This document shows positions 1 through 64,000 of a DNA stretch of 64,000 bases, in pieces. Each line of letters opens with the position of its first letter. The first letter of the stretch is position 1. The position numbers were made by a program, and so were the translations under genes. Location of the stretch: contig DRFQ01000009.1 in the NCBI GenBank assembly GCA_011050465.1, forward strand, positions 128,334 through 192,333, in the 5' to 3' direction. This stretch comes from Candidatus Nealsonbacteria bacterium. GTDB lineage: Bacteria; Patescibacteriota; Minisyncoccia; Minisyncoccales; RBG-13-36-15. Below the pieces are notes generated by a model, which saw only the letters and a list, made by a program, of their open reading frames with translations, was not told the origin of the DNA and searched no databases.

Positions 1-84
1 GCGACTGATTATGTAATTCTTTTGTAAATTAAAAAGCACCATAGATTGGTTTCTACGGCGCTAGAAAGATTTATAGGAAGAAGG

Positions 85-357
85 TTATTCTATATCAACA
101 ATTTTAGCAATTTTTTGAGAACTATCAAAGCGTCTGATCCGTTTTGTTCTAAATCGAACAACACCTTCTTTTGAAGCATAGAGAGTGTCATCTCTGCCTC
201 GTCTGACATTTTTACCGGGAATAAATTTGGTGCCTCGCTGACGAATAATTATCATTCCAGGTCTGGCTAATTGTCCATCAGAAAGCTTCACTCCCAGATA
301 TTTTGGCAGAGAATCTCTCCCTAATTTTGTTGCGCCTGCTGATTTAGTCTTTGCCAT
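85..357 (-). CDS. rpmA: 50S ribosomal protein bL27
   Basis: Track ORF 85..438 trimmed to the internal ATG (cat at 355-357). [16 protein letters not shown] and [18 protein letters not shown] match the bL27 signature regions. Confidence 0.9.
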
Positions 358-440
358 ATTTACTGCGTAAATATGGTAACCCCTCGCTAATTTTGCCGTT
401 GTAAATTTAGTGATGGGGTGGCCATACCTTATTCTCATCT

Positions 441-602
441 ATGTTATCAAGTATCCCGCAATTTGTCAAAAACCATCAAGATGATATAATTTTACTAATT
501 GGTGTTATTTTAATATCTTTGCTTTCTTTTGCTGCGGGCTACATATCAGGCGCCTTGCCAGAAAAAGAACTCATTCAATTTGAAGAGACGCAAAATTCAT
601 GA
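441..602 (+). CDS. possible 53-aa single-TM peptide upstream of uppS
   Basis: Below the track cutoff. MLSSIPQFVKNHQDDIILLIGVILISLLSFAAGYISGALPEKELIQFEETQNS has one hydrophobic helix, and its stop overlaps the uppS ATG (ATGA). Against it: no SD, and a TTGTCA-N16-TATAAT promoter-like site (463-490) lies inside it. Confidence 0.2.
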   Translation: MLSSIPQFVKNHQDDIILLIGVILISLLSFAAGYISGALPEKELIQFEETQNS

Positions 603-1288
603 AAGAAATTCCATATCACATTGGCATTATCATTGATGGTAATCGAAGGTGGGCCAAAAATAAAAGTTTGCCCTTTCTTGAGGGACATCGGCGGGGATTA
701 GAAAAAGTAAAAAAGATAGGGAGGTGGTGCAAAAAAAAGGGAATTAAGATTCTTACTCTATTTGCCTTTTCAACCGAAAATTGGAATAGGCCTAAAATTG
801 AAGTTAGCTATTTAATGAAGCTAATAATACAGGCCTTGTCTCAAAAAAATATCAAAGAAATCGATGAAGACGGTATTCGCATTAAAATTATTGGCCAAAA
901 AGAAAGACTATCTTCTCGACTGCAGGAAATAATAAAAAAGGCCGAAGCAACGACCCGAAACAACAGAGAAGGGATTTTAAATATTGCTTTAAATTATGGC
1001 GGGAAAGCCGAAATTGTGGAAGCTGTTAAAAAAATTATTAAAAAAAGAGTTCCATTTCATAAAATTAGCGAAAAATTAATTGAGGCAAACCTTTGGACTT
1101 CGGGCGAGCCTCATCCCGATCTGATTATTAGAACAGGAGGAGAAGAGCGTCTTTCGAATTTTTTAATCTGGCAGACAGCCTATTCCGAACTTTATTTTTC
1201 AAAGAAATATTGGCCGGATTTCACCGAGGAAGATTTAGACGAAATTTTGGAAGATTATTCTCATCGCCAAAGAAGGTTTGGGAAATAG
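599..1288 (+). CDS. uppS: undecaprenyl-diphosphate synthase (cis-isoprenyl transferase)
   Basis: GIIIDGNRRWA, FAFSTENWNRP and RTGGEERLSNFLIWQTAYSE motifs. Confidence 0.92.
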   Translation: MKEIPYHIGIIIDGNRRWAKNKSLPFLEGHRRGLEKVKKIGRWCKKKGIKILTLFAFSTENWNRPKIEVSYLMKLIIQALSQKNIKEIDEDGIRIKIIGQKERLSSRLQEIIKKAEATTRNNREGILNIALNYGGKAEIVEAVKKIIKKRVPFHKISEKLIEANLWTSGEPHPDLIIRTGGEERLSNFLIWQTAYSELYFSKKYWPDFTEEDLDEILEDYSHRQRRFGK

Positions 1289-1398
1289 GATAACGATCAT
1301 AGCCGTAAAGACAGTAGCTAATTAGGAACTACCTTTATGGCTTTTTTGTTTCCGAAATCTTGTCTTAGATAAAACTAAATTAAAATGGAGAAAGATAT

Positions 1399-1698
1399 AT
1401 GAAATTTATTATAGAAAGACCAGAAGAAAATATTGTAAACTTAGCCAGAAAATTAGGGTATATACCAAAAGATATAACAGGGGGAGAGTTTAATCTTGTA
1501 AGACCGCTTCGGGGCAGAGAATATCCAAGATTCCATCTTTATCTAAAGGAAGACAAAGGAAGGGGCGTTCTTTTGTTTAGTCTACACTTAGATCAAAAGA
1601 AGCCATCTTATACCGGTACTCCAGCTCACGGCGGAGAGTATGAAGGAGAAGTGGTTGAAAAAGAAAGAGAAAGAATAAAGGAAATTATTGGAGAATAA
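1399..1698 (+). CDS. hypothetical protein (99 aa)
   Basis: Clean ORF with GGAGAAAG upstream, followed by the hairpin terminator at 1723-1767. Confidence 0.5.
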   Translation: MKFIIERPEENIVNLARKLGYIPKDITGGEFNLVRPLRGREYPRFHLYLKEDKGRGVLLFSLHLDQKKPSYTGTPAHGGEYEGEVVEKERERIKEIIGE

Positions 1699-1722
1699 AT
1701 AACTTTCTCTTGCGGCGGGCTT

Positions 1723-1767
1723 GCCCACCTAAATTTCGAAGAAACTTAGGCGGGCTTGTTTTTTTGA
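1723..1767 (+). terminator. intrinsic terminator; short relative of the hairpin inside the 75-bp inverted repeats
   Basis: GCCCACCTAAATTTCGAAGAAACTTAGGCGGGC followed by a T-run. The flanks GGGCTTGCCC...CTTAGGCGGGCTTG match 41165-41213. Confidence 0.65.
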
Positions 1768-1827
1768 TAGAAATTTTATAAAATAGTTCTAGTATCTTTT
1801 ACAACCAAAGAAGGAGGAAAAGACAAA

Positions 1828-2010
1828 ATGCGGACTAGTCTTGAATGGATAGGTAAAATAATCAAATGGACAATTAAAGCAATTGAGATTTTTCTCGCTG
1901 CCATTGTGGCAATTTTGTTTATCTGTCTGTCTATAAGCGTCATTCCAATCGTAGGAACACTATATTTTGTTTCAACAATCCGTCGTGGATATCATGGAAT
2001 TTGTAAATAA
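1828..2010 (+). CDS. small membrane protein (60 aa)
   Basis: AAGGAGG lies about 8 nt upstream, and the protein has a long hydrophobic segment. Confidence 0.5.
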   Translation: MRTSLEWIGKIIKWTIKAIEIFLAAIVAILFICLSISVIPIVGTLYFVSTIRRGYHGICK

Positions 2011-2053
2011 GAAAAGATAAGTTTTTTGTGTATAGGTAGAAGGTGAGCCAAAC

Positions 2054-2371
2054 ATGGTAGAGGAAATAAATAACCATTTTTATTCTGGTAGAACTCTGAC
2101 GCCCGATGAACTGGAAATAATGAGATTCGTAAGGGATAAAAATCAATTGGAACGATACATATCCCAGCCGGATGGTTCTTATAAATGCCGATGTGGTAAA
2201 ATAATTCTAGCAGTTCACGTTATTTATCCTATTTTAGACGAATTACTCCCAATAATAGGAATAGACAATCATCTCTGTGAAGAAGTCCCATATTGTCCTA
2301 ATTGTGAAGAAAGACCAAAATCTTACGGTCCTCTTATTGATCCAAGGAATCATCCTAAAGGACGCAATTAA
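2054..2371 (+). CDS. zinc-ribbon protein, paralog of 41284..41568
   Basis: YKCRCGKIIL...CEEVPYCPNCEERP aligns with CYTHTCGTEIL...CEYEMVPYCPKCENKP. Confidence 0.6.
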   Translation: MVEEINNHFYSGRTLTPDELEIMRFVRDKNQLERYISQPDGSYKCRCGKIILAVHVIYPILDELLPIIGIDNHLCEEVPYCPNCEERPKSYGPLIDPRNHPKGRN

Positions 2372-2421
2372 TCGAGCGTCCTTTTTTATTTCACTAGAAT
2401 AAAAAAGATATACAAAAAAGC

Positions 2422-2449
2422 TTGACATTCTTTTATGATTTGATATAAT
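2422..2449 (+). promoter_or_regulatory. sigma70-type promoter
   Basis: TTGACA-N16-(TGa)TATAAT, then AAAGGAGGTGG SD and the ATG at 2477. Confidence 0.6.
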
Positions 2450-2476
2450 TTAAGAAGTCGGAAAGGAGGTGGCGAA

Positions 2477-2674
2477 ATGGTTCTGATGAGTACGGAACCA
2501 GTACGGGAGGTACCGGCCGGAAACGGACTTACTTCAACAGAGCAGTTGAAGATTCACATAGGTGAAGCCAATTTACTCGGAATTCATCCGAGGAGACTCG
2601 AAAAGATCTTGGCAATTGAATCAATCCGAGGAAAGATCGTTCGACTCCGACGATGGATCGCTGATAATTGGTGA
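2477..2674 (+). CDS. hypothetical protein (65 aa)
   Basis: Has its own consensus promoter, strong SD and terminator. Confidence 0.55.
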   Translation: MVLMSTEPVREVPAGNGLTSTEQLKIHIGEANLLGIHPRRLEKILAIESIRGKIVRLRRWIADNW

Positions 2675-2693
2675 ATAAGCCATCGCCTCCTAG

Positions 2694-2744
2694 CCCCCAG
2701 AGATCGCATCGCGTTGACGCAATCTCTGGGGGCTCATTTTTTTT
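2694..2744 (+). terminator. intrinsic terminator
   Basis: CCCCCAGAGAT...ATCTCTGGGGG stem followed by CTCATTTTTTTT. Confidence 0.8.
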
Positions 2745-2838
2745 GAGTGATTTACGTCCGTATAAAACTTCATATGGGGCAAGGTTTTTTGTTTACATTG
2801 AATCTGCCTGCAATAAGCTTGTCGAATTTGTCGAATGT

Positions 2839-2861
2839 GCTTGCCCTGAGTTTGTCGAGGG
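2839..2861. repeat. GC-rich mini-repeat copy (CTTGCCCTGAGYTTGTCGARGGG family)
   Basis: GCTTGCCCTGAGTTTGTCGAGGG, intergenic. Confidence 0.7.
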
Positions 2862-2882
2862 AGTAGAATGAGAGGAATATAA

Positions 2883-3162
2883 TACAAAGAAATTCTGAAA
2901 AAACTAAAATCACTCTCTAACAAAAAGGCGGTGGCCGGAATGTCGCGATTCGGGATTAATCCGAAAAATACTTTGGGTATTTCTGTTTATATTATATGAG
3001 GTATCGCAAAGAAAATTGGGAAAAGAAATATAAATTTGAACAGGAAAGCAATTAAGGCAGCCGGAGATTCAGAGAATAGATTCAAAAAGCGCCAAATGGA
3101 TAGCTTCTGATGCAATCAGAGAGTTAACAAGTAAAGCAGTTCAAAAAAGACTGCGTAAATAA
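2883..3162 (+). pseudogene. remnant of a DNA alkylation repair (AlkD-like HEAT-repeat) protein
   Basis: YKEILKKLKSLSNKKAVAGMSRFGINPKNTLGISVYII ends at a stop (2997-2999). In another frame, AKWIASDAIRELTSKAVQKRLRK ends at the trxA ATG. No start codon, and the middle of the gene is missing. Confidence 0.55.
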
Positions 3163-3476
3163 TGTTGGAATTTAATAGTCAAAATTTTGAAGAAGAAGTT
3201 TTAAGAAACGGAAAGCTGGTTTTAGTCAATTTCTGGAGGCCGGGATGTAAACCTTGTTTAGTGATTGAACCTATCATTGAAGAAGTGGCTAAAAAGTTTG
3301 AGGGTAGGGTAGAGGTTGGAAATTTTAATATAATGGAGAATCCTGAAATTGCCCAGAAATATAAAATTCCAGCGACCCCCACTCTTATCATTTTTAAAAA
3401 CGGGAAACCGATAGAAAAAGCAGTCGGCTTACGTCTCAAGCAAGTTTTAATCGATAAGATTAATTCACTATTATAA
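3162..3476 (+). CDS. trxA: thioredoxin
   Basis: FWRPGCKPC active-site CxxC, PTLIIFKNGKP, about 104 aa. Confidence 0.9.
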   Translation: MLEFNSQNFEEEVLRNGKLVLVNFWRPGCKPCLVIEPIIEEVAKKFEGRVEVGNFNIMENPEIAQKYKIPATPTLIIFKNGKPIEKAVGLRLKQVLIDKINSLL

Positions 3477-3552
3477 ATTCTACAAAAGTTCCATTTGGTA
3501 CTAAAATTTATTAACGGTTTTTATTTTTTTATAAACCTGATATAATTAAGCT

Positions 3553-3990
3553 ATGAAACACTATCCTTTAATCAGAACAATTTATCTCTATCTTTTTGCC
3601 TTGCTTGGTTTGGTGCTTTTGATTATCGGCGGAGTTCGCTTTGTTGATATGGGACTTAGGGCCTTTGTTTTTACTAAAGCCGAAGAAGAACAAAGACTTC
3701 TCCGCAAAGAGCCGCCTTATATGCCTTATTCGATTCAAAAAATTGAGGAGCTTCAAGAAAATGAGGAAAGGCTGTCTGAAGAAGAAAAAGCTGCCATTGG
3801 GCAATGGCTGACAGATTACAAAGACTGGCAGGAAAGAAGATCAAAAATTGATTATCTCACATCCAAAAGGCATCGGGATGCTTCTGTTAACTTAGCTTTG
3901 ATTTTAGTTGGTTTGCCCTTATATCTCTATCATTGGAGAATTATTAGGAAGGAGACAAAAAACAGAGAGGAAACCCAAACGGCTGCTTAA
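3553..3990 (+). CDS. membrane protein (2 TM, 145 aa)
   Basis: N- and C-terminal hydrophobic helices flank a charged coiled segment. Confidence 0.6.
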   Translation: MKHYPLIRTIYLYLFALLGLVLLIIGGVRFVDMGLRAFVFTKAEEEQRLLRKEPPYMPYSIQKIEELQENEERLSEEEKAAIGQWLTDYKDWQERRSKIDYLTSKRHRDASVNLALILVGLPLYLYHWRIIRKETKNREETQTAA

Positions 3991-4011
3991 TCGGGAAATT
4001 AAAAAATCAAT

Positions 4012-4923
4012 ATGAAAAGAGGAGTATATAAACGATGTAAGGGAAAATTAGACTCTTGTAAAGGTAAATCAATAAAAATATTGGGTATTTCGAGCGGGAA
4101 AAGAAGCTCACTTGAATGTGCAAGAGAAAATCCCGTAAGTTTGTATTACCTAAACCTTACTTTGAAAGCAGCGAGAAGGAAGGGGGCAGAAACACGGTTA
4201 ATTGATCTGAGAGATTTGAAAATTGGCGCCTGCAAGGAATGTTACAGTACTTGTCCTGCCCAGTGCCGATTTAATGAGAAAACAAATCAGTGCGATTGCT
4301 ATGCTTTCCAGAATGATTATATGTTTATCGATGAAAAAACGGCATTACCAATAGAAGAAGCATATGATAAGGTCAGTAAGAAAGAATTCTTTGAAATTTT
4401 TCGTGACGAAGGAAGATTCGCAGAAAAAGATGATATGTGGCAGGTTTACAAGGCAATGAGAGAGGCTGATGGAATTATTTTTGCGACCTCAACCAATTAT
4501 TATGGCCGGCCAGCTTTGTTGCAGACCATGATTTCAAGGCTTTGCGCTCTTGATGGAGGAGTGGAGGAGCTTTGGGGCGACGGGAAAAATCTGAAGAATT
4601 CCATATCCTATTCAAAAAATCCAAAAGCAAAATATAAACAAAGACTTTATGGCAAATGGACAGCTTTTATTAACTGCAGCAAAGAAGGCGACAGTGTGAC
4701 TCCTAATCTAATGAAAGCTTGTTCTATGATGGGAATGAAAATACTGCAACTAGGAGTTGCCTATAGGGTGAATTGGTATGACGATCCAACCCACAGAACA
4801 GATACCAGAGAATCAAAGAAAGATGAATACACATTGTCATTGGTGAAACATATCGGGGAAGAAATAGTAGAACAGATTAAAAAAAGTTCGAGAACTTACG
4901 GAATTTATTCTAGGATGGTTTAG
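4012..4923 (+). CDS. flavodoxin-fold / iron-sulfur flavoprotein-like reductase
   Basis: ILGISSG..., a Cys cluster CKECYSTCPAQC, and ADGIIFATSTNYYGRPALLQ, typical of NADPH-dependent FMN reductase-like proteins. Confidence 0.55.
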   Translation: MKRGVYKRCKGKLDSCKGKSIKILGISSGKRSSLECARENPVSLYYLNLTLKAARRKGAETRLIDLRDLKIGACKECYSTCPAQCRFNEKTNQCDCYAFQNDYMFIDEKTALPIEEAYDKVSKKEFFEIFRDEGRFAEKDDMWQVYKAMREADGIIFATSTNYYGRPALLQTMISRLCALDGGVEELWGDGKNLKNSISYSKNPKAKYKQRLYGKWTAFINCSKEGDSVTPNLMKACSMMGMKILQLGVAYRVNWYDDPTHRTDTRESKKDEYTLSLVKHIGEEIVEQIKKSSRTYGIYSRMV

Positions 4924-4946
4924 GGTATAATAGTTATGTTATATTG

Positions 4947-5486
4947 ATGAAGAAATTTATTCTCTTTTCGGGAATATTAATAATAGTTCTGGTTGTCGTC
5001 ATTATAGTTTGGAATGGCAAAGAAGCTGAGGAGTCCTTCATTGCCGTGAATAGTTTTGAAGAATGTTTAGCCCGAGGATATCCGGCTTTGGAATCTTATC
5101 CACGCCAGTGTAAAACAGACGGCAGAACATTCGTTGAAGATATAGGCAACGAGTTAGAAAAATTAGATCTCATTTTAATCAACAGTCCCCGGCCAAATGC
5201 CAAAATTAAAAGCCCCCTTGAGATTATGGGGCAGGCCAGGGGATACTGGTTTTTTGAGGGTGATTTCCCGGTGCAATTAGAAGATGGAAATGGCAAAGAA
5301 TTAGCTACAACTACAGCCCAAGCTTTTTCTGAATGGATGACAGATAAGTTTGTGCCATTTGAAGCTACTTTGGAATTTCAGAAACCTACAACAAATAGGG
5401 GAGTGTTAATCTTAGAAAAAGACAACCCTTCTGGTTTGCCGGAAAACGCCGACGAGTTAAGAGTCCCTGTGTACTTTGCTGATTAA
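4947..5486 (+). CDS. Gmad2 immunoglobulin-like domain protein (secreted)
   Basis: Signal anchor. GQARGYWFFEGDFPVQLEDGNG...FVPFEATLEF...ILEKDNPSGLPEN pattern. ATG at 4947 follows the track TTG. Confidence 0.65.
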   Translation: MKKFILFSGILIIVLVVVIIVWNGKEAEESFIAVNSFEECLARGYPALESYPRQCKTDGRTFVEDIGNELEKLDLILINSPRPNAKIKSPLEIMGQARGYWFFEGDFPVQLEDGNGKELATTTAQAFSEWMTDKFVPFEATLEFQKPTTNRGVLILEKDNPSGLPENADELRVPVYFAD

Positions 5487-5488
5487 TA

Positions 5489-5501
5489 TTGTGCGACATT
5501 T
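5489..5501 (+). repeat. TTGTGCGACATTT 13-mer copy
   Basis: The same 13-mer occurs at 25500-25512 and, reverse-complemented, at 36940-36952. Confidence 0.8.
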
Positions 5502-5597
5502 ATAGATTTGCTTTGTTAATTTTATTGTGTTAAAAAAAACATAAAAGGTCGAACGCTATTAAAGGGAAAATATATTATTGAAACAAGATACATAAAA

Positions 5598-6836
5598 ATG
5601 AAAAAAGTTATAGGAATTGGCATTGGCATATTGTTTATACTTAGTATTTTTGTTGTGCCTATTGTGGCAGAAGCAAAAAAGGCAAGCATAGCTGAATTGC
5701 AGGTCTTGATTGAACAATTACAGCAACAGATCGAAGAATTAGAAGCAAAGATAGCGGAATTTCAACAATCAAAAGCAGAAGTGAAAGAAGCAGGAAAGGA
5801 AGTTAAAACAACGCTCAGGTTTATCCGACAACTACAATGGGGTATGACCGGCGAAGACGTGGAATTACTGCAAGAAATATTAAAAACAGACCCTGAAATT
5901 TATCCTGAAGGATTGGTTACGGGATACTTCGGTCCTTTAACTTATAACGCCGTAAAGAAATTTCAAAGAGCAGCGGGTATTGAACAGGCTGGCCGGGTCG
6001 GACCAAAGACGCTGTCTAAAATAAATGAATTACTCATAGAAGGCGTTGGTAGTTCAGGGAAAGTACCGCCAGGATTATTAATTGCACCTGGAATTAGAAA
6101 AAAACTTGGCTATATACCCGCAGTACCATCTGGGCAAGAACTTCCTCCAGGTATAAGTAAAAAATTAGATGAAGAAGAAGAAGAGGAGGAGGAGGAGGAT
6201 GTCACACCACCTCTAATTTCTGGATTATCCGCAATTGAGACGACAACTAATTCGACAATGATTACCTGGGTTACCGATGAAGAAGCAGATAGTAAGGTTT
6301 GGCATAGCGAATCAACTCCGGTTGATACAGAAGGGCCAGATCCGACTGTAAGCGATTCTGAATTGGTATTAGAACACAGCTTGGCGATATTTGATTTAGT
6401 CCCAGACACCACCTACTATTATGTTGTTTCTTCTACTGATGATGCAGATAATGTCACGACTTCAAGTGAATCTTCTTTCATAACTCTAGAGGAAGACACA
6501 ACAGCCCCTGTTGCCGTAACTGATCTTTCTGCTTTAAATGAGACAACTTCGTCAATCGATCTTTCCTGGACCGCTCCCGGAGATGACGGAAACACAGGAA
6601 CTGCTGCAAGTTATGATGTTCGTTACTCAACATCAGAAATTACTTCAGATAATTGGTCCTCTGCGACCCAGGCAACAGAAGAGCCAACCCCATCAGTTGC
6701 TGGTGCAACAGAATCAATGACAATATCAGGATTATCTGCAGAAACCACTTATCACTTTGCACTTAAAACTTCAGATGAAGTCCCCAACGAATCAAGTCTT
6801 TCTAATGTACCAAGTTTGGCGACATCGTCAGAGTAA
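5598..6836 (+). CDS. secreted peptidoglycan-binding protein with FN3-like repeats
   Basis: Signal peptide and coiled coil. PG_binding_1-like GEDVELLQEIL...GYFGPLTYNAVKKFQ. Poly-Glu linker, then two FN3-like modules (IDLSWTAPGDDG). Confidence 0.75.
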   Translation: MKKVIGIGIGILFILSIFVVPIVAEAKKASIAELQVLIEQLQQQIEELEAKIAEFQQSKAEVKEAGKEVKTTLRFIRQLQWGMTGEDVELLQEILKTDPEIYPEGLVTGYFGPLTYNAVKKFQRAAGIEQAGRVGPKTLSKINELLIEGVGSSGKVPPGLLIAPGIRKKLGYIPAVPSGQELPPGISKKLDEEEEEEEEEDVTPPLISGLSAIETTTNSTMITWVTDEEADSKVWHSESTPVDTEGPDPTVSDSELVLEHSLAIFDLVPDTTYYYVVSSTDDADNVTTSSESSFITLEEDTTAPVAVTDLSALNETTSSIDLSWTAPGDDGNTGTAASYDVRYSTSEITSDNWSSATQATEEPTPSVAGATESMTISGLSAETTYHFALKTSDEVPNESSLSNVPSLATSSE

Positions 6837-6914
6837 ATTAGACGAAATAGTGTCATAAAAAAAACCGTTAGGCCCGCTTGCCGGTGAGGCAGGGAATAGA
6901 CCTTAACGGTTTTT

Positions 6915-7871
6915 TTATTCTTTTAGATTTTTGCCGCTGTGAAACTTGCGATGAATATCACGGAGACGTTTATTTGTTACATGGGTATATACTTGGGTTG
7001 TAACAATATTTCTATGGCCCAAAAACTCCTGAATGCTTCTTAAATCAACGCCCTGGCTTAACAGATCTGTAGCGTAAGAATGCCGAAGGGTGTGGGGGGT
7101 AGTAAAAACGGGGACACCGGCCAATACGGCGTATTTTTTTACGATTCTCTCTATGGACCGAGGCGTTAAACGACTCTCTGCATCTTTTCTGGCCCTATAA
7201 TGAATAAATAAGGCCTTTTCTTTGTCTTTTCGGGTATCCAGATATTTTTTAATCCAGGACAGAGCCCTTTCTGAAAAATAGACTGTTCTGGGATGGCTTC
7301 CTTTGCCAATAATACTAAGTTCTAAATCCTTCTTATCTCTTATATTAACAAATTGCTCTTGGTTAAGGGCAACTAATTCAGCTATTCTTAGGCCTGTTGA
7401 GAAAAAGGACTCTAAAATAGCCTTATCCCTTAAGCCAATAGTGTCTTTTAACTTGGGAGTTGTTAAAAGCTTCTCAATTTGCTCCAAATTAAGGAATTTT
7501 ACGGTTTTTTCCTTGCTGGCTGTCTTTGGAAGACCTATTTTATCTGCGGGGAGTGAAGCTATGTCTTTAGCTGTAAAATAGCCCAGAAGGGCTCTCAGGG
7601 CGATTAAATAGTAGTTCTGGGTGACTTTCTTGAGAGACTGGCCCTTATTGCCCTGAAATCTGGAAAGATAAAGTCTATAAGTCCAGATATCGTCAGCAGT
7701 CAATTCATGGGGTCTCAAATCCGCCTTTTTGGCTCCCTTAAGCCACGAAACAAACTTCCCAAGGTAATGCTTATAATTTTCCTGGGTTTTGTCTGCTAAA
7801 CCTTTTTCAACTTCGCAATAATCTAAAAAATCGGGAATATGTTTTAAAATTGGTTTATCTGATTGTTTCAT
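6915..7871 (-). CDS. tyrosine site-specific recombinase (XerC/D-like)
   Basis: C-terminal HTLRHSYATDLL...LGHRNIVTTQVYTHV (R-H-R-Y catalytic pattern) and an N-terminal SAM-like domain. Confidence 0.9.
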   Translation of the reverse strand: MKQSDKPILKHIPDFLDYCEVEKGLADKTQENYKHYLGKFVSWLKGAKKADLRPHELTADDIWTYRLYLSRFQGNKGQSLKKVTQNYYLIALRALLGYFTAKDIASLPADKIGLPKTASKEKTVKFLNLEQIEKLLTTPKLKDTIGLRDKAILESFFSTGLRIAELVALNQEQFVNIRDKKDLELSIIGKGSHPRTVYFSERALSWIKKYLDTRKDKEKALFIHYRARKDAESRLTPRSIERIVKKYAVLAGVPVFTTPHTLRHSYATDLLSQGVDLRSIQEFLGHRNIVTTQVYTHVTNKRLRDIHRKFHSGKNLKE

Positions 7872-8119
7872 ATCGCAATAGATTAACCGGCATTATTAGA
7901 GGAGTTTTTTAAGCCCGTATAATAATGTCGCTTTACCTACATTGTGCGACTATCTCTACCTCTATAATAAACGGGGCAAAAGGCCTTGTCAAGTGCTCCC
8001 CTATAGGTTTATATATAAAGTATTTTAGAAACAAAAAGTCAGCTTAATAAGCTGACCTTGATCCTCCTCTTTTCTTTACGACGTCGAGATATATTTGACA
8101 TTGTTTTTGGGTCCAATCG

Positions 8120-8431
8120 CTAGCGAGAAAAAAAGAAGATGCGCCAGATACAGTCTTCAATTGTAACAAGAAATTCATTTTCACGAGGATAGTCTTTCTT
8201 GAATAAACGCTTTACTCGAATATAATGAACCTCTGTTATTTCATCGTTTCTGAAATGACCCTTTTTTTTGGAATTGATTACTCTTCGTGCTTTTCTTAAT
8301 GCCTTTGCCTTACTGTTTGGAGCCTGGAATTTGCAGTAAATAACTAGTATGGTAGAGATTCGAACTCGACCGTCAGTATATGGCTGGACATAAACGCCAT
8401 TACAAAGAACTTCTGCCTGCCACCATCTCAT
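8120..8431 (-). CDS. hypothetical protein (103 aa), cassette gene
   Basis: AAAGGAGGCAAAG SD; own promoter at 8494-8522; terminator hairpin GTCAGCTTATTAAGCTGAC at about 8038-8056. Confidence 0.5.
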   Translation of the reverse strand: MRWWQAEVLCNGVYVQPYTDGRVRISTILVIYCKFQAPNSKAKALRKARRVINSKKKGHFRNDEITEVHYIRVKRLFKKDYPRENEFLVTIEDCIWRIFFFSR

Positions 8432-8493
8432 GGACTTTGCCTCCTTTTGGGACAGCTTTATTCAATTTTTTAGGTACGGTCCTCCTTTTTGTT

Positions 8494-8522
8494 AAACTAC
8501 CCTTTTATAAGAAAGAAATCAA
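8494..8522 (-). promoter_or_regulatory. promoter (CCTCGGGCTTGA family)
   Basis: Minus strand reads CCTCGGGCTTGATT-N17-TAGTTT. Confidence 0.4.
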
Positions 8523-8588
8523 GCCCGAGGTAATATGTTCTTTAAAAACAAAAAGGCGGTGCGTAGCACCGCTTTGAAAATTGCCTCC

Positions 8589-9056
8589 TTATCCGATTAG
8601 TACTCCTATGTTTTCAAGAGATTGGATAGCTGCCAGGAAAACTTCATACGGCATATAGCTCATAGATGGTGAAAGTATTCTGACCTCGTTGTCTTGAAGT
8701 TCAATGCCAATGAAGTATAGTTCTTGGTCTGGTATTAATACATCTTCGGTCTCTTTTTCTATGCCACTGAATTTATAAAGTATTCGTCCATAATAGGAGA
8801 ATCCATTTCGGGGTACTGTAATCTTTGGCAGGAGTTGATGCCTACCTATAACATCCTTAACCGCAGCCATGTCGGTCGGGTTATCTGTTTTTGGCAGAAG
8901 AATATACAGAATTCCTTTTTCCAATGAATCGACTGGACCCCTTGCGAATGTTTCATCGTATGATATCCTCGCGTCCGAAAGCCCTCTATAATAGAGAACC
9001 CAACCTTTTCCAGTAATAGCCTGGAAGATTTCTTGGGCTTGTTGGTCCATAGCCAA
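8589..9056 (-). CDS. hypothetical protein (155 aa), cassette gene
   Basis: GGAGGTATTGG SD; own promoter at 9112-9139. Confidence 0.55.
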   Translation of the reverse strand: MAMDQQAQEIFQAITGKGWVLYYRGLSDARISYDETFARGPVDSLEKGILYILLPKTDNPTDMAAVKDVIGRHQLLPKITVPRNGFSYYGRILYKFSGIEKETEDVLIPDQELYFIGIELQDNEVRILSPSMSYMPYEVFLAAIQSLENIGVLIG

Positions 9057-9111
9057 TACCTCCTTTTCCAGCTCTAATCTTTCTTTTGAAGGAACTATTC
9101 ATCCTAAAAAT

Positions 9112-9139
9112 AGTCTAATGCTTTCAAATAATAAGTCAA
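9112..9139 (-). promoter_or_regulatory. promoter (CCTCGGRCTTGACTTAT...TAGACTATT family)
   Basis: Minus strand reads CCTCGGACTTGACT-N16-TAGACT. Confidence 0.6.
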
Positions 9140-9224
9140 GTCCGAGGCATCATTTGGAAACAAAAAGGCCCGCTTTTCGGCAGGCATCTAATGATATTCC
9201 TTCATAAAAGAGCAAGCTAATAAA

Positions 9225-9527
9225 TTAATCAAACGACGCAGACGGTCCTCTTTCTGAGTTTATAACAAACTGTACCATGGCTTGAAGGTGGCGAAAGTTA
9301 GTTCTATCATAAACTCCAATGCCAATAGGTCGACCACCAGACCACCAAAATACTTGGTGTCTTCCAATGCCATTAGTCGAACCCTTATATGTCCATGTTC
9401 CCCTTCTTGTATTAATTTCTACTTCCTCTGGCGCCCTTTTTTGTAAACTAATGAAACTATGGTTATTTGGAACAGGCGCAAGAAAAACTAAGTTCCTTCT
9501 CTTGTACTTCACTCTGGGAGTCGACAT
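9225..9527 (-). CDS. hypothetical protein (100 aa), cassette gene
   Basis: AAGGAGGGGAAGG SD; promoter at 9564-9591; terminator at 9160-9190. Confidence 0.5.
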   Translation of the reverse strand: MSTPRVKYKRRNLVFLAPVPNNHSFISLQKRAPEEVEINTRRGTWTYKGSTNGIGRHQVFWWSGGRPIGIGVYDRTNFRHLQAMVQFVINSERGPSASFD

Positions 9528-9563
9528 CCTTCCCCTCCTTGTCTTGGTAATGCTGCTAAGAAT

Positions 9564-9591
9564 AGTCTACAAAATATTCGATATAAGTCAA
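9564..9591 (-). promoter_or_regulatory. promoter (same family as 9112-9139)
   Basis: Minus strand reads CCTCGGGCTTGACT-N16-TAGACT. Confidence 0.6.
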
Positions 9592-9609
9592 GCCCGAGGC
9601 AACCACAAA

Positions 9610-9800
9610 ACAAAAAGCCGAGGACACAATTTGGATTGGATTAACCAGAACTCGGGTTGTCCCCAGCCTTGGAGAATGGCATCGTACTTCGTGGGTTTAC
9701 CACCAGTAAGCTTTACCCCCTCCTTGATGGATGGGGTTGGTTGGCCAGGGTTGACGCGAGGGTTCGGCTCTAATCTTACTGACTTCCCAACCTCATCCGT
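9610..9800 (-). ncRNA. candidate about 190-nt structured transcript (motif X, copy 1)
   Basis: Consensus promoter at 9806-9834 and a hairpin plus T-run at about 9610-9660. No plausible start codon. The 5' end is homologous to the leader at 43876-44023. Confidence 0.35.
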
Positions 9801-9805
9801 CTTCA

Positions 9806-9834
9806 ATTTTAATTTAAACTTAATTTTTTGTCAA
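9806..9834 (-). promoter_or_regulatory. consensus promoter of the motif-X transcript
   Basis: Minus strand reads TTGACA-N17-TAAAAT. Confidence 0.6.
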
Positions 9835-10034
9835 TAAAAAAAATGTTTGGAAAAAATAAAAATTGTTCAGCGATAATTTCTTTTAAAGTTAATAAACAAA
9901 CTATTAGTCCCCTACCCTGTCTCGCCTTGGTTTTGGAACAATTTTCCAATAATTAAACCAATAAGACTATAGTTTTTTCCGCTAACTCTTTAGTCTTACC
10001 TGTCAAAAAAATAGGTACTTTAAAAGAGGTTTAT

Positions 10035-11222
10035 TCAGAAAGAGTTCCTAGCTTCTTCTTCTTTGCCAGCTATTAAAGATAGTTCGTCTATCGTGGGTTT
10101 TTTCAAATATAAATTACCAGCTTCTCTATAGAGATTAGCGGCATTTTGATAGCCATTCCTTTCCAAAAATTTTGCAAATTCCAAACGGCCTACCGCCATT
10201 TCCCCGAGGAAGAAAGAATTCAGAGCTTCTCCTATTTCGAAAGCAGCATTCTCGGATATCTCTCTGTTCCAGGCCATTATCTCTTTTATTGATTTTCTTT
10301 TAGCTTTATCTTTAAGATAAAGCATCCAATAAGGACCAAGCTTGTGGCCCTCCATCTGAGGATTAGCACCATTTTCCCAAGCTTCTAAAAAGTTTTTGTA
10401 TGAAGCTGGCATATTTTTTATGGCTAAATCAGGGTCGTCAGGATCATTAATATAAACATAATTCTCATCATAACCAGTAACGATCATAAAGTGAGAGGCA
10501 TGAAATTTTTCCCATGCCCAGCTAGGAGAAATTTTGGCAAAATCATCGGTAACATAATAAAGATCTAAATGAACCAAAACTGGTTTGTCAGAGGAGATTA
10601 TACTTTTTAAATAGCGGGTAGCTTCTTCCTTATTACTAAAATATTTAACTTCTTTAGCGCTTTCCTTAAAATTAAATTGAGTTGGAGGTTCTGATCCAGC
10701 TGGAGGCGGAGGTGGTGGCGGAGGTGGTGGTGAAGTGCCAGGTGGTGGCGGAGGTGGTGGCGGTGGCAAATGATTGATTGAATCTTTGCCTCCAGACAAA
10801 AGTCCTAGTCCAAAATTATAGCCAAGGTTTTCGGCTCCAGTTATAATAGAATTTCCTTGGAAATCATTCGTTAAGCCAATAAAAGGAACAACATTTTTAG
10901 CTGTTACTCCAATCCCAGAATAGGCAACGATTTCAGTGAAATCTAAATCTGGATCATCAAATAAAGCCAACATCGCAAAAGCTCCAAGATAACATAAACC
11001 CGGCCCCTCTTCGGTTTCTTTTTCTTTTAGAACTTCCCCAGCAAAAACTCTTGAAACATTTAATTGGTAAGCCTGAGGAATAACTTTTTCCTTTTCCTCT
11101 AAAGAAGGTTCTTCTTCTGGGGCTGTCTCTTCTTCGGGAACAGAAATATTTTTCCACACAAAAAACCCTCCTACACCTAAGCCGATTAAAATTATTAAAA
11201 TGATTGAAATTTTGGTTTTCAT
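10035..11222 (-). CDS. secreted C39-like (BtrH/DUF4872-like) cysteine peptidase domain protein with a poly-Pro linker
   Basis: Signal anchor, GLCYLGAFAM (Cys), PPPPPPPPPPGTSPPPPPPPPPP linker, and HFMIVTGYDENYVYINDP (His). Confidence 0.6.
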   Translation of the reverse strand: MKTKISIILIILIGLGVGGFFVWKNISVPEEETAPEEEPSLEEKEKVIPQAYQLNVSRVFAGEVLKEKETEEGPGLCYLGAFAMLALFDDPDLDFTEIVAYSGIGVTAKNVVPFIGLTNDFQGNSIITGAENLGYNFGLGLLSGGKDSINHLPPPPPPPPPGTSPPPPPPPPPPAGSEPPTQFNFKESAKEVKYFSNKEEATRYLKSIISSDKPVLVHLDLYYVTDDFAKISPSWAWEKFHASHFMIVTGYDENYVYINDPDDPDLAIKNMPASYKNFLEAWENGANPQMEGHKLGPYWMLYLKDKAKRKSIKEIMAWNREISENAAFEIGEALNSFFLGEMAVGRLEFAKFLERNGYQNAANLYREAGNLYLKKPTIDELSLIAGKEEEARNSF

Positions 11223-11275
11223 TACCTTATTTTACTAAAAAACCGTCAGTCCCCTACTCCAACAGTTTGAGATAT

Positions 11276-11644
11276 TTAGTAATTTTTATATCTTCGTTCG
11301 TTAGTTTTATAACCGGTATCTGACGACCAAAAAAGAAATAATCTTTTTTTAAATCCACCTTTCTTTTTATTGCTTTCTTTTTGCGCTCTTTTTATCTGTT
11401 GGCTTGTAATTCCTTTAAATCTCTTTATTTCCTGAATAACATCTAAAACATCAGCCAACTCTGAAATTAACTTCTTTTTGGTTTTTGCTGCGAGCAAGCC
11501 ATCTGATTCCTCGCCTACTTTCTTTATAAGCTCTTTTTCAAATTCTTTTACCTTTAATTTTTTTATTTTAAAGTCTCCCCCGCTCTTTTTAATCTTTTCG
11601 GGAATTTTATCGCGAATTAGTTTGTTGTAGTAAATTCTTTTCAT
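11276..11644 (-). CDS. MazG-like / phosphoribosyl-ATP pyrophosphohydrolase-like NTP pyrophosphatase
   Basis: YNKLIRDKIPEKI N-terminus and the EESDGLL...ELADVLDVI helix pattern. Confidence 0.65.
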   Translation of the reverse strand: MKRIYYNKLIRDKIPEKIKKSGGDFKIKKLKVKEFEKELIKKVGEESDGLLAAKTKKKLISELADVLDVIQEIKRFKGITSQQIKRAQKESNKKKGGFKKRLFLFWSSDTGYKTNERRYKNY

Positions 11645-11799
11645 ACCCCATTTTTGTTTTATATTTTTAAATCAATAGGATTTCAAATAACATAATTAAA
11701 GAACCAAAAATAAGAGAAATTAAGATTACCATCCACCATTTTATTTTCTTATTAAGCAAACTCATATTTTTTCACGCTTTCATTAACTCTAAGAAAAGA

Positions 11800-12531
11800 T
11801 TATTCTGGCAGCCGAAGCCTGACAAAAGCCTCAGCAAAACGAAACCCTTCTTTCTTGCCAAACTCACCCGCTCTGTCTTTAATTCTCTTTTCCAAATTTT
11901 TGAAGTTCCCTATCTGGGATTTATGAACCATTAAAGCTTTAATTTTGATATCCATAGTTGCGGTCACGTCAATAAAGTAGTTGGCATCTTCTATTAAAAA
12001 GGTAGTAATAAATAACTCTTTTACTTTATGGGGCTGAAGTCCTGTTTTTTTGTGCTCGGGAAACGAGAGGCTGTCTCTGGCCAAAGGATAAGTAGCATCT
12101 AAAACAGCTTCTCCTATTGCCCGATGATCAGAGTGGTTAATAAAACCATATTCTTTGTAATAATAATGAACGGGGTTCATAGTAAAAACAAAATTTGGTT
12201 TATATCGCCTGATAAAACGAACTACCCTCTCTTTTAGTTCAATGTTGGGAACCAATTCTCCATCGTGATAATCCAGGAAGTGAACCTCTGCCACGCCCAG
12301 AATTTTAGCTGCCTCTATCTGTTCAGCTCTCCTTATCTCTCCCAGCTCCTCCGGGGTAATATTTTCATCGCTACTCCCCCTCTGACCGGAGGTGGCGATT
12401 AAATAGATGACCTTGGATCCTTCTTTTGTCGCTTTGGCAACGGTTGCTCCACAGACGAAATCATTGTCATCAGGATGGGCGCCAACTACCATTATTGTTT
12501 TATTTTTGAAATTAATTTCATTCATATTCAA
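11800..12531 (-). CDS. PIG-L/LmbE family deacetylase
   Basis: VVGAHPDDNDF and HSDH motifs. Confidence 0.85.
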   Translation of the reverse strand: MNMNEINFKNKTIMVVGAHPDDNDFVCGATVAKATKEGSKVIYLIATSGQRGSSDENITPEELGEIRRAEQIEAAKILGVAEVHFLDYHDGELVPNIELKERVVRFIRRYKPNFVFTMNPVHYYYKEYGFINHSDHRAIGEAVLDATYPLARDSLSFPEHKKTGLQPHKVKELFITTFLIEDANYFIDVTATMDIKIKALMVHKSQIGNFKNLEKRIKDRAGEFGKKEGFRFAEAFVRLRLPE

Positions 12532-13723
12532 TTAATAAACCGAGAATATTAAATGTTTTAACTAAGAAAGATTTGGCATCAGCCAAACTCATACTCCTAT
12601 TGGCACTTAAAGTTTTTTTGGCTAACTCCGCCAAAACGCTAATTGCTTTCTTGGTATCAAAATCATTGTTCATTGCTTCAAAAAATCTCTTTTCATAGCT
12701 CTTCACATTAAATGTTCTACCTGTGCCGGAAGATAAAAACCAAACCCTTTTAAATAAATCAGCAAGCCTTTCCGCTTTTTGAAGGTCCTGTTTATAAAAC
12801 TCCCAAACTGAACGATAATGATGAGAAAGAAGCAGAAGCCTTATCGTGTTAGCGCTATATATTTTCCGTAAATCATCAATTAAAATTAAGTTCCCCAAAG
12901 ACTTGCTCATTTTTTTTCTTCGATAGCGCAGCATTCCAGTATGCAGCCAATATCTGACAAATGGCTGGCCGGTTGCTTTCTCCGACTGGGCGATTGAACT
13001 TTCGTGATGAGGAAAAATCAAATCAGACCCTCCCCCATAAATATCAATTGTTTCGCCGAGGTATTTTTGTGACATAGCGCTGCATTCGATATGCCAACCC
13101 GGCCTTCCTTCGCCCCAGGGAGAAGGCCAAAAGGGTTCTTTGGGTTTTTGGGCTTGCCAAAGAACAAAATCAAGGGGATTTTTCTTGTTGGGATCATTTG
13201 GGTTATTGCCCCGTTCATTGGCAATGAGCAGCATTTTCTTTTTCGAGAGTTTGCTCAGCTTTCCGTATTCCTTATCTTTCTTAATTGAAAAGTAAACATT
13301 TCCTTTTCTTTCATAGGCAAAGCCATTCTTCTGAAGCTTTTTAACTATTTCTATCATTTCTTTGATGTGATCAGTAGCTCGAGGATAAAAATCAGGTTGG
13401 AGGTTGTTGAGCCATTTCATTTCTTCCAGAAATTTTTGAGAATTATTTCTAACCACTTCCCTCCAATTCTTCCTCAACTTAGCAGATTCTTTCAGGATAT
13501 CATCATCAATATCTGTCAGATTTTGCACATAGATAACCTTATAACCAAGAAACTTTAAATATCTGATTACCACGTCAAAAAAAACGTAAGTGAAAGCATG
13601 CCCTAAATGGGTAACGTCATAGGGGGTAATGCCGCAAACATAAATGCCTGTTCTTTTATTGGAATTTTGCCGAAAGACTTCTCTTTTTCTTGTTTGCGAA
13701 TTAAAGATTTTCAGTCCTTTCAT
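12518..13723 (-). CDS. cysS: cysteine--tRNA ligase (short form)
   Basis: THLGHAFTY (HIGH-type) and KMSKSLGN motifs. Confidence 0.92.
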
Positions 13724-13739
13724 AACATTAACAAGCTTT

Positions 13740-14027
13740 TTATTTTATTATCTCTTTTTCGTATTCGGGAAAATATTTACTAATCACGTTGAGGTTAAAC
13801 TCTCTAAGGATTGATTCTTTCGGTTCCCTTTCAAGCAAGAATTCAAAAGATTTTCTTACAAGTTCTTCCGGCGTGAGCTGACCGTGTGCTTGCCCTGAGC
13901 TTGTCGAAGGGGTTAATTTTTCCCAATATTCTTTATCAAGCGTTACTGCATATTCAATGTCATCAATCCCAACCAAAAAATTCCATCCACTCTCAATTTG
14001 TTCCTTTTTTTTAATTTCAACATCCAT
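13740..14027 (-). CDS. hypothetical protein (95 aa) carrying an in-frame GC-rich mini-repeat
   Basis: The PSTSSGQAHGQ segment is encoded by repeat copy 13888-13912. TAGAAT-N6-ATG start context. Confidence 0.5.
   Translation of the reverse strand: MDVEIKKKEQIESGWNFLVGIDDIEYAVTLDKEYWEKLTPSTSSGQAHGQLTPEELVRKSFEFLLEREPKESILREFNLNVISKYFPEYEKEIIK
13888..13912. repeat. GC-rich mini-repeat copy
   Basis: GCTTGCCCTGAGCTTGTCGAAGGGG, inside the ORF. Confidence 0.75.
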
Positions 14028-14104
14028 TTTTAAATTCTACCAGAAAACCGCTTTTTTGGCACTGTTAATCCCCCACTCTATCTTGATTAAAAAAACTTTT
14101 CCAC

Positions 14105-14133
14105 TTGACATGCTTTTATGAATTTGTTATTAA
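14105..14133 (+). promoter_or_regulatory. promoter of the orphan small transcript
   Basis: TTGACA-N17-TATTAA. Confidence 0.45.
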
Positions 14134-14139
14134 ATAAGC

Positions 14140-14256
14140 AGTACACTAAGTTAAATAATGAGCCGCATGGCTCACCAAATGGTGGAAGCGTAGAGAAACC
14201 TCTTTCTCTCCTCCCCATCCTCAACAGGGTTTTTTCGGAAACCCTTCTTTTTTTTA
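14140..14256 (+). ncRNA. candidate CU-rich small RNA (about 115 nt)
   Basis: Promoter, GAGCCGCATGGCTC hairpin, CCTCTTTCTCTCCTCCCC tract, then GGGTTT-TTTCGG-AAACCC plus a T-run. No + strand gene lies downstream. Confidence 0.3.
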
Positions 14257-14260
14257 TTAA

Positions 14261-14294
14261 AACAAAGAGGCCAGCTCAGCTGGCCTCTTTGTTT
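14261..14294. terminator. bidirectional hairpin terminator
   Basis: AAACAAAGAGGCCAGCTCAGCTGGCCTCTTTGTTT. Confidence 0.75.
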
Positions 14295-14347
14295 ATGAAT
14301 TAGAAATGTCCTTTCTACGCCTTTTGTGATTCCCTCTTCTATTTTAG

Positions 14348-14785
14348 TTAATAATCTAATTTATTGATCCAATCCGGAACTTCGGCATCGGTGACGGCAT
14401 CATATTGCGGCGTATATGGTTTGATATCAAGAATTGGGGTATCTTTGACAACATCGAGACCTTGTACGGTTACAACATTATCTTTAATGCCGATAATCTT
14501 TACTGTTGAGACGCCAATCGGGTTTGGTCGCTGGGCACAGCGACAGGCAAAAATTCCGACTTCTGGCACCTCGCCCACTTTATCTTGCGGTACATGGCGG
14601 ATATCGCAAGTTTTAACTTCGTGCATCCAATAAATCACGATAAGATGAGAATAATCCTCCAATCCCTTCAAAGCTTTTTGATATTTCTCATCAATAACCA
14701 AATCAGTAGCCACCTTATCCCATGATCCAAAATGTTGCTTTTCCTGGTTTTTAGCAAAGCCAATCGGCTTTAATTTAATTTCCAT
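14348..14785 (-). CDS. trmO: tRNA methyltransferase TrmO/TsaA (YaeB family)
   Basis: RPNPIGVSTVKI and LDIKPY motifs. Confidence 0.85.
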   Translation of the reverse strand: MEIKLKPIGFAKNQEKQHFGSWDKVATDLVIDEKYQKALKGLEDYSHLIVIYWMHEVKTCDIRHVPQDKVGEVPEVGIFACRCAQRPNPIGVSTVKIIGIKDNVVTVQGLDVVKDTPILDIKPYTPQYDAVTDAEVPDWINKLDY

Positions 14786-14800
14786 AAATTTATTCTAACA

Positions 14801-14825
14801 AAAAATCGCCGTTTAGGCGATTTTT
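14801..14825. terminator. AATCGCC-loop-GGCGATT hairpin fused to a downstream -10 box
   Basis: AAAAATCGCCGTTTAGGCGATTTTT lies directly after the stop at 14827, then TGtTAGAAT-N6-ATG of trmO. Confidence 0.7.
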
Positions 14826-14826
14826 A

Positions 14827-15627
14827 TTAAGTTTTTACTGAAATACCAATCTCTATCGCTCTTTTAATTTGCGGTAATTCCCAGGGATCGATATCTTTGA
14901 GCGAATTACCATTAAAACTCTGGATTATTTTTATACCTTCGACATCAATAGCAACTCTGTCAGTTGAAGCTAAAATCAAACCTGGCTCGCGAACCTCACC
15001 CTCGGCAGGTCCTTTAGTAATGAAACACTTTCTTGCGTCCATAATAACCAAATCGGGATTGATTATTTTATTTAGTTCAGCTACTTTTTCCTGGAGATGC
15101 CTTGTGTGAAGACGAATACGCTGGATTGGTTTCATAAAGCCAACAGAAAGCTTTAAACTGCCGGTAAATTCAGCATAAGAATGGGTTTTTAAATTAGGAA
15201 GGAATATTAACTTATCAGCTCGATCTAAAAATTCGGTTACCGAAACGTTTTTTAGATACTTTCCGCCCGGTATCTTTTTATTTACCCACTTCCGTTCTTC
15301 AAAGACATAAATCCGGGGAGGCCGCTTCATCTTTTCCAAATCAAAAATTTTAAGCTTTTCCATTACTTTGCGAGTATTTAAACTCATGGTCGCAGAATCA
15401 CCAATCATTACTATTTTAACCCCACAATCATAAACCAACTCAACCACAGCTTTTATAAATTCCGGATCAGAAGAAGCCGGAAAGGGGTCGGTAGTATTAA
15501 AATTGGGCTTTAATAAAACCACCTCTCCGGGCTTGATAAATCGCTTAAAACCACCAATTGAATTCACCGATTCTAAAATAGACTTTTTTAAATCGTCTCC
15601 AATTTTTACTTTTGATACTTTTTCCAT
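14827..15627 (-). CDS. DUF362 domain protein
   Basis: Overall DUF362-like pattern (KPN...D, HxxxxxTGxLK); assigned from memory of the family. Confidence 0.65.
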   Translation of the reverse strand: MEKVSKVKIGDDLKKSILESVNSIGGFKRFIKPGEVVLLKPNFNTTDPFPASSDPEFIKAVVELVYDCGVKIVMIGDSATMSLNTRKVMEKLKIFDLEKMKRPPRIYVFEERKWVNKKIPGGKYLKNVSVTEFLDRADKLIFLPNLKTHSYAEFTGSLKLSVGFMKPIQRIRLHTRHLQEKVAELNKIINPDLVIMDARKCFITKGPAEGEVREPGLILASTDRVAIDVEGIKIIQSFNGNSLKDIDPWELPQIKRAIEIGISVKT

Positions 15628-15635
15628 ATCTTTAA

Positions 15636-16127
15636 TTAATTAGAATATTGGAAATAAAGCTGGCTGCCATTCCATCCGGAACTATCAGCTTTTAAAACGC
15701 CTGTTCCTCCTCCTGGCGTGGGAACCGTAATCGCTAAAGTTACGGGTTCTGAAGAACTTTCAAGATTTGCGTAAAGGGCACATTTGCCATCTGTTGTCAC
15801 GGTATAAATATATTTTGATTCGGCTTCAGTGCCTGTTTTAGGATCTTTGGGTATATTTGAAAGAAATTTACTATATTGAGGATACTTGGCAAGAATTTCA
15901 TTTACCAGCGGAATAAGGTCGTATTCTCCTTCTCCCCCGTCTGGCAGGTAGCAAGAAAACACTAAGAACTTTCCGAGTTGAGAGATTTCTGCTTTTCGTC
16001 TTACATCCTGAGCTTTCCCTCGTACATTAACAAGGAATACCAACGTAATTGATGCTAAAATTCCGATAATAGCAATAACAACCAATAATTCAATTAAAGA
16101 AAATCCTTGTTTTTTACGACAAATCAT
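15636..16127 (-). CDS. type IV pilin-like protein (prepilin N-terminal methylation motif)
   Basis: [19 protein letters not shown]. Confidence 0.85.
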
Positions 16128-16133
16128 ATCAAT

Positions 16134-16949
16134 TTATTCTATCCTATTAAAGGAAATTGCAGAAAGAGAAACCACGATTAATGTAAATGAAAGAAAAATA
16201 AGAAGACTGATAGAAAAAGTTAGTGATTGTCCGAAAATCGTAGTGGAAAAAGATTGAATAATTTCTTTCGATATATCTTCTCCGCTAAAAATTATATGTC
16301 TTAAAATATTAACTCCATAAGTAAGTGGATTAAATTGTGCAAGTCCAGCAAGCCACGCTGGCACTCCCTGTAGAGGAAATAGAGCTCCGCTAAGAAAAAA
16401 CATCGGCATCATAATAAACTGCATAACCATTGGAAAGCTTTCCGTACTCTTCATTTGCGAAGCTAAAAGTACGCCCAATGAACTCATTCCAAAAGCAATA
16501 AGGAACATTGCTGGAAATAATATAATTATAGTTAAAAAAGATATTTTTATTCCAATTAACGGCGTTAAAAGAAGCATTAAGGAAGCTTGAATAGTGGCAG
16601 TAGTGGCCCCACCAAGAATTTTGCCTATAACTATTGAAGTGCGAGAAATGGGAGCCACAAAAAATTCTTTAGAAAATCCGAATTCCCTATCATAAACAAT
16701 AGTTAGAGCTCCAAATATTGAAGAAAATAAAATAATCATTGCTAAAATTCCCGGAAAAATAAAATTAATGTAGTTAAAGCTTTCTGTTCCTGATGGAGCA
16801 AAGCTTAGCGAAGCAGAAATTCCAGATCCTAAAATCACAAGCCATAAAATCGGCATTATCAGACTAGAAACTGATCTTATCCAATTTCTCCAATATCTTA
16901 TAATCTCCCTTAGCCAAATGATATAAATTGCTTTAAGTTCGTGTTTCAT
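16134..16949 (-). CDS. ABC-2 type transporter permease
   Basis: Six hydrophobic segments; adjacent to the ATPase. Confidence 0.85.
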   Translation of the reverse strand: MKHELKAIYIIWLREIIRYWRNWIRSVSSLIMPILWLVILGSGISASLSFAPSGTESFNYINFIFPGILAMIILFSSIFGALTIVYDREFGFSKEFFVAPISRTSIVIGKILGGATTATIQASLMLLLTPLIGIKISFLTIIILFPAMFLIAFGMSSLGVLLASQMKSTESFPMVMQFIMMPMFFLSGALFPLQGVPAWLAGLAQFNPLTYGVNILRHIIFSGEDISKEIIQSFSTTIFGQSLTFSISLLIFLSFTLIVVSLSAISFNRIE

Positions 16950-16955
16950 ATTAGT

Positions 16956-17750
16956 TTAACGATTCCTAAGTTTTAGATCCTGACGTATTTTTTCTTTAGC
17001 GTCATAAGTTTCTTCATCACGAAAATCCCGACCAGTAATCTTTAAAAACATATCGTTCATCGTTTCTGTTCCAGTCGCTTTTTTAAGTTGTTCTGGAGTA
17101 TCAAGAACTATAATCTTTCCGTGATCAATAATAGCGACTCTGGTGCAATTTTCCGCCTCTTCCATTGAATGAGTGGTTAAAAAGATAGTCATTTTGTGTT
17201 CTTTCTGAATTTTGAAAACATAATCCCAGATATGAGTTCGAGTTTGGGGATCAAGCCCAAGCGTTGGTTCATCAAGAAATAAAATTCTAGGCTCATGAAG
17301 AAGACCCCTGGCAACTTCAAGTCGTCTTTTCATTCCCCCAGAAAACTTTTTCACAATAGTATTTTCCCTGCCTTGAAGCCCAACCATTTCTAAAAGTTCT
17401 TTTGATTTCTTTTTCGTTTTAGGACCAGGAATATTATATAACATAGCGTGAAATTTCAAATTTTCCCAGGCAGTAAGTTCAAGATCTAAAGAAGGATCTT
17501 GAAAAACAATTCCAAAACATCGCCTCGCGTTATTAGGATCTGAAACAACATTAAATCCAGCAAGAATTGCTGTTCCCTTGGTAGGCTTTAGTTGGGTTGT
17601 AAGTATATTAATAGTTGTTGTTTTGCCGGCTCCATTTGGCCCCAAAAAACCAAAAATTTCTCCCTCTTTGACTTCAAAAGAAATATCATTAACCGCCAAA
17701 AAACTATTAAATTTTTTGGTAAGATTTTCAACTTTAATGATTGAATCCAT
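16956..17750 (-). CDS. ABC transporter ATP-binding protein
   Basis: GPNGAGKTT Walker A, FSGGMKRRLEVA signature, LFLDEPT Walker B. Confidence 0.93.
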   Translation of the reverse strand: MDSIIKVENLTKKFNSFLAVNDISFEVKEGEIFGFLGPNGAGKTTTINILTTQLKPTKGTAILAGFNVVSDPNNARRCFGIVFQDPSLDLELTAWENLKFHAMLYNIPGPKTKKKSKELLEMVGLQGRENTIVKKFSGGMKRRLEVARGLLHEPRILFLDEPTLGLDPQTRTHIWDYVFKIQKEHKMTIFLTTHSMEEAENCTRVAIIDHGKIIVLDTPEQLKKATGTETMNDMFLKITGRDFRDEETYDAKEKIRQDLKLRNR

Positions 17751-17769
17751 AGTAATATTTATTCTATCT

Positions 17770-17808
17770 TTAATTACGGAATAATTACAGGGAATGAAAT
17801 GACCGGTT
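17770..17808. repeat. TTAATTACGRARTAATTACAGGGAA...TGACYGGTT element
   Basis: Upstream of the ABC operon. Two more tandem copies sit upstream of pyrB. Confidence 0.75.
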
Positions 17809-17811
17809 TGT

Positions 17812-17836
17812 AAAAATCGCCCTTCAGGCGATTTTT
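17812..17836 (-). terminator. AATCGCC-loop-GGCGATT hairpin terminator
   Basis: AAAATCGCCCTTCAGGCGATTTTT after the stop at 17841. Confidence 0.7.
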
Positions 17837-17840
17837 GGGA

Positions 17841-18125
17841 TCATAACCGGTTGAACGCTTTTCGCAGTTCAACCTTTGCTTGCTCAAGGATTTTTTTCCT
17901 TTTTGACGGCAAATTTTTTCCTGCCCGGTTAATGTAGAAATTAAGCATAGACATTGCTGATTGAAAAGGTTCAGCTTTGCGGCGACAGCTTATTTCCGCC
18001 GACAGTTTTAATGACCTTGCAATACGCTTCGGATTTTTCCAGGTAAATACGTTGCGATCCAAATCTAAAGCATTGCTGTATTTTGTCACATATCCAGACC
18101 AATACTTTTTACTCTTTCTTCTCAT
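17841..18125 (-). CDS. DUF3175 family protein
   Basis: SAMSMLNFYINRAGKNL and RKKILEQAKVELRK pattern. Confidence 0.65.
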   Translation of the reverse strand: MRRKSKKYWSGYVTKYSNALDLDRNVFTWKNPKRIARSLKLSAEISCRRKAEPFQSAMSMLNFYINRAGKNLPSKRKKILEQAKVELRKAFNRL

Positions 18126-18144
18126 AGATTTATTCTATTTTAAC

Positions 18145-18170
18145 AAAAAATCGCCCGAATGGCGATTTTG
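18145..18170 (-). terminator. AATCGCC-loop-GGCGATT hairpin terminator
   Basis: AAAAAATCGCCCGAATGGCGATTTT, then TAGAAT-N6-ATG of the DUF3175 gene. Confidence 0.7.
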
Positions 18171-18220
18171 TGGTTGTAGCTAAATCCTCCTTTTTTAGAC
18201 GGGACGTAGGAATACTCTAA

Positions 18221-18337
18221 TTATTTCGGCTTTTTGCCGTGTCTTTGTTTTGGTGAAATCTTTTTCCTGTGCCTTTTTAGAAATCTGCGGCGTCTCGTCC
18301 GGTTTCGATTTCTATTTGGGTTGTGCGAATTTTTCAT
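18221..18337 (-). CDS. possible 38-aa highly basic peptide
   Basis: Below the track cutoff. MKNSHNPNRNRNRTRRRRFLKRHRKKISPKQRHGKKPK. No SD; family not recognised. Confidence 0.25.
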   Translation of the reverse strand: MKNSHNPNRNRNRTRRRRFLKRHRKKISPKQRHGKKPK

Positions 18338-18363
18338 ATTTTTTACAGATTAATAAATTAATA

Positions 18364-18867
18364 TTATGGGATTTCTAATTGGTTAGTTATCCAGCTAATA
18401 CATTTCGGAATATAAATGTCTCTAATATGTTTTTCTAATTTTCCTCCTGAGCAAAAAAAGATATTGTCAATTTTAAAAAATTCAGGATACTTTTTGCATG
18501 TCTCTTCTTTGATTTTCATTTCTTCCTGGACTGCCTTTGTTCCACTCTCCTTCAACCTCCTTTCCCACTCTTCTTCTAATTTATTATACTTTTCATCACA
18601 CCACGATTGAAATGGCGACCTATAATCCATCAGGCCTCCTTCTATTATTTCTTGCATTAATTCCTCAGCATTCTTCAATTTTTCTTGAAGCTCAGCCATT
18701 CTCTGAGATTCTTCTTTTGTAATAGTTCTTGGTTTTTGAAAAACATCAGAGATACTGGCCGTAGAAGAAGTAAATATGTCCAGCTGGTACACAATAATCC
18801 CTAAAAGTATAATGGTAGCTAAAGTTGCTATTATGAATGGAATTTTAGTAAAATTTCGTTGTTCCAT
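18364..18867 (-). CDS. membrane-anchored hypothetical protein (167 aa)
   Basis: N-terminal TM helix and a charged coiled region. Confidence 0.55.
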   Translation of the reverse strand: MEQRNFTKIPFIIATLATIILLGIIVYQLDIFTSSTASISDVFQKPRTITKEESQRMAELQEKLKNAEELMQEIIEGGLMDYRSPFQSWCDEKYNKLEEEWERRLKESGTKAVQEEMKIKEETCKKYPEFFKIDNIFFCSGGKLEKHIRDIYIPKCISWITNQLEIP

Positions 18868-19102
18868 TTCATTTTATGTTTTTTTATTATCCTCTACTCC
18901 CTCGGGCATAGTCCCATGGGACTCACGACGGTTTTTATACCTTTTGAAACCCTTAATAGAGTTTAGATCGTCTTTATCTATTATCTTCCCCTCGAGATTC
19001 TTAACACAACAGGGTATCCTAACGCCATGCGGGGCTTGGACGACGTTAGAACCTGGTATTTGGAGAATTGTGAGGGAGGTAAGGGTGTCGGTTTTAACTC
19101 CT

Positions 19103-19717
19103 TTAGCTATCTAATCTTAGGAAAGGGAGCATCTTTTCGATTCGTAAAACCAATTCATCTTTAGTAAATTGCGTAATGTCAATGACGTGATGGGCATATT
19201 GTTTCGTTGGCTCAAGGTATTGATTATACATAGGACGGAGTATTTTTTCAATGTATTCCTCATAATGCTCATCTCGTAGTTTTGTTCTTCGTTGGTTACG
19301 AATCTCCTCTGGAGCGTCACAATAGAGCATAAGGTCGAGGAATTCTCTAACTTCTGGTTTATAGAACGTTAAATATCCTTCAAGTATAATAACAGCTTTT
19401 GGCTGAATCTCCATTGGCACTCTTTTCTTTTTATGTGCGTAGTCTGGGTTTAGTCTTTCGTCGCACCACGTAAACACCGTAATCGTCTCACCATTTTTTA
19501 GTGTATTGAGGTCGTGTATTAATTCCTCAAAATCAATTGCTTCAGGATGGTCCCAGTTTTCAAACCCGTGGAGTATGGGGATTTCTCCACTCTTTTTCTG
19601 ATAATCATCAAAGTGAAGAACGCTGATTTGTTTAGGATATTTATCCATAAGTGCGAATGCGAGCGTTGATTTTCCAGTTCCTGAACCCCCAGCTATGCCT
19701 AGAAAAAATGAAGTCAT
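19103..19717 (-). CDS. uridine kinase-like P-loop kinase
   Basis: GIAGGSGTGKSTLA Walker A and overall Udk/PRK-like length. Confidence 0.7.
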   Translation of the reverse strand: MTSFFLGIAGGSGTGKSTLAFALMDKYPKQISVLHFDDYQKKSGEIPILHGFENWDHPEAIDFEELIHDLNTLKNGETITVFTWCDERLNPDYAHKKKRVPMEIQPKAVIILEGYLTFYKPEVREFLDLMLYCDAPEEIRNQRRTKLRDEHYEEYIEKILRPMYNQYLEPTKQYAHHVIDITQFTKDELVLRIEKMLPFLRLDS

Positions 19718-19738
19718 AGTGTCATTTTATTAAAGAGT

Positions 19739-20296
19739 TTACCATTTTTCCCAATGAATGTTGTTTTCTTTGAATTTGTCTTTTGGCGGTTGGTTTTTTT
19801 TAACCGGCACGCCAATCGGAATAACATTTAAAGGAATAACATATTCAGGAACTCCTAGAATTTTCTGAACATTTTTAACTAATGCCTCGGCGGGAAAAAT
19901 CGCAGTCCAAACCGCGCCATAGCCCAAAGCATGCGCGGCTAATAAAATATTTTCTGAGGCGGCTGAGCAGTCCTGAACCCAAAAATCTTTGAGTAACGAC
20001 TTTATCACCACTTTAAGCACAAGATTTAAAAGCTTTGATTTGTCGGGTAAACCGCAAACCACAATGGCCGCGCCGGCTTTTGAAAGCATTTTGGCGTAAG
20101 GCAGCTTTTCACAAAGTGCGTCTAAAGTTTCCCGCTTAGTCACAACGACAAATGACCAGGGCTGTTGATTAACGGCCGATGGCGCCGACATCGCTGCTTT
20201 TAATATCGTCAACAAATCCTCTTTTTTAACTTCATTCCCCGTGAATTCCCGGATGCTATGGCGAGTAAGAATATTTTTTAGAGCTTCGTTTTCCAT
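19739..20296 (-). CDS. nitroreductase family protein
   Basis: RHSIREF, APSAVNQQPW and GAVW pattern. Confidence 0.85.
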   Translation of the reverse strand: MENEALKNILTRHSIREFTGNEVKKEDLLTILKAAMSAPSAVNQQPWSFVVVTKRETLDALCEKLPYAKMLSKAGAAIVVCGLPDKSKLLNLVLKVVIKSLLKDFWVQDCSAASENILLAAHALGYGAVWTAIFPAEALVKNVQKILGVPEYVIPLNVIPIGVPVKKNQPPKDKFKENNIHWEKW

Positions 20297-20517
20297 AAAA
20301 TATTAAACGTGATTATTTAATTTTTATCACATTTTTTAATTTTTTCTTTCATAAATTTTCTTTACCCATATACCTATTTTGGGTAGTGGTTGGCTCAACT
20401 TCCCTTGTCCGTCCGAAGCCCAAAGGGCGAAGAAGGAGGCCTGCCCTGAATCGACTGATTCCGGAGCCTAAATTCCTGCCCCGTAGTTCTGCCTCAGGCG
20501 GATACTGCTGGGGTTAG

Positions 20518-21144
20518 TTATTTATTTTTACCGTCAATGACAATTAAAGCATGGAAATCTTGATATAATCGAAAATCTTTTCTTAGTTTCTGTTCGAATA
20601 GTTTTTGCAAAAATGCGTAGGATAAATCCTTGGCCAGGCTTCGTTTTTGAACTAAGCGTCGAGTATACTCATCGATGACAAAAACTGGTTTATCTAAAGC
20701 ATAAAGTAAAATGCTGTCAGATGTTTCCGGACCAATGCCTTTTAATGTTAATAATTGTTCCCTCAACTCCTTAAGTTTTGCTTTTTTCATTCTTTCCGAA
20801 TCACTATAATTATTAAGAATAAATTCTGCCAGATAAAAAAGATAATCTCCTTTGACCTGGTAAAATCCCGATGGTTTGATTAAAGGTGCTAGCTTTTTAG
20901 CACCTAATTTATAAATATTTTTTAAAGAATTTATCTTCGTTCTCTTTAAATTATTTAAAGCTAATTCTACATTTTTCCAGTTCGTTCTTTGGGTTAAAAT
21001 CGCGCCAATCATCACTTCTTCTCTTTCTTTTCTGGTTTTAGGTCTTTTACACCAAAGAACCCATTGTCCTTTAGGTAACCCGTATTTTCTTTTCAACTCT
21101 TTGTATAATTTCTCAAAAGCATTCATTCTCAATTTTAAGTTCAA
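20518..21144 (-). CDS. HhH-GPD (endonuclease III-like) DNA glycosylase domain protein
   Basis: LLTLKGIGPETSDSILLYALDKPVFVIDEYTRR. An alternative start at 21126 (MNAFEKL) is possible. Confidence 0.8.
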   Translation of the reverse strand: MNLKLRMNAFEKLYKELKRKYGLPKGQWVLWCKRPKTRKEREEVMIGAILTQRTNWKNVELALNNLKRTKINSLKNIYKLGAKKLAPLIKPSGFYQVKGDYLFYLAEFILNNYSDSERMKKAKLKELREQLLTLKGIGPETSDSILLYALDKPVFVIDEYTRRLVQKRSLAKDLSYAFLQKLFEQKLRKDFRLYQDFHALIVIDGKNK

Positions 21145-21182
21145 CTTCGGCTTTTTCGTCCGTAGCCTTGGCGTAGGATGAG

Positions 21183-21416
21183 CTAAATTCTAGACTTGGG
21201 ATCCTTGCCGACTTCGCAGTAGTACTGATTTTTAAAACGGTTAATTTTCCAAACTATACATTTTGAACAAATACAGCCTCGTTTATCTGTCGGGTATTCA
21301 CTTTTTCCGTATTCGCAATAAACTTTTGGATCTTTTTTGCCGGGGTAGCTCGGGCATCTGCTGCAAATACAAAAAGGCGAAGTTGTATTCCGAATAAGTT
21401 TTTTGAATAAATTCAT
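21183..21416 (-). CDS. Cys-rich small protein (DUF2769-like)
   Basis: CICSRCPSY...CEYG...CICSKC pattern. Confidence 0.5.
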   Translation of the reverse strand: MNLFKKLIRNTTSPFCICSRCPSYPGKKDPKVYCEYGKSEYPTDKRGCICSKCIVWKINRFKNQYYCEVGKDPKSRI

Positions 21417-21423
21417 TTTATTA

Positions 21424-21451
21424 ACATTCTCATATTCTCAAGAATGTTGGA
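21424..21451. promoter_or_regulatory. candidate ArsR operator copy A
   Basis: ACATTCTCATATTCTCAAGAATGTTGGA with inverted repeat ATATTC-TCAA-GAATGT. Spans the ArsR stop and the gap before the ATG at 21416. Confidence 0.4.
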
Positions 21452-21743
21452 AGGTTATAATAAAATTGCAGAACACTTTACCATAAGGCGACAGTGTATG
21501 AATAACCATACGACCCTGATATTTTTTATTTAGAAGCCCAGCTTGGACTAACCGACGAGTATGTTCGGAAATTGTTTTAATATTGCACTCAAGCGCTTCA
21601 GCAATTCCTTCAAGAGTAATCCCCTCTGACTCGCCGACTAAAATAAGGATGGCTATTCTCCGATGGTTAGCCACGCCCTTAAAATGCCTTTCCAATTGCT
21701 TTGCTGTTTTTGCTATTTTTGCTGTTTTTGTCGTTTTTGCCAT
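21438..21743 (-). CDS. ArsR-family winged-helix transcriptional regulator
   Basis: ANHRRIAILILV...ISEHTRRLVQAGLL. Start moved to ATG 21743 (TATAAT-N7-ATG). Confidence 0.8.
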   Translation of the reverse strand: MAKTTKTAKIAKTAKQLERHFKGVANHRRIAILILVGESEGITLEGIAEALECNIKTISEHTRRLVQAGLLNKKYQGRMVIHTLSPYGKVFCNFIITFQHS

Positions 21744-21772
21744 AATCTTCATTATATTAACACGATATCATG

Positions 21773-21800
21773 ACATTCTTATATTCTCAAGAATATTGGA
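21773..21800. promoter_or_regulatory. candidate ArsR operator copy B
   Basis: ACATTCTTATATTCTCAAGAATATTGGA with a perfect ATATTC-TCAA-GAATAT inverted repeat, just upstream of the ArsR promoter. Confidence 0.45.
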
Positions 21801-21821
21801 ATAATTTAACTTATTTGGTGG

Positions 21822-22388
21822 TTATTTTTTTAATTTAATATCATAGATAATATTTTCTAACTTCCTTAAATTTCTTTCTGTTTCATCATATTTTTGCCTC
21901 AGTTTGCCCTGAAAACCAACCTTGGTAAGTTCTTGGACAATATTCTCCACTGTTCTTTGATATGAAATTAATTCTTTAAGATTTTTAGGGCTGGCTATAG
22001 TTATTGCTCTCCTTACTAGCTCGCCGGTAAAATCGCAAATTCCCGAAATAAATTCTTTAGGTTCTACTTTGATAAACTTAGAAGTTTTTTTCTTGGATTT
22101 GGTTAGAAAATTATAGAAAGTTATCGCCTCGATGTATTCTTCCACTGCTTCTTTATAGAAATTTTGATTTAATAAATCTTTGTGCTGCTCAACGACTTCA
22201 TTAATTAATTGAAATCGGTCCTCTATATTTTTAAACGTCTTTTCACTCTCTTTAATATTTTCTCTACGCAATAAAGCAATTACTTTTTTAGAATTTGCCC
22301 TAATTTCATTAGAAAGTTTTTGGATTCCATATAATAAATCCTGATTTTCTTGATACTCTTTGATTAATTTCCTTAATATATTATTCAT
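21822..22388 (-). CDS. translin-like family protein
   Basis: Helical protein with GICDFTGELVRRAI (the D..GEL.R pattern of translin-like proteins). Confidence 0.45.
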   Translation of the reverse strand: MNNILRKLIKEYQENQDLLYGIQKLSNEIRANSKKVIALLRRENIKESEKTFKNIEDRFQLINEVVEQHKDLLNQNFYKEAVEEYIEAITFYNFLTKSKKKTSKFIKVEPKEFISGICDFTGELVRRAITIASPKNLKELISYQRTVENIVQELTKVGFQGKLRQKYDETERNLRKLENIIYDIKLKK

Positions 22389-22551
22389 AATTCTCTTTCT
22401 TACCCCAGCACCAGAACGAAGTTCGGTGCTGGGGTAAATGTTTTATGTTTTAAGTGATGTTTCCTTTCTATATTCTACCAAAAAAACCATCAGTTCCCTA
22501 CTTTGTCCTTTCGAGGGACGGACGATATTAGGACCTGTTTGATAAGAAAAT

Positions 22552-22893
22552 TTATTTAAATCTTACTGCGATTAATCCAAATTTCTTAATTTTTTCTTGA
22601 TAACCCGGAAAACAATAATAAACAGCTTTCATTTCTTTTAAAGAAGAAATTTGAGGCATTACTTTCTTAATATCTAAGTTTTTTGCCATATTATCAATGC
22701 TTTTAAAATGTTTTACTTCTATCACCTCTTTATTGAACTTTTCTTTATCGCACAAAAAAACTAAAGTATCTCCCTTTTTTATATTGCGGAATTTAATTGT
22801 AGCTGCACGAGTTTCTATGGTTTTTAATCCCTTTTTAATGTCATCAAAAATTCCCTTATCTATTTTTCTGAATCTTAGTATATGTTTTTTCAT
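22552..22893 (-). CDS. ASCH domain protein
   Basis: FDDIKKGLKTIETRAAT...IKKGDTLVF pattern. Confidence 0.6.
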   Translation of the reverse strand: MKKHILRFRKIDKGIFDDIKKGLKTIETRAATIKFRNIKKGDTLVFLCDKEKFNKEVIEVKHFKSIDNMAKNLDIKKVMPQISSLKEMKAVYYCFPGYQEKIKKFGLIAVRFK

Positions 22894-22931
22894 ACTTCAA
22901 CTCTACTAAAAAACCGCCTTTTATACGATTT

Positions 22932-23717
22932 TTAATTATGGGTTGCTATTCCTCGAACTTCAATATTCTCTGAAGAGATAATATTCTTGCATTCCTGAAT
23001 GAATTTTAGAAATTTCTTCCTATCTTTTAAAATATTATAACTTTTAGGAAATTTTTCTTTTAATATGTCCATGAATTCTTTTCCGGCCCCTCTTACGTTA
23101 ATCATTTCAAAAAAATAATAATCAACGAATTTTTTCGTTTTCTCAATTACATCTTTTAAGTTTATTAAACCTGGAATTATAGGGCTGACAAAGGCATAGG
23201 TTTTAAATCCCTCTTCTTTAAGATTCTTTAAAGTATTAATTCTCCTTTCATTTGAGGTCGAAAATGGCTCAAAGATGCGTTTTGTCTCGCCATCAAAACT
23301 ATTTATCGTTAAGCCAATTTCAATATTTTTAAATTTTTTGAAGATATCTATATCTCGTAAAACTAAATCTGATTTTGTTTGAATAGAAAGCTTTATTTTT
23401 TTGTCTAAATTCTCCAAAATTCTCTTGGTTAGTTTCAAGTCTTTCTCAATTGGTTGATAGGGGTCAGTAATAGAACTCATATAGACCCAACCGTCTACAT
23501 ACTTCCCTTTTACTAATTCTGGAGCGTTTATCTTTATTTCAATCCAAGTCCCCCACTTTCCGTAATTGGGCGGCCGCCATTTAGATATAAATTTGGCATA
23601 GCAATAAAGGCAGGCATGTTGGCATCCAACATATTGATTGATTGCCCACTTTACTCCCGGCAGTTTGCTTCTAGTAAAAATTGATTTCGCTTTTACCTTA
23701 ATTAATTTAATTTTCAT
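22932..23717 (-). CDS. radical SAM protein (SplB-like DNA repair photolyase family)
   Basis: Canonical VGCQHACLYCYA (Cx3Cx2C). Confidence 0.8.
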   Translation of the reverse strand: MKIKLIKVKAKSIFTRSKLPGVKWAINQYVGCQHACLYCYAKFISKWRPPNYGKWGTWIEIKINAPELVKGKYVDGWVYMSSITDPYQPIEKDLKLTKRILENLDKKIKLSIQTKSDLVLRDIDIFKKFKNIEIGLTINSFDGETKRIFEPFSTSNERRINTLKNLKEEGFKTYAFVSPIIPGLINLKDVIEKTKKFVDYYFFEMINVRGAGKEFMDILKEKFPKSYNILKDRKKFLKFIQECKNIISSENIEVRGIATHN

Positions 23718-23799
23718 ATTTCTACTCTATCAAAAAATCGCCCTCGGCCATAGCTCTACGGGCAAGGCCTTCTTGGCGACTTCTTATTTCCCTACCCTG

Positions 23800-24729
23800 C
23801 TATTCACTATTAAAAATCAACCGTAAAAGAGCCATTCTAATATATAACCCATTTTGGGCTTGCCTGAAATATACAGCTCTTTTATCATTATCTACCTCGG
23901 GAGAAATTTCGTTTACTCTTGGTAATGGATGCATTATTATTGTATTTTCTTTAAGTTGATTTACAATTTTTTTATCAATTATATAAGCGTCTTTTGCCTG
24001 TTCATACTCTTGTTTAGACTTAAATCGCTCTTTCTGAATTCTTGTAATATATAAGACGTCTATTTTATCTAAAACTTCATTTAAATTTGTTAATTCTTCA
24101 AATTCTATTTCCTTTTGTGTTAAATAGTCCTTATCCTTTTCAGGAAGTTTTAATTGAGTCGGCGAAATGAGATAAACCTTCACTCCTCTATACAGAGCAA
24201 GCAGATAAATTAAAGAATGTATTGTTCTGCCATATAATAAATCACCAATCAAAGCTATTTTTAGATTATCAATTTTCCCGAACTCCTTTTGGATCGTGTA
24301 TAGGTCTAATAATGCTTGGGTGGGGTGTTCTCCAATTCCATCTCCTGCGTTTATTATAGGCACAGATGAAATTCCTGAAGCAATTTTCGCTGAACCTTCT
24401 TCATAATGCCTTAGGACGATTGCATCAACATATCCACTTATTACTTTAATCGTATCCTGAAGCGTTTCTCCTTTTGTAACCGACGAGAAATGAGAGGCAC
24501 TTTCTGTGGTTATCACATCTCCACCAAGTTTATGCATTGCGGATTCAAAAGAAAATCTTGTTCTTGTGCTTGGTTCATAGAATACTGTCGCTAAAATCTT
24601 CCCTTTTAAAGAATCTTGTAACTTATTTGCCTTATCGTTTTTTTTCATTTCATCTGCAAGCTGAAAAATCTTATCTAAAATGTTCGTATCTAAAAATTGT
24701 TTCACGCTAATTATATGCTTGAACCGCAT
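23800..24729 (-). CDS. pyrB: aspartate carbamoyltransferase catalytic subunit
   Basis: STRTRFSFE, HPTQALLD and HPLPR motifs. Confidence 0.93.
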   Translation of the reverse strand: MRFKHIISVKQFLDTNILDKIFQLADEMKKNDKANKLQDSLKGKILATVFYEPSTRTRFSFESAMHKLGGDVITTESASHFSSVTKGETLQDTIKVISGYVDAIVLRHYEEGSAKIASGISSVPIINAGDGIGEHPTQALLDLYTIQKEFGKIDNLKIALIGDLLYGRTIHSLIYLLALYRGVKVYLISPTQLKLPEKDKDYLTQKEIEFEELTNLNEVLDKIDVLYITRIQKERFKSKQEYEQAKDAYIIDKKIVNQLKENTIIMHPLPRVNEISPEVDNDKRAVYFRQAQNGLYIRMALLRLIFNSE

Positions 24730-24744
24730 ATTTTTATTCTATCG

Positions 24745-24831
24745 TTAATTACGAAATAATTACAGGGAAGAGCGAAGCGATGACTGGTTTACTTAATTAC
24801 GAAGTAATTACAGGGAACGCAGTGACCGGTT
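24745..24831. repeat. two tandem TTAATTACGAARTAATTACAGGGAA...TGACYGGTT elements
   Basis: Copies at 24745-24789 and 24793-24831, upstream of the pyrB TAGAAT-N6-ATG. Confidence 0.8.
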
Positions 24832-24869
24832 CGAAAAAATCGCTGTTTAGGCGATTAAATTTTCTTTAT

Positions 24870-24888
24870 CCTGAGCTTGTCGAACGGG
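24870..24888. repeat. GC-rich mini-repeat (partial copy)
   Basis: CCTGAGCTTGTCGAACGGG. Confidence 0.6.
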
Positions 24889-24907
24889 CTCCTCTGGCTG
24901 GACGTAT

Positions 24908-25462
24908 TTACAATCCAAGATCTTTATTAATTTTTTGCATTGCTTGAAGTCCAGTTTTAACAAATTCCTCTAACTTTATATCAAGTAATCCTTCGGATTG
25001 CTTAATAATTTCCCTATTTATCCCCCTGGCAAAAGCCTTCTCTTTAAAACGGTTTAAAACATTTTCTACAGTTAAATCTGTTATTTTTTTTGATGGTAAA
25101 ACTAATGTTGCCGCGACAATCAAACCAGTTAAAGGATCAATCGTAAAAAGGGCCTTGTCCATTGGAGCTTCTGGCTGAATCCCGTGAATTTCATTATGAA
25201 CCTTTACTGCCTGGCAAATTTCTTTACTTAATCCTGCCTCTTCAAGCATTTGAGCTCCAACTAAAGAATGCTTATTTGGATCATCTTTAGTTTTTTCATA
25301 ATCAATGTCGTGTAATAATCCGGCTATCCCCCATTGATCCTCATTTTCTCCAAGTTGGCGAGCCAAAGCCCGCATTACAGCTTCTACTGCCAAGCAATGC
25401 TTAATTAAATTTTGATTATCAAGATTTTGTTTTAATAATTCTAAAGCTTGATCTCTGTTCAT
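24908..25462 (-). CDS. HD-domain phosphohydrolase
   Basis: HCLAVE...LLHDIDYE. Confidence 0.85.
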   Translation of the reverse strand: MNRDQALELLKQNLDNQNLIKHCLAVEAVMRALARQLGENEDQWGIAGLLHDIDYEKTKDDPNKHSLVGAQMLEEAGLSKEICQAVKVHNEIHGIQPEAPMDKALFTIDPLTGLIVAATLVLPSKKITDLTVENVLNRFKEKAFARGINREIIKQSEGLLDIKLEEFVKTGLQAMQKINKDLGL

Positions 25463-25498
25463 GTTTTACTCTTAACGGCTCCACGACGCTTTTTATAC

Positions 25499-25512
25499 CT
25501 TGTGCGACATTT
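25499..25512 (+). repeat. left copy of the 14-bp inverted repeat CTTGTGCGACATTT
   Basis: Its exact reverse complement lies at 36940-36953. Confidence 0.85.
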
Positions 25513-25560
25513 GGTTTTAAACAAAATCTTCCTGGCCACATGGGATTATGCTAGAACATT

Positions 25561-27534
25561 TTATTCTAAATAGTCCTTGATCCATTCGATAAGAGTGGGG
25601 GGATCTTTCTTTTGGCTATAAATATATAGTTTTTTCTTTACTCGCGTGATAGACACTATAAATTGGCACAAAAGTTCATTTGTCACCTTGTCTTCATTAA
25701 AATTTACGAGAAAAACATAATCCGCACTAAGCCCTTTTGATCCCAGCGGATTAACAATCTTAATAGAAATATCTTTGTGACCCTCTTTACGAACGTTACT
25801 TCCCTTTATTTCCTTTTTTAATTTATTAAAAGCAATTTCAGAAGGATTATAACTAAACTGATTGAGGATAAATTTTCTTTCCTCATCGTTTATTTTTATG
25901 TTGTCATTAATCTTCTTTAATATTTTTAATACTTTCTTAATCTCACTTTGAATAGTTTTGGGTAATAGACTTCTAAAAACATCTTGTTCTGATTTGCTCT
26001 TCACGATGATTCTTTTAAATTCGGCTGATTTCATCTTGTCCTTAGACAGGATTCTCCAACCAAGATTGCGATCACTGTCCTTTAAAAGAAGCTCGTACCC
26101 CTCCATTTTGATATCATCTTTTCTTTTATTCTGAATATTCCTAAAACCTTTCTCGCGAAGATAATTTTCCATTTCATCTTTTTGCTTAGGAGATCCATGT
26201 GCACAAATTATTAATACAGAAAAATTTCTATCTCGTTCAAAAATCTCCTTAATATCCTTATCAATAAAGAAATCTACCCTCTGTACTTCTCCCCTATAAG
26301 AGATGTTTTGGTATTTTTTAGATATTGCATCTTTTTCTTCTGAACAAAAATACTCAAATCTTTTAGGAATCCTTTTTTTTAGAAATCCCCCTTTCTCGGC
26401 CTTAGATATGAGAGTATTAACAGAATCTATTATTACTTTTGGACAACGAGAACAAAAAGGAAGGGAACGATAAAAATAATTACTTTTAAAATTAAGGCAT
26501 CTAGAACGTATTTCTTCTGGATAAGCGTTTTTAAAATCATAAAGTGATTGATCGTCATCACCAACTATCAGAATCGGGCTTTCATCAGCTAATAAATCTA
26601 ACAATTTTATTTCTAACTTATTAAAATCTTGGAATTCGTCGATTAATATTTGAGAATATTGAGGTATTTCTTTTTTGTCTTTTTCGAAATGCTTTATTAA
26701 ATCGTAGACAGCACAACTCGGACCAATACAGTCATAGTATTTTCTTCTTTTAAAATAAAAAGCTAAAGCTTTAGAATTATTTCTATCCAATAAGTCATTA
26801 AAAATATCCTTAAAGGAAATCTTTCTCCCCTCGATAATATTAAAGTCCTCGCTTATAACATCCGCTATTTGCATAAAAACTTCGGGTTTCTCTGTGGAGC
26901 CTGGGAATAATTCATTCATAACAAAGCTATGCAATGTCCTTACATCGGCCAACTGTCCTAACCCAAACTTTAAATCATTCACTAATTCATTAATGAAGGT
27001 CATGATAAGGTTGTTATCATTTTCTTTCTTTTTACAAACCTTCTCAAACAAGAAAGTTTTTCCTGTTCCGGGCCCGGCCGCAACAACTATTTTAGGTTTA
27101 CTTGATATAATTATTTCATCGGTATGTATTTTTCTTTCTGCTTGATATAAAATTCTTCTCGAAACTTCAGGAGTAAGCCTACTTATAGTTTCTTTAAAAG
27201 TAAACCAATTTCCTTTCTTCTCTACTTTCTGTTCTTTTATTTTTTCACTTTCTGGCACTTCAGATAAATAGAAAAGAAAAAAGTGTATTGTCCTTGAAAT
27301 AGCAGAATCATCTTGATCTACTCTACCAATTTCTCCTTTGCATTCTATGTGGGCATAACCTGTTTTGTGCCTAATACTCTTTATGGCAGTTCCTTCTATG
27401 TTTATCAGATCGGTGTCGCATTTGACTCTGTCACCAATGAGTGACCACTCGTTATTACTTTTTCTCTGAATCAAATAATATTTTCCGTCACTAGGAGACC
27501 AAAGAACACTGACTATAAAAAACTCTTTCTTCAT
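25561..27534 (-). CDS. Nudix-like N-terminal domain fused to a UvrD/PcrA-type SF1 helicase
   Basis: First about 130 aa: Nudix-fold-like with a degenerate box (GDRVKCDTDLINIEGTAIKSIRHKTGY). Then AAGPGTGKTF (motif I), ILIDEFQDFN (II) and IVGDDDQSLY (III). Confidence 0.8.
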   Translation of the reverse strand: MKKEFFIVSVLWSPSDGKYYLIQRKSNNEWSLIGDRVKCDTDLINIEGTAIKSIRHKTGYAHIECKGEIGRVDQDDSAISRTIHFFLFYLSEVPESEKIKEQKVEKKGNWFTFKETISRLTPEVSRRILYQAERKIHTDEIIISSKPKIVVAAGPGTGKTFLFEKVCKKKENDNNLIMTFINELVNDLKFGLGQLADVRTLHSFVMNELFPGSTEKPEVFMQIADVISEDFNIIEGRKISFKDIFNDLLDRNNSKALAFYFKRRKYYDCIGPSCAVYDLIKHFEKDKKEIPQYSQILIDEFQDFNKLEIKLLDLLADESPILIVGDDDQSLYDFKNAYPEEIRSRCLNFKSNYFYRSLPFCSRCPKVIIDSVNTLISKAEKGGFLKKRIPKRFEYFCSEEKDAISKKYQNISYRGEVQRVDFFIDKDIKEIFERDRNFSVLIICAHGSPKQKDEMENYLREKGFRNIQNKRKDDIKMEGYELLLKDSDRNLGWRILSKDKMKSAEFKRIIVKSKSEQDVFRSLLPKTIQSEIKKVLKILKKINDNIKINDEERKFILNQFSYNPSEIAFNKLKKEIKGSNVRKEGHKDISIKIVNPLGSKGLSADYVFLVNFNEDKVTNELLCQFIVSITRVKKKLYIYSQKKDPPTLIEWIKDYLE

Positions 27535-27539
27535 ATGTT

Positions 27540-28193
27540 TTAATTACGAGATTTTCCTGTACGGGTTCTATAATAACACCACTTACAGTTGTTTGGGTCT
27601 TCTTTCGGAGTAGATCCATTTAGAAGTGCAGAAACCGCTGATATAAAAGAATAAAACCCCTTCATATCTTCCTTTATTTCAAACCAATGTGGCTTTGTCT
27701 TAAAAATAACATCATCTCCAGGAAATAAAATTTCCTCTGGACTTATAGCAACAACACCCATTTTACTCACCTTCCTTGGAGAACCAATTTCTGGATTTTC
27801 TAAAGAAAATTTGTATGCGTGTAATTGAGGAAAAAACTTGTTAAGTTTATCTTCACCAGGATTGGTTATCTTAAAGTCAATAACCGCATGCGTTCCATCC
27901 TCTAAACGAGAAACTATATCAAACCTACCGCTAATATAACAATCATCTGTAGGAGGTATGGGTTTTGATTTCAGAAATCCTTCCTTTACTTCAATTTTTC
28001 CTGCTGGCAATCCAGAATTAATCTCTCTTAAATCCATCCCAATAATCGCGTTTTGCAACAACGAATTCATTTTTGTAAAAACTCCTGGCATTCCTATCGA
28101 TGGAAGAGATACGCCATATTTTATCTTTTGGTAATAACAATACTTACAATCCTCGTAAAGATACTTAAAGTCAGATGGACTTAATTTAAACAT
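27540..28193 (-). CDS. Cas4/RecB-like PD-(D/E)xK nuclease with four Cys
   Basis: CKYC near the N-terminus, GRFD, VIDFK, QLHAYKF and C-terminal CKWC. Confidence 0.8.
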   Translation of the reverse strand: MFKLSPSDFKYLYEDCKYCYYQKIKYGVSLPSIGMPGVFTKMNSLLQNAIIGMDLREINSGLPAGKIEVKEGFLKSKPIPPTDDCYISGRFDIVSRLEDGTHAVIDFKITNPGEDKLNKFFPQLHAYKFSLENPEIGSPRKVSKMGVVAISPEEILFPGDDVIFKTKPHWFEIKEDMKGFYSFISAVSALLNGSTPKEDPNNCKWCYYRTRTGKSRN

Positions 28194-28225
28194 AATTTTA
28201 TTTCTTAATTAATTCTTTAACTTTG

Positions 28226-28504
28226 TTATTCTCCAAATCCAGCGCGCTTCATTTTCTCATTAATCGTTCTTTTCTCGCCCGGCAACCGCACCTTCACTAC
28301 TGGACGACCATATGATTTTCCTATCTCCTGAATATAAACCTGCTCTTCCTCTATCATTTCCCTTAATATCTCTTTCGCTTTCTTATAACCTCTTTGACCT
28401 TTTTCTGGCGCATATACTTCAGCAAGGCGATAAAATTGTCCTCTCGGGCCCTGAAAAGTATCTCCATCGCGAACTTTTTTAACGGTGATTTTTTTCATAG
28501 CCAA
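28226..28504 (-). CDS. miniature SNase (thermonuclease)-like protein
   Basis: KVRDGDTF...YRLAEVYAPE resembles the DGDT...RL.GIDTPE core, but the protein is only 92 aa and the catalytic set is incomplete. Confidence 0.4.
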   Translation of the reverse strand: MAMKKITVKKVRDGDTFQGPRGQFYRLAEVYAPEKGQRGYKKAKEILREMIEEEQVYIQEIGKSYGRPVVKVRLPGEKRTINEKMKRAGFGE

Positions 28505-28620
28505 TTATTAACTTTGGTTAATTATATCTTCGACCTTATATTTTATACCAAACAAAAAAAGGGGTCAAACCCTTTCTTAAGTTAAATTTCCCTCGACTTT
28601 GAGCTAAATTTTAGTTATTT

Positions 28621-29001
28621 TTACTCTCGGCTATACCATTCGTCTTCCTCGGATATTTTTGAAGGATAAAAATCGAGTTGTTCTGCCGGAATACTTAATT
28701 TAAACGCACCGAAGGCACGTGCTTCCTGCCAGGTGGATTTGTTATTAGGATCGATATTAAAAACTTTATCTTTAAAAATCACAATTAAATCTTTTCCCTC
28801 ATCATAAATGTGAAAATAATCAGGTCTATCCCCTATCATTGCATTCTGAATTTCTTTTATAGCGTCTTCTACCGGTTCTGTAATTTCAACGATATGCAAA
28901 TGCCAATTCTGCCTTTCTGAGAACTTCGTTCTAAGAATTCTATAATTCTCTAAAATTCTTGGATTTTCTAAGCTTTCCTCAATGATTATAGAGTGATACA
29001 T
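28621..29001 (-). CDS. hypothetical protein (126 aa)
   Basis: GAGGGA SD; sits in an operon with Dam. Confidence 0.5.
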   Translation of the reverse strand: MYHSIIIEESLENPRILENYRILRTKFSERQNWHLHIVEITEPVEDAIKEIQNAMIGDRPDYFHIYDEGKDLIVIFKDKVFNIDPNNKSTWQEARAFGAFKLSIPAEQLDFYPSKISEEDEWYSRE

Positions 29002-29041
29002 AAATTTCCCTCAATTTCGGGCTAAATTTTGATTAAAATAA

Positions 29042-29887
29042 CTATCGAGCTGCAGTTTTCGCTCTTGAGATTGAATCAGAAAAAATCATCAACTCGCGAG
29101 CCTTTCTAATCTTGCAAGAATCATAGACACTATACTTCAAACTAAGGCGTTTTCTCATCCTGTCGGGATAAAATTCTCTGATTTTTTTTACTTCATCGTA
29201 AGTCAATACCCAATTATAGTTAGTATTTGTATTTAATAAATCGGCGAGTTTCTTGTGATCATCCTCTTTATAGTGATTGAGATATAACATTGCACCCTTT
29301 TTAAAATATGGGGGATCTAAGTAAATAAAAGTGTTATTTCTATTTAAATATCTTCTCGTAAGTTGTATTCCATCTTTATTTAATACTGAAATACGGTCTT
29401 GAAATTTCCCAATCTTGCGAACCCGTAAAGCCAGTTTTTTCTTATTGTATCGCATATTTATTTTGTACGGACCGTCTTGATTCTTTCCCCCAATCGGCCC
29501 CGCATTCATTACGCCAGATCTATTAGTTCGATTAAGGAAAAAAGTGGCGAACCCTTTTTCAAAAATATTGGCATTCTTATTTAAATAAATTTGCTTTTGT
29601 TTTTTCCATTCAGTAATAGTCACTGGAGTCGTTATAATTTTCTGCGCAAATCGTTCTGAATTCTGGGTTACTGATTTCCAAAATGCATAAATCGTTTTGT
29701 CTAGATCATTTATGACTATTTGCCTGACCCTATTGTCAAACAACAAAGTTAAGGCTACCCCTGCGCCACCCGCATAAGGTTCGACGTAGGTCGGTTTATC
29801 CAAACCAATGGCAACCAAAATTCTTTTAAGCTCGTCTGCTAAAAATGTTTTACCTCCGGGATATCTTAATGGAGAATAAAATTCCAT
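29042..29887 (-). CDS. Dam-family (D12 class) N6-adenine DNA methyltransferase
   Basis: RYPGGK N-terminal motif and IYLDPPY catalytic motif. Confidence 0.9.
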   Translation of the reverse strand: MEFYSPLRYPGGKTFLADELKRILVAIGLDKPTYVEPYAGGAGVALTLLFDNRVRQIVINDLDKTIYAFWKSVTQNSERFAQKIITTPVTITEWKKQKQIYLNKNANIFEKGFATFFLNRTNRSGVMNAGPIGGKNQDGPYKINMRYNKKKLALRVRKIGKFQDRISVLNKDGIQLTRRYLNRNNTFIYLDPPYFKKGAMLYLNHYKEDDHKKLADLLNTNTNYNWVLTYDEVKKIREFYPDRMRKRLSLKYSVYDSCKIRKARELMIFSDSISRAKTAAR

Positions 29888-29894
29888 ATATAAA

Positions 29895-31331
29895 TCACCC
29901 TCTATTAATAATAAGAGATACTTTGATGTTCTTCAGTCTATCGTGGGTAAATGCTCTTTCTAGGGTAGAGTGTTTTTTAATCTTTTTTTCAGGATCATAG
30001 ATAAAGAAATAGATTCTTTTACAATCCGGACGTCTACTGTACTTAACTAAATCATCGTTCAATTCTTTCTCGATATTTTTTCTTATGCTTTTGTCGCCAC
30101 CTTTTCTTTTAAGAGTTGTTTTTACTTCAATAATAGTGCCGTTATCAAGAAGCAAGAAATCGCCTCTTGATGGCGAAGCTCCGTCTGAAGGATTCCATAC
30201 TTCATTCTCTACATCATCAAAAAACATAGTTAAAAGTGCGTGTAATAAATCTTGTACGTCATATTCATCGCCCATATTCAATGTTTCTCTATTCTTATAT
30301 CTATCTTTCAATTGTTCAGCAACAGCATCAAAATGGATTAAAACATGATCGACTATCTCTACCGCCTCTTGGAGTGGATACTTAACTGAGTTCCGTCGTC
30401 TTCTCAGTTTTAGACTTGGAATATTAGGACTTCTTCTTTTGCTTTTCTTTTTTTTCCGTAGCTTCGTTTTAGGAAACTTGATAGGATCTATTTTAGAAAA
30501 TACATTATCTAATAAATAATCTTTTGTAGCTTGTGCGGGTATCTTTTTCTCTCCAACAATATATGGGAGTAATTTCTTCAGATTACTTTCAGCATTTTTT
30601 CTATTTTTAAAGATGATATTCCCTTTATCGTCGATTAAATAATCAATTAGTTTTTTACCGTTTGCGCTTATAATTAACCTTTCAATTGTATTAAATCCTG
30701 TTTTGAGTAACTCCTCTTCTTTTTTTGCGCCCTCAACCTGGTCTAAAATGTATTCGTAGAAATATAATTTGCCTAACTCGTCTTTAAACTTTGCAGTAGT
30801 AGTCCCATATTCCTTAGAGGCGGAATCAACAGTATATTCACCCCCGTCTATCAAATTTCTGTACATTCTTAATCTCTGTAGAACTTGCCACGGTTTTAAG
30901 AGTTGGTTTACGTGAATATCCCAAATTTCCTTTTCTGCTTCTTTACGCGAGGGCGCAATAGTAATCTTTACACTTTTAAGTTGTCTTTTATTAAGAATCT
31001 TACCTAAACCTTCTAATTCCTTTTTGTTCCGTGCACCAGGGGCGAGTTTAGGATTTAATAGCAACTGACAAGCAGCTAATCTCCTATTTCCATCTAATAC
31101 AATTGATTCCCCATTTTCTTCACAAATAATAGCCACAGCGCTCCTGTGGTAACCATTATTAGCAATACTTCTAGCTATCATCATTACACCTTCTTTTTCT
31201 AAAAGATAATTACGTACTTGATTGACATCTTTTAATTCTTTTACGTGTTTTGGCACCCGAGGATTTTGCAAATCCAAGCTTAGTTCACTTATAGATACTT
31301 TTTTATCACGCCATTGTTTTTTTGCATCCAT
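29895..31331 (-). CDS. ParB/Srx-like N-terminal domain fused to a C-terminal PD-(D/E)xK-like nuclease domain
   Basis: IVLDGNRRLAA (ParB-N). C-terminus has DEYDVQD...RGDFLLLDNGTIIEVK (D...ExK). Confidence 0.65.
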   Translation of the reverse strand: MDAKKQWRDKKVSISELSLDLQNPRVPKHVKELKDVNQVRNYLLEKEGVMMIARSIANNGYHRSAVAIICEENGESIVLDGNRRLAACQLLLNPKLAPGARNKKELEGLGKILNKRQLKSVKITIAPSRKEAEKEIWDIHVNQLLKPWQVLQRLRMYRNLIDGGEYTVDSASKEYGTTTAKFKDELGKLYFYEYILDQVEGAKKEEELLKTGFNTIERLIISANGKKLIDYLIDDKGNIIFKNRKNAESNLKKLLPYIVGEKKIPAQATKDYLLDNVFSKIDPIKFPKTKLRKKKKSKRRSPNIPSLKLRRRRNSVKYPLQEAVEIVDHVLIHFDAVAEQLKDRYKNRETLNMGDEYDVQDLLHALLTMFFDDVENEVWNPSDGASPSRGDFLLLDNGTIIEVKTTLKRKGGDKSIRKNIEKELNDDLVKYSRRPDCKRIYFFIYDPEKKIKKHSTLERAFTHDRLKNIKVSLIINRG

Positions 31332-31359
31332 ATAATTATATTTTAATTTTATCTATCAA

Positions 31360-31530
31360 TTAACTCTTCAAGTTTTTACGATTCATGTGATAACGCATTT
31401 GTTCTCTGGTTCTCATGGTTTTTTCATCGGCAATATCAACCTTACCACATTTTGGGCATTTTTCCTTACAAACAGGACAATAAAACTCTCCGCACTTCTT
31501 ACATTTTATTTGCATAAATTGATGTGGCAT
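31360..31530 (-). CDS. 56-aa zinc-ribbon protein (below the track cutoff)
   Basis: MPHQFMQIKCKKCGEFYCPVCKEKCPKCGKVD... has three CxxC pairs. It lies 28 nt upstream of the ParB-fusion gene. No clear SD. Confidence 0.4.
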   Translation of the reverse strand: MPHQFMQIKCKKCGEFYCPVCKEKCPKCGKVDIADEKTMRTREQMRYHMNRKNLKS

Positions 31531-31592
31531 ATTGAGCTGAATTTGTCGCTTTTTGTGCCTTGCGCGACGTTTTTAGGCTAAATTTTAGTTAT

Positions 31593-31883
31593 TTATACAC
31601 TCAAACCAGCTTCTTTTCTAAAGGCTGGACGACTACATGCTAAAGAAGGGCTATATTTATAGGCCTTCAGGTGATGTTCAATGACTTCTTCTTTATTTTT
31701 TTCAAACCCGCCATATCCCAATAGCTTTTTAACAGCCAATTCTTCTAAAGATGAAGCAATTTTCCTTTGTATGGTCCAATTTACATTGTATTTTTTCCAA
31801 AGACTGACATCCTTCCATTTAAAAAATTCAAATTCTTCTTTTGTAAGCCGCGGGAATTTGTAGTTATACTTAGCAATTTTCAT
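31593..31883 (-). CDS. hypothetical protein (96 aa)
   Basis: 14-nt gap after the upstream gene. Confidence 0.5.
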   Translation of the reverse strand: MKIAKYNYKFPRLTKEEFEFFKWKDVSLWKKYNVNWTIQRKIASSLEELAVKKLLGYGGFEKNKEEVIEHHLKAYKYSPSLACSRPAFRKEAGLSV

Positions 31884-31897
31884 AAATTTGAGTTATT

Positions 31898-32842
31898 TTA
31901 GCCTAAACGTCGAATATACTCTTTGAAAGCTCTCTCTAAACGAATCATTGCATCAATCATTTTGTCTTGTAATTTCTCCCAATTTTCTTTATCGTTCAAT
32001 CCTTTCCCCTTAAATTTAATAGAAATTCGGGACGCACGAGCATTATCTAATCTTTCCCAATTTAGTCTTCCCTTAAACTTTTTTTCAATTTGATTCTTAT
32101 GTTTATATAATTTATCGAAACGAATTTTATTAATATTTGGCTTTATATAATCCTTACCTTTATCAAAATATATTTCACAACCACCGTATTTTTTTGTTAT
32201 TACGTAGCTGTAAATTATCCCTTGTTTGCCAGCACCGGTCCCAATCCAAGAATAAATACCGGGAGTAATATTTGAATGTAAAGATGTCTTTCCTTTAGCT
32301 TTTTCTAAAAGTGCTGTCCAAAATTCTTTTCTTAAAATGTGTCTTTTAGCATATTCCTTTTTCTTTTTACCAATAGTCTCAGACCCTTCTGATGGCCCGG
32401 CGATAATGGAAAATTTGGCAGCCGGATTGGAATTTCCTATTTTGTATGCTTCTATTTGTACTAAATAAAAAGCTGTCTCTGGGCCAAATTCATTCAACCA
32501 GTCAATTGCTCTTTCGTGCTCCTGCCTAGGGTTACTTGATATCCAGATAGCAATTTTTGCATCTAAATTTGCTAGATAAGTTAAAATTTTACCCAAATGT
32601 TCATGGTTTGTTTTCTCTAATTGATTTTCTATAACTACTTTCTGTCCGTTTTCGTCTTCTGCAATGATATCCACAGAAAAAGAACCCGCGTCACCTTCTC
32701 TGTCAATGGCTGTTAAATCCATATCTAATTCTTCTCCCAAAATTTCAATGTTATCGAAAAGCCAAGAGGTGAAATCTCTAGCTTCATTCTTCCAAACTTC
32801 CCTTAAAGGAACTTTTTTTATTCTTTCTATATGCTTTTTCAT
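31898..32842 (-). CDS. DUF4268-type protein with an N-terminal PD-(D/E)xK-like module
   Basis: FSVDIIAEDENGQKVVIENQLEKTNHEHLGKILTY pattern. Confidence 0.65.
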   Translation of the reverse strand: MKKHIERIKKVPLREVWKNEARDFTSWLFDNIEILGEELDMDLTAIDREGDAGSFSVDIIAEDENGQKVVIENQLEKTNHEHLGKILTYLANLDAKIAIWISSNPRQEHERAIDWLNEFGPETAFYLVQIEAYKIGNSNPAAKFSIIAGPSEGSETIGKKKKEYAKRHILRKEFWTALLEKAKGKTSLHSNITPGIYSWIGTGAGKQGIIYSYVITKKYGGCEIYFDKGKDYIKPNINKIRFDKLYKHKNQIEKKFKGRLNWERLDNARASRISIKFKGKGLNDKENWEKLQDKMIDAMIRLERAFKEYIRRLG

Positions 32843-32878
32843 GATTTTATTTCTAAATTAATTCTTCGATTTTTTCTT

Positions 32879-33736
32879 CTAAGCCGGGCAGTAATTTGAA
32901 AGCACTTTCTTATAACTATTCGTGTAGTTTTCGCTCTTTCTGAAATATTTTCTATCAACTGTCCCTTCTTTTATGTGATATTCTATCCCTTTCTCCTCGC
33001 AGAATTTTATAACTCTGTAGGCGCAATCATTGTAGAATGTTTTGTAACTATCAAAATAAGTAGTCAAGGCATTATAATTCCATCTACCGAAAACTATTTT
33101 ATCGACAAAAGCTATTTTTTCCAATATTTTGGTTAGATCCTGTTCAATAAGGTTAGGCGTAGGATAAGGTTCCATACTTACCCAAGTTTTCAAACCTTTA
33201 TTATGTAAGAACTTAAGGGTTTTTACTCTTTTTTCTATCGACACAGCGAATGGCTCTTTACTTCTTCTGAATTTTTCAGACAAAGTGATTATAGTCGAAC
33301 CGTATTCATTATCCCTGCCGTAAATATTTTTTTTAGTCAAAATTTTAGGATATATACCTTTACTTATAGTTACCACTTTTATATTGTCTTCATTCAATCT
33401 TTTGATAATTTCTAAGCTAAGATCTACTACTTCTTTTTGTTTATACATAAAAGGGTCTGTCGAAAAACACAAGTAGACATATTTTATATCTTTTTTATAT
33501 TTCGGAATTTCTAGATCTAATAATTCTAAGGCGTTGCTAACAATTTTAGGTCTTATCCATTCTTTGTAATTTTTAATGATCCCACACCTTTTTTTCATCA
33601 GCATTGCATAGCAAGGATAAGTACACCCATGAGAACATCCCTCAACGTGATTAATGCAATAATCAGCGTATTCTACCCCGCTTTTATATAAAAGAGATTT
33701 TCTAATGATTCTCTGCATACTATTATTATATATCAA
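32879..33736 (-). CDS. radical-SAM-like protein with a non-canonical Cx3Cx3C motif
   Basis: INHVEGCSHGCTYPCYAM, versus the canonical Cx3Cx2C in the paralog 22932..23717. Overlaps the upstream gene by 11 nt. Confidence 0.65.
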   Translation of the reverse strand: MIYNNSMQRIIRKSLLYKSGVEYADYCINHVEGCSHGCTYPCYAMLMKKRCGIIKNYKEWIRPKIVSNALELLDLEIPKYKKDIKYVYLCFSTDPFMYKQKEVVDLSLEIIKRLNEDNIKVVTISKGIYPKILTKKNIYGRDNEYGSTIITLSEKFRRSKEPFAVSIEKRVKTLKFLHNKGLKTWVSMEPYPTPNLIEQDLTKILEKIAFVDKIVFGRWNYNALTTYFDSYKTFYNDCAYRVIKFCEEKGIEYHIKEGTVDRKYFRKSENYTNSYKKVLSNYCPA

Positions 33737-34616
33737 AAAGAGCCTTCTGTGGATTTCTCGCCCTGAAGACTTTGGTTTTTTTCTCCCAGAATTCGATCCC
33801 CCTTTCGTGTTTACTGAATAAAATTAAATAATATAAGGAGGTGTTTTTAATATTTTTAAATATGACCAGTGACGGACTCGAGAAATAACCCAAACCTTTT
33901 ATCATATCGATATAATTCTTACATAAATTTCTGATATTTATTTCTTTACTATTTCCCCAGGTTTTTTTATTAGCAATGTCTTTCCATCCAGGATGGAACT
34001 TATCTAATTTCTTAGAATTTAATTTTCTAATTAAGGCAGCAGAAACCGCTCTTTCAACAGAAGCTATTGGGTAATTCACTATTAAGTCTATCTTCCTTTT
34101 TGCTAATTGTTTGTAAGAACTGAAATGAAATTGCAAACTGTCGGGATCTATAACGGCTAAACTTAAAGAATTATCAGAAATAGATTTTTTTATAATGTTT
34201 CCTATAGCCAAATTACAGTCTTCGTTATAATATTCTACACTGTTTTTTTCTTTTGCTCTTTGTTTTAAGCTGTTTATACAGACTGGATTTTTGTCTATTA
34301 AAAAATATTTTGTAAATTTATTCTTTAAATTTATTGCCTCTAGGCAGGTTCCATCTATTTCTTTTAATCCCTCTCTAATAATACACTTTCCTGGGCCCGA
34401 AAATAAATCTATATAATAAAGTTTTGGCCATTTCTTTTTCATCGCCCCCGAAAAAATATCAATGAAATATTTCAAATGTTCAATTTTATCCTTTGACCAA
34501 TAACCGGAACAACGCAAAGCCAACCCGTCATTTTTAGATTTATATTTTTGACATATTCCATCGTTATTATTTACGCAATTACCGTTTTTATAAAACTTAC
34601 ATTTTTTCATAATCAA
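33726..34616 (-). CDS. TcmP-like (three-Cys-motif partner protein) candidate
   Basis: YWSKDKIEHLKYFIDIF...KLYYIDLFSGPGKC fits the remembered W.x.K...L..Y...Y(I/V)D.F(A/S)G.G pattern. Has an extra Cys-rich N-terminus. Confidence 0.55.
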   Translation of the reverse strand: MIMKKCKFYKNGNCVNNNDGICQKYKSKNDGLALRCSGYWSKDKIEHLKYFIDIFSGAMKKKWPKLYYIDLFSGPGKCIIREGLKEIDGTCLEAINLKNKFTKYFLIDKNPVCINSLKQRAKEKNSVEYYNEDCNLAIGNIIKKSISDNSLSLAVIDPDSLQFHFSSYKQLAKRKIDLIVNYPIASVERAVSAALIRKLNSKKLDKFHPGWKDIANKKTWGNSKEINIRNLCKNYIDMIKGLGYFSSPSLVIFKNIKNTSLYYLILFSKHERGIEFWEKKTKVFRARNPQKALFDI

Positions 34617-34688
34617 AAAACCGTCCTAATGAGTGACCTCTACTCTGTTCAATTTTCTGTAATTTAATTTTCTTCATTTTCCATAATT

Positions 34689-35777
34689 TTATTTTCCAGA
34701 TTTAGTTCGATTGTCTTGTTTACACAACATCTGGCAATTCTCTGAAATAGTTTTTCCACCTTCATGCCAAGGCTTTATGTGGTCAGCTTCCATTTCTTCT
34801 ATTTCGAAATACTTCTTGCATTTTGTGCAGACACCTTTTTGTCTCTCATACGCCTCTCGTTTCATTTTGTCAGTAAACGCGCGTATTGAGAGATATTTTT
34901 CTTGTCTAGTCAATACATAAGGGTAAATGCCTGGTTTTTTCGTTACGTCTTCATCTTGCATTAATTCAGCAATCTCGGTTTCTAGTTTATCGACACTTAG
35001 TTTTTTGTCTTTGAATTGATTGTATGGTTCACCCCATTGCACGCTCTTCATCTCTCTGCGATAATTCGTGAAAGTCTTCCTCACCCACGCTATTACATTT
35101 TGGAAATAGTCCCACAGCTCGTCGGCATTCATGTATTGTTGGTGTTTGGCCATGTAATCTTCAATTTTTCCATAGTTGATCCACGAAAGAACAGTTTCCA
35201 AATATTCTTGTCGGATTGGTTTACCGCTGACTAATTGCCCACCGTCATTTGCCAGCAGATACGCAGCGCAGTTTGTTTTGCTAAATTTTAATTTAGCGTC
35301 GGAGAGCCATGGTCCAGTGTAAACTGCATTCCTCAGTTCTTGGTCGGTCAGTTTTTCACCGGCGATATTGATAATTCTAAACCAATCAAGGCGTTCTTTG
35401 TCTGTGCCCTCGCAGATGTAAATCATGAGCTTATAATCCAAAATCTGTTTTTTTTCTTCGCCAGTTAAGTTGTGGAAATAGAGATTATCCAGTGAAAAAT
35501 CTCCGTTCACATATTGCCCAATGCTAATGGTGCGCTGTTGACCATCAAGCATCTCAAAACAATTTTTGTTTTTCAACCAATACATTACATTGAGTGGAAA
35601 ATTCTTGCGTATGGATTCGATAACTTCTTTGCGTTGTTTATCGTTATAGATAAATTCACGTTGATATTTTGGGCGAATATCGAGTTTATCACCATAAGCC
35701 ACAACACCTTCTTCGGCACTGTCTTTGTAGTCCTCGATCACTTCGCGTATTGAAATTTGGTGTAGTTTAATTTTCAT
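34689..35777 (-). CDS. DUF262 (GmrSD N-terminal, ParB-like) domain fused to an HNH endonuclease
   Basis: IRPKYQREF and LDGQQRT (DUF262). C-terminal CTKCKK...ADHIKPWHEGGKT...NCQMLCKQDNRTK (HNH). Confidence 0.85.
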   Translation of the reverse strand: MKIKLHQISIREVIEDYKDSAEEGVVAYGDKLDIRPKYQREFIYNDKQRKEVIESIRKNFPLNVMYWLKNKNCFEMLDGQQRTISIGQYVNGDFSLDNLYFHNLTGEEKKQILDYKLMIYICEGTDKERLDWFRIINIAGEKLTDQELRNAVYTGPWLSDAKLKFSKTNCAAYLLANDGGQLVSGKPIRQEYLETVLSWINYGKIEDYMAKHQQYMNADELWDYFQNVIAWVRKTFTNYRREMKSVQWGEPYNQFKDKKLSVDKLETEIAELMQDEDVTKKPGIYPYVLTRQEKYLSIRAFTDKMKREAYERQKGVCTKCKKYFEIEEMEADHIKPWHEGGKTISENCQMLCKQDNRTKSGK

Positions 35778-35786
35778 ACTAATTCT

Positions 35787-36830
35787 TTATTTTTTATTTT
35801 TAATTAAAATGCGCGCGTAGATTTCTTTGCCGTCTATCGTAAACCTTTTTCCGTAATTTGGATTGTCTTCGACATACCTGTCTATGCCGATAATCTCAAA
35901 CTGCTTGGGATTATATTTATCAACAAATGTAATTGGAACACCCATTACACCTTTGTAGTCCATTGGAATATCAACATACCGATTTATATTGATAGCATCA
36001 TAGTCGTCATACTTGGGATATTCTTCTGAGCTGTACTTTTTATACAAAGTAAGTTCTTCGTGACGTTTTGTTGTATCAAGATTTGTAAACCACGCGATAT
36101 TGCCCATGCTAAAATATTTCACACCATCTTCAATTTTTATTCTCGACTCAGTTTGTATGTCATAGTTCTCGGGAACTTGAAACCACTTTGTGCCGCCATT
36201 GTCATATCCAAGCCATAACCTATTTTCTTTAATTAGTTTGAAAATTTCTTTGTACGTAATGGCGTTTTGATTACCAAGGATCAAAAACTTTCTGTTGTAT
36301 TCCATAAGTTGCTCAACGTATTCACGAAATAGTGAAAACGGGGGGTTTGTTACCACTATATCAGCTCGTTTGAGCAGTTCTGTGCACTCATCGCTTCGAA
36401 AATCACCTTCTCTATTTAAGGGGGTTGCGGTGTTTTTGTCGTGCTTTAGTAAATACTTTACATCGTCGAGGTTTACCGCACCATCGCCGTCGATATCCGA
36501 CACTTCTTTGATTTCGATTTTGAACGGCTCCTTGCCCGTCGGCTTTAGTCCTTCCACCTCAAACAGTGGCAATTGCCCGCCGGCAATCGGCGATTTAACA
36601 TAACTCGTAGTGATGAGTTTTGTTAACCCCAGCGCGTTGAAATTAGCAGCAAAATACTTAAAGAAGTTGCTCTCGAACGGATCATCGCAGTTACAGTACA
36701 CAACTTTACCACGGAATTGGTCCTTGTAGTGCTTCGCCTCTTTTTCAATATCAGAAAGCTGCGTATAAAACTCGTCTTTCTTTGCTTTGTTTGCTCTAAG
36801 GAAAGATGTATTTAAAGATTTAGTTTTCAT
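35787..36830 (-). CDS. EcoRI-methylase-like N6-adenine DNA methyltransferase
   Basis: DEFYTQLSDIEKE...YCNCDDPFESNFFKYF and DIVVTNPPFSLFREY. Confidence 0.8.
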   Translation of the reverse strand: MKTKSLNTSFLRANKAKKDEFYTQLSDIEKEAKHYKDQFRGKVVYCNCDDPFESNFFKYFAANFNALGLTKLITTSYVKSPIAGGQLPLFEVEGLKPTGKEPFKIEIKEVSDIDGDGAVNLDDVKYLLKHDKNTATPLNREGDFRSDECTELLKRADIVVTNPPFSLFREYVEQLMEYNRKFLILGNQNAITYKEIFKLIKENRLWLGYDNGGTKWFQVPENYDIQTESRIKIEDGVKYFSMGNIAWFTNLDTTKRHEELTLYKKYSSEEYPKYDDYDAININRYVDIPMDYKGVMGVPITFVDKYNPKQFEIIGIDRYVEDNPNYGKRFTIDGKEIYARILIKNKK

Positions 36831-36905
36831 AAGGTTATTTTAATTAATCTACCTTAATTTTGCCACTTTTGGATTATTTTGTCTATTTATCAAAGATCTA
36901 AATAC

Positions 36906-36935
36906 TCGACATTTGTCGACATTTGTCGACATTTT
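36906..36935. repeat. three 10-bp-phased TGTCGACA palindromes (iteron/operator-like)
   Basis: TCGACATTTGTCGACATTTGTCGACATTTT, 76-105 bp upstream of the methylase ATG. Confidence 0.8.
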
Positions 36936-36939
36936 CTTG

Positions 36940-36953
36940 AAATGTCGCACAAG
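36940..36953 (-). repeat. right copy of the 14-bp inverted repeat
   Basis: Plus strand reads AAATGTCGCACAAG, the reverse complement of 25499-25512. Confidence 0.85.
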
Positions 36954-36994
36954 ATGCGTTATGCGACGCACATCATGATTATACGTATCAGGGA

Positions 36995-37027
36995 AACAAA
37001 AAAGGCCTCTGGCTGGTGCCTGAGGCT
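36995..37027 (-). terminator. T1-family terminator (cassette a)
   Basis: Minus strand reads GCCTCAGGCACCAGCCAGAGGCC plus a T-run. The 30 nt at 36999-37028 are identical to 37464-37493. Confidence 0.8.
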
Positions 37028-37040
37028 AAGGAATTCTTGA

Positions 37041-37388
37041 TTAGAGGGCTGCGAAAAGTTCTTTTAGTGCAGGAAGCTCCTCTTTGCAAATAGTAAGGTG
37101 TCGAGATGGCCATCCGCCAAAACTCATTTTTGATTTATTCCCTATCAATAGTCTGTAATAGTATTCTTCTTCTACTAATCGTGCTACCCTTGGTGCTTTT
37201 TCTGTTGCTATGGAGCCTCTAAGCCGAACTTCTCCTACGATTCTTGTTTTATTTCCCCTTTCCTTTTCCATTTTTGGGTCTACTCTACGAATAGTCTCAA
37301 CGAAAGCTGAAATCGAGTGTGTTCCGCTTCTTCTTCTGGCAGAACGACGAGCACTTAGAACTATTGCACTTGTTGTTCTTTTTGCCAT
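37041..37388 (-). CDS. hypothetical protein (115 aa), cassette a
   Basis: Track ORF trimmed: the -10 box sits at 37432-37437, and GGAGGTGAAAACAATG gives MAKRTTSAIV... Confidence 0.55.
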   Translation of the reverse strand: MAKRTTSAIVLSARRSARRRSGTHSISAFVETIRRVDPKMEKERGNKTRIVGEVRLRGSIATEKAPRVARLVEEEYYYRLLIGNKSKMSFGGWPSRHLTICKEELPALKELFAAL

Positions 37389-37431
37389 TGTTTTCACCTC
37401 CACAGGTTGTATAAGAGCTATTTGATACTTC

Positions 37432-37460
37432 ACCCTATTACATCCTTAGTTTTTTGTCAA
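37432..37460 (-). promoter_or_regulatory. P1-family promoter (cassette a)
   Basis: Minus strand reads TTGACAAAAAACTAAGGATGTAATAGGGT. Confidence 0.65.
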
Positions 37461-37462
37461 AA

Positions 37463-37491
37463 CAAAAAGGCCTCTGGCTGGTGCCTGAGGC
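37463..37491 (-). terminator. T1-family terminator (cassette b)
   Basis: Identical hairpin to cassette a. Its T-run runs straight into the -35 of promoter a. Confidence 0.8.
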
Positions 37492-37534
37492 TATGGAAAG
37501 AACAAAAAAACCTTGTATTGTATGTGAAGGTTCT

Positions 37535-37777
37535 TTAATACCCCGTCGTAAAAATTGTAATCGTTATAAAAAACGATAATAATACATATAGTAAAATGAA
37601 GGTTCTCTTGCCTTCTTGCAACCAAAAGGTGAACGAGGCTATCCACATACTAACTGCCATAATAAAATGCAAGAAAATGGAACCAAAAAAGATATTTAAC
37701 ATACTCATAACAACCACAAAAAAAATAATTCTTAGGGCGATACTTCTCTTCTCTATACTTTGATCCATTGTCCTCAT
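37535..37777 (-). CDS. small membrane protein (80 aa, 3 TM), cassette b
   Basis: Hydrophobic throughout; own promoter and terminator. Confidence 0.55.
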   Translation of the reverse strand: MRTMDQSIEKRSIALRIIFFVVVMSMLNIFFGSIFLHFIMAVSMWIASFTFWLQEGKRTFILLYVLLSFFITITIFTTGY

Positions 37778-37813
37778 TTCCTAGTTTGGAACGAACTAAC
37801 GAAGAACTGCTTA

Positions 37814-37842
37814 ACTCTATTACAACCTTAGTTATTTGTCAA
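37814..37842 (-). promoter_or_regulatory. P1-family promoter (cassette b)
   Basis: Minus strand reads TTGACAAATAACTAAGGTTGTAATAGAGT. Confidence 0.65.
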
Positions 37843-37843
37843 A

Positions 37844-37867
37844 CCCTTCGATAAACTCAGGGTAAAC
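37844..37867. repeat. GC-rich mini-repeat copy (inverted orientation)
   Basis: CCCTTCGATAAACTCAGGGTAAAC, wedged between terminator c and promoter b. Confidence 0.6.
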
Positions 37868-37900
37868 AAAAAGGCCTCGATGCTCTGCTGAGCCGAGGCT
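37866..37900 (-). terminator. terminator (cassette c)
   Basis: Minus strand reads GCCTCGGCTCAGCAGAGCATCGAGGCC plus TTTTTGTTT. Confidence 0.7.
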
Positions 37901-37917
37901 TGTACAGAATATGTCTC

Positions 37918-38235
37918 TTAGTTCAAAAGTTTTTGAAGATCTTCTCCTTGTAGAACTTGCCGTTGACCTTCTGTTGGCTCAAAAGTTAGCTGTTCTGAAA
38001 CCCAGATAAATAGGGATCCTCTTTGAAGAAATCTTTCTCTTTGAAGAAAAATAAATCTTCCCTTTGGAGTTACGATCGAGACCTCACGGTTACAAAGATC
38101 GCTTGGTATTCCAAAGGGATCGCCGAACGTTACAACTTGAAGATCAGAAAGACTCAAAGCAATATTGTTGGTTGCTGCCAGTTTTTCTGCGGCTTTCATC
38201 TCTTCTGAAATTTCGGTTAGGTCGATTCTGTCCAC
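37918..38235 (-). CDS. hypothetical protein (105 aa), cassette c
   Basis: GTG start 6 nt after AAGGAGG. Confidence 0.55.
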   Translation of the reverse strand: MDRIDLTEISEEMKAAEKLAATNNIALSLSDLQVVTFGDPFGIPSDLCNREVSIVTPKGRFIFLQRERFLQRGSLFIWVSEQLTFEPTEGQRQVLQGEDLQKLLN

Positions 38236-38282
38236 GTTTCCCCTCCTTATTTAGGAATGAATGAACTAATTAACGATTTTTA

Positions 38283-38311
38283 ATTATATTACATCCTTAG
38301 TTATTTGTCAA
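38283..38311 (-). promoter_or_regulatory. P1-family promoter (cassette c)
   Basis: Minus strand reads TTGACAAATAACTAAGGATGTAATATAAT. Confidence 0.7.
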
Positions 38312-38451
38312 CTCAAAATAGCCCTATTTTTGGAAAAAATCAAATTCCTTCCCCACCCCGCCTATCGATATCTGTCTACCGACAAATCCACAAAAAATAC
38401 CATAGCGGGAACAAGCTAAAAAATTATTAGGGCTTTAACGACGTGCAACCG

Positions 38452-38480
38452 TTGACAAATCACTAAAAATATAATATGGT
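38452..38480 (+). promoter_or_regulatory. P1-family promoter (cassette d)
   Basis: TTGACAAATCACTAAAAATATAATATGGT. The 5'UTR (CTTATACAACGGAGGTAAAAACAATG) is homologous to that of cassette a. Confidence 0.65.
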
Positions 38481-38522
38481 TAGATATCAATAGATAGCCC
38501 TTATACAACGGAGGTAAAAACA

Positions 38523-38717
38523 ATGAAAGGAAGCGAAGTAGTAGGAAAGTGCCCACACTGTGGAGGAGACATTATTGACCGAAAAAAGCTCGTGGGTATA
38601 GTTGCCATTTTGATGCAAAGTCCGACACCAGAACTGGCTGTTGAAAAAATAACAGAGAATGAAAAGCCATATTTCTGCGGCGATTGTAGTGAGGAATTCG
38701 ACACTGTTCCGTCGTAA
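38523..38717 (+). CDS. zinc-ribbon protein (64 aa), cassette d
   Basis: CPHCGG...CGDC. Confidence 0.6.
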   Translation: MKGSEVVGKCPHCGGDIIDRKKLVGIVAILMQSPTPELAVEKITENEKPYFCGDCSEEFDTVPS

Positions 38718-38742
38718 CCGATTAGAGAGCTTTCGTTCATAT

Positions 38743-38776
38743 CCTCAGGCGCAAGCCAGAGGCCTTTTTTGTTTTT
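38743..38776 (+). terminator. T1-family terminator (cassette d)
   Basis: CCTCAGGCGCAAGCCAGAGGCC plus TTTTTTGTTTTT. Confidence 0.8.
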
Positions 38777-38847
38777 CTCTTGATCCCCTACCACTTTTTA
38801 TCTTTTATGTTTACATTCTATCTCAAACCTAAAAAAGTGGTGGGGGG

Positions 38848-38875
38848 TTGACTAAAGCTGTAGAAGAATTATCAT
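38848..38875 (+). promoter_or_regulatory. promoter of structured element copy 1
   Basis: GGTGGGGGGTTGACT-N16-TATCAT, about 85% identical to 44487-44520 on the minus strand. Confidence 0.6.
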
Positions 38876-38881
38876 TAACTC

Positions 38882-39079
38882 AGGAGAGAGGAGGTGGTCG
38901 CTTTTACCTTCGCGAACAACCCAGGCTGGGGCGGCCTGGGACGAATGACCTCCCTCTGGTCATTGGTCACTTTCTCTCTCCTATCAACTCTTTACAGTTC
39001 TTTCTACGACAAGCTCTTTGGGACGTATGTCCCACATCGCAGGGCCACCACCAACAACAACATCGGTGGCCTTTTTTTT
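38882..39079 (+). ncRNA. structured non-coding element, copy 1 (about 200 nt)
   Basis: 15-bp closing helix GGAGAGAGGAGGTGG / CCACTTTCTCTCTCC. Inner hairpins CCCAGGC/GCCTGGG and AATGACC/GGTCATT. 3' hairpin TGGGAC-GTAT-GTCCCA, then terminator GGCCACC...GGTGGCC plus T8. Confidence 0.5.
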
Positions 39080-39106
39080 GACAAATCATTAAGGATGTAA
39101 TATGGT
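39078..39106 (+). promoter_or_regulatory. P1-family promoter
   Basis: TTGACAAATCATTAAGGATGTAATATGGT; its -35 overlaps the preceding T-run. Confidence 0.65.
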
Positions 39107-39151
39107 TAAGTAGCAATAAACAGCACATTCCCAAGAAGAAGGGAATCAAAG

Positions 39152-39550
39152 ATGGCTCAAAGCCCATCGGAAATAGAAAAGAAAACCCGCCTTAAAGAAT
39201 TATGGATGTTACTATTTGGTAACCCAATCAATCTAACTGACCCCGAGATTGAAAGATTACTTGAGTCTGAAAAAGAACTTAGAACAATTTTGCATTTTAC
39301 CTACAGTGGATTTCCCCATCAGATAGAAAGAGTAAAAAAACATCATGCCAAAAAGAAAGAGCTATCTGAACTGCCTACAGAGAAGTTGGTGGAAATGAAA
39401 TGTGCGATAGAAGAAAATAGACTGGCTGTTCTTAGGTCAACCAACGAGGAAGAACTTTCAGATTCATTCTTTGAGGCTCCTCCCATTGACTCCAATGAAC
39501 ACATCCTGAATGAGATTCTAAAAGAACGGGGTGTTGACTGGCGAAAATAG
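39152..39550 (+). CDS. hypothetical protein (132 aa), cassette e
   Basis: Own P1 promoter and terminator. Confidence 0.55.
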   Translation: MAQSPSEIEKKTRLKELWMLLFGNPINLTDPEIERLLESEKELRTILHFTYSGFPHQIERVKKHHAKKKELSELPTEKLVEMKCAIEENRLAVLRSTNEEELSDSFFEAPPIDSNEHILNEILKERGVDWRK

Positions 39551-39588
39551 AAAGATTCTTAAACAGGCAATCCCGATTCGATATATAA

Positions 39589-39622
39589 GCCTCTGGCTCA
39601 CGCTAAGAGGCCTTTTTGTTTT
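39589..39622 (+). terminator. T1-like terminator (cassette e)
   Basis: GCCTCTGGCTCACGCTAAGAGGCC plus TTTTTGTTTT. Confidence 0.75.
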
Positions 39623-39720
39623 CCGGCTTGCCTCGGGCTTGAATTCTTTTATTTAACATGATAGGCTAAAAATCCAAACATAGCACCTTTACAGCTTAGA
39701 CCGAAAAGGGGGTAAGAAAA

Positions 39721-40293
39721 GTGAAATACCTCTTGTTGCTTTATCTAATCCAGCCCTACATAGATGTTTTCATTGGCGAAGAACCGCCCGACGTAAAGAA
39801 AAAATTTGCTGCCCTCTATAAAAAGATTGTGCGAGAAAGATATCCAGGGTTCCAAGTAGTTTGTGTATTTTTTTCTAAACCAAGCGAAAAAAAAGAACCT
39901 GACCTTTCTCAGAAGTGGGATATTTTTTCACTTGAAGAAAGCTATACTATAGAGGCCTGTGGAGTAACATTCGCTGATCATTGTGATAATCAAACATATC
40001 CCAAAGAAAACGACATTCTTGAATTATGTCCTGGCCCAATTGATGAATTGATTGTTAGCGGATTCCATTTTTCTGATTGCGTAGAAAAAATTGCCAAGTT
40101 TGCCCACAAGCAAGGCATTCAAGTTTTTGTAGATGAAGATCTAACAGAATTATTCTTTTATGGAATAAAAATGGGAGTTCCAATTTCTCGTGAAGCAAGC
40201 ATAAGAAGAACAAAAAAGTTGTTCAGAGAAAGTTTGCTTCTGGATTTTGTGCGCGAAAACCGTAAAGGGAGACCATGGCTGGTCCAGCTTTAA
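39721..40293 (+). CDS. hypothetical protein (190 aa), weak isochorismatase/cysteine-hydrolase-like C-terminal pattern
   Basis: GTG start after AAGGGGG. LIVSGFHFSDCVEKIAKFAHKQGIQVFVDEDL resembles the isochorismatase-fold core. Promoter CCTCGGGCTTGAAT at about 39633-39670. Confidence 0.5.
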   Translation: MKYLLLLYLIQPYIDVFIGEEPPDVKKKFAALYKKIVRERYPGFQVVCVFFSKPSEKKEPDLSQKWDIFSLEESYTIEACGVTFADHCDNQTYPKENDILELCPGPIDELIVSGFHFSDCVEKIAKFAHKQGIQVFVDEDLTELFFYGIKMGVPISREASIRRTKKLFRESLLLDFVRENRKGRPWLVQL

Positions 40294-40493
40294 GCTGAGT
40301 CACCAATACGACTTGGCTTTTTTTGTTCTTAATGACCAATAGTAGCTCGCCGTTTGTAACCTAAGAAGCCATGGATAATGGTCTGCTAATCTCTCGACTC
40401 CGCTCAGGGTGGTAAGCCTATCGAACCATTGGCTTAAGTTTGAGATGGAGGCAAGGATTTAATGCCCGAGAGTTGTTGCCCCTCGTGAAAAAC

Positions 40494-40522
40494 TTGACAA
40501 ATTCAAAGTATGGGAGTATAAT
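40494..40522 (+). promoter_or_regulatory. consensus promoter of structured element copy 2
   Basis: TTGACA-N17-TATAAT. Confidence 0.65.
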
Positions 40523-40528
40523 GCTATT

Positions 40529-40797
40529 ATTGACTGATATTCGTTCTTTTTGAAAAAATGTTGTCAGCTATTCAGCAAATTGTTCATCTGAAAAGGTGGT
40601 CAGCTTGCTGGACAGATGAAAGGAGACGTTCGCCAATAGCCCAAGATGGTGGAGCTGTCGCAGGCGCCGGCCAGCTTGGGCGCACTAGATCAACCAGATC
40701 ATCCGCGCGTATACCTGCCATCTGTTCGGCACAGCACTTTTCGAGGACTTATGTCCTCACCTATAGGGTCACCCATAACAACAACGGTGGCCCTTTT
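40529..40797 (+). ncRNA. candidate non-coding transcript sharing the 3' module of copy 1
   Basis: GAGGAC-TTAT-GTCCTC hairpin plus GGGTCACC..AACAACAAC..GGTGGCCC terminator. There are two compensatory changes relative to 39019-39071. Confidence 0.35.
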
Positions 40798-40829
40798 ACT
40801 TTCTACCTATCTTTTAGATGGGTTTTTGT

Positions 40830-40858
40830 TTGACAAATAACTAGAAATGTAATAATAT
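40830..40858 (+). promoter_or_regulatory. P1-family promoter
   Basis: TTGACAAATAACTAGAAATGTAATAATAT. Confidence 0.6.
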
Positions 40859-40903
40859 CGAATTAAATAGTACATTTGTCGCCATAACGACAAGGAGGTA
40901 GTA

Positions 40904-41083
40904 ATGGCGAACGAGATTTTATTATGCGGCGGCGCAGTTTTACAAGGCGTCGAGAGAGCGGTTGATGAGGGGGGTGAGGATCTTGTTGTCACCCTAGAAA
41001 ATGTAGGGACAGTTCTTGTTCCTAAAGGGAATATAGCAAAGATTGACATACTAATAGAAACCGAAGAAGAACCCGACGAATAA
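40904..41083 (+). CDS. hypothetical acidic protein (59 aa, below the track cutoff), cassette f
   Basis: AAGGAGGTAGTAATG. MANEILLCGGAVLQGVERAVDEGGEDLVVTLENVGTVLVPKGNIAKIDILIETEEEPDE. Terminator at 41124-41151. Confidence 0.55.
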   Translation: MANEILLCGGAVLQGVERAVDEGGEDLVVTLENVGTVLVPKGNIAKIDILIETEEEPDE

Positions 41084-41123
41084 ATAATTTCTAGTTCTTT
41101 ACTTACTATTCAATCCTTCTTCA

Positions 41124-41151
41124 AGGTCTCGCTCAGAGACCTTTTTGTTTT
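41124..41151 (+). terminator. intrinsic terminator (cassette f)
   Basis: AGGTCTC-GCTCA-GAGACCT plus TTTTGTTTT. Confidence 0.75.
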
Positions 41152-41171
41152 CAAAAGGAGTTATTGGGCTT

Positions 41172-41246
41172 GCCCTCCCAAATTCGCCGCAGAGGCGAAC
41201 TTAGGCGGGCTTGACTTATTTATTGAGGTTGTTATGATATAAAATC
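41172..41246 (+). repeat. 75-bp inverted repeat, left arm (hairpin plus promoter)
   Basis: GCCCTCCCAAATTCGCCGCAGAGGCGAACTTAGGCGGGCTTGACTTATTTATTGAGGTTGTTATGATATAAAATC. 74/75 identical to the reverse complement of 45285-45359. Confidence 0.9.
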
Positions 41247-41283
41247 GTAGAGGAAGGACAGCACTTTCAAGGAGGTTAAAAAG

Positions 41284-41568
41284 GTGGCAGAGACAACCGA
41301 AAACAAACGGCAAAGTGGACAAGTCAAAGATGGAAAATGGTTGGTGCTAACCGAGAGTACTAGAAAGCCAGACAAGTGCTATACACATACCTGTGGCACA
41401 GAAATTTTAGGCGAAAAAATAGCTCATCCTGTTTGGGATGGTCCGACTCCACTTTCTGGACACGGTCAGTGCGAATATGAAATGGTTCCTTATTGTCCAA
41501 AATGCGAAAATAAACCAAACCCTCAAGGGGTGCCGATAACTCCCAAGGGTAGCCATCGTAATCTTTGA
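41284..41568 (+). CDS. zinc-ribbon protein, paralog of 2054..2371
   Basis: GTG start 8 nt after AAGGAGG; shared C..CG..IL...VPYCP.CE..P pattern. Confidence 0.6.
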   Translation: MAETTENKRQSGQVKDGKWLVLTESTRKPDKCYTHTCGTEILGEKIAHPVWDGPTPLSGHGQCEYEMVPYCPKCENKPNPQGVPITPKGSHRNL

Positions 41569-41752
41569 CCTAATTACTTTATAGGTTCTTGGTAGAAGTT
41601 CTTTTAATTAATCCGATATAAACCGCAATCCGGCTCAAGGTCCTCCCGACACTCGTCAGGAGGCTTTTTTATTTCCCCGATACGCTCACAGGACAGAAAC
41701 TAAAAAAAACGGCACGAAATTATCGTACCGACCAAAACAGCAACACGTATTT

Positions 41753-42724
41753 TTAATGTACCTGCTTTTGCCTGATTATTTCCCGCAATACTCCCTCAAC
41801 TAATTTCAGGCTTTTTTCGTCTATTATAGAGACAGCCAGCACTTCTTTTCCTGTTTTTTTGAGGAGGGCCATTTTCTTTTTAATGTCTTTTTCGGGCAGT
41901 AAGTCGGTTTTGGTCAGAAAAACGTATTCCGGCTTTAATAAAAGCTCCTTATTGTAAACCTCAAGTTCATTCCTGATGGTTTTGTAGTCTGCCAAAGGAT
42001 CTTGGGATTCAGACGAAATAAAATGGAAAAGGATTTTTGTTCTTTCAATGTGCCGAAGGAATTTAATGCCTAAACCCTTGCCTAAAGAAGCTCCCTCAAT
42101 AAGGCCCGGGACGTCAGCCAAAACGAGCCCGTAATAAACTCCCAAGTTGGGATTCAGGGTCGTAAAAAGATAATTAGCCACTTTACTTTTAGCCTTGGTC
42201 AGCTCGTTTAATAAACTGGATTTACCGACATTCGGCAAGCCGACAAACCCAACATCAGCTATCATCTTCAATTCCAATCTCAATTCGTATTCCTGCCCCA
42301 AAGAACCTTCTTCAAATTCCCTGGGAGTCGTATTAATAGATGATCTAAATTTAAAGTTGCCCCGCCCTCCTTTGCCGCCTTCAGCCATCAATGAACGCTG
42401 CCCTACAAAAACAATTTCTGAATCCTGTTTCAAGAACAAATTATGAATGACCGTACCCACGGGTACCTTTAAGAAAAGGTCTTTACCGTCTGCGCCGTCG
42501 TTGAATCCCTTTTTGCCGTTTTCCCCATTTTCAGCTGACAGTTCTTTTTTGTAGCGAAATTGATTCAAAACACTTAGATCAGAAACCCCTTCAAGATAAA
42601 CACTGCCTCCCCGACCGCCGTCCCCACCGGTAGGCCCGAGAGTCATTTTAACCTTACTGAAAGCCACGGCCCCCCTGCCGCCGTCACCAGCTTTCACCCT
42701 AATTTTGACGTCGTCAATCAGCAT
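41753..42724 (-). CDS. obg: GTPase Obg
   Basis: Gly-rich Obg fold (GGDGGRGG, GGKGGRGN) and GLPNVGKSS G1 motif. Confidence 0.93.
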   Translation of the reverse strand: MLIDDVKIRVKAGDGGRGAVAFSKVKMTLGPTGGDGGRGGSVYLEGVSDLSVLNQFRYKKELSAENGENGKKGFNDGADGKDLFLKVPVGTVIHNLFLKQDSEIVFVGQRSLMAEGGKGGRGNFKFRSSINTTPREFEEGSLGQEYELRLELKMIADVGFVGLPNVGKSSLLNELTKAKSKVANYLFTTLNPNLGVYYGLVLADVPGLIEGASLGKGLGIKFLRHIERTKILFHFISSESQDPLADYKTIRNELEVYNKELLLKPEYVFLTKTDLLPEKDIKKKMALLKKTGKEVLAVSIIDEKSLKLVEGVLREIIRQKQVH

Positions 42725-42898
42725 ATTATTTAATTATTTTGCGCGTGGACTATAAAGCAACCTTATAATATCATATAATCCATAGATGCTAGAAGCCCAT
42801 ACATCTGGCATAGATTGTACGCTTTTTCATATAGCCTTATCCTGGATTTTTACTTGCTTTTTTATATATTTTTCCTATAATTAAAACGGAAGACAAAA

Positions 42899-43117
42899 AT
42901 GACAATAGAAACTATTTTTGATATTATAGGTTCCATCTCTTTCTTGATTATCGCAATATTTATCTGTGTCACATTTTACTATTTAATTAAAATCCTTAGA
43001 GATATTTCAAAAATAACCTACCGATTTCGCGAAAAAAGTGAGCAATTTGCAGGTTTAATTACAGCTCTAATAGCAATGCTTAAAAAGACAATAATCGGCA
43101 GAAAAAAAAGAAAATAA
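42899..43117 (+). CDS. small membrane protein (72 aa)
   Basis: One TM helix followed by an amphipathic helix. Confidence 0.5.
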   Translation: MTIETIFDIIGSISFLIIAIFICVTFYYLIKILRDISKITYRFREKSEQFAGLITALIAMLKKTIIGRKKRK

Positions 43118-43137
43118 TAAATATAAATATTAACAAT

Positions 43138-43470
43138 ATGACAGTCCAAAAAACCACAAAAAAAGGAACAGGCAAAAAAATATTGGCAGCCGCGATTTTG
43201 GGTGTGCTTGCCGGAATGCTGTTAGCTCCCAAGGCTGGCAAAAAACTAAGGAAGGATCTGAAAAATATTGCCCAAAAGATGGAGAAGGAGATAATTCGAC
43301 AGGCCGGAAGAACCAAGAAGCTAACTCAAGGAAAATATGAAGATATTGTGGAAACGATGGTCAATTCTTATACCAAGGCGAAAAAGATTAAAAAAGAGGA
43401 TGTGAAAGCGATAACCAGGAACCTCAAAAAAATCTGGATTGACTTGGTAAAGAAGATAAAATCGAGATAA
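43138..43470 (+). CDS. YtxH-like protein
   Basis: ILGVLAGMLLAPKAGKKLRKDLK. Confidence 0.7.
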   Translation: MTVQKTTKKGTGKKILAAAILGVLAGMLLAPKAGKKLRKDLKNIAQKMEKEIIRQAGRTKKLTQGKYEDIVETMVNSYTKAKKIKKEDVKAITRNLKKIWIDLVKKIKSR

Positions 43471-43510
43471 GCTTCGTGCAATTAATGGTTGATTTTTTAC
43501 CCCAGCGTGC

Positions 43511-43538
43511 GTCACGCTGGGTTTTTTCTTGCTCTTCT
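43511..43538 (+). terminator. intrinsic terminator
   Basis: CCCAGCGTG-CGT-CACGCTGGG plus TTTTTTC. Confidence 0.8.
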
Positions 43539-43632
43539 CCTATTTTTAGAAAAAGACGAATTTGTTCAATGGGACAAAAAAAAGCTCGCCGGAATGGCGA
43601 GTTTTAAAACGCAAAATTAACTAAGGTACTAT

Positions 43633-43875
43633 TCATAGACAAAAATAGCTGCCCAGACCATTACTCCAAGGGATGTAAATACTGTACTTTATCTTTCCTA
43701 ATCCATCGCAATACACACATTGGCTAAAGATACATTCAGGACAATTATCAGGCACGCCGCTGCGTTCGCAGCTTACATTTAATCTACCTGTACCGTTACA
43801 CATTATGCAAGGTTTTCCGCGCCAGTTCTTTAAAAACGTTGTAATAGCCTTCAATATATTCCTTATTGCCGTCAT
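43633..43875 (-). CDS. DnaJ-type CxxCxGxG zinc-finger protein (80 aa)
   Basis: CIMCNGTGRL and CVYCDGLGKI. Start moved to the ATG 8 nt after GGAGG. Confidence 0.6.
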   Translation of the reverse strand: MTAIRNILKAITTFLKNWRGKPCIMCNGTGRLNVSCERSGVPDNCPECIFSQCVYCDGLGKIKYSIYIPWSNGLGSYFCL

Positions 43876-44023
43876 ATTCTCCACCTCCAAGTTGGGAATG
43901 TACTGATTTCCTTGTCCCGTAGTAGAGAAAAATCTCGTTCAGGGGTTTGAAAGGATGAAGTTGGTTGGTCGCCACGGATAAACCTTACTGCCTATTCGAT
44001 TCCTTGACCTTCCAACCCCATCC
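43876..44023 (-). ncRNA. structured 5' leader (motif X, copy 2)
   Basis: GCGGATGGGGTTGGAAGGTCA...GCGACCAACCAACTTCATCC is homologous to 9700-9800 on the minus strand. Confidence 0.4.
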
Positions 44024-44029
44024 GCATTC

Positions 44030-44058
44030 AATTTATCTTTAATCTGGACGATTGTCAA
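44030..44058 (-). promoter_or_regulatory. consensus promoter
   Basis: Minus strand reads TTGACA-N17-TAAATT. Confidence 0.6.
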
Positions 44059-44135
44059 TATAAAAAGCCCGAAAAACATTTTATGTGGAGGCAAAACATT
44101 TCTTTGGAAACAAAAAACCCGCGTTAGAGACGGAG

Positions 44136-44171
44136 CAAAAATAGTAAGAGCTCATCTTATGATGAGCTCTT
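44136..44171 (-). terminator. intrinsic terminator
   Basis: AAGAGCTCATC-ATAA-GATGAGCTCTT plus ACTATTTTT on the minus strand. Confidence 0.8.
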
Positions 44172-44307
44172 GAGCAATGTGCCCTTGTGCGTCTTCCGGC
44201 TGTTCTCCAACCGGAGCTTCTGCATAAAGAGTTGCAAGCAAAGGAAGGTGAAGAAGACATGGATCCTTCCTAATCAGTTCTATGATTTTCTTGAAAACAT
44301 TTATCAA
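44152..44307 (-). CDS. possible 51-aa protein downstream of structured element copy 3
   Basis: TTG start 9 nt after AGGAGG. (M)INVFKKIIELIRKDPCLLHLPLLATLYAEAPVGEQPEDAQGHIAQELIIR. The stop lies inside the terminator stem. Confidence 0.3.
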   Translation of the reverse strand: MINVFKKIIELIRKDPCLLHLPLLATLYAEAPVGEQPEDAQGHIAQELIIR

Positions 44308-44351
44308 TTCGGTTTACCTCCTTTCCTGCAATCATTCTTAAAAGAACTAGT

Positions 44352-44480
44352 AGGAGAGAGAAAGTGGCAGGGTTATGGGGGGAACACAGCAGGTCACGTG
44401 CGTTCCCGTGGCACCTTGGGTGAAGGTGATAGCTCTCTCTCCGCGTGAAGAGGGAGGTCAAGAACCACCTTCTCTCTCCC
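44352..44480 (-). ncRNA. structured non-coding element, copy 3 (acts as a 5' leader)
   Basis: 15-bp helix GGAGAGAGAAGGTGG / CCACTTTCTCTCTCC encloses a divergent 97-nt core with GGGAAC/GTTCCC and CACCTT/AAGGTG hairpins. Confidence 0.45.
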
Positions 44481-44486
44481 AAGTTA

Positions 44487-44514
44487 ATTATAGCTCTTCT
44501 ACATTTTTAGTCAA
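44487..44514 (-). promoter_or_regulatory. promoter of structured element copy 3
   Basis: Minus strand reads GGTGGGGTTGACT-N16-TATAAT. Confidence 0.65.
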
Positions 44515-44688
44515 CCCCACCACCAATCCTAGGTTAGTCTATTGAACTTACAACGACTTAAGCCGATAGGCGGCTTCGCCTTATGGCTTTTTTAAATTCA
44601 TCATGCCTTGGCTGGGACTGGTGGGGGGCCAAGAAACAAACAAAAAGGCCTCTTGGCATAAGCCAGAGGCTATAAAAAGATTGGTTTT

Positions 44689-45207
44689 TCAATGATTCAC
44701 CGCTCTTAACGTTTCCTCTTCTAATCTAGAGATAAGATCTTGATTAGCGTTAAAAAAGTAGCGATGTGTCCTTCCTTCTTTTTCTATGCGAATCAAATTT
44801 GCTCTCCGAAGATTACCCACCATTCCCCAAACAGACCTTCTGGTTAAGTATCTTGCTTCGGCAATATCTTTTATGGTACAGCCAGGGTTTTTTATAATAT
44901 AAAGCAGAGTGAAACCTTCTGTGGTGAAAAATTGGCGTTCGGGAGAATTATTGTCTGCATTTTGTATAATATCTAAAGGGTTACGGCTGGCAGAGTGATA
45001 GTGTTTTCTACCTATTTTTTCAAAAGATATATATTCCCCTTGAATTAAGAGACATGTATGGTCAAAAAATCCCCAGACAGTTCGTCTGGTCAAACCCAAG
45101 GCATCGCCAATCTGAGAAACTGTTGGTTCTTCTCCTTTTTGATTTTTTTGTCTAATAAAAAAGTAAACCGAACCAACGGTTGACAGAAGCCGAATATCTT
45201 CTCCCAT
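44689..45207 (-). CDS. tandem winged-helix (HTH) DNA-binding protein
   Basis: Two repeats: VSQIGDALGLTRRTVWGFF and IKDIAEARYLTRRSVWGMVGNL. Confidence 0.7.
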   Translation of the reverse strand: MGEDIRLLSTVGSVYFFIRQKNQKGEEPTVSQIGDALGLTRRTVWGFFDHTCLLIQGEYISFEKIGRKHYHSASRNPLDIIQNADNNSPERQFFTTEGFTLLYIIKNPGCTIKDIAEARYLTRRSVWGMVGNLRRANLIRIEKEGRTHRYFFNANQDLISRLEEETLRAVNH

Positions 45208-45284
45208 CGTTCTCTCCTTTCCTTGTTCGCCTTTTTCGCAGCTACTCTCTATTCAATTAGGAAGGTACAGACCCTCCTGCCTAT

Positions 45285-45359
45285 GATTTTATATCTTAAC
45301 AACCTCAATAAATAAGTCAAGCCCGCCTAAGTTCGCCTCTGCGGCGAATTTGGGAGGGC
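45285..45359 (-). repeat. 75-bp inverted repeat, right arm
   Basis: Reverse complement of 41172-41246 with one mismatch in the -10 box (TAAGAT versus TATGAT). Confidence 0.9.
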
Positions 45360-45375
45360 AAATTTAAGAAACCCT

Positions 45376-45831
45376 TTATTTCCTTATCCAGCCTTTTAGT
45401 CTTTCCCAGAAGTTTTTGCCGGCTTTGGAAACTTCTTCTTTTATTTCCTGCTTTTCTTTTTCTAACTCCCTGGGTATTGCTTCTTTTCTTTTTTCCACTT
45501 CTTTATTAAAAATACCAAAAATCTTTTGCCATATCCAATCAACCTTGGGCCAGATTTTAGAATCCCAGATGTCTATGAACCAATTCGCCATTCTTTGCCA
45601 AATCTCTACAGCTTGCTGCCAAACTCCCTTTACGGCCCTTGGTAAAGGTTCAATGATTTTTTTAACAAAAGACCAAACTTCCTCAAAAGTCTCTGGCACC
45701 TTCGGCGACTGCTTTACGTCTTGAGCCAAAGCGAAACTTGGCAGGAGTAAACTAAAAACAAAAAACAAAAAACAAAAAACAAGGAACGGGGAGCGAGACT
45801 CATTATTGATTATTCTTTGTTCTTTATTCAT
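45376..45831 (-). CDS. secreted/membrane-anchored hypothetical protein (151 aa)
   Basis: N-terminal hydrophobic segment; Trp-rich helical body. Confidence 0.55.
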   Translation of the reverse strand: MNKEQRIINNESRSPFLVFCFLFFVFSLLLPSFALAQDVKQSPKVPETFEEVWSFVKKIIEPLPRAVKGVWQQAVEIWQRMANWFIDIWDSKIWPKVDWIWQKIFGIFNKEVEKRKEAIPRELEKEKQEIKEEVSKAGKNFWERLKGWIRK

Positions 45832-45910
45832 TATTTTCTATTTATTAATTTTTTTGCTTCTTCCAAAGCACCAAGCACATAAAATGTTAGTTATGTGCTT
45901 CGGCGCTCGG

Positions 45911-47464
45911 TCAAGCACATAATATATTATGTGCTCTGATTATTCTTTTTAGAGTTTTTTCTTTTCCTAAAACCTCGGCAATCTCAAAGGGAGACGCCGA
46001 AGCCTCTTTACCGGTTAAAGCTACTCTGAAAGGCCAGAGCATGTATCCCCTGTCCCCCGCCTTCTCTGCTTCCGGCATAATTTGCTTTTCTAAATTTTCT
46101 TTATCCCAGTCTTCTGTTTTAATTTTAGATATTATCTTCTCTAATTTATCAAGGGATTTTCTTATTTCTTTATCCGATGCTTCTTTCCACCTTAAAAGAC
46201 CTTTTTGATATTCTAATTTATCTTTAAAGAAAAAGCTAGTAAAATCTACAATTTCTGATATTTTTTTCAGTCTTTCTTGATAAATAGCAATAATTTTTTC
46301 CAGATAATTTAACTCAATAATCTCTCCTGTCTCTTTAATTTTATATTTTGGTTTTTTTTCTTCAAAAAGTTTTAATTTTTCCGGATTATCCGGACTGCCC
46401 GGATTACCAGGATTATTTTTTAGTGCCTTAATAAACCCAGCCTCAATTAAATAAGGCAGGCAGATTTTAGTTAATCTTTCAATAGATTTTTGGCGGATAT
46501 AAAATCCATTTAGAAAATCCAATCTTTTGATATTAAAAATTGCCCCTCCTTTTTGACATTTCTCAAGCGAAAATTCTTTAATCAGAGACTGCATTGAATA
46601 AATTTCTCTCTCAATTCCCGGATTCCAACCCAAGAAAGCCATAAAATTAACCAGGGTTTCGGGCAGATACCCTTCTTTTCTATATTCTGTAACAGCCACT
46701 GCTCCATGTCTCTTGCTTAATTTAGCTCTGTCGGGCCCAAGAATTAATGGTAAATGAACATATTTTGGCTGAGAAAAATTTAAAGCCCCTTGAAGCAGAA
46801 TCTGTTTTGGTGTGTTGGGCAGAAGATCTTCACCTCTAATGATATAAGTTATTTTCATTTCGTAGTCATCAACCACTACAACAAAATTATACAAAGGGTG
46901 AGATAAATCTTTTGCGATAATAAAATCTCCAATTAAACCAGAATCAAATTCTATCTGCCCGCGGATAAGATCTTGAAAGACAATTTTCTTAACCGGCACT
47001 TTAAACCGAATAACAGATTTTTTGCCTTCGGCTAAATACTTCTTTGTTTCTTTTCCAGTCAATTGACGGCATTTTCCATCGTATAGTGGGGGCTGGCCAA
47101 TCGACATTCGATATTGCCTTTGAGCCTCTAACTCTTCTTCCGAACAGAAACAATGGTAAGCTTTTTCTTCTTTTAAAAGTTCCTCTAAGTATTTGGCATA
47201 AATGTCCAGCCTTTCTGACTGGCGGTAGGGTCCCTCTGACCATTCAATGCCCAACCATTTCAAACTGTCCAAAATCTCTTTTTCAAATCTGGGATTTGAT
47301 TTTGCGAAATCTGTATCTTCAATCCTTAGAATAAAACTGCCTTTATTCTTTTTCGCAAAAAGATAATTAAAAAGAGCGGTTTTAGCTCCCCCAATATGTA
47401 AAAATCCTGTGGGAGCCGGAGCGAATCTTACCCGGATTTCATTTTCTAAACTTTTTTCAGGCAT
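45911..47464 (-). CDS. gltX: glutamate--tRNA ligase
   Basis: RFAPAPTGFLHIGGAKTA (HIGH) and KLSKRHG (KMSKS). Start trimmed to MPEKS at 47464, so it no longer overlaps murG. Confidence 0.93.
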   Translation of the reverse strand: MPEKSLENEIRVRFAPAPTGFLHIGGAKTALFNYLFAKKNKGSFILRIEDTDFAKSNPRFEKEILDSLKWLGIEWSEGPYRQSERLDIYAKYLEELLKEEKAYHCFCSEEELEAQRQYRMSIGQPPLYDGKCRQLTGKETKKYLAEGKKSVIRFKVPVKKIVFQDLIRGQIEFDSGLIGDFIIAKDLSHPLYNFVVVVDDYEMKITYIIRGEDLLPNTPKQILLQGALNFSQPKYVHLPLILGPDRAKLSKRHGAVAVTEYRKEGYLPETLVNFMAFLGWNPGIEREIYSMQSLIKEFSLEKCQKGGAIFNIKRLDFLNGFYIRQKSIERLTKICLPYLIEAGFIKALKNNPGNPGSPDNPEKLKLFEEKKPKYKIKETGEIIELNYLEKIIAIYQERLKKISEIVDFTSFFFKDKLEYQKGLLRWKEASDKEIRKSLDKLEKIISKIKTEDWDKENLEKQIMPEAEKAGDRGYMLWPFRVALTGKEASASPFEIAEVLGKEKTLKRIIRAHNILCA

Positions 47465-47474
47465 AGTTTCATTT

Positions 47475-48623
47475 TCAACCCAATAAATAACTAACGATAC
47501 TTTGAGCAATTTTTTTTGCAGCTTCTGGCCGAGAAAATCTTATCGCTTCTTCTTTCATTTTTTCTAAATTTTCTGGATGAGAGAATAAAGAATTTAATCT
47601 ATCAAGAAAAAAATGGGGAGTTAAATTGGCCTCTTCGATTATTAAAGTTGCTCCTGTTTTGGCATAGACTTGAGCGTTCTTGGCCTGATGATTCTGGGCA
47701 GCTTCTGGTAAAGGAACTAAGATACTGGGTTTTCCGAAGGCCGATATCTCAAAGATACTACTTGACCCTGATCTGCAGATTACCAAATCACAGGCTTTGT
47801 AAGCATGTTTTATTTCTCCTTCTCTTAAGAAAGGATAGAGATGATAATATTCTTGTTGTTCTTTTTTTATCACAATATTAGCTTCAGCCCGAACCTGTTT
47901 GAAATTTTTGTCGCCGCATTGATGAATAATTTCAAAATCATTTAGAAGTTGAGGCAAAATATTCAAAACCAAATCATTAATTCGCCGGGCTCCCTGGCTT
48001 CCACCCAAAATTAAAATTAAAGGCCTGTTTTTTTCTGCCCTTAGTTTAAAAACTTTTTTAGCTTCATTTACAGAACCATCTAAAAGTTCTCTTCTTATCG
48101 GATTGCTTACTAAGGCTGTTTTTGAAAGCGGGAAATACTCGGTTTTCGGGAAAGAAACGAAAATTAATGAGGAAAACCGGCTTAAAATCCTATTAGAGAG
48201 ACCGGGAATTACGTCTGATTCGTGAAGAAAAATTGGGACTCCTAGAATCCAACTCGTCAAAACAGGGGGCAAAGATCCATAGCCGCCTTTACTGAAAATA
48301 AGGTCTGGAGATAAAAAGAAAATATAGAAAAAAGACTGAAAGATGCCTATTGGAATTTTAAAGAAAATATCTATAAAGTTTTGGACCAAAGCATCTGCAT
48401 CAAGATATCTTCTAAATTTTCCAGCATAGATTGATTTTATCTTAATTCCTTCTTGAGAAAGGAAAATTTCCCCAAAAGGGTCTCTTGGGCCAATATAAAA
48501 TAATTTTAGTTTTGTTTTAGATTGTTCGGGAGCGGAGATCTGAAGTTTTTTTATTTCTCGGGCAACAGCTATTATTGGAAAAATATGGCCACCAGTCCCG
48601 CCCCCGGTAAAAAGTATCTTCAT
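47475..48623 (-). CDS. murG: UDP-GlcNAc:lipid I N-acetylglucosamine transferase
   Basis: TGGGTGGHIFP and a GGSQGA-type motif (LGGSQGARRIN). Confidence 0.92.
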   Translation of the reverse strand: MKILFTGGGTGGHIFPIIAVAREIKKLQISAPEQSKTKLKLFYIGPRDPFGEIFLSQEGIKIKSIYAGKFRRYLDADALVQNFIDIFFKIPIGIFQSFFYIFFLSPDLIFSKGGYGSLPPVLTSWILGVPIFLHESDVIPGLSNRILSRFSSLIFVSFPKTEYFPLSKTALVSNPIRRELLDGSVNEAKKVFKLRAEKNRPLILILGGSQGARRINDLVLNILPQLLNDFEIIHQCGDKNFKQVRAEANIVIKKEQQEYYHLYPFLREGEIKHAYKACDLVICRSGSSSIFEISAFGKPSILVPLPEAAQNHQAKNAQVYAKTGATLIIEEANLTPHFFLDRLNSLFSHPENLEKMKEEAIRFSRPEAAKKIAQSIVSYLLG

Positions 48624-48705
48624 AAATTCCTACGAATTACGCTGTCGCATTGAGCGACTCCCCGGAGGGTTAATTAATACGAATATACGAATAGAGGATG
48701 AACGA

Positions 48706-48831
48706 GGCAACAAGTTCTCAAAGTAGCTTTTATTACTCCAAAATTGCTTCGCAATTTTGGAGGCCTCGTGTGGTCTCCAAATCGCGAAAGCGATTTGGAG
48801 TTGTAGTTCGGTACTTTGAGACTTCGTTGCC
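48706..48831. other. three-way-junction-forming intergenic element between ftsW and murG
   Basis: Outer helix GGCAACAAGTTCTCAAAGTA / TACTTTGAGACTTCGTTGCC encloses hairpins CTCCAAAATTGC-TTC-GCAATTTTGGAG and CTCCAAATCGC-GAAA-GCGATTTGGAG. Confidence 0.5.
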
Positions 48832-48837
48832 GAGTAA

Positions 48838-49950
48838 TCATGTGTTTTTCGAAATATTTAACAATATCCCTACTCCAATTAATTCAGCTATTAAGTGTGA
48901 ACCACCATAACTGACAAACGGCAAAGGAATGCCGGTTAAGGGCAGAATGCCTATCATTGCTCCCATGTTCACGAAAGCCTGAATACTAATCCAAGAAACA
49001 ATACCTAAGGCGGCTAGTTGAGAAAATTTATCTGGAGCTTTTTTTAAAATCTTAAATCCTCGCCAGACAAAAAACAGAAAAAGAGAAATCAAAATGATGA
49101 CCCCGATAAATCCCCCCTCTTCAGCAAATATGGCAAAGATTGAATCTCCAATTGATTGAGGTAAAAAACCAAATTTCTGACGGGAAAGACCCAACCCTAG
49201 ACCGAAAATTCCTCCTGATCCTATTGCGATCAGCGCTTGTTTTATCTGATAACCTTTTCCTAAAGGATCAATTTCTGGGTTAACAAAGACCAAAAAGCGC
49301 GACAATCTATAGGGGGCGATTTTTATTAAGGCAAAAAGTAATCCTATGCCCATTGAGATTATAAGAGCTGTATGCCAAAGGGGGGTCCCTGCGGCAAAAT
49401 ACATCAAGAGAGCAACCGCAAAGATTATTCCTAAAGTTCCAATATTGGGCTGAAAAATTAAAAATATGCTTAGAATTCCGATTATAACCAGAAAAGCTCC
49501 CAATATTATATTAAATTCTTTTTGTTTTCTTTGTCGAAAAGCGGAAGGATTAGCTATGCTGGAGAACCAAGCAGCTAAATAAAGAATAAAGCTAACTTTC
49601 AAAAATTCAGCCGGTTGAAGAGAAAGAGGCCCTAGATTAATCCAGCGAGATGCTCCTCCCGCCTGAAGACCAATTTTAGGAGCAAAAACCAATCCCAGAA
49701 TTATTAAATTTATTATGAATAGAGTAAAAGCCCATTTTTTAAGAAAAGATAGTGGGATTTTAAAAGCTAAAAAAGCCAAAATTAATCCTGGGATTAAACC
49801 ATAACTTATCTGATGAAACCAATAATAGGTCGGGTAATCAAACTTTTCTTGAGAAAGAACAGCCGAAACACTAACTAAAATTAGAACGCCCAGACTTATT
49901 AAAATGGCTAGTGTGCCGATTAAAGGATAGTCGGGTGGATGAGTTTTCAT
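48838..49950 (-). CDS. ftsW: SEDS-family peptidoglycan glycosyltransferase FtsW/RodA
   Basis: About 10 TM segments, GASRWINLG, LPFVSYGGS, and dcw context. Confidence 0.9.
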   Translation of the reverse strand: MKTHPPDYPLIGTLAILISLGVLILVSVSAVLSQEKFDYPTYYWFHQISYGLIPGLILAFLAFKIPLSFLKKWAFTLFIINLIILGLVFAPKIGLQAGGASRWINLGPLSLQPAEFLKVSFILYLAAWFSSIANPSAFRQRKQKEFNIILGAFLVIIGILSIFLIFQPNIGTLGIIFAVALLMYFAAGTPLWHTALIISMGIGLLFALIKIAPYRLSRFLVFVNPEIDPLGKGYQIKQALIAIGSGGIFGLGLGLSRQKFGFLPQSIGDSIFAIFAEEGGFIGVIILISLFLFFVWRGFKILKKAPDKFSQLAALGIVSWISIQAFVNMGAMIGILPLTGIPLPFVSYGGSHLIAELIGVGILLNISKNT

Positions 49951-51302
49951 AATTTTCTTACGGCTTTATTGAATTGTTCTCCCCGGTCAAATTCGTTATT
50001 AAAAAAATTAAAACTGGCTGCAGCAGGTGACAAAAGTATTATGTCTCCCCTATCGGCTGTCTTCGAAGCTGTCTTTACTGCTTTTTTCATCGAGTCGACT
50101 TTTGGAGTAATTGATAACGAAGATTTCTTCGCTGTTTCTAAAGCCTTAAGTTCTTTTTTAATTTTAAAAGAAGCTGTTCCGGGAAGAAGAATTAAATGAT
50201 CTACTCTTTTTAAAATTTCTTTAGCTAAGTTTTTATAGTTCAGTTTTTTATCCTGACCGCCGGCAATCAAGATAATTTTTGATTTAGGAAATCTTTCGGA
50301 GAGCATTCTAAGCGTTAAAACTACGGCCTCTGGTATGGTGGCTGTGGTATCGTTGAAATATCTTACTCCTTGAACCCGGGCAATAAATTCCTCTCTGCCT
50401 GAAATTCCTTTGAAACTTTTTAATACTTTTTTGATATTCTTTAAGGGAATTTTATATATTTTAGCTACCGACAAGGCAGCTAAAATATTGGAAATATTAT
50501 GTTCTCCTTTGATATTTAAATTTCCAATAGTTTTTTTTAAATCTTTAGATATTTTTCTTTTTGAGAAATAATCAACTTTTGATTTCGCCAATTTAGAAAA
50601 TTTCCTAACAGTTAAATTATCATAATTCAAAAGAAGAATATCTTTTGGCTTTTGAAAAAGGAAAATTATTTTTTTTGAATTGATATAATTTTCAAAGCTC
50701 TTATGCCGATTCAAATGATCAGGATAAATATTGGTAATTAAGGCTACTTTCGGGCTTTTTCTGTGTTTTTTTAGCCCTTCTAACTGCCAACTTGAAAGCT
50801 CAAGAACTACCTTGCTTTTATTAGTTATCTTTTCTAAAGACTCAAGGGGTGAAGTCCCGATATTGCCAGCCAAAATAATATTTGGATATTTACTCTTTAG
50901 AAGTCGGTAGATTAAAGTAACAACTGTCGATTTGCCTTTGGTGCCGGTAACCCCAATAATGGGAGCCGAACAAAGTTTAAAAAAGATGCCAATATCAGTT
51001 TCTATTGGAATGTTATTTTTTTTGGCAATTTTGAGATAAGGGGAATCGTCTGGTACACCCGGATTTTTGATGATTAAGTCAACTTCGACAAAGTCTCTGG
51101 GTCTGTGTTTCCCTAAAACCAATTTTGCAGGCAACCCTTTTATTTTTTTTAAAGAGCTTTCCAGCTCTTTTCTTGTCTTTAAATCAGTAACCAGAACCTT
51201 GGCTTCGGCCTTCACTAAGAATTTCACCGTTCCCACTCCTCCGCCAATAATTCCTAATCCCATCACTGTCGCTTTTTTTCCTTTGAAATCACTTAGCTTC
51301 AT
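49947..51302 (-). CDS. murD: UDP-N-acetylmuramoylalanine--D-glutamate ligase
   Basis: VMGLGIIGGG and GVTGTKGKST. Confidence 0.92.
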   Translation of the reverse strand: MKLSDFKGKKATVMGLGIIGGGVGTVKFLVKAEAKVLVTDLKTRKELESSLKKIKGLPAKLVLGKHRPRDFVEVDLIIKNPGVPDDSPYLKIAKKNNIPIETDIGIFFKLCSAPIIGVTGTKGKSTVVTLIYRLLKSKYPNIILAGNIGTSPLESLEKITNKSKVVLELSSWQLEGLKKHRKSPKVALITNIYPDHLNRHKSFENYINSKKIIFLFQKPKDILLLNYDNLTVRKFSKLAKSKVDYFSKRKISKDLKKTIGNLNIKGEHNISNILAALSVAKIYKIPLKNIKKVLKSFKGISGREEFIARVQGVRYFNDTTATIPEAVVLTLRMLSERFPKSKIILIAGGQDKKLNYKNLAKEILKRVDHLILLPGTASFKIKKELKALETAKKSSLSITPKVDSMKKAVKTASKTADRGDIILLSPAAASFNFFNNEFDRGEQFNKAVRKL

Positions 51303-51473
51303 TCTAATTACAAGATAACATAAATTTTCAACAAAAAATAGGTTTTAAAAACGAAAAGAGCCCTGCTGGTGTAGTACCTTGCCGGGACTCTTGCGTATCC
51401 TTTTAAACCTGCCCTGCCGTGGATCAGGTGAGACATCCGTCCGTTGAACGAATTGTCCGGGATATTTGAGGAG

Positions 51474-52550
51474 CTAACCGAGCAAACGAACAGTAACTCC
51501 CATAATAGCCAGAACTACCCCAATAATCCAAAACCGCATTGTTACTTTATAAGGAGGCCAGCCCTTGGCTTCAAAGTGATGATGAATTGGAGTGCAAAGC
51601 CAGATTTTTTTCTTCCGAAATTTCTTAGATAAAAGCTGTAAAATTACAGAGCCAGATTCTAAAACTAAAAGTCCTCCAATGATCGGTAAAACAAGCACCG
51701 AATCTGTTAAGAAGGCCACCACAGCCAAGGTAGTAGTTAACCCCAACATTCCGGTTTCTCCCATATAAAATCTGGCAGGAGGGATATTGAACCACAAAAA
51801 AGCAAAAATAGCGCCCGCGATTACTGCCGAGAAAGCAGCTAAATCGAATTTCCCTTGAGCAAAAGCAATAAGCGAAAAAGCACCGAAAATTGAAGCAAAA
51901 ACTCCTCCAGCCAAACCATCTAAGCCATCAATCACTCCGCCAGACCAGGAAGCCAATATAACAATAATAAAAAGAGGAATGTACCAGAGTCCGATAGTAA
52001 TATCTCCTACAAAAGGAATATGAAGAGTGTCCCAACCAAGTTTAAAGTAAAACCACCAAGCCCCTATCAAGCCAATAAAGATAACCAGCAAGAGCCGTTT
52101 AGTAAAAGTGATCCCTCCAGCGACATATTTTCCCTTGCCAAAAACTTGAAAAATATCATCAAAGAAACCCAGAATAGAGGCCGTAACCAAGGTAAACAGA
52201 GGCAGCCAGGTTTCGGGACGAGATAAGAAATTCAACTTCTGAGCCCAAAAATTGTCAAAAAATCTGGAAATTGCAAAAAATGAAACTGCCATTAAAAGAC
52301 AGGTTACCCAGATTAAAAGCCCTCCAAGCCGAGGAACTTTTGTTTCTCGTTCTTTATGAAGTTTTAAAAAGACAGGAGCTTCTTCGCCGGTAATTGTTTT
52401 TTCTCTTGCTTCTTTGCGCCAGAGCTTATATTTATATAAAAAATGGGTTAGAAGGGGGGTTAAGGCCATAGCTATTACAAAAGCTGTGGCCGTCAATACA
52501 AAAATCTTAACTATATTTAAGAGTAAAAAAATATCTTGATTAAAAAGCAT
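51474..52550 (-). CDS. mraY: phospho-N-acetylmuramoyl-pentapeptide transferase
   Basis: 10 TM, DGLDGLAGG and HHHFE motifs. Confidence 0.93.
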   Translation of the reverse strand: MLFNQDIFLLLNIVKIFVLTATAFVIAMALTPLLTHFLYKYKLWRKEAREKTITGEEAPVFLKLHKERETKVPRLGGLLIWVTCLLMAVSFFAISRFFDNFWAQKLNFLSRPETWLPLFTLVTASILGFFDDIFQVFGKGKYVAGGITFTKRLLLVIFIGLIGAWWFYFKLGWDTLHIPFVGDITIGLWYIPLFIIVILASWSGGVIDGLDGLAGGVFASIFGAFSLIAFAQGKFDLAAFSAVIAGAIFAFLWFNIPPARFYMGETGMLGLTTTLAVVAFLTDSVLVLPIIGGLLVLESGSVILQLLSKKFRKKKIWLCTPIHHHFEAKGWPPYKVTMRFWIIGVVLAIMGVTVRLLG

Positions 52551-52558
52551 AATATTTC

Positions 52559-53467
52559 CTACCGGACATAATTTATCAGTTTCTTCATATCTTCAAAACG
52601 ATTATCTGATCTTAAAATAACATTTATAAAAATATTTTCTGTTCTTTTATCTTTAAGAACCAAAATTAAGCAGCCTTTTGCTTCTAGAGTATAACCTGTT
52701 TTACCACCAATTATTTCCGGGAATTCGTTGATGATTTCATTAGTAGTTAGAAGTTGATGATGAAAAACACCATCCAGATCATAAAGTTCAAACTCCGGAT
52801 TTACGGTAATCTCCCAGATTTCTGGTCTTTTATCCAGTAAATACCTGGCAAACTTTACTAAGTCTTGAACGGTTGAGTGATTTTCAGAATCGTAGCCTGC
52901 AGGATCTGTAAAATAAGTATTTTTTAAACCCAGATATTCAGCTTCGATATTCATTAAATCCACAAAAGCTTCTTTGCTCATTAATTCTGAAAGCGCATAA
53001 GCTGAATCATTGCTCGATTCAATGAGTGTAATGTATAGAAGGTTTTCTACTGATAATCTTTCCCCTACTTTGAGTTGGCCGAAATCTTCCGGTTGGGCGA
53101 CAGCTTCCTTGCTAATTCTTGCCATTTCAGAAGAATCATAATATTCCAGAGCAACAAAAGCTGTCATCAATTTAGTTAAAGAGGCAATCGGCAAAATTTC
53201 ATCAGAATTTTTCTCAAAAATAATCTTTTCATTACCTTGTTTGTCAATCTTAACCGAAATAACAGATTTAGCCTCAATCTCTGGGGTTTCTTTGTCCAGA
53301 TTCCTGGAAACTTGAAGATTGATTTGGGCCAATAATGGTTGGGAAGACAAACGATAAACTTCAGAAAATAAAAAATCTTCAAGATTGTCAGTCAAAATAT
53401 TCATGCCTGCCCAAATAAATATACTAGCCGAAAAAGCTATGAAAAAAAACTTTAAATTTCTACTCAT
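52559..53467 (-). CDS. serine-type D-Ala-D-Ala carboxypeptidase (PBP5 family)
   Basis: SLTKLMT (SxxK), SSND (SxN) and KTGYT (KTG). Confidence 0.87.
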   Translation of the reverse strand: MSRNLKFFFIAFSASIFIWAGMNILTDNLEDFLFSEVYRLSSQPLLAQINLQVSRNLDKETPEIEAKSVISVKIDKQGNEKIIFEKNSDEILPIASLTKLMTAFVALEYYDSSEMARISKEAVAQPEDFGQLKVGERLSVENLLYITLIESSNDSAYALSELMSKEAFVDLMNIEAEYLGLKNTYFTDPAGYDSENHSTVQDLVKFARYLLDKRPEIWEITVNPEFELYDLDGVFHHQLLTTNEIINEFPEIIGGKTGYTLEAKGCLILVLKDKRTENIFINVILRSDNRFEDMKKLINYVR

Positions 53468-53490
53468 AGAATATTCCCTCCTTTGCGATA

Positions 53491-54939
53491 TTATTTCTTC
53501 TTTCTTATTTCGATATGCAACTCTCTTAATTGTTCTTTTTCAACCTCTGACGGTACTCCCATCATTGGGTCTCTGGAGTCTCCTGTCTTTGGAAATGCCA
53601 TCGTTTCCCGAATATTCTTTTCATTTCTTAAAATCATCAATAATCTTTCCAATCCCAGGGCTATACCGCCGTGAGGAGGTACCCCATACTCAAAAGCTCT
53701 AAGTAGATGGCCAAATTTCTCTTTTATTTCTGGTTTTTTGTGACCCATTACTTCAAAAATTACTTCAAGTATTTCTGGTCGGTAAGATCTTAAGCTTCCC
53801 CCGCCAATTTCAGCGCCATTCAAAACAAAATCATACTGAAAAGCCAAAACTTTTTCGGGGTCTGCTTTAATTTTCCTGATATCATTTTCTTTAGGACGGG
53901 TAAATGGATGGTGACAAGCTACCCACCTTTTATCGTTCTTTGACCATTCAAACATCGGAAAGTCATAAACTATGACAAAAGCCAGTTCCTCTGAATTTTT
54001 TTTATTTTTTCTTAAATCTGGCCTGTCGGTCTTGTATTTTTTTATTACTTCTTTATAAGTTAATTTTGGGAAGGGAATTTTTAGAATTCTCTTTTCTGGA
54101 AAAGTTTTTCTAACTATATGAATATAAAGATTCTCAATCAATTTTAAAATATCCTTTTGTTCAATAAACGACATCTCAATATCTATCTGGGTAAATTCTG
54201 CCTGGCGGTCGGCCCGAGGGTCTTCATCTCTAAAACATCTGGCTATTTGAAAATATTTTTCAATTCCGCCAACTATTAAAAGCTGCTTGTATTGCTGAGG
54301 GCTTTGAGGCAAGGCATAGAATCTCCCGGGCTGTAATCTCGAAGGAACTAGAAAATCTCTTGCCCCTTCTGGGGTAGATTTGGTTAAAATCGGCGTTTCA
54401 ACTTCAATAAAATCTTCATTAAATAGAAATTCCCTCGTTGCCTGAATTACTCTTTGTCGAGAGATTAAATTCTCTTTCATTCTTTCTCTTCTTAAATCTA
54501 AATAACGGTATTTTAATCTTTTTTCTTCTGAAATTTCGTAACCGGAAGTTTCAATAGAAAAAGGTAAGGTTTTAGCTTTTGAAAAAACTTCTAACCTTTC
54601 GGGTTTGAATTCAACCTGGCCGGTTTCAATTTTGGGATTTACCATTCCAGGTGGCCTCTTTTGAACTTTACCCTCTATACCAATCACCCACTCTGATCTC
54701 AAGCTTTTTGCCAGCTCATAGAGATTCTCTTGTCTGGGGTCTTGCCCTGAGCCATTCGGTACTGAGCTCATGGCCGAAGTGCTTGTCGAAGGGGTAAAAA
54801 TTACTTGTAAAAAACCCGACCTGTCTCTTAGATCAACAAAAATGATTTTACCGTGAGATCTCACGGTATTAATCCAACCTGCAACTTTTACCTTTTTCCC
54901 TAAGTATTTTGGAGTTTCTTTGTTAAGAATTCTTTTCAT
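53491..54939 (-). CDS. aspS: aspartate--tRNA ligase (compact type) with an in-frame repeat-encoded insertion
   Basis: FRDEDPRADRQAEFTQIDIEMSF (motif 2) and GGIALGLERL (motif 3). Start at ATG 54939 (TATAAT-N6-ATG). Confidence 0.92.
   Translation of the reverse strand: MKRILNKETPKYLGKKVKVAGWINTVRSHGKIIFVDLRDRSGFLQVIFTPSTSTSAMSSVPNGSGQDPRQENLYELAKSLRSEWVIGIEGKVQKRPPGMVNPKIETGQVEFKPERLEVFSKAKTLPFSIETSGYEISEEKRLKYRYLDLRRERMKENLISRQRVIQATREFLFNEDFIEVETPILTKSTPEGARDFLVPSRLQPGRFYALPQSPQQYKQLLIVGGIEKYFQIARCFRDEDPRADRQAEFTQIDIEMSFIEQKDILKLIENLYIHIVRKTFPEKRILKIPFPKLTYKEVIKKYKTDRPDLRKNKKNSEELAFVIVYDFPMFEWSKNDKRWVACHHPFTRPKENDIRKIKADPEKVLAFQYDFVLNGAEIGGGSLRSYRPEILEVIFEVMGHKKPEIKEKFGHLLRAFEYGVPPHGGIALGLERLLMILRNEKNIRETMAFPKTGDSRDPMMGVPSEVEKEQLRELHIEIRKKK
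54741..54794. repeat. GC-rich mini-repeat, split copy with a nested 29-nt insert, inside aspS
   Basis: CTTGCCCTGAG-[CCATTCGGTACTGAGCTCATGGCCGAAGT]-GCTTGTCGAAGGGG encodes PSTSTSAMSSVPNGSGQ on the coding strand. Confidence 0.75.
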
Positions 54940-55054
54940 TGGCTCATTATAACGCAAGATTTTTGGGATATCAAGCATGATTTACCGGTAAAAAGAGCGC
55001 CTTTTGACGCTCTTTTTTGTTTATTTTATATAAAAACTAAGGCTCAGGTAAAGT

Positions 55055-55513
55055 CTATAGGAATTTCTTTCTTTTTGAATAATCTTCTTCCCCTTTTATG
55101 CCGAGTTCTCTGGCAACCTTTGGATCGATATTGGTTGTAAAGAGTTTTTTAATTTCTTCTGGTTGGACCCATTTAATTTCGGCTACCTCGTGGGGTTCTG
55201 AAGGCTTGGCAATGGATTTTGGTTTAATTAACCTGCAGTAATGATACACAATAAAAACATCAAAGTGAGGATGAGATCTTAAAGATATTTCTTTAATCGA
55301 TTCAACGTCATAGCCGGTCTCGGCCAATATCTCTCTTTTAACGCATTCTGTTCTGGTCTCTTTTAGTTTTTGTCTGCCCCCGGGAAAAGCCCAGGTTAAA
55401 ATCGAACCGTCGTTGCCGGTTTCTTGTATAACTCGGCGGATTATCAAAACCTCTTTCCTGTTATTAGCAACTACTCCCAAATTAATAAAATCTTCAATTT
55501 CTAAATCTTCCAT
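55055..55513 (-). CDS. Nudix hydrolase
   Basis: GGRQKLKETRTECVKREILAETGY (Nudix box). Confidence 0.87.
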   Translation of the reverse strand: MEDLEIEDFINLGVVANNRKEVLIIRRVIQETGNDGSILTWAFPGGRQKLKETRTECVKREILAETGYDVESIKEISLRSHPHFDVFIVYHYCRLIKPKSIAKPSEPHEVAEIKWVQPEEIKKLFTTNIDPKVARELGIKGEEDYSKRKKFL

Positions 55514-55556
55514 AATTTAGTTTACCCCGTACTTTTACAAGCAAAAAGTGCGGGGT

Positions 55557-57107
55557 CTATTTTTCTCTTTCTAAAATAAAGTCTGCCAGTTTTTTCAAGG
55601 TAGTATTCCATTCGTTCTTCGGCAGAATATCCAAAGAATCTTTTGCTTTTTGAACAAATTTCTTGCCCAACCGATAAGCTTTCTGCCTGCTATTTGTTTC
55701 TCTGATTAATTGTATTGCTTTTTTAACATCCTTTTTATTAATTCTATTTTTTTTTATTATTTTAAAAAGTTTATTTTTACCGGCCGTATTCAGTTCTTTT
55801 AGGGATAAAAGAATAACGATATTCCCTCCCTTTCTTTCTTCAATGTCTTTACCTACCTTTTTGCCAAAAGATTTTTCTTTTCCAAAGATATCTAAAATAT
55901 CGTCTTGAATTTGAAAAGCCATCCCAAAGTTAAAACCATATTTCTTTAAGGCCTCTGTCTCTTTCTTTTTAGCTCCAGCTACTATTCCTCCCAATTCACA
56001 GCAAGTCCGGAACAAAGAGGCTGTTTTTTCACCGATCATCTTAAAATAATCTTTTTCAGTAATTTTTCGATAACGATTCTTTACAACATAAAGCTCGTTT
56101 TCTCTGCCTGATTTTTCAAATAAAATATCTAATATCTCTCCCCCCATAACAATCTTTAAGGTTTTAGCTAAAAGCTCAGATATCAGAGCTGATTTTTTGG
56201 ATTTACCTGTTGTCTGGAAAATAGCAGCTGAATAATTTACTCCTATACATTCGGCAATAGATTTTCCAAATTTTGCCCAAGTGGTTGGCTTTCCCCGTCT
56301 TAAATTACTGTTATCAATTATATCGTCAACAATTAAAGTCATATTGTGTAAAATTTCCAGGCTGGCGGCAGGATATAAAACATCTTTTAATTTTCCGCCA
56401 AGCATCTTACAGGAAATTATAGCCAAGGCCGGTCTTAGTCTTTTTCCGCCAGTTGAAATCTGATAACTGACAATTTTTTTAAATTTTTTATCAACATTAG
56501 AAACCAAAACTCTTTCAATGGCAGGATTAACAGTCTTTGTGAGTTTAATTAGAATCGAATTCAACTTTTTTTTATCTATTTTTTCACCTAAAATATTCTT
56601 CTTTTTCAAATATATTCTGAAACCAATCTTTAGCCAGGGAGTATATTTTCTAGGACTATTTTCAATATCTTTTTGAAGCCCGGGAACATCCAACCATTTC
56701 CAATCAGCAATCTCTTCGGGATTAGGTTTAATCTTTTTTTTGTTATATTCTCCCACTAACAAAGCGCATACTTCGTTTTCTGATCCTGTATTCTTATATT
56801 GAGCCTGATATTGGAATTTATCTATTAGTCTAAGAGGGCAAGTCAATCTTAACTCTTTTTTAAGCCTCTTCTCTCCCGTCCTCTCATAATTCTCATCCTT
56901 GAAAGGATGGCTGCTGCAGGCATTATCCCAGAATAAAGGCCAAAGTCTTTTAAATTTACTTCTTCTGGAAAGTAAAATTTGCCCTTTGTTATTAAAAATT
57001 AAAATGGAAAAACCCCGATGCAAGATCCCATTATTGTCATGACATTTTTCTTTGTCCTCGGTTCCTATAATCTCGTCTCTTTTGTTTACAATTAATATTT
57101 TTGCCAT
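55557..57107 (-). CDS. fusion of type-1 isopentenyl-diphosphate isomerase and polyprenyl diphosphate synthase
   Basis: N-terminus: LHRGFSILIFN...WDNACSSHP (IDI-1). C-terminus: LIVDDIIDN (FARM) and FQIQDDILD (SARM). Confidence 0.85.
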   Translation of the reverse strand: MAKILIVNKRDEIIGTEDKEKCHDNNGILHRGFSILIFNNKGQILLSRRSKFKRLWPLFWDNACSSHPFKDENYERTGEKRLKKELRLTCPLRLIDKFQYQAQYKNTGSENEVCALLVGEYNKKKIKPNPEEIADWKWLDVPGLQKDIENSPRKYTPWLKIGFRIYLKKKNILGEKIDKKKLNSILIKLTKTVNPAIERVLVSNVDKKFKKIVSYQISTGGKRLRPALAIISCKMLGGKLKDVLYPAASLEILHNMTLIVDDIIDNSNLRRGKPTTWAKFGKSIAECIGVNYSAAIFQTTGKSKKSALISELLAKTLKIVMGGEILDILFEKSGRENELYVVKNRYRKITEKDYFKMIGEKTASLFRTCCELGGIVAGAKKKETEALKKYGFNFGMAFQIQDDILDIFGKEKSFGKKVGKDIEERKGGNIVILLSLKELNTAGKNKLFKIIKKNRINKKDVKKAIQLIRETNSRQKAYRLGKKFVQKAKDSLDILPKNEWNTTLKKLADFILEREK

Positions 57108-57244
57108 AAAGCTGTTGTCTAATTTATCTTAGCAATTTACCGCGTATTTTGAAAGCCAAAGTGCGGAATTGGTTGGAAAAATAAAAAGAGGACCTCAGGG
57201 TCCTCTTTAGCCAAAACGCGCAATTATTTTCTTCTCCTTTTTTG

Positions 57245-57379
57245 TTAAAGGATTTTCTTTGGTTTTTCTTGCTTATTGTGATTTCCTACAAATAAAAGAC
57301 ACAAGAAATATCCTCCAAGGAAACCTATTACTATTCCGATCCAAAAATTACTATGGTCTTTTTTCGGCTTCGAGTTCAA
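57245..57379 (-). CDS. possible 44-aa single-TM peptide
   Basis: TTG start 5 nt after AAAGGAGGG. (M)NSKPKKDHSNFWIGIVIGFLGGYFLCLLFVGNHNKQEKPKKIL. Confidence 0.3.
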   Translation of the reverse strand: MNSKPKKDHSNFWIGIVIGFLGGYFLCLLFVGNHNKQEKPKKIL

Positions 57380-57447
57380 TTTAGCCCTCCTTTCCTTTTG
57401 TCCGTTGTCCTCCCTAATGAGCTATTTCAACCATCCTTAAAAGAAAG

Positions 57448-57523
57448 TTGACCCCGTAGAAAAATTTTGACTAATTGTTTGCTTTGCTGTTCCGCAGCAG
57501 TCAAAATTTCTCTACGGGGTCAA
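57448..57523. repeat. 25-bp-arm inverted repeat with a 26-nt loop
   Basis: TTGACCCCGTAGAAAAATTTTGACT ... AGTCAAAATTTCTCTACGGGGTCAA (24/25), followed by a C9 run. Confidence 0.85.
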
Positions 57524-57553
57524 TCCCCCCCCCACACTGATAAAACGCAATAC

Positions 57554-57676
57554 TTATTCTTTTTCCTCTCCTGCTTTATTCTCAATACCGGCTTTAACTC
57601 CTTTTTGGCGATACCGCCAGTAACCGAGCGAAACAACGATAACTACTAAAACAAAAATAATTAATGGCAAATCCAT
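57554..57676 (-). CDS. possible 40-aa single-TM peptide
   Basis: MDLPLIIFVLVVIVVSLGYWRYRQKGVKAGIENKAGEEKE. Confidence 0.35.
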   Translation of the reverse strand: MDLPLIIFVLVVIVVSLGYWRYRQKGVKAGIENKAGEEKE

Positions 57677-57704
57677 AAAATTCGTTTATTTATTAATCTA
57701 TTTT

Positions 57705-57854
57705 TTAAATTGTTGGAGGCTCTGAAGGCTGCTGAGGAAATTCTGGGCCCTTAGGCGTTCTCCCTTTTCTCTTGACTATCAGAAAATAAACCACTATTGC
57801 AATTATGACCAACGCTATGATTATTCCAATAATAGGAGTAATAAGTTCTACCAT
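57705..57854 (-). CDS. small single-TM protein (49 aa)
   Basis: Track ORF trimmed from its TTG to ATG 57854. MVELITPIIGIIIALVIIAIVVYFLIVKRKGR... Confidence 0.4.
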   Translation of the reverse strand: MVELITPIIGIIIALVIIAIVVYFLIVKRKGRTPKGPEFPQQPSEPPTI

Positions 57855-58019
57855 GTTTAACGTTTTACCCAAATTTTTGCTTTCAGATAAAAACTTGGAC
57901 TTAATTGACAAAATAAATCAACCTTTATTCTATTCTCTCTTTATTATTAGAGGCTGTCAACTCCTTTAAAGTAACTACAGCTCTGTTTTTTTGAACTTTA
58001 TTGTCTGGAGAAAAAGTTC

Positions 58020-59393
58020 TTAGAATTTATTAACTAATGTATAAATATCGCCTGCGCCCATTATTAAAATAATATCTTCCGGTTTTACTTTTTTTCTTAA
58101 AAATTGAGGTATTTTCCGGAAATTTTCAATAAAGTGGGCACTCTCCCCTCTTTTTTTAAGGGAACTGGCTAATTTTTTTATGCTCACTTTTTTTGAAATT
58201 TTTTTTGTCTCACGACCGGCTACATCATAGACTGCGGTTAAAATAATTTCATCTGCTAAATCGAAAGCTTTAACAAATTCATTAAAAAAATAATAAGTCC
58301 TTTGATATTGGTGAGGCTGAAAAATAACCCAGATTTTCCGCTTTCTAAACTTTTCTCTGGCAGCTTTCAGAGTGGCTCTAATCTCTGTTGGATGATGAGC
58401 GTAATCCGAAATGATTGTTAATTTCCGTCCGTCAAAATCTGTTTGTATAACCTCGAAACGTCGCCAGGCCCCATTATATTCTGACAACGCTTCGTAAGCA
58501 ATCTTATCTGAGACTTTCAGCACCCTGGCAACGGCCAAGGCAGCTAAAGCGTTAGAGACGTTATGGTCTCCGAAAACTTTCAGAGTCTTTTTCATTTTTT
58601 TTGCTTCTTTTTGTTTAAGCGAATAGAAAATATTTGGCTTCCTGTTCTTTGTCGCTAATCGATAAACATTCTCATCATTTCTGTTGGATACCAAGATTCC
58701 ATCTTCTGGCAAACGACTGATATATTTTTTGTAAGTTCTAAGGATATGGGTTAGATTTTTGAAATAATCAAGATGTTCTCTTTCAATGTTGGTTAAAACA
58801 ATAATTTTGGGAAAATAATTTAAAAAAGAAGCCTGCCATTCATCGGCTTCAATGACTAAATATTTATCTATCTGGCGAGAAACCGACCTGCCCCGTAGCT
58901 CGCCGGAGGCGATGGTATGGGGAGGTTTTCCTCCGGGGAATTGGCCCATTCTAAAATTACTGTTGCCAAATTCTTTCAACTTTGTTCCTAAAATTACGGT
59001 AGGATTTAAACCTGCTTTAATTAAAATTAAAGCAATCATTGCTACGGTTGTGCTTTTGCCGTGGGTGCCGGAAACAGCTATTGTAAAATATCCTTTCGTA
59101 ATCTCGCCTAGGGCTCGAGGATAAGACTTAGTTTTTAATTTATAGCTCTTGGCTTTTAGTAATTCTGGATTATTCGAGCTCACAGCCGGGCTATAAATTA
59201 CCAAATCAATATCTTTTGAAATATTTGTTTCTTTGTGCTTGCCGATGTAAATTTTAACCCTCTGTTTTCTCAAAAAGTCTGTAATTTCTGAAGAAACCAA
59301 ATCAGAGCCGGTAACTGTGTCTCCTTTTTTCAGGAAATATTGAGCCAACGCCGAAACACCGATACCCCCAATGCCAATAAAATGAACTTTCAT
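58020..59393 (-). CDS. murC: UDP-N-acetylmuramate--L-alanine ligase
   Basis: HFIGIGGIGVSALA and VSGTHGKSTT. Confidence 0.92.
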   Translation of the reverse strand: MKVHFIGIGGIGVSALAQYFLKKGDTVTGSDLVSSEITDFLRKQRVKIYIGKHKETNISKDIDLVIYSPAVSSNNPELLKAKSYKLKTKSYPRALGEITKGYFTIAVSGTHGKSTTVAMIALILIKAGLNPTVILGTKLKEFGNSNFRMGQFPGGKPPHTIASGELRGRSVSRQIDKYLVIEADEWQASFLNYFPKIIVLTNIEREHLDYFKNLTHILRTYKKYISRLPEDGILVSNRNDENVYRLATKNRKPNIFYSLKQKEAKKMKKTLKVFGDHNVSNALAALAVARVLKVSDKIAYEALSEYNGAWRRFEVIQTDFDGRKLTIISDYAHHPTEIRATLKAAREKFRKRKIWVIFQPHQYQRTYYFFNEFVKAFDLADEIILTAVYDVAGRETKKISKKVSIKKLASSLKKRGESAHFIENFRKIPQFLRKKVKPEDIILIMGAGDIYTLVNKF

Positions 59394-59410
59394 AGGTTAT
59401 AAGTTAAAAA

Positions 59411-59983
59411 TCATGATTTTAGCGGACAGGCTTCTAAGATAATATATTCTGCCCCTCCCCTCTTTAATCGGCTTTCCATTACTTCAATCGACCTAACTTC
59501 AAAGCTTAAGGAAAGTTCTTCTTCTACCGTTATTCTCTCTTCTGGCTCAATCTGACACCATTCCCATTGCCTTATTCTTCCTAAAGTAATATGAGGTGAA
59601 AATGCCCGAATGTCTGTTTTAAGATGATTTAGATTAGGCATTGTTAATAGCTCTTTTTCTAAATTATCTTTCAGCTTGGCTAATTCTAAAGATTTTTCGC
59701 CTAAAATCCAGACCATTCGCGGTGGAGTTTTTCCCGGAGGACCATAACAAACTTCTTTTAATTTTATTGAAAAAGGAGCAGTTCTTTGAACTATTTCTTT
59801 AGTAGTTTTGCATACTTCTGCTATTTCTTCGTCTTTAAGGTGACCAAGAAAAATTAAAGTAATGTGTAAATTGTCCTTCTTCACCCAACGGATTGGCAAA
59901 TTTCCCAATCTTTTCTGCTGGGCTAAGAATTGTTCTTTAATGTCTTTTGGCAGGTTGACTGCTATGAAAATTCGATGGATCAT
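59411..59983 (-). CDS. thpR: RNA 2',3'-cyclic phosphodiesterase (2H family, LigT/ThpR)
   Basis: Two HxT motifs: HITLIFLG and HITLGR. Confidence 0.87.
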   Translation of the reverse strand: MIHRIFIAVNLPKDIKEQFLAQQKRLGNLPIRWVKKDNLHITLIFLGHLKDEEIAEVCKTTKEIVQRTAPFSIKLKEVCYGPPGKTPPRMVWILGEKSLELAKLKDNLEKELLTMPNLNHLKTDIRAFSPHITLGRIRQWEWCQIEPEERITVEEELSLSFEVRSIEVMESRLKRGGAEYIILEACPLKS

Positions 59984-60204
59984 GTCTTTATATCTTTATT
60001 TTTACCTTTAAATTATACCTTATCTATGTTAAAATTAAAATAGTTAGAGCAGAAAGACCATGGATTATGGAGGAAGATCTATTATATAAAAACCTAAGTA
60101 AAAAAAATGGTTCAGAAGAGAAAATTATCTTAAAACTACTCAAGGTCGTAAATTTTTAAAATTATTGGAATAGAAAAATTCTATTCGAAATTCCTCTACT
60201 GGGT

Positions 60205-60873
60205 ATGGCCAATAAAGAGCTTGTTAAAATATTCAATGAAATCGCCAAGCTTTTGGAAGTAAAAGGGACGGCTTTTAAACCGGCGGCTTATCGTCGAGCG
60301 GCCAAAGCCCTGGAAAATTTGGAAAAAGATATTTCTTTGATTTATAAGGAAAAAGGTATTAAAGGTATTAAGAAAATAACCAGGATTGGAGAAAGTACTG
60401 CCAAGAAAATTGAAGAATACTTGAAAAAGGGGAAAATTAGATATTTTGAAGAGTTAAAAGAGGAAACTGCTATTCGGCAGATTATTACTCATTATTTCGA
60501 AACTAAAGGTCTTTCTTTGAAGGAACTTAAAAAAAACGCCAAAAAGAAAAAAATAATTTACTCAAGATTTACCAGACCGGCCAAACAACTCTTGGAATTG
60601 GCAGGTTCTGTAAAAAAAGCAAAAGAAGCTATTAGTAAAGTCGCTCAATGGGCAACATCAAGAAATTTAGATTATGCCATTGAAACCGTTTTTAAAAAAT
60701 GGCTGGAATTGGACAAATTAAAACCAAAAGAAATAGTCAAGAAGCCCTATTTCCAAGAAAACCCTATGGTTTGGTCAGAGACCAAAAGGAAATGGTATGT
60801 CATTGATGAAGGCGGGAATTGGTTAGAATTTGCCGGGAAAGAATCGGAAGTTGAGTGGCGAATTGTAAAATAA
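60205..60873 (+). CDS. helix-hairpin-helix protein resembling the PolX N-terminal (8-kDa/fingers) region
   Basis: NKELVKIFNEIAKLLEVKG..FKPAAYRRAAKALE...ITRIGESTAKKIEEYL. No polymerase palm domain. Confidence 0.55.
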   Translation: MANKELVKIFNEIAKLLEVKGTAFKPAAYRRAAKALENLEKDISLIYKEKGIKGIKKITRIGESTAKKIEEYLKKGKIRYFEELKEETAIRQIITHYFETKGLSLKELKKNAKKKKIIYSRFTRPAKQLLELAGSVKKAKEAISKVAQWATSRNLDYAIETVFKKWLELDKLKPKEIVKKPYFQENPMVWSETKRKWYVIDEGGNWLEFAGKESEVEWRIVK

Positions 60874-60899
60874 CCTCCTAATTAGTGATAATGTTTAGT

Positions 60900-61859
60900 A
60901 TGACCAGTAAACCAAAAATTATTTTTATTGGAACTCCTAAGTTTGGGGCAATTATTTTGGATGGATTGATTCAAGATAATCTTAAACCTGTTTTAGTGGT
61001 AACGGCTCCCGACAAACCGGTTGGCCGGAAACAGATTTTAACTCCTTCGCCAGTAAAAGTTCTGGCAGAAAAATATGAAATTTCAGTTTTACAGCCAAAA
61101 AAGCTATTAACGGTCGCAAGGGAACTATCGGCAGTAAATCCCGATCTAATCATTGTTGCGGCTTACGGACAGATTCTTTCAAAAGAAATTTTAGAAATAC
61201 CAAAATATGGCTCTCTAAATCTTCACCCTTCCCTACTCCCTCGCTGGCGAGGAGCTTCTCCTGTTCAATCTACAATTCTGGCCGGAGATAAAGAAACGGG
61301 AACAACAATAATACTAATGAATAACAAAATGGACCATGGGCCAATTATAGCCGGCGGAAAATTAAGAATAAAAAACGAGAAATGGACTTATAGAAAACTG
61401 GAGGAAGAATTAGCTAATTTAGGGGCAGAACTATTGATAAAAACTATTCCAAAATGGATAAAAGAAGAAATAAAGCCCGCCGTCCAAAATGAAGCTGATG
61501 CAACTTATACTAAAATTATAAGAAAAGAGGACGGAAGAATTGATTGGAAAAAACCAGCTCAAGAAATTGAGAGGCAGATTAGAGCTTTCGAAAAATGGCC
61601 GGGAAGTTTCTGTTTCTGGCCAAAAAATGGTCAAAACATAAGATTTAAAATCCTAAAAGCTGAAACTCTGATACAGAGCTCTCATGGTCCATTTGGCGCC
61701 TTGGGAAAAACTTTTCAGGCTTCTAATAATAAAATTGCCGTTCAAACTGGTAAAGATTTTCTGATTATTGAAGAACTGCAGCCCGAAAGTAAAAAACCTC
61801 AAAGATCGGAAGATTTTTTAAGAGGTCATCCTGATTTTGTCGGAATAATATTAGAATAA
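60900..61859 (+). CDS. fmt: methionyl-tRNA formyltransferase
   Basis: IIFIGTPKFG and NLHPSLLPRWRGASPV. The track ORF begins at GTG 60885; ATG 60900 fits the family N-terminus. Confidence 0.92.
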   Translation: MTSKPKIIFIGTPKFGAIILDGLIQDNLKPVLVVTAPDKPVGRKQILTPSPVKVLAEKYEISVLQPKKLLTVARELSAVNPDLIIVAAYGQILSKEILEIPKYGSLNLHPSLLPRWRGASPVQSTILAGDKETGTTIILMNNKMDHGPIIAGGKLRIKNEKWTYRKLEEELANLGAELLIKTIPKWIKEEIKPAVQNEADATYTKIIRKEDGRIDWKKPAQEIERQIRAFEKWPGSFCFWPKNGQNIRFKILKAETLIQSSHGPFGALGKTFQASNNKIAVQTGKDFLIIEELQPESKKPQRSEDFLRGHPDFVGIILE

Positions 61860-61861
61860 TT

Positions 61862-62521
61862 ATGTTAACATACGCTGATTTAAAAAAAGGAGTGAAAATT
61901 ATTCTTCAAGGAGAGCCTTATGAAATTTTGGAAGCTCAGCCTCTAAAGAAAGCTCAGCGAAGAGTGATAATCCAAACTAGAATTAAAAATCTTATTACCG
62001 GCAATGTTATTTCCAGAAACTTTCATCAAAACGAAACTGCCGAAGAAGCCAATCTTTCAAAAACTGAAGTAAAGTTCTTATTTTCGAAAGAAGAGAGAAA
62101 ACAAGGTTCTGGCAAAGACAGGTTCTTATTTTCGAAAGAAGAGAGAAAACAAGGTTCTGGCACTTCGTCTTCCGAGAAGGTGAATCGCCATCGATATTTC
62201 TTTTGCGAGAAAGATAATCCTGCCAAACGTTTTGATTTAACTAAAACACAAATAGGCCCACAGGCTCAGTTCTTAAAACCGAACCAAGTTGTCAGCACAA
62301 TAATTTTCGAGGACAAAGTCATTAGTGTTTCCTTACCGATAAAAATTCAACTAAAAATTATTGAAGCTCCGCCGGGTATAAAAGGCAATAGATCACAGCC
62401 AGGAACCAAAATAGCAACCATAGAAACTGGGGCTAAAATAAATGTTCCTCTTTTTATTAAAGAAGGTGATATTATTGAAATAAATACAGAAACCGGAGAA
62501 TATGTGAAAAGAATTAATTAA
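61862..62521 (+). CDS. efp: elongation factor P with an internal duplication-derived insertion
   Basis: YADLKKG..I..GEPYEILEA N-terminus and C-terminal VPLFIKEGDIIEINTETGEYVKR. 219 aa versus about 185 typical. Confidence 0.9.
   Translation: MLTYADLKKGVKIILQGEPYEILEAQPLKKAQRRVIIQTRIKNLITGNVISRNFHQNETAEEANLSKTEVKFLFSKEERKQGSGKDRFLFSKEERKQGSGTSSSEKVNRHRYFFCEKDNPAKRFDLTKTQIGPQAQFLKPNQVVSTIIFEDKVISVSLPIKIQLKIIEAPPGIKGNRSQPGTKIATIETGAKINVPLFIKEGDIIEINTETGEYVKRIN
62074..62162 (+). repeat. 48-bp tandem duplication inside efp
   Basis: GTTCTTATTTTCGAAAGAAGAGAGAAAACAAGGTTCTGGCA occurs at 62074 and again at 62122 (41 nt identical). It encodes FLFSKEERKQGSG twice. Confidence 0.95.
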
Positions 62522-62581
62522 AAAATATTTTCTTTCTCGTATAAAACAAAAAGTGGTCCAGATATGGACCACTTTAATAAT

Positions 62582-63583
62582 TTAGTAACAAATTCCTTCC
62601 AATTGTTCCTTGGGAAGTATGCCCCCGGCGACAATGGTATCTGCGCCGCCGTAGTAGACATAGATGTCATCTCCCCCGGTATCTACCGCTGCGCAACAGA
62701 AGCATACGTTGGGCACGCATCCAGTAGTTTCGTATTCTTCGGTGGGCCACAAAATGGGCTCAGGATGAATATAGTTTACCTTGGTTGGATCGTGTAGATC
62801 CAAAACCGCGAATCCGAGGCTGTATACCACCCTCTCCACATCATAACGACTCTCTTTGCTAGAAGTATTAATTAGCAATAACCACCCCTTTGGAGTTTTG
62901 ATTGGTGGAGAGGCAATGCTAATTTTCCAGGGCTTAATTTCGTTGCGTGGATTTGGATATAATTCTTCTGATTTAATAAGAATCTGACCATCCGGCCAGT
63001 TGTTATTAAGGTTGAGGTCTTCATTCCTTGAAATCCAGATATGTGGATACGTTCTGTGAAGCAAAAATGCGCAATTCCCTATTGGTTCAGGGAAGACCAC
63101 AGTATTCCTGTCTACTCGATTAAAAGAAAAACCTACCCATTCATATTCAAAGAAGTCTCTTGTTCTGAAAATTCCCACTCGCACATTGTCAGATTTGGCA
63201 GTGGCAGATTTGACGGCGGTAAAGATATAATACCATCCGTCGACCCATTGAATGATTCTCGGATCTTCAATTCCCCGTGCACAGTATTGATTAAAGCCAC
63301 TTCTTAATACCGGCTCATCATGGATAGACCAGTTTTTTCCGTCCTCACTCAAGGCCAGCCCAATATCAGAATATTGGTGGTCCTTGCGAGAAGTGGCTCT
63401 AAATAACATTTTATAAAAACCATCTTTATCATCTTTGATTACGCCGCAATTAAATACGGCGACTTTCATCCAGGAACTATTTGGATCAGGAACTATCAGG
63501 GGATTGTGAGAAAACCTCTTAATCTGAATTTTTTTGGTGTATGTCCCGCTTCTTTTTGGACGAGAAACCTCAGGAGTTACCAT
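62582..63583 (-). CDS. GH130-like glycoside phosphorylase/hydrolase (DUF377-type beta-propeller)
   Basis: NPLIVP..., AVFNCGVI, GIEDPRI and YYGGADT pattern. Confidence 0.7.
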   Translation of the reverse strand: MVTPEVSRPKRSGTYTKKIQIKRFSHNPLIVPDPNSSWMKVAVFNCGVIKDDKDGFYKMLFRATSRKDHQYSDIGLALSEDGKNWSIHDEPVLRSGFNQYCARGIEDPRIIQWVDGWYYIFTAVKSATAKSDNVRVGIFRTRDFFEYEWVGFSFNRVDRNTVVFPEPIGNCAFLLHRTYPHIWISRNEDLNLNNNWPDGQILIKSEELYPNPRNEIKPWKISIASPPIKTPKGWLLLINTSSKESRYDVERVVYSLGFAVLDLHDPTKVNYIHPEPILWPTEEYETTGCVPNVCFCCAAVDTGGDDIYVYYGGADTIVAGGILPKEQLEGICY

Positions 63584-63785
63584 GTTCCATTCCTTTCCTC
63601 ACTGTTGTTTCTTGCGTTTCGTGCAGAATATTCAATTATTAACGAACACTCCCCCTTTAGTATGATGACGCAGGGAAATTCACCTTATTACACTTACGAC
63701 ATAACATATTTTAAAAAATATGTCAATATTAAAATTGTCTTTTCAAATAAAAATCGCCAATTTGGCACTAACCCCGCAGGGAAAC

Positions 63786-64000
63786 TTATTTTTCCTTTAG
63801 CCACACCACCGCCTTTTTTTTGGAATTAAAGAATCCCGTCCTTGGCAATTTGCCGGACAGTTTTACTATCAAATACGCCACCGTTCTGTAGAAAGGATTC
63901 AGTCCAATACAAGCAATCTTATTTACTTGTTGTTTGGCTATCATCTTTATATAACGTTCCTGCTCTCTGGGTGACATGGGTTTAAACTTTTTAATACGAG
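63786..64000 (-). CDS. STAS/SpoIIAA-like protein, 5'-truncated by the window edge
   Basis: The reading frame stays open to position 64000. The C-terminal FFNSKKKAVVWLKE pattern is typical of DUF3478/STAS proteins. Confidence 0.35.
   Translation of the reverse strand, partial: RIKKFKPMSPREQERYIKMIAKQQVNKIACIGLNPFYRTVAYLIVKLSGKLPRTGFFNSKKKAVVWLKEK

What the first reader, a model, noticed from the sequence alone, without database searches (positions are those of the whole stretch)
25561..28504. Three-gene operon: mini-SNase-like, Cas4-like Cys4 nuclease and Nudix-like::UvrD helicase fusion
This unit has its own promoter region and follows the terminator after 28621. The genes are separated by 5-32 nt. 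The helicase has intact SF1 motifs I-III. It also carries an N-terminal domain of about 130 aa that looks like a Nudix fold with a degenerate Nudix box, which could be a nucleotide sensor rather than a hydrolase. Its partner is a PD-(D/E)xK nuclease with CxxC...CxxC and QhxxY, typical of Cas4/AddB. I do not recognise a Nudix-UvrD fusion paired with a stand-alone Cas4-like nuclease as a named defence or repair system.
Basis: partly seen in the sequence, partly recalled or inferred. Interest (0 to 1): 0.75.

Follow-up and report, generated by a model that had tools for sequence, protein, structure and literature searches.

The report
Swappable helicase beside conserved Cas4-like nuclease
The three genes are real and correctly read, including a catalytically dead Nudix domain fused to a UvrD-type helicase, but they are not a conserved trio: only the nuclease-plus-helicase pair recurs elsewhere, as a variant of the known Cas4-like/UvrD partnership.

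Summary
All three minus-strand ORFs exist at the stated coordinates and every domain call checks out. They are a 90-92 aa mini-SNase, a 217 aa PD-(D/E)xK nuclease with invariant CxxC...CxxC and QxxxY, and a 657 aa SF1 helicase whose first ~135 aa are a Nudix fold lacking all Nudix-box glutamates.

The three-gene system is not supported. DNA homology to the closest relatives of each gene stops at the gene boundaries. None of 84 loci of the ~550 aa helicase family carries the nuclease or the SNase. The SNase's closest relative is not followed by the nuclease.

A two-gene module is real. The nuclease family is 60-90% identical across Patescibacteria and comes in two forms. Long forms end in an SSB-like acidic ...[I/L]PF tail; none of 16 readable loci has a neighbouring SF1 helicase. 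Short forms lack the tail, and at least five loci have an SF1 helicase 5-80 nt downstream (UvrD-like defence type, PcrA-like or Pif1-like). One syntenic pair shows one helicase replaced by another in the same slot.

The locus sits at the edge of an ~11 kb defence island. The Nudix::helicase fusion is very rare (two protein clusters) and under purifying selection. I file it as a new variant of the known UvrD/Cas4-like association, of moderate interest.

The parts
28540..28578 (-). Terminator-like hairpin (28578..28555) overlapping a sigma-70-like promoter match (TTGACC-17-TAAAAT, 28568..28540), upstream of the SNase-like gene
   Evidence: These are pattern matches only and are not enriched over shuffled sequence.
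28226..28504 (-). Mini staphylococcal-nuclease-like gene, 92 aa from TTG or 90 aa from the ATG at 28498. It is an independent module, not part of the conserved pair.
   Evidence: Pfam SNase 7.4e-5, covering profile positions 3-73 of 107. phrog_452 endonuclease 4e-10. A 91% identical homologue in L114 sits in a different context with no nuclease after it. dN/dS is 0.02.
27540..28193 (-). Short form of a Patescibacteria-wide Cas4/RecB-like PD-(D/E)xK nuclease: D92, D106-x-K108, Q123xxxY127 and CxxC(16-19)...CxxC(203-206). It lacks the C-terminal acidic ...IPF tail of the long forms.
   Evidence: PDDEXK_1 1e-6. 354 homologues, the best 120 listed all at least 70% identical. Invariant residues. 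AF2 model with Foldseek matches to AdnA, Cas4 SSO0001, Exo5, ACE1, MGME1 and AddAB.
27130..27534 (-). N-terminal domain of the helicase (aa 1-135): a Nudix fold whose Nudix box has lost all catalytic glutamates
   Evidence: dN/dS is 0.24 against the 78% identical relative, the same as the helicase core.
25561..27129 (-). SF1A UvrD-like helicase core (aa 136-657, motifs I-VI), a member of a ~550 aa family found in RM and defence islands
   Evidence: Neighbourhoods of 84 family loci.
28621..36830 (-). Context: an ~8 kb run of defence genes upstream on the same strand. It holds a 126 aa orphan, PD-Lambda-5 B/A (Dam-like MTase plus ParB-N/DpnII-MboI REase), PDC-S11, PDC-M41 A/B-like genes, a GmrSD_N/HNH type II REase and an EcoRI-like MTase.

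Best explanation
The locus is a mosaic of three separately shuffled genes at the core-proximal edge of a defence island in a Candidatus Nealsonbacteria genome.

The functional unit is two genes. One is a highly conserved Cas4/RecB-like PD-(D/E)xK nuclease with a four-cysteine metal site. The other, immediately downstream and probably translationally coupled (5 nt gap), is an SF1 UvrD-like helicase.

By analogy with RecB, AddAB, AdnAB and Dna2, the helicase would load at a DNA end or nick, unwind or translocate with ATP, and feed single strands to the nuclease. That step is inferred, not shown.

Nuclease relatives that keep an SSB-like acidic ...IPF C-terminal tail are solo genes. I infer that they borrow a partner in trans through that tail. 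Relatives that lost the tail carry their own helicase next door, and that helicase is interchangeable between families.

The helicase in this window comes from a ~550 aa family that otherwise sits among restriction-modification and other defence genes. It has acquired a catalytically dead but selectively maintained Nudix domain. I infer that this domain is a ligand or base-recognition sensor that gates or targets the motor, as the Nudix-like domains of NrtR and MutY do.

The mini-SNase gene is a separate, strongly constrained small nuclease. It may be co-transcribed with the pair but is not evolutionarily linked to it.
For: Modularity:
- Homology blocks to the nearest relatives end at gene borders: the helicase ORF only in L001/L002, the nuclease ORF only in L109/L110, and the SNase ORF only in L114.

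Recurrence of the pair:
- Window (5 nt gap).
- L110: nuclease 88% identical, helicase of the same family only 42% identical.
- L111/L112: 566 aa helicase of the same family carrying a Zn-ribbon instead of the Nudix domain.
- L020: PcrA-like helicase.
- L113: PIF1 family helicase.

Link between tail and helicase:
- None of 16 long-form loci has an adjacent SF1 helicase; 5 of 6-7 short-form loci do. Fisher p is 2e-4 to 6e-4.
- Short forms fall in at least 4 lineages of the nuclease tree.
- No tail remnant lies downstream of the helicases.

Replacement in place:
- L020 and L111 are 88.7% identical in DNA up to about 20 nt before the nuclease stop, and again from the 196 aa gene onwards. Between those points they hold non-orthologous helicases, 24% identical.

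Nuclease fold:
- It matches the helicase-coupled nucleases AdnA, Cas4, Exo5 and AddAB.

Nudix domain:
-. dN/dS is 0.24 against 0.22 for the helicase core.

Defence context:
-.

Literature:
- Solo Cas4 in CPR, and UvrD fused or paired with Cas4-like nucleases in defence contexts: PMC5704561.
- A GajB-like helicase with a non-GajA partner that protects E. coli: 10.64898/2025.12.08.692795.
- The Nudix-like effector domain of NrtR: PMC2330246.
- The SSB-Ct motif DDDIPF: PMC5872125.
Against: - None of the 84 helicase-family loci sampled from metagenomes has this nuclease, and the closest Nudix::helicase relative has a different upstream gene. The helicase therefore does not need this nuclease.
- Most nuclease homologues are solo.
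- The sample of short-form loci is small (6-7) and partly non-independent.
- One aberrant short form (L024) has no co-directional gene within 340 nt downstream. A second (L115) shows none in the 157 nt that can be read.
- The breakpoints lie at the nuclease 3' end, so a cassette-insertion hot spot could produce the same correlation between tail loss and helicase presence.
- No physical interaction, activity or ligand has been tested.
- The nuclease model is only moderately confident (pLDDT 74.7).
Confidence: 0.55

Rival explanations
1. Chance juxtaposition. The nuclease is a housekeeping solo Cas4-like repair enzyme of Patescibacteria that happens to flank a hot spot for gene insertion. The helicase is a stand-alone defence or RM-accessory gene that landed there, and the insertions clipped the nuclease's tail codons. 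Each of the three genes then acts alone.
For: Homology breakpoints fall at or just inside the nuclease 3' end. The helicase family has no conserved partner in 84 loci and sits among RM genes. The nuclease sits next to varied genes, including housekeeping ones. RM genes often lie beside the nuclease.
Against: Every gene found directly after a tail-less nuclease is an SF1 DNA helicase, and these come from three different families, including PcrA-like and Pif1-like ones that are not typical island cargo. One helicase replaces another in the same slot. No tail remnant lies downstream.
Confidence: 0.25
2. Housekeeping double-strand-break resection machine: a minimal, split AddAB/AdnAB/RecB or Dna2 analogue for small CPR genomes, unrelated to phage defence.
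For: The nuclease fold matches AdnA and AddAB nuclease domains. Partners in other genomes are PcrA-like and Pif1-like helicases. One long-form neighbour is an SRAP repair protein. The nuclease is very highly conserved. Unfused UvrD plus Cas4-like operons in repair-like contexts are described in PMC5704561.
Against: The window's helicase belongs to a family whose neighbours are overwhelmingly RM and defence genes. The locus abuts five recognised or candidate defence systems. NCBIfam addA, recB and uvrD scores are far below their cut-offs. The pair is absent from most genomes that carry the nuclease.
Confidence: 0.1
3. One reading: SNase-like, Cas4-like and Nudix::UvrD genes form one dedicated three-component defence system.
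For: The genes are tightly spaced and co-directional, with no terminator-like site between them. All three are nucleic-acid enzymes in a defence island.
Against: No other locus among the 115 fetched holds all three, or the SNase together with either partner. In L114 the SNase stands without the nuclease. The Nudix::helicase in L001 stands without either.
Confidence: 0.07

Closest known systems
UvrD-like helicase / Cas4-like (PF12705) nuclease associations described by Hudaiberdiev et al. 2017 (PMC5704561)
   Same: An SF1 UvrD-type helicase is linked to a PF12705 Cas4-like nuclease. The context is often RM or defence. Solo Cas4-like genes are over-represented in CPR. An ancillary unwinding-and-cleavage role has been proposed.
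   Different: Here the two are separate genes, with the nuclease first. The helicase partner is interchangeable between SF1 families. The nuclease has a 2+2 cysteine pattern and, in its long forms, an SSB-like tail. The helicase carries a dead Nudix domain. None of these features is reported in that paper.
AddAB / AdnAB / RecBCD helicase-nuclease complexes
   Same: A PD-(D/E)xK RecB-family nuclease works with an SF1A motor. The best fold matches of the nuclease model are AdnA, with AddAB also matched.
   Different: Those are large subunits of about 1000 aa or more with fused domains. Here the parts are a 217 aa nuclease and a 657 aa helicase. NCBIfam addA and recB scores are far below their cut-offs. 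The pair is not conserved across related genomes.
Gabija GajB and the GajB-plus-alternative-partner subtype (Liu-DS1, preprint 10.64898/2025.12.08.692795)
   Same: A compact UvrD-like helicase of about 500-600 aa in defence islands, paired with a nuclease. The best PADLOC hits are GajB profiles.
   Different: There is no GajA (OLD ATPase-TOPRIM) here or beside family members. The GajB profile hits are generic: a PcrA-like helicase scores much higher on them.
NrtR regulators and the MutY C-terminal domain (non-catalytic Nudix folds)
   Same: A Nudix fold with a degenerate Nudix box is used to bind a ligand (ADP-ribose in NrtR, PMC2330246) or a DNA base (8-oxoG in MutY, which is among the fold matches).
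   Different: Here the fold is fused to the N-terminus of an SF1 helicase. The ligand is unknown. Its nearest sequence relatives are small active-looking Nudix hydrolases, not NrtR or MutY.
CRISPR-associated Cas4
   Same: PD-(D/E)xK core, QxxxY motif, four cysteines bridging the N- and C-terminal helices, and fold similarity to SSO0001.
   Different: There is no cas gene or CRISPR array in the window. The Cas4 profiles match only weakly, at 9e-4. The cysteine pattern is CxxC...CxxC rather than the C...CxxC...C pattern that I recall for Cas4 and AddB.

Membership tests
Nudix superfamily (fold) | Alpha/beta/alpha Nudix fold, with sequence homology to Nudix proteins | tested here: met
   phmmer hits with E 1e-6 to 4e-4 to proteins that pass Pfam NUDIX at 1e-17 to 1e-21. 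AF2 model with pLDDT 84.6 matches the Nudix structures 3i7u, 5ggc and 3ees.
Nudix hydrolases (active enzymes) | Nudix box GX5EX7REUXEEXGU with its catalytic glutamates | tested here: not met
   The alignment shows REx2EE replaced by K-S-I-R-H-K in the window and by K-N-I-K-Q-K in P0002, plus a 3-residue insertion. Pfam NUDIX does not hit the domain.
SF1A UvrD/Rep/PcrA-like helicases | Helicase motifs I-VI and Pfam UvrD-helicase/AAA_19 | tested here: met
UvrD, PcrA, Rep, RecB, AddA (orthologues) | NCBIfam equivalog score above the curated cut-off | tested here: not met
   Scores of 25-50 bits against cut-offs of 696-1168.
Gabija | A GajB-type helicase encoded next to GajA (ATPase plus TOPRIM nuclease) | tested here: not met
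   Only GajB profiles hit, at 9e-20. No GajA was found among the window neighbours, and it is not among the 25 most frequent PADLOC families for the 82 genes flanking family members.
RecB/Cas4-like PD-(D/E)xK nucleases (PF12705) | D...(D/E)xK catalytic core plus the QxxxY motif | tested here: met
   PDDEXK_1 1e-6. D92, D106, K108, Q123 and Y127 are invariant. Fold matches.
Cas4 proper | Association with cas1/cas2 or a CRISPR array | tested here: not met
   No cas hits in the neighbours scanned. No CRISPR-like tandem array in the 64 kb window.
Cas4/AddB iron-sulfur nucleases | Four cysteines that ligate an Fe-S cluster | tested here: inconclusive
   Four invariant cysteines are present, but spaced 2+2 (C16, C19, C203, C206). 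The identity of the metal cannot be determined with these tools.
Staphylococcal nuclease (SNase/thermonuclease) | Pfam SNase above the gathering score, with a complete OB-fold and Ca2+ and catalytic residues | tested here: inconclusive
   The score of 23.6 bits exceeds the cut-off of 21, but only profile positions 3-73 of 107 are covered. By eye against S. aureus nuclease as I remember it, the DGDT, R35, E43 and R87 equivalents are present, while D40 is replaced by Tyr and the C-terminal helices are missing.
UvrD/Cas4-like linked pair (PMC5704561) | A PF12705 nuclease fused to, or in an operon with, an SF1 UvrD-like helicase | tested here: met
   The pair lies 5 nt apart in the window. The same pairing occurs in L110, L111/L112 and L020.

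The most novel reading that the evidence does not exclude
The tail-less Cas4-like nuclease plus an adjacent, swappable SF1 helicase is an undescribed two-gene anti-phage module of Patescibacteria. In this version a catalytically dead Nudix domain senses a nucleotide signal or a modified or damaged base and licenses the helicase-nuclease to degrade invading DNA. A corollary is that the solo long-form nucleases use an SSB-C-terminus mimic to hijack SSB-binding helicases in trans.
Probability: 0.2. Interest if true: 0.75.

Novelty: new variant of a known kind. Interest (0 to 1): 0.5.

Why it matters
Patescibacteria (CPR) have tiny genomes, mostly lack CRISPR, and their DNA repair and defence toolkits are poorly understood. 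An over-representation of solo Cas4-like nucleases in them has been an open observation since 2017 (PMC5704561).

The pattern found here gives that question a concrete, testable handle on how these nucleases find a motor protein. An SSB-like tail goes with solo genes. Loss of the tail goes with a dedicated but interchangeable SF1 helicase next door.

The dead-Nudix::helicase fusion adds a candidate sensor domain to defence-island helicases. It extends the NrtR and MutY precedent for non-catalytic Nudix folds. The practical stakes are modest unless function is shown.

Tried and rejected
- A word-indexed homologue search with the N-terminal 145 aa alone returned nothing, not even the parent protein. 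Pfam on that domain gave only a spurious EF-Ts_N hit. The exhaustive phmmer search solved the question.
- I first concluded that the nuclease and helicase never co-occur. I revised this after looking at the closest, shorter nuclease forms.
- I tested whether helicase insertion had left a remnant of the ...IPF tail downstream. None was found.
- I looked for the nuclease in viral contigs and phage genomes, and for the helicase family on plasmids. There were no nuclease hits, and one weak helicase hit on a Rhizobium plasmid.
- PDB sequence search for the nuclease found nothing significant.
- Rfam on 20-36 kb and the tRNA scan of the window found nothing.
- The gene upstream of the helicase in L001 has a GIDIIA...ISVK motif that looks PD-(D/E)xK-like. 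No Pfam or PADLOC hit supports this, so it is left as unverified.
- The last neighbourhood look-up (L115) was uninformative, because the contig ends 157 nt after the nuclease.
- The 36-nt repeats after the SNase gene in L114 were checked as a possible CRISPR array. Their irregular spacing of 100 and 176 nt argues against that.
Full report
**1. What is in the sequence**

The first ORF is 92 aa from a TTG. Public databases hold the 90 aa version that starts at the ATG at 28498.

Pfam supports all three calls:
- SNase 7.4e-5, at 23.6 bits against a cut-off of 21, covering only profile positions 3-73 of 107.
- PDDEXK_1 1e-6.
- UvrD-helicase 5e-17 and AAA_19 5e-15.

An exact protein match names the organism as a Candidatus Nealsonbacteria MAG, that is, Patescibacteria/CPR.

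A terminator-like hairpin (28578..28555) and a promoter-like site (28568..28540) precede the first gene. Such pattern matches are no more common in this region than in shuffled sequence, so the transcription-unit claim is plausible but unproven.

**2. The Nudix claim**

Pfam does not see a domain in residues 1-145. An exhaustive phmmer search of 1.84 billion representative proteins finds P0002, the one other protein with the same architecture, and six stand-alone 142-148 aa proteins at E 1e-6 to 4e-4. All six are clear Pfam NUDIX members.

The alignment shows what has changed. The Nudix-box core, read as R-E-x-x-E-E in those relatives, is K-S-I-R-H-K in the window and K-N-I-K-Q-K in P0002, and both carry a three-residue insertion. 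All catalytic glutamates are therefore gone.

An AF2 model (pLDDT 84.6) matches Ap4A hydrolase, MutT1 and RppH. It also matches the non-catalytic Nudix-fold domain of MutY. The model was built from an alignment containing Nudix proteins, so the sequence hits are the independent evidence here.

Between the window and its 78% identical relative, dN/dS is 0.24 for the Nudix part and 0.22 for the helicase part. The dead domain is maintained by selection.

**3. The helicase**

More than 1300 homologues exist. Apart from P0001 (the window's own protein) and P0002, the best 120 are 526-580 aa and align only to residues ~130-655. Motifs I-VI are invariant in 31 of them.

I examined 84 loci of this family: the window, three loci fetched earlier and 80 metagenomic loci. 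No partner gene is conserved. The immediate neighbours are dominated by restriction-modification and other defence genes. These include N6_Mtase, Eco57I, HsdS, HsdR, Mrr, GmrSD, HNH and TIR, and PADLOC type I and IIG components. In several loci the gene is embedded in type I RM operons; in L004 the order is hsdM-helicase-hsdS-x-hsdR.

None of these loci contains a homologue of the window's nuclease or SNase. A real N-terminal extra domain occurs only in the window and L001 (Nudix) and in L111 (a CxxC...CxxC zinc ribbon). The other long N-termini are ORF-calling artefacts.

The PADLOC hits are to GajB profiles. They are generic, because a PcrA-like helicase scores far higher on the same profiles, and no GajA is present.

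**4. The nuclease**

The search returned 354 homologues. The best 120 listed are all at least 70% identical, and related loci from the genome scan go down to 61%. The contigs are labelled Woese-, Levy-, Ames- and Gottesmanbacteria, Saccharibacteria and others.

D92, D106-x-K108, Q123xxxY127 and the four cysteines C16, C19, C203 and C206 are invariant. A moderately confident model (pLDDT 74.7) matches the AdnA nuclease domain, Cas4 SSO0001, Exo5, the Argonaute-associated Cas4 protein ACE1, MGME1, RecE and AddAB. This is the RecB/Cas4 clade, much of which works on single strands supplied by a motor.

In most loci the nuclease's neighbours are unrelated to one another, and RM genes are often nearby.

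**5. Is the trio a unit? No**

DNA-level comparison with the closest relative of each gene gives homology blocks that stop at the gene borders:
- L001/L002 match window 27535..25553, the helicase ORF only.
- L109/L110 match 28224/28218..27568/27538, the nuclease ORF only.
- L114 matches 28544..28224, the SNase ORF and its leader only.

In L001 the upstream gene is unrelated to the nuclease. In L114 the SNase gene follows an HsdR-like gene and a Schlafen/HATPase gene. It is followed by non-coding 36-nt repeats, not by the nuclease.

The SNase-like gene is real and strongly constrained (dN/dS 0.02), but it is an independent module.

**6. Is there a pair? Yes, with a twist**

The nuclease family has two forms.

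Long forms (223-229 aa) end in an acidic stretch followed by [I/L/M/V]PF, for example QEDIPF. This resembles the conserved SSB C-terminal interaction motif DDDIPF (PMC5872125). Short forms (212-219 aa), which include the window's, lack it.

Of 16 distinct long-form loci with readable downstream DNA, none has an adjacent SF1 helicase. Five short-form loci have a co-directional SF1 helicase 5-80 nt downstream:
- Window: the Nudix::helicase.
- L110: same helicase family, 42% identical, while the nuclease is 88% identical.
- L111/L112: same family, 31% identical, with the Zn-ribbon.
- L020: PcrA-like.
- L113: PIF1 family.

A sixth locus, L109, has an ORF start 22 nt downstream that resembles the family's N-terminus, but the contig ends there. 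L115 is unreadable beyond 157 nt. L024 has an aberrant C-terminus and no co-directional gene within 340 nt.

Fisher's exact p is 2e-4 to 6e-4. Short forms fall in at least four lineages of a neighbour-joining tree.

L020 and L111 are 88.7% identical in DNA up to about 20 nt before the nuclease stop, and again from a shared 196 aa gene onwards. In between they carry non-orthologous helicases, 24% identical. One helicase replacing another in the same slot is what a functional link predicts.

No remnant of the tail is found downstream of the helicases. The hot-spot explanation therefore has no direct support, but it is not excluded.

**7. Mechanism**

Shown:
- Domain identities and intact catalytic motifs in the nuclease and helicase.
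- A dead but conserved Nudix fold.
- Modular shuffling of the three genes.
- Recurrent nuclease-to-SF1-helicase adjacency tied to loss of the tail.
- The defence-island setting. Upstream on the same strand lie a 126 aa orphan, PD-Lambda-5 B/A, PDC-S11, PDC-M41-like genes and a type II RM pair. Downstream lie an HD-domain gene and pyrB.

Inferred:
- The pair works as a split RecB/AddAB/AdnAB-like helicase-nuclease.
- Tailed solo nucleases recruit a partner in trans through an SSB-Ct-like peptide.
- The Nudix domain is a ligand- or base-sensing regulatory module, with NrtR (PMC2330246) and the MutY domain seen as precedents.
- Here the role is defence rather than repair, judged from context only.

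**8. Comparison with what is known**

Hudaiberdiev et al. (PMC5704561) already reported several relevant points. Solo Cas4 genes are common in CPR. PF12705 Cas4-like nucleases are often fused to UvrD-like helicases in RM-linked defence contexts, and sometimes sit in unfused operons.

A 2025 preprint (10.64898/2025.12.08.692795) shows a GajB-like helicase with a non-GajA partner protecting E. coli. It also shows a UvrD-like helicase recruited as an accessory component of a DarTG defence system.

The kind is therefore known. What is new here:
- The dead-Nudix::helicase architecture, seen in only two clusters among 1.84 billion representatives.
- The interchangeable-helicase slot.
- The correlation between the SSB-like tail and solo status.
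- The 2+2 cysteine arrangement.

**9. Verdict**

The interpretation as a three-gene system is not supported. A two-gene module is supported, with confidence about 0.55. It is a new variant of a known kind, with interest 0.5.

Noticed in passing
Alignment A4/A5; loci L007-L028 against window 27540-28193: Long forms of the nuclease end in an acidic stretch plus [I/L/M/V]PF, for example QEDIPF, which resembles the SSB C-terminal tip DDDIPF. Short forms lack it, and they are the ones with an adjacent SF1 helicase.
   Followed up: partly
L020:6623-12075 against L111:5623-7418: The flanks are syntenic at 88-91% nt identity, but the slot after the nuclease holds a PcrA-like helicase plus about 4 kb of extra genes in L020 and a 566 aa UvrD-like helicase with an N-terminal zinc ribbon in L111. 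A 57-nt segment of L020 (8559-8615) also matches L111 7946-8002, which hints at a duplicated junction.
   Followed up: partly
window 28583-28629 and 29001-29047: A 47-nt direct repeat (77% identical) lies immediately after the stop codons of the Dam-like methylase gene and of the 126 aa orphan ORF, and so brackets that orphan. This could mark a cassette junction or a shared 3' element.
   Followed up: no
window 29042-36830: A dense defence island: PD-Lambda-5 B/A (Dam-like MTase plus ParB-N/DpnII-MboI REase), PDC-S11 (DUF4268), PDC-M41 A/B-like genes, a GmrSD_N/HNH REase_II and an EcoRI-like methylase.
   Followed up: partly
window 32879-33736 and 22932-23717: Two radical-SAM-like proteins (285 and 261 aa) cluster as paralogues and lie on either side of the island-plus-trio region. 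The first hits PDC-M41B weakly.
   Followed up: no
L004:4533-11855; also L058, L059, L030, L067: The ~550 aa helicase family is repeatedly embedded in or next to type I RM or N6-methylase operons. In L004 it sits between hsdM and hsdS with overlapping or 10-nt junctions.
   Followed up: partly
L114:5920-6231: Three copies of a 36-nt repeat with irregular spacing (100 and 176 nt) follow the SNase-like gene. This is not a CRISPR-like array.
   Followed up: partly
L014, L015, L023, L024, L026, L027 (record titles): Contigs carrying the Patescibacteria-type nuclease (61-78% identical to the window's) are labelled Gammaproteobacteria or Bathyarchaeia MAGs. This may reflect binning errors or horizontal transfer.
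   Followed up: no
L001:3-392: The partial gene upstream of the only other Nudix::helicase contains a GIDIIA...ISVK motif reminiscent of a PD-(D/E)xK site. It has no profile hit and no similarity to the window's nuclease.
   Followed up: partly

Follow-up and report, generated by a model that had tools for sequence, protein, structure and literature searches.

Organization of the locus

Within the window, by which we mean the whole 64,000-nt stretch of DNA that was analysed, two co-oriented open reading frames of the minus strand occupy exactly positions 34689-36830 in the ORF list. The first encodes an EcoRI-family adenine methylase and the second a protein that joins a DUF262 domain to an HNH nuclease domain. 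The original prediction had placed this nuclease 9 nt downstream of an m6A methylase with an NPPF motif, and both the spacer between methylase stop and nuclease start (AGAATTAGT, read directly from the sequence) and the motif lie where this claim requires. The features of the locus are as follows.

34689..35777, minus strand: DUF262-HNH nuclease, 362 aa, presumed restriction subunit (Pfam, PADLOC, AlphaFold2)
34698..34829, minus strand: HNH (His-Me finger) domain, residues 317-360 (Pfam, translation)
34830..35318, minus strand: all-helical middle region, approximately residues 154-316 (AlphaFold2 model, helices only)
35319..35678, minus strand: ParB/Srx-fold DUF262 (GmrSD_N) domain, residues 34-153 (Pfam, translation, Foldseek)
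35778..35786, minus strand: 9-nt spacer (direct sequence read)
35787..36830, minus strand: EcoRI-family N6-adenine DNA methyltransferase, 347 aa, operon gene 1 (Pfam, PADLOC)
36336..36347, minus strand: catalytic motif IV NPPF of the methylase, residues 162-165 (translation)
36462..36497, minus strand: DIDGDGAVNLDD loop, residues 112-123, within the variable insert of the methylase, residues 81-140 (pattern match)
36905..36934, minus strand: three tandem copies of AAATGTCGAC, about 75-105 nt 5' of the methylase start; speculatively, a possible local operator

This locus, with both genes called, was also found in independently assembled data from ENA, JGI, NCBI (GCA_011049515.1) and Logan, and it is thus not an assembly artefact. 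The Pfam matches of both proteins are far above chance level. Scans with Rfam and for tRNAs detected no RNA genes in the window. In the other 65 loci the threefold AAATGTCGAC repeat was absent from the region 5' of the methylase, so it is peculiar to the window locus and not shared by the family. A family-wide operator in this position was also sought and rejected, as the 8-mers common to the loci were A/T-rich words only.

Domains and predicted fold of the nuclease

Analysis with Pfam identified a GmrSD_N (DUF262) domain in the 362-aa protein (PF03235, 1e-16, residues 34-153) and an HNH domain at its C-terminus (PF01844, 2e-11, residues 317-360), with no match to DUF1524 (PF07510) at E<=0.01. 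DUF262 is therefore joined to HNH and not to DUF1524, as had been proposed. The protein also matches the PADLOC REase_II profile end to end (PDLC03418, 1.5e-130; residues 1-362 against profile positions 1-372 of 372). The DUF262 motifs described for GmrSD are QR, (I/V)DGQQR and FxxxN (PMC4619093), and translation of the window nuclease places QR at residues 39-40, DGQQR at 78-82, FxxxN at 133-137 and a further QELRN at 146-150; the predicted DGQQR motif is encoded at 35532-35546 of the minus strand. The pocket residues Q39, R40, D78-R82, F133, N137, Q146, E147 and N150 are intact here and invariant in 66 family members, and the nucleotide-pocket signature is near-invariant in 29 sequences with 35-85% identity to the window nuclease.

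The HNH catalytic residues, whose possible absence had been raised, are likewise present. The core pattern CxxC...DH...N...CxxDN is formed by C317, C320, D332-H333, N347, C352, D355 and N356. D332, H333, N347, C317, C320 and C352 are invariant in 66 sequences, N356 is asparagine in 63 of the 66, and the fourth zinc ligand is D (41 sequences), C (21) or H (4). In a profile alignment of the nuclease with 4h9d, the Gme HNH nickase, the DH/N/N residues fall in register (3.9e-07).

The AlphaFold2 model of the nuclease had a mean pLDDT of 92.7. Its best matches among solved structures, by a Foldseek search of the PDB, were ParB-CDP (6sdk, E 7e-4), Noc (7ol9) and ParB-CTPgS (7bnr), with E-values of 7e-4 to 4e-3, probabilities of 0.93-0.99 and low TM-scores (0.21 by query and approximately 0.35 by target). 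The alignments to these chains, which are NTD + HTH constructs, span about 270 columns of unassigned query position, more than the Pfam GmrSD_N domain contains. Likeness to BrxU (7p9k) and SspE (7drr) was weak, with E-values of 0.017 and 0.41 by fold and 0.008 by profile over 36 residues. Judging by the model, the helical middle region is a candidate DNA-recognition module; mean pairwise identity over residues 156-300 is 64%.

The EcoRI-family methylase

The methylase matches EcoRI_methylase over its full length (PF13651, 4.6e-136) and the PADLOC MTase_II profile almost completely (PDLC03297, 5.5e-125; residues 2-347 against profile positions 2-329 of 332). Across residues 1-347 it shares 47.6% identity with the methylase that lies beside the 'type-2 restriction enzyme EcoRI' of E. 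coli plasmid pU90-3, which bears out its earlier description as EcoRI-M-like, and a protein from a Candidatus Nealsonbacteria MAG is 100% identical to it. The block that bears NPPF (residues 141-200) is 75-78% conserved among 66 methylases. Within the variable insert, the strict pattern underlying the DIDGDGAVNLDD loop, D.[DN].[DN]G.[ILV] plus an acidic residue, occurs in 23 of the 66 aligned methylases, with looser variants in more rows by eye. Separately, methylase residues 94-130, which cover this loop, gave a weak calmodulin match.

Linkage and co-divergence of the two genes

An EcoRI-type methylase gene lies 5' of the nuclease gene on the same strand in 79 of 83 related loci. Three of the four methylase-less loci are cut by a contig end, leaving 80 informative loci and a linkage of 79/80. 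The sole exception, L038, has an intact nuclease but lacks an EcoRI-type methylase in the 4 kb to either side of it. The two genes are thus not independent in relatives, which was the outcome of the neighbourhood survey suggested by the original prediction. Among 65 complete related pairs, the commonest gene spacings were a 4-nt overlap, 0 nt and +1 nt, and in one case a predicted protein of 688 aa is a fusion of EcoRI_methylase, GmrSD_N and HNH. The methylase is present on 25/25 of the best nuclease-bearing plasmids, and a pair with a 4-nt overlap is carried by the cultured Flavobacterium phage laban6-1. The two proteins also co-diverge, as their identity matrices correlate with a Mantel r of 0.66 and 0/2000 permutations gave as high a value.

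We looked for specific co-variation of the methylase variable segments with the nuclease middle domain as a sign of specificity switching and found no evidence of it, as the correlations (r=0.45-0.46) showed no excess: those of the variable segments were no higher against the middle than against the N-terminal domain and were below those of the methylase core (r=0.64-0.73).

Near-obligate linkage, co-divergence and full-length matches to Type II R and M profiles lead us to read the two genes as a restriction-modification (R-M) pair, in agreement with the earlier suggestion of an R-M-like pair built from type IV parts. A Type IV-like nuclease would instead depend on modification, with a methylase that is either unrelated to it or makes the mark that it senses, in the manner of a self-activating abortive-infection or addiction device. 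Characterised DUF262 nucleases do act on modified DNA. Moreover, the lone nuclease of L038, and the intact nuclease of a Chryseobacterium taklimakanense plasmid that lies beside a methylase with two frameshifts (possibly a sequencing error), would be tolerable only if unmethylated self DNA is no substrate. However, the 79/80 linkage, constant gene order, overlapping genes and co-divergence would not be expected of unrelated genes, and a host would not survive cleavage of DNA marked by a methylase that is constitutively co-transcribed with the nuclease, yet hundreds of chromosomes stably carry the pair. On plasmid pBC of B. choerinum a cmx insertion splits the nuclease and leaves the methylase intact, which is the order of decay expected of an R-M pair. 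We therefore regard modification dependence as improbable.

Neighbouring defence genes

The pair lies in a dense defence island that holds four other PADLOC-recognised defence modules, and several other nucleases are located within 7 kb. Such a setting lends some plausibility to the second reading in the original prediction, whereby the methylase shields the host from another nuclease of the island, for instance the ParB-like/DpnII-MboI protein, and the DUF262-HNH protein acts independently. The latter candidate belongs to a copy of PD-Lambda-5, a compacted 'RM+Abi' system (Vassallo et al. 2022, PMC9519451), situated 3.4 kb from the pair. As in the window pair, two genes encode an adenine methylase and a nuclease, but the PD-Lambda-5 methylase is of the Dam/MethyltransfD12 type and its nuclease domain is a DpnII-MboI PD-(D/E)XK domain; PADLOC gave no match of the PD-Lambda-5 profiles to the window DUF262-HNH protein. 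By eye, the N-terminal part of the nuclease in this PD-Lambda-5 copy carries a ParB-like DGNRR motif. Protection of a neighbour is very hard to reconcile with the distribution of these genes, as TcmP, radical SAM, DUF4268 and both PD-Lambda-5 genes were found in 0/83 related loci and the methylase in 79/83, and the PD-Lambda-5-like nuclease already has its own adjoining Dam-family methylase (PD-Lambda-5_B, 1.6e-106). We consider this reading extremely improbable and have set it aside.

Two other defence proteins match the window nuclease partially and solely within the DUF262 region, namely NsnA of Menshen (residues 4-208, 1.1e-26) and PD-T4-2_A (1.8e-12), whereas the REase_II match is full-length. 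No NsnB or NsnC partner of Menshen was present among the ten neighbouring proteins scanned.

Spread and abundance

Linked loci were found in bacteria of the Patescibacteria, Chloroflexota, Cyanobacteria, Bacteroidota, Actinomycetota, Bacillota and Proteobacteria and in the archaeal hosts Methanobacterium, Woesearchaeota and Pacearchaeota. The nuclease family is especially common in Patescibacteria. It comprises more than 8,000 near-full-length sequences by a word filter, 471 clusters at 50% identity with E<=1e-30, and 594 confirmed relatives in a genome set with one genome per species. Since the family is so large and already has a dedicated PADLOC 'REase_II' model, the novelty implied by the original prediction was overstated; the window cassette is one more copy of a module that has already been catalogued.

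The cassette moves as one unit. Three plasmid loci are among the related loci that carry the pair, and identities of 64-81% between very distant phyla and across both prokaryotic domains point to frequent horizontal transfer. This mobility, together with the presence of the pair on one phage and on many small plasmids, some of them 7-11 kb long and non-mobilisable, is what would be seen if the pair were mainly a selfish addiction or mobility cassette that stabilises plasmids and islands by post-segregational killing and has little anti-phage role. We think this unlikely as the main function because the window pair resides in a chromosomal island with four other defence modules; restriction would in any case remain compatible with it, as Type II systems commonly do both.

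Target site and published data

Avoidance of palindromic 4- and 6-mers was assessed with maximal-order Markov expectations, both in the window and across 80 related loci totalling 588 kb. No target site emerged, the depletion being of a generic kind (GGCC, GATC, ACGT, CATG and CTAG). GAATTC was not avoided in the window (26 observed versus 28.6 expected) and AATT was likewise not specifically avoided.

A full-text literature search found no paper on the pairing of DUF262-HNH with an EcoRI-family methylase. A 'DUF262' gene of B. animalis subsp. lactis is listed in REBASE as the putative Type II REase Ban8145ORF124P with the motif RTCAGG (PMC13091528). No B. lactis protein was retrieved when the B. 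choerinum methylase served as the query, and a family shared with Ban8145ORF124P is a lead only. All characterised DUF262 nucleases that we found described are modification-dependent or modification-sensing, and none is modification-blocked. For the DUF262-HNH family itself, the searchable literature yielded no biochemical, methylome or phage-challenge data and no recognition sequence.

Discussion

Our analysis indicates that the locus probably encodes an autonomous two-gene R-M cassette in which the EcoRI-family methylase protects and the DUF262-HNH protein restricts unmarked DNA. The methylase, transcribed first, would N6-methylate adenines within a target sequence on host DNA. The 362-aa protein encoded downstream would be the restriction subunit, closely coupled to the methylase. 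Its ParB-fold DUF262 domain and helical middle region may engage DNA that lacks the methyl mark, which the canonical HNH domain would then cut. By the ordinary logic of R-M systems, we infer that methylation blocks this cleavage. By analogy with GmrSD, BrxU and SspE, the chances are roughly even that binding or hydrolysis of an NTP in the DUF262 pocket licenses the HNH domain. Cleavage that is gated by NTP and blocked by methylation is plausible because the pocket motifs are invariant and the fold is nearest to the CTP-binding ParB and Noc proteins.

The two window proteins are encoded by separate, adjacent and co-oriented genes and match the R and M profiles of the PADLOC Type II system end to end. 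Type II enzymes are defined by NTP-independent cleavage at a fixed position. The R subunit here has an intact ParB/Srx nucleotide-pocket signature, and the invariant DGQQR pocket places NTP independence in doubt; if an NTP does license the HNH domain, the protein is not a strict Type II enzyme. The methylase belongs to the same Pfam family as that of the EcoRI system, but it is paired with an unrelated nuclease: the EcoRI plasmids carry a gene annotated as an EcoRI-family type II endonuclease and place it before the methylase gene, whereas here a DUF262-HNH gene follows the methylase gene. As in GmrSD, BrxU and SspE, an N-terminal DUF262 domain with QR, DGQQR and FxxxN is combined with a C-terminal His-Me finger nuclease. 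The window nuclease differs from these proteins in having a PF01844 HNH domain with a zinc ribbon in place of DUF1524, in being about half as long without the long helical linkers, in belonging to a family that is nearly always paired with a methylase and not stand-alone, and in its inferred polarity, with modification blocking cleavage where it is otherwise required. ParB and Noc are the closest solved folds and the invariant DGQQR corresponds to a GxxR-type nucleotide motif; this likeness is a predicted one, and, unlike the ParB/Noc clamps, the window protein has an attached HNH nuclease and no sign of a C-terminal dimerisation domain.

A strictly classical Type IIP or IIS enzyme, in which DUF262 serves as a scaffold for DNA binding or dimerisation and Mg2+-dependent cleavage occurs at a fixed position without nucleotide, shares the R-M logic of the cassette proposed here and differs solely in NTP dependence. 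We give it a substantial chance, somewhat below even. The PADLOC family label 'Type II restriction enzyme', the small size of the nuclease and its lack of the linkers of GmrSD/BrxU/SspE, the weak fold likeness to BrxU and SspE, and an ordinary zinc-ribbon HNH domain like that of 4h9d and other simple nickases are all consistent with such an enzyme. Conversely, the invariance of the pocket signature in 66 members, and its near-invariance in the 29 sequences, is hard to square with a scaffold, and the nearest solved folds are those of nucleotide-bound ParB and Noc. It is similarly possible, if short of an even chance, that the family has been mis-filed as 'Type II' and forms a mechanistic class of R-M enzyme of its own, in which a minimal ParB-fold NTPase, perhaps a switch or sliding clamp gated by CTP or GTP, loads onto recognition sites lacking m6A and licenses the HNH domain.

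DUF262/ParB-fold domains recur in many defence nucleases, among them GmrSD, BrxU, SspE, Menshen, Dazbog and PD-T4-2, and the characterised ones sense modified DNA. Pairing of DUF262 with its own methylase suggests that the fold would here act on unmodified DNA. If the mis-filed reading were true, this would be the first DUF262 nuclease blocked, as opposed to triggered, by DNA modification, and the 362-aa protein would provide the smallest tractable model for the coupling of nucleotide state in the ParB/Srx fold to DNA cleavage in defence. A known recognition site and nucleotide requirement might turn DUF262-HNH into a new compact nuclease reagent. Such knowledge would also help annotation pipelines to decide whether a 'DUF262 domain-containing protein' that lies beside an EcoRI-family methylase is to be called a restriction enzyme.

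The methylase and nuclease genes

Two minus-strand ORFs occupy precisely the span, 34689-36830, for which the original prediction proposed a DUF262-HNH nuclease and an EcoRI-M-like methylase:

35787-36830, minus strand: methylase gene, an ORF of 347 aa, the upstream member of the pair
34689-35777, minus strand: nuclease gene, an ORF of 362 aa starting 9 nt past the methylase stop codon

Pfam searches matched the methylase to EcoRI_methylase (PF13651, 4.6e-136) across its entire length, and translation places NPPF at residues 162-165; the predicted motif and spacing were both found. The nuclease matched GmrSD_N/DUF262 (PF03235, 1e-16) at residues 34-153 and HNH (PF01844, 2e-11) at residues 317-360, with no Pfam match to DUF1524, and DGQQR and the HNH core were seen in the translation, in agreement with the proposed joining of DUF262 to HNH without DUF1524. 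The methylase has a 100% identical counterpart in a Candidatus Nealsonbacteria MAG, and the locus has been independently assembled in four data sources, with both genes called in each.

Upstream of the methylase gene, about 75-105 nt from its start (36905-36934, minus strand), AAATGTCGAC is repeated three times in tandem, exactly or nearly so, with a period of 10 and a GTCGA core in each copy. This repeat, absent from the region upstream of the methylase in 65 related loci, also scores as a terminator-like hairpin on the plus strand. Within a variable insert of the methylase, residues 112-123 (36462-36497, minus strand) form an EF-hand or dockerin-like loop, DIDGDGAVNLDD. A strict EF-hand-like pattern occurs in 23 of 66 related methylases, with looser forms (e.g. 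DGDGAFDLRDI) in more, and the methylase with this loop has a faint match to calmodulin in the PDB. To our knowledge, a calcium-binding loop would be unusual for a DNA methylase.

Active site and predicted fold of the nuclease

Residue conservation was judged on 66 family members and a broader 29-sequence alignment (35-85% identical to the window nuclease). The DUF262 signature (Q39 R40, D78 G79 Q80 Q81 R82, F133, N137, Q146 E147, N150) and the HNH residues C317, C320, D332, H333, N347 and C352 are invariant or nearly so in both sets, while N356 of the HNH domain is N in 63/66. The fourth zinc ligand is Asp in the clade of the window nuclease and varies among the 66 sequences (D in 41, C in 21, H in 4), all three residues being able to bind metal. 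The DH, N and N residues of the Geobacter HNH nickase 4h9d fall in register with the family profile. The possibility that the HNH catalytic residues are absent is dismissed by their conservation in the 66 members.

In an AlphaFold2 model built from the 29-sequence alignment (mean pLDDT 92.7), the N-terminal domain is mixed alpha/beta, the middle region consists entirely of helices, and a beta-beta-alpha unit forms the C-terminus. The solved structures closest to this model are nucleotide-bound chromosomal ParB/Noc proteins (6sdk, 7ol9, 7bnr, 7bnk; E 7e-4 to 6e-3 over ~270 columns); 4h9d is also among the matches, and BrxU (7p9k, E 0.017) and SspE (7drr, E 0.41) match weakly. Among viral predicted structures (BFVD), GmrSD_N-annotated proteins of ~370 aa from giant viruses and phages match the model full-length. 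The giant-virus proteins of this annotation, from Catovirus, Indivirus, Hokovirus and Yasminevirus, span ~370-480 aa and resemble the model over its full length at E 4e-10 to 2e-7 (TM ~0.45).

Linkage of methylase and nuclease in relatives

In a set with a single genome for each prokaryotic species, 594 relatives of the nuclease were identified. The top 80, 64-81% identical to it, belong to Patescibacteria, Chloroflexota, Cyanobacteria, Bacteroidota, Acidobacteriota, Actinomycetota, Bacillota and Proteobacteria, and to several archaeal groups (Methanobacterium, Woesearchaeota and Pacearchaeota). When these 80 loci and three plasmid loci were compared, an EcoRI-type methylase lay upstream of the nuclease on the same strand in 79/83. 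Two of the four methylase-less loci (L033 and L041) start within the nuclease gene, and a third (L018) has a truncated RhuM gene at its end, resembling a locus (L010) with RhuM between methylase and nuclease. The sole true exception is L038, where the 4 kb to each side of the nuclease hold no methylase.

In 65 complete pairs the two genes most often overlap by 4 nt, abut (0 nt) or stand 1 nt apart (+1 nt). Methylase and nuclease have correlated matrices of pairwise identity (Mantel r=0.66; 0 of 2000 permutations as high), the methylase is also present on 25/25 top nuclease-bearing plasmids, down to 38% identity, and a cultured Flavobacterium phage carries both genes. A predicted metagenomic protein of 688 aa (P0142) contains EcoRI_methylase, GmrSD_N and HNH in a single polypeptide, and is either a natural fusion or a frameshift artefact, the latter being conceivable because the two genes often overlap.

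Extra genes are inserted between methylase and nuclease in some relatives: RhuM-family genes (PF13310; L010, L038 and L018), DUF2130 genes (PF09903; L006 and L012) and further insertions (L054, L034 and L070), some insertions being unannotated ORFs.

None of the other island genes of the window occurs in any of the 83 loci. Linkage, co-divergence and mobility, together with this lack of shared island genes, therefore indicate that the pair is an autonomous, mobile two-gene module. A methylase that serves, or protects against, a neighbouring system had been offered as one reading, and is rejected by the absence of those neighbours from all related loci.

Probable restriction-modification logic

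With the methylase first, the nuclease tightly coupled to it, co-divergence and joint movement, the two genes behave in genomes as a restriction-modification pair, which upholds the other reading, an R-M-like pair built from type IV parts. The methylase would place m6A on self DNA and the DUF262-HNH protein would cleave DNA without that mark, a division of labour that we consider likely from sequence comparison. The decay state of Bifidobacterium choerinum plasmid pBC, where a cmx resistance-gene insertion splits the nuclease and leaves the methylase intact, fits this R-M reading. The solitary nuclease of L038 cuts the other way, as does a Chryseobacterium taklimakanense plasmid with an intact nuclease beside a methylase carrying two frameshifts, which may be sequencing error.

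Whether cleavage is gated by NTP is finely balanced, if anything on the doubtful side: the completely conserved pocket motifs and ParB-like fold argue for it, and the small size of the nuclease and its 'Type II' label suggest that it may be absent. A mechanism both NTP-gated and modification-blocked is a slightly more tentative proposal.

When target sites were sought through word avoidance, the only signal was a generic depletion of palindromes. The variable segments of the methylase (residues 81-140, 221-240 and 321-340; mean identity 34% versus 67% in the core) showed no specific co-variation with any nuclease region.

The surrounding defence island

A second adenine methylase and ParB-like nuclease pair lies in the same island (29042-31331, minus strand). 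Its 478-aa protein, with a ParB-like DGNRR-type N-terminus (seen by eye in translation) and a DpnII-MboI REase domain, matches PADLOC PD-Lambda-5_A (7.9e-27), and the adjoining Dam-family methylase matches PD-Lambda-5_B (1.6e-106). A 314-aa DUF4268 protein (31898-32842, minus strand) with a weakly NucS-like N-terminus matches PADLOC candidate PDC-S11 end to end (5.9e-125). Directly downstream of the DUF262-HNH nuclease (32879-34616, minus strand), a TcmP 'three-Cys-motif partner' gene (TIGR04474, 4.7e-32) overlaps a gene for a small radical-SAM/DUF5131-like protein; the two resemble PADLOC candidate PDC-M41 A/B and adjoin the R-M pair in no relative. A UvrD/GajB-like helicase (657 aa) and its 217-aa neighbour, whose Cas4-like matches are weak (25561-28193, minus strand), may form a further defence module. 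G+C is 0.31-0.34 across the whole 21-35 kb stretch, below its flanks. Between the methylase and obg (41753-42724), 4.7 kb of slightly higher G+C (~0.40; 37041-41700) holds only short ORFs (≤190 aa) for which no Pfam family is recorded; scans against Rfam and for tRNA genes gave no match there.

Relationship to known systems

Dedicated PADLOC profiles fit both proteins end to end, REase_II PDLC03418 ('Type II restriction enzyme', 1.5e-130) the nuclease and MTase_II PDLC03297 (5.5e-125) the methylase, so the family is already catalogued as Type II R-M, while the RefSeq name of the nuclease is still 'DUF262 domain-containing protein'. The pair was ruled out as a member of the GmrSD family on both the DUF1524 domain and stand-alone status. 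In the EcoRI system of E. coli plasmid pU90-3, a methylase 47.6% identical to that of the window lies beside 'type-2 restriction enzyme EcoRI', but the order is nuclease then methylase and the nuclease is unrelated to the DUF262-HNH protein; thus one methylase family partners two quite different nucleases.

DUF262 nucleases in published descriptions are modification-dependent or modification-sensing. The literature searched contained no account of a DUF262-HNH nuclease paired with an EcoRI-family methylase, and no biochemistry for the ParB-fold nuclease family. One lead to a possible relative is a Bifidobacterium animalis subsp. lactis 'DUF262 domain-containing protein' gene listed in REBASE as Ban8145ORF124P, a putative Type II REase for which the motif RTCAGG is given (PMC13091528, 2026). 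The window copy adds to an abundant kind of R-M cassette that is already catalogued, and its interest lies at the level of the family: a compact ParB-fold nuclease, presumed to act on unmodified DNA.

Follow-up and report, generated by a model that had tools for sequence, protein, structure and literature searches.

Why should one inverted repeat recur in front of several operons, and again in front of a tyrosine recombinase gene, within a single stretch of chromosome, and what is the 10-bp tandem array that adjoins one of its copies? The window considered here, that is, the whole stretch of DNA analysed, is a 64-kb stretch of a Patescibacteria chromosome with a GC content of 36%. Its genes include L27, UppS, thioredoxin, DUF5671, CysS, PyrB, Obg, GltX and a MurG/FtsW cluster, and its sequence is also present in marine-sediment metagenomes. 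The best explanation for the repeats as a whole, to which we give a probability of about 70%, is that the dyads are the core recombination sites of the Xer recombinase encoded at 6915-7871, one of them (site A) being dif and the others junctions.

Dyad sites and the adjoining array

The pattern TGTCGC-N14-GCGAC occurs in the 64-kb window at 7926-7950, 31544-31568 and 36943-36967, within 1 base of where the sequence-only reading had put it. Allowing any spacer from 0 to 30 (TGTCGC-N0-30-GCGAC) yields five matches against 0.09 expected in the window, three of the five with a spacer of exactly 14, and GTCGC-N14-GCGACA has three exact matches against ~0.03 expected. A fourth N14 copy, with one mismatch, lies at 25485-25509 and had been overlooked. 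When the full 9-6-9 pattern GTCGCRCAA-N6-WWAWGCGAC is used, exactly four sites are found in the window at 0-1 mismatch, while shuffled sequence gives 0.03 matches at up to two mismatches. All four sites (A, B, C and D) are intergenic. Random scatter was the refuting condition that the earlier reading had named; the dyads stand far above chance. Two further sites, one at 48643-48658 with an N5 spacer and one at 14527 with an N8 spacer within the TrmO gene, are hairpins of another architecture and unrelated to the dyad set, in which the first had been counted as a short-loop version.

Alignment of the four copies gives a left arm GTCGC-RCAA, a 6-bp centre that is different in every copy, and a right arm WWAW-GCGAC. 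The outer arms (GTCGC/GCGAC) form a perfect palindrome, and the inner arms give each site an orientation, which places A, D and B on the minus strand and leaves C inverted. Site A (GTCGCACAA-TGTAGG-TAAAGCGAC; 7927..7950, minus strand) has a dif-type core and precedes the xer start codon by 55 bp. Secondary site D (GTCGCACAA-GGTATA-AAAAGCGTC; 25485..25508, minus strand) lies 23 bp upstream of an HD-domain gene, and secondary site B (GTCGCGCAA-GGCACA-AAAAGCGAC; 31545..31568, minus strand) is 13 bp upstream of a 56-aa zinc-ribbon ORF (31364-31531). The inverted secondary site C (GTCGCACAA-GATGCG-TTATGCGAC; 36944..36967, plus strand) has the kind of right arm that viral contigs carry. There is also a solitary perfect left arm, AAATGTCGCACAA followed by TATTAA (5489..5500, minus strand), on the far side of xer, and AAATGTCGCACAATATTAA likewise lies 3′ of xer in three other loci (L290, L291 and L292). 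Judged by their sequence, the dyads are core-type sites, in which two inverted arms of 9-11 bp surround a 6-bp centre. Each of the two inverted arms, 9 bp long or 11 bp if the usual A/T flanks are counted, would bind a recombinase monomer, and strand exchange would occur in the 6-bp centre.

The three secondary sites delimit two modules of defence genes. Module 1 (25561..31531, minus strand), between sites D and B, encodes a zinc ribbon, a ParB-N/DpnII-MboI protein, a Dam (D12) methylase, a 126-aa protein, an SNase-like protein, a PD-(D/E)XK nuclease and a UvrD-like helicase. Module 2 (31593..36830, minus strand), between B and C, encodes an EcoRI-family methylase, a GmrSD_N-HNH protein, TcmP, a DUF5131/radical-SAM-like protein, a DUF4268 protein and a 96-aa protein. 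Site D accordingly marks the junction of the HD/PyrB operon with module 1, site B that of module 1 with module 2, and site C that of module 2 with the next chromosomal gene. The dyads reach beyond the island operons, since site D fronts the HD/PyrB operon. The modules lie 17-29 kb from site A, with housekeeping genes (CysS, PyrB) in between; neither module contains a recombinase gene, and GC content shows no sharp step at B, C or D.

Next to site C is a different kind of repeat, which stops about 8 bp short of the left arm, the 10-bp tandem array ACTCGACA / TGTCGACA / TGTCGACA (36904..36931, with no strand assigned). It had been described as three TGTCGACA palindromes spaced 10 bp apart. The 10-bp tandem repeat stands (TRF gives a 10-bp unit TCGACATTTG repeated 2.9 times with a 100% match at 36906-36934), but only two copies are exact (36914-36921 and 36924-36931), and the third, ACTCGACA at 36904-36911, is imperfect. 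The stated distance of 76-105 bp to the downstream EcoRI-family methyltransferase gene (ATG at 36830, minus strand) was confirmed, and the array sits just upstream of weak candidates for the methylase promoter. The palindromes and the dyad had been taken for one and the same site; however, the array and the dyad arms share only TGTCG, and the invariant fifth base of GTCGC is changed. Our best guess is that the array would be a separate, helically phased element. We tentatively suggest, from its sequence and at a weak level of confidence, that its phased repeats may bind a protein and so act on either the methylase promoter or site C, as an operator or as an accessory array.

For the array alone, neutral replication slippage is the main alternative, though a somewhat unlikely one, under which a 10-bp tandem duplication would bind nothing and its likeness to the dyad in TGTCG would be coincidental. 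A perfect tandem repeat of just 2.9 units is what slippage would leave, and no counterpart was found upstream of 80 methylase homologues or near other dif-like sites; nor did the other low-GC loci of the scan described below contain clusters of TGTCGA. A viral scan returned 19 matches, which by a rough estimate is not clearly above chance for a 16-base pattern. Set against slippage is a second TGTCGA cluster in the window (TTGTCGAAT twice, then TTTGTCGAG; 2819..2859, plus strand), upstream of a TATAAT box and the thioredoxin gene; chance would seldom place two such clusters within 64 kb (Poisson estimate ~0.004). The thioredoxin cluster and the array have the same orientation relative to their genes and the same gene-proximal variant, TGTCGAG, and it is uncertain whether the cluster belongs to the same system. 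Slippage also fits poorly with the phased arrays of 3-5 TGTCGACA copies in several viral contigs, which occur without dif-like sites or proteins shared with the window, and with the constancy of the array, whose copy number did not vary among six contigs of the same strain. One of the viral TGTCGACA arrays, situated where a primase-polymerase gene ends, could be an origin.

The site beside the recombinase gene

The gene downstream of site A encodes an Xer-family tyrosine recombinase of 318 aa (6915..7871, minus strand), with Pfam Phage_integrase and SAM-like N-terminal domains. Its NCBIfam scores are 216 bits for XerD, 213 for XerC and 187 for XerA, all below the equivalog cut-offs, and 110 bits against the XerS model. 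Full-length alignment to E. coli XerD (1A0P) finds all six catalytic residues present (R, K, H-x-x-R, H and Y), and the protein is similar over its full length to XerA (4A8E) as well, again with the catalytic residues conserved. At least 7516 relatives are found at E≤1e-60, and an identical protein carries the NCBI label Candidatus Nealsonbacteria. A sigma-70-like promoter, TTGACA-17-TATTAT (7964..7992, minus strand), matches the consensus at 11 of 12 positions and reads through site A into xer. The block upstream of the site, GGGGAG..TTGACA-hairpin-TATTAT..TAGATATA, is kept in other loci of the candidate phyla radiation (CPR); the stem sequence of its small hairpin varies between genomes. Because site A lies between this conserved promoter and the start codon, bound recombinase would probably repress its own gene.

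Scanning one genome per species with GTCGCRCAAKGNNNNNNAAGCGWC returned at least 120 loci. Among the matches listed, the almost invariant GTCGCACAATGTAGGTWAAGCGAC, identical to site A, is found in about 35 low-GC loci, under the labels Paceibacterota, Nealsonbacteria, Saccharibacteria, Moraniibacteriota and 'Patescibacteria group', together with two DPANN labels. The high-GC matches have random spacers and lie in coding sequence, and are apparently due to chance. Of the low-GC loci listed, 25 have an orthologue (67-81% identity) of the window recombinase, with a start 9-616 bp downstream and the same orientation as the site. The conserved 24-mer has the consensus GTCGCACAA-TGTAGG-TWAAGCGAC with A/T flanks. 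Across 20 aligned 24-mers the arms do not vary at all, the only changes being at centre positions 3-5, and none of the five predicted base pairs covaries. Invariant arms without covariation indicate sequence-specific recognition by a protein rather than RNA structure. The view of the dyads as one shared site for a DNA-binding protein is borne out as a prediction, as is the link that they draw between the island and the tyrosine recombinase, beside whose gene the conserved copy lies.

The position of site A points to a function. GC skew in the window is +0.10 to +0.18 to the left of ~7 kb and negative to the right; the cumulative skew reaches its maximum at ~8 kb, at site A, and gene strand changes from plus to minus at 6.8-6.9 kb. 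When other loci are oriented on the site, the DNA upstream of it has positive skew and plus-strand ORFs in 20 of the 21 scorable loci, and the DNA past xer has negative skew in 19 of 22. The terminus is placed here by local skew, over 8-20 kb rather than whole genomes. The coordinate of xer in the 'complete' records CP179887 and CP179888 is uninformative, since such records need not begin at the origin. The canonical copy is present once in the 64-kb window and once in each locus of 8-21 kb, counts that refer to local stretches rather than whole genomes.

Replichores that converge at a conserved inverted-repeat site adjoining an Xer gene are the signature of dif. Site A is very probably the dif of this lineage and the recombinase its Xer, an assignment drawn from sequence comparison, and the enzyme would resolve chromosome dimers there, beside its own gene at the terminus. 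When aligned by hand with the E. coli dif sequence, site A matches at 17 of 28 positions, including CGCAyAATGTA. No description of a dif/Xer system in Patescibacteria was found in the literature searched. The suggestion of a recombinase arm site survives in part: the dyads are of recombinase type, but they would be core sites rather than arm sites, and the copy beside the recombinase would be dif itself.

Secondary sites, phage copies and alternative readings

On balance, sites B, C and D are probable junctions of Xer-mediated rearrangement, although we hold this with less assurance than the assignment of dif. They would be att-like sites left by the Xer-mediated insertion or rearrangement of defence-gene modules, and their divergent centres would prevent recombination with dif. 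One line of evidence comes from a 2.4-kb contig of another sample (L210), which is 99.5% identical to window positions 24878-25504 and then unrelated, with recQ upstream. The homology breaks at the arm/centre junction (left arm) of site D; L210 is a short-read contig and the break falls inside a promoter-like unit repeated in the genome (window 18925-18975), so that a chimera is possible. The partner junction at recQ was not found within 10 kb past the right end of the window or ~3 kb past its left end.

Secondary sites are also present elsewhere. Five of the CPR loci found by the dif scan, which together span 223 kb, contain them at up to two mismatches, against ~0.1 expected, and 677 kb of control methylase loci contain none. 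For example, one such site flanks a C5-methylase/Vsr pair (L026), another together with dif encloses a Schlafen/AlbA_2 gene (L106), and an inverted pair encloses a two-gene module (L027). Centres recur among distant CPR genomes: GGTATA or GGTGTA is found at window site D and in L026, L035, L106 and L027, and GATGCG at window site C, in L027 and in the Nealsonbacteria record CP179888, where AAATGTCGCACAAGATGCGTTAT, as in site C, lies 72 nt upstream of a LexA-methylase gene. Extra half-arms adjoin some phage and CPR sites (L220, L218, L027 and L058).

Phages carry the pattern too. The dyad pattern is matched by 44 viral contigs, and 33 distinct low-GC viral sites take the form GTCGCACAA-TnTAnn-TTATGCGAC, with the right arm TTATGCGAC dominant, as in site C. 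These sites are non-coding and neighbour terminase and portal genes. Their centres agree with that of dif in the left part alone (T-n-T-A), which is also the case for attP sites of Xer-exploiting elements. An integrase domain occurs in only 2 of the 93 ORFs within 3.5 kb of these sites, a figure for the flanks and not for whole phage genomes. The record CP179888, read at the junction on the xer side, has phage genes (tail-tube, NUMOD3 and SLT) right against a hybrid site, TTCGCACAA-TGTAGG-TAAAGCGAC, which lies immediately in front of xer, and it lacks the conserved xer promoter there.

Several observations speak against the reading of B, C and D as junctions. All four centres differ, so that standard two-step recombination among A, B, C and D is not expected. 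Site C is inverted relative to B and D, a layout that neither simple serial integration nor the strict alternation of orientation in Acinetobacter dif modules fits. The modules are also 17-29 kb away from dif, across housekeeping genes, unlike classic IMEX (integrative mobile elements exploiting Xer) at dif. Homologues of module genes occur elsewhere without flanking sites, and the closeness of the sites to operon starts would suit operators equally.

This last point leads to the principal alternative, that the dyads are operators at which a transcription factor, or Xer acting as a repressor, would co-regulate xer, the two defence operons and the HD/PyrB operon, and that B, C and D never recombine. 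We judge this unlikely. Each site does lie within or just downstream of a promoter-like element and close to a first gene: A is 13 nt after TATTAT, B has TAAAAT 13 nt before it and an ATG 13 nt after it, C is 10 nt after TATAAT, and in D the centre runs into the right arm as GGTATAAAAA, which resembles a -10 box. All four are at most ~115 bp upstream of the first gene of an operon (A, B and D at most ~55 bp), A, B and D are oriented alike relative to the downstream gene, and the recurrence of the centre GGTATA across genomes could reflect promoter function. The canonical copy, however, is dif-like, lies at the terminus and is linked to xer in 25 other loci, and the viral copies adjoin packaging genes rather than promoters of homologous genes. 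The homology break in L210 at an arm/centre junction and the hybrid site abutting phage genes in CP179888 also count against operators, as does the lack of a co-occurring regulator gene. The controller-protein operator offered as one option by the sequence-only reading is not supported: neither the modules nor their immediate surroundings were found to encode a C protein or an HTH protein, the 130-aa, 96-aa and other module proteins having no match to an HTH family, and the 80 methylase homologue loci elsewhere carry neither the dyad nor the TGTCGACA repeat. Regulation and recombination at the dyads can coexist.

It is highly improbable that the dyads act as RNA, as 5′-UTR hairpins with a 5-6-bp stem and a 12-14-nt loop that tune mRNA stability or translation: A, B and D would be transcribed in sense from adjacent promoters and RNAalifold draws a 5-bp stem, but all five pairs are invariant in 20 sequences with no compensatory change, a short stem closes a long loop, C is oriented opposite to its gene, the phage copies are intergenic in varied contexts, and no Rfam family was found near the site in 18 loci. 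Four other candidates were rejected. For a LexA/SOS box, no matching Patescibacteria motif was found in the literature searched and the comparative data pointed elsewhere; for an alternative-sigma promoter or ECF -35/-10 element, the spacing and downstream distances were inconsistent. Integron attC sites were set aside on grounds of size, the dyads being too short for them and the cassettes too large, and a tRNA or tmRNA attachment site because neither the window nor L210 contains a tRNA.

Related systems and biological meaning

The system that we propose, with dif at site A and core-type junctions elsewhere, has several known relatives. A dif site is defined by two imperfect inverted arms of ~11 bp around a 6-bp centre, and this 11-6-11 architecture is common to the window site, XerCD/dif of E. 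coli and XerA/dif of archaea (PMC2958812). In XerS/difSL (streptococci and lactococci) and XerH/difH (Helicobacter and Campylobacter), a single Xer gene is linked to dif at the terminus, and the window is alike in its gene-linked site with two inverted arms around a 6-bp centre (PMC1914069, PMC3325230). In contrast to both, the window recombinase scores best on the XerD, XerC and XerA models, and its site differs in sequence, is common to the whole superphylum and lies between the xer promoter and the start codon. It differs from XerCD/dif in its perfectly palindromic outer arms, which would suit a homomeric enzyme, and from E. coli in that xer adjoins dif.

A second comparison is with integrative mobile elements exploiting host Xer (IMEX), such as CTXphi, TLCphi and the gonococcal island. 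The likeness extends to dif-like sites whose arms are good and whose centres partly diverge, some of them in elements without a nearby integrase, to the phage genes that abut the hybrid dif in CP179888, and to the T-n-T-A that viral centres share with dif. Unlike IMEX, the window modules are not at dif and have no phage genes. Further, whereas the IMEX compared here include filamentous phages, the viral carriers are apparently tailed phages, as judged by terminase and portal genes, and their integration is predicted from sequence.

The modules themselves recall those of Acinetobacter, which are discrete, bounded by Xer sites (pdif) and arranged so that adjacent modules share a site, as in the window (PMC7399989, PMC12907356). 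The B/C pair and the pair in L027 are inverted like pdif pairs, while D and B are direct repeats, unlike pdif. The window modules also differ from those of Acinetobacter in being chromosomal and carrying defence genes, where the latter are plasmid-borne with resistance genes, and in that they were not found in other contexts with sites: the 80 methylase loci lacked the dyad, and the four loci with DpnII/Dam homologues had no dif-like sites. Operators of C proteins resemble the window in placing palindromic repeats upstream of a methylase in a restriction-modification-like module, but the window dyad also occurs at xer and at a non-restriction-modification operon, and homologous methylases lack it. 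The window system is an addition to the Xer/dif family, with a periphery that is IMEX-like and dif-module-like.

Patescibacteria (the candidate phyla radiation) are known mostly from fragmented metagenome bins, and their genomes are only ~0.6-1 Mb in size. A near-invariant 24-mer beside xer would mark the terminus, and would thus aid the orientation and closing of these genomes. The data also point to the host Xer as a route by which phages and defence genes may be acquired in such tiny genomes. Elements without an integrase would escape the tools that find prophages and islands by their integrases. The elements known to exploit Xer are mainly filamentous phages and a few genomic islands, and tailed phages using the host Xer would broaden that range.

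Taking the phages, the modules and the terminus together, we speculate, as a possibility short of even odds, that Patescibacteria run a recombinase-free mobilome on a single housekeeping Xer. If so, tailed phages would integrate at dif through an attP of the form GTCGCACAA-N6-TTATGCGAC, and small modules of defence and accessory genes would be inserted, inverted and exchanged at secondary sites classed by their centres (GGTATA, GATGCG and others), some of them overlapping promoters. On this view the terminus region would serve as a cassette platform driven by Xer, and thousands of CPR genomes would have their terminus marked by the 24-mer.

Promoter-like elements around xer and site D

The conserved promoter of xer, the Xer-family tyrosine recombinase gene (6915-7871, minus strand), contains a small hairpin between its -35 TTGACA and its -10 TATTAT (7993-8020, minus strand), and GGGGAG is conserved slightly farther out, a few bases 5' of the -35. 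Such a hairpin also occupies the homologous positions in L007, L014, L026, L067, L076, L078, L084, L122 and other comparison loci. Its stem varies in sequence among genomes with complementarity kept, as illustrated by ACAGGCC..GGCCTGT, ACACCGTG..CACGGT and ACATGG..CCAT.

A different, repeated promoter-like unit reads AAACTCTATTAAGGGyyTCAAwA-GGTATAAAAA-sCGTCGTG (18925-18975 of the window, minus strand; 1700-1790 in L210, a contig from another sample). One copy stands 5' of a 167-aa gene of the window (18364-18867), and related copies precede an HD gene in L210. The secondary dif-like site D (25485-25508) looks like such a unit, in which the left recombinase arm of dif-type sites takes the place of the left part.

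Module 2, site C and a probable pseudogene

The gene set of module 2 (31593-36830), which lies between the secondary dif-like sites B (31545-31568) and C (36944-36967), is a composite defence-like operon. Within it, a three-Cys-motif partner (TcmP) protein (33726-34616) adjoins a DUF5131/radical-SAM-like protein (32879-33736); this pair is flanked 5' by an EcoRI-family methylase and a GmrSD_N-HNH protein, and 3' by DUF4268.

On the far side of site C, a 130-aa gene ends at a hairpin, GCCTCAGGCACCAGCCAGAGGC, that resembles a terminator and is followed by TTTTTTG (36996-37020, minus strand); past it come a TATAAT box (36983-36978) and then site C itself. Given this order, transcription of the methylase may start from a promoter of its own and run across site C and the adjacent 10-bp tandem repeats (36904-36931).

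Elsewhere in the window, a short ORF beginning ATGTCGCGATTCGGGATTAATCCG, together with the next frames (2937-3160), looked by eye like remnants of a putative DNA-alkylation-repair (AlkD-like) gene. These remnants would probably represent a pseudogene between the TGTCGA cluster (2819-2859, plus strand) and the thioredoxin gene.

Sites and arrays in viral and DPANN-labelled contigs

Phage contigs L273, L283, L272, L274 and L276 (GC 0.33-0.41) carry three to five copies of TGTCGACA at 10-bp spacing beside a TTAGAATCATTCTAA palindrome, and a similar array is located at the end of the primase-polymerase gene in L268/L278. The phage arrays may be replication origins. At many phage-borne dif-like sites (L223, L225, L238, L240, L250, L254 and L256), a C-rich or G-rich tract lies 10-25 nt 5' of the left arm.

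The site type of the candidate phyla radiation (CPR) is also present in two bins labelled as DPANN archaea, L016 (Pacearchaeota) and L081 (Woesearchaeota), and in L016 it is adjoined by a xer with 71% identity. This points to either mis-binned CPR contigs or transfer between both groups.

The variable region near dif

An unusual single ORF, which fuses LexA DNA-binding, Peptidase_S24 and N6_N4 DNA methyltransferase domains, is located in the variable region near dif in both L058 (1995-3689) and L290 (18000-19454), the latter from Nealsonbacteria CP179888. In Nealsonbacteria CP179887 (L291/L292), the ftsW-murG-gltX cluster is found upstream of dif/xer at a distance of no more than about 2 kb; in the window, compared over 7.9-47.5 kb, it is about 38 kb from dif (7927-7950, minus strand). 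Consequently, the dif-proximal region is highly plastic among related genomes.
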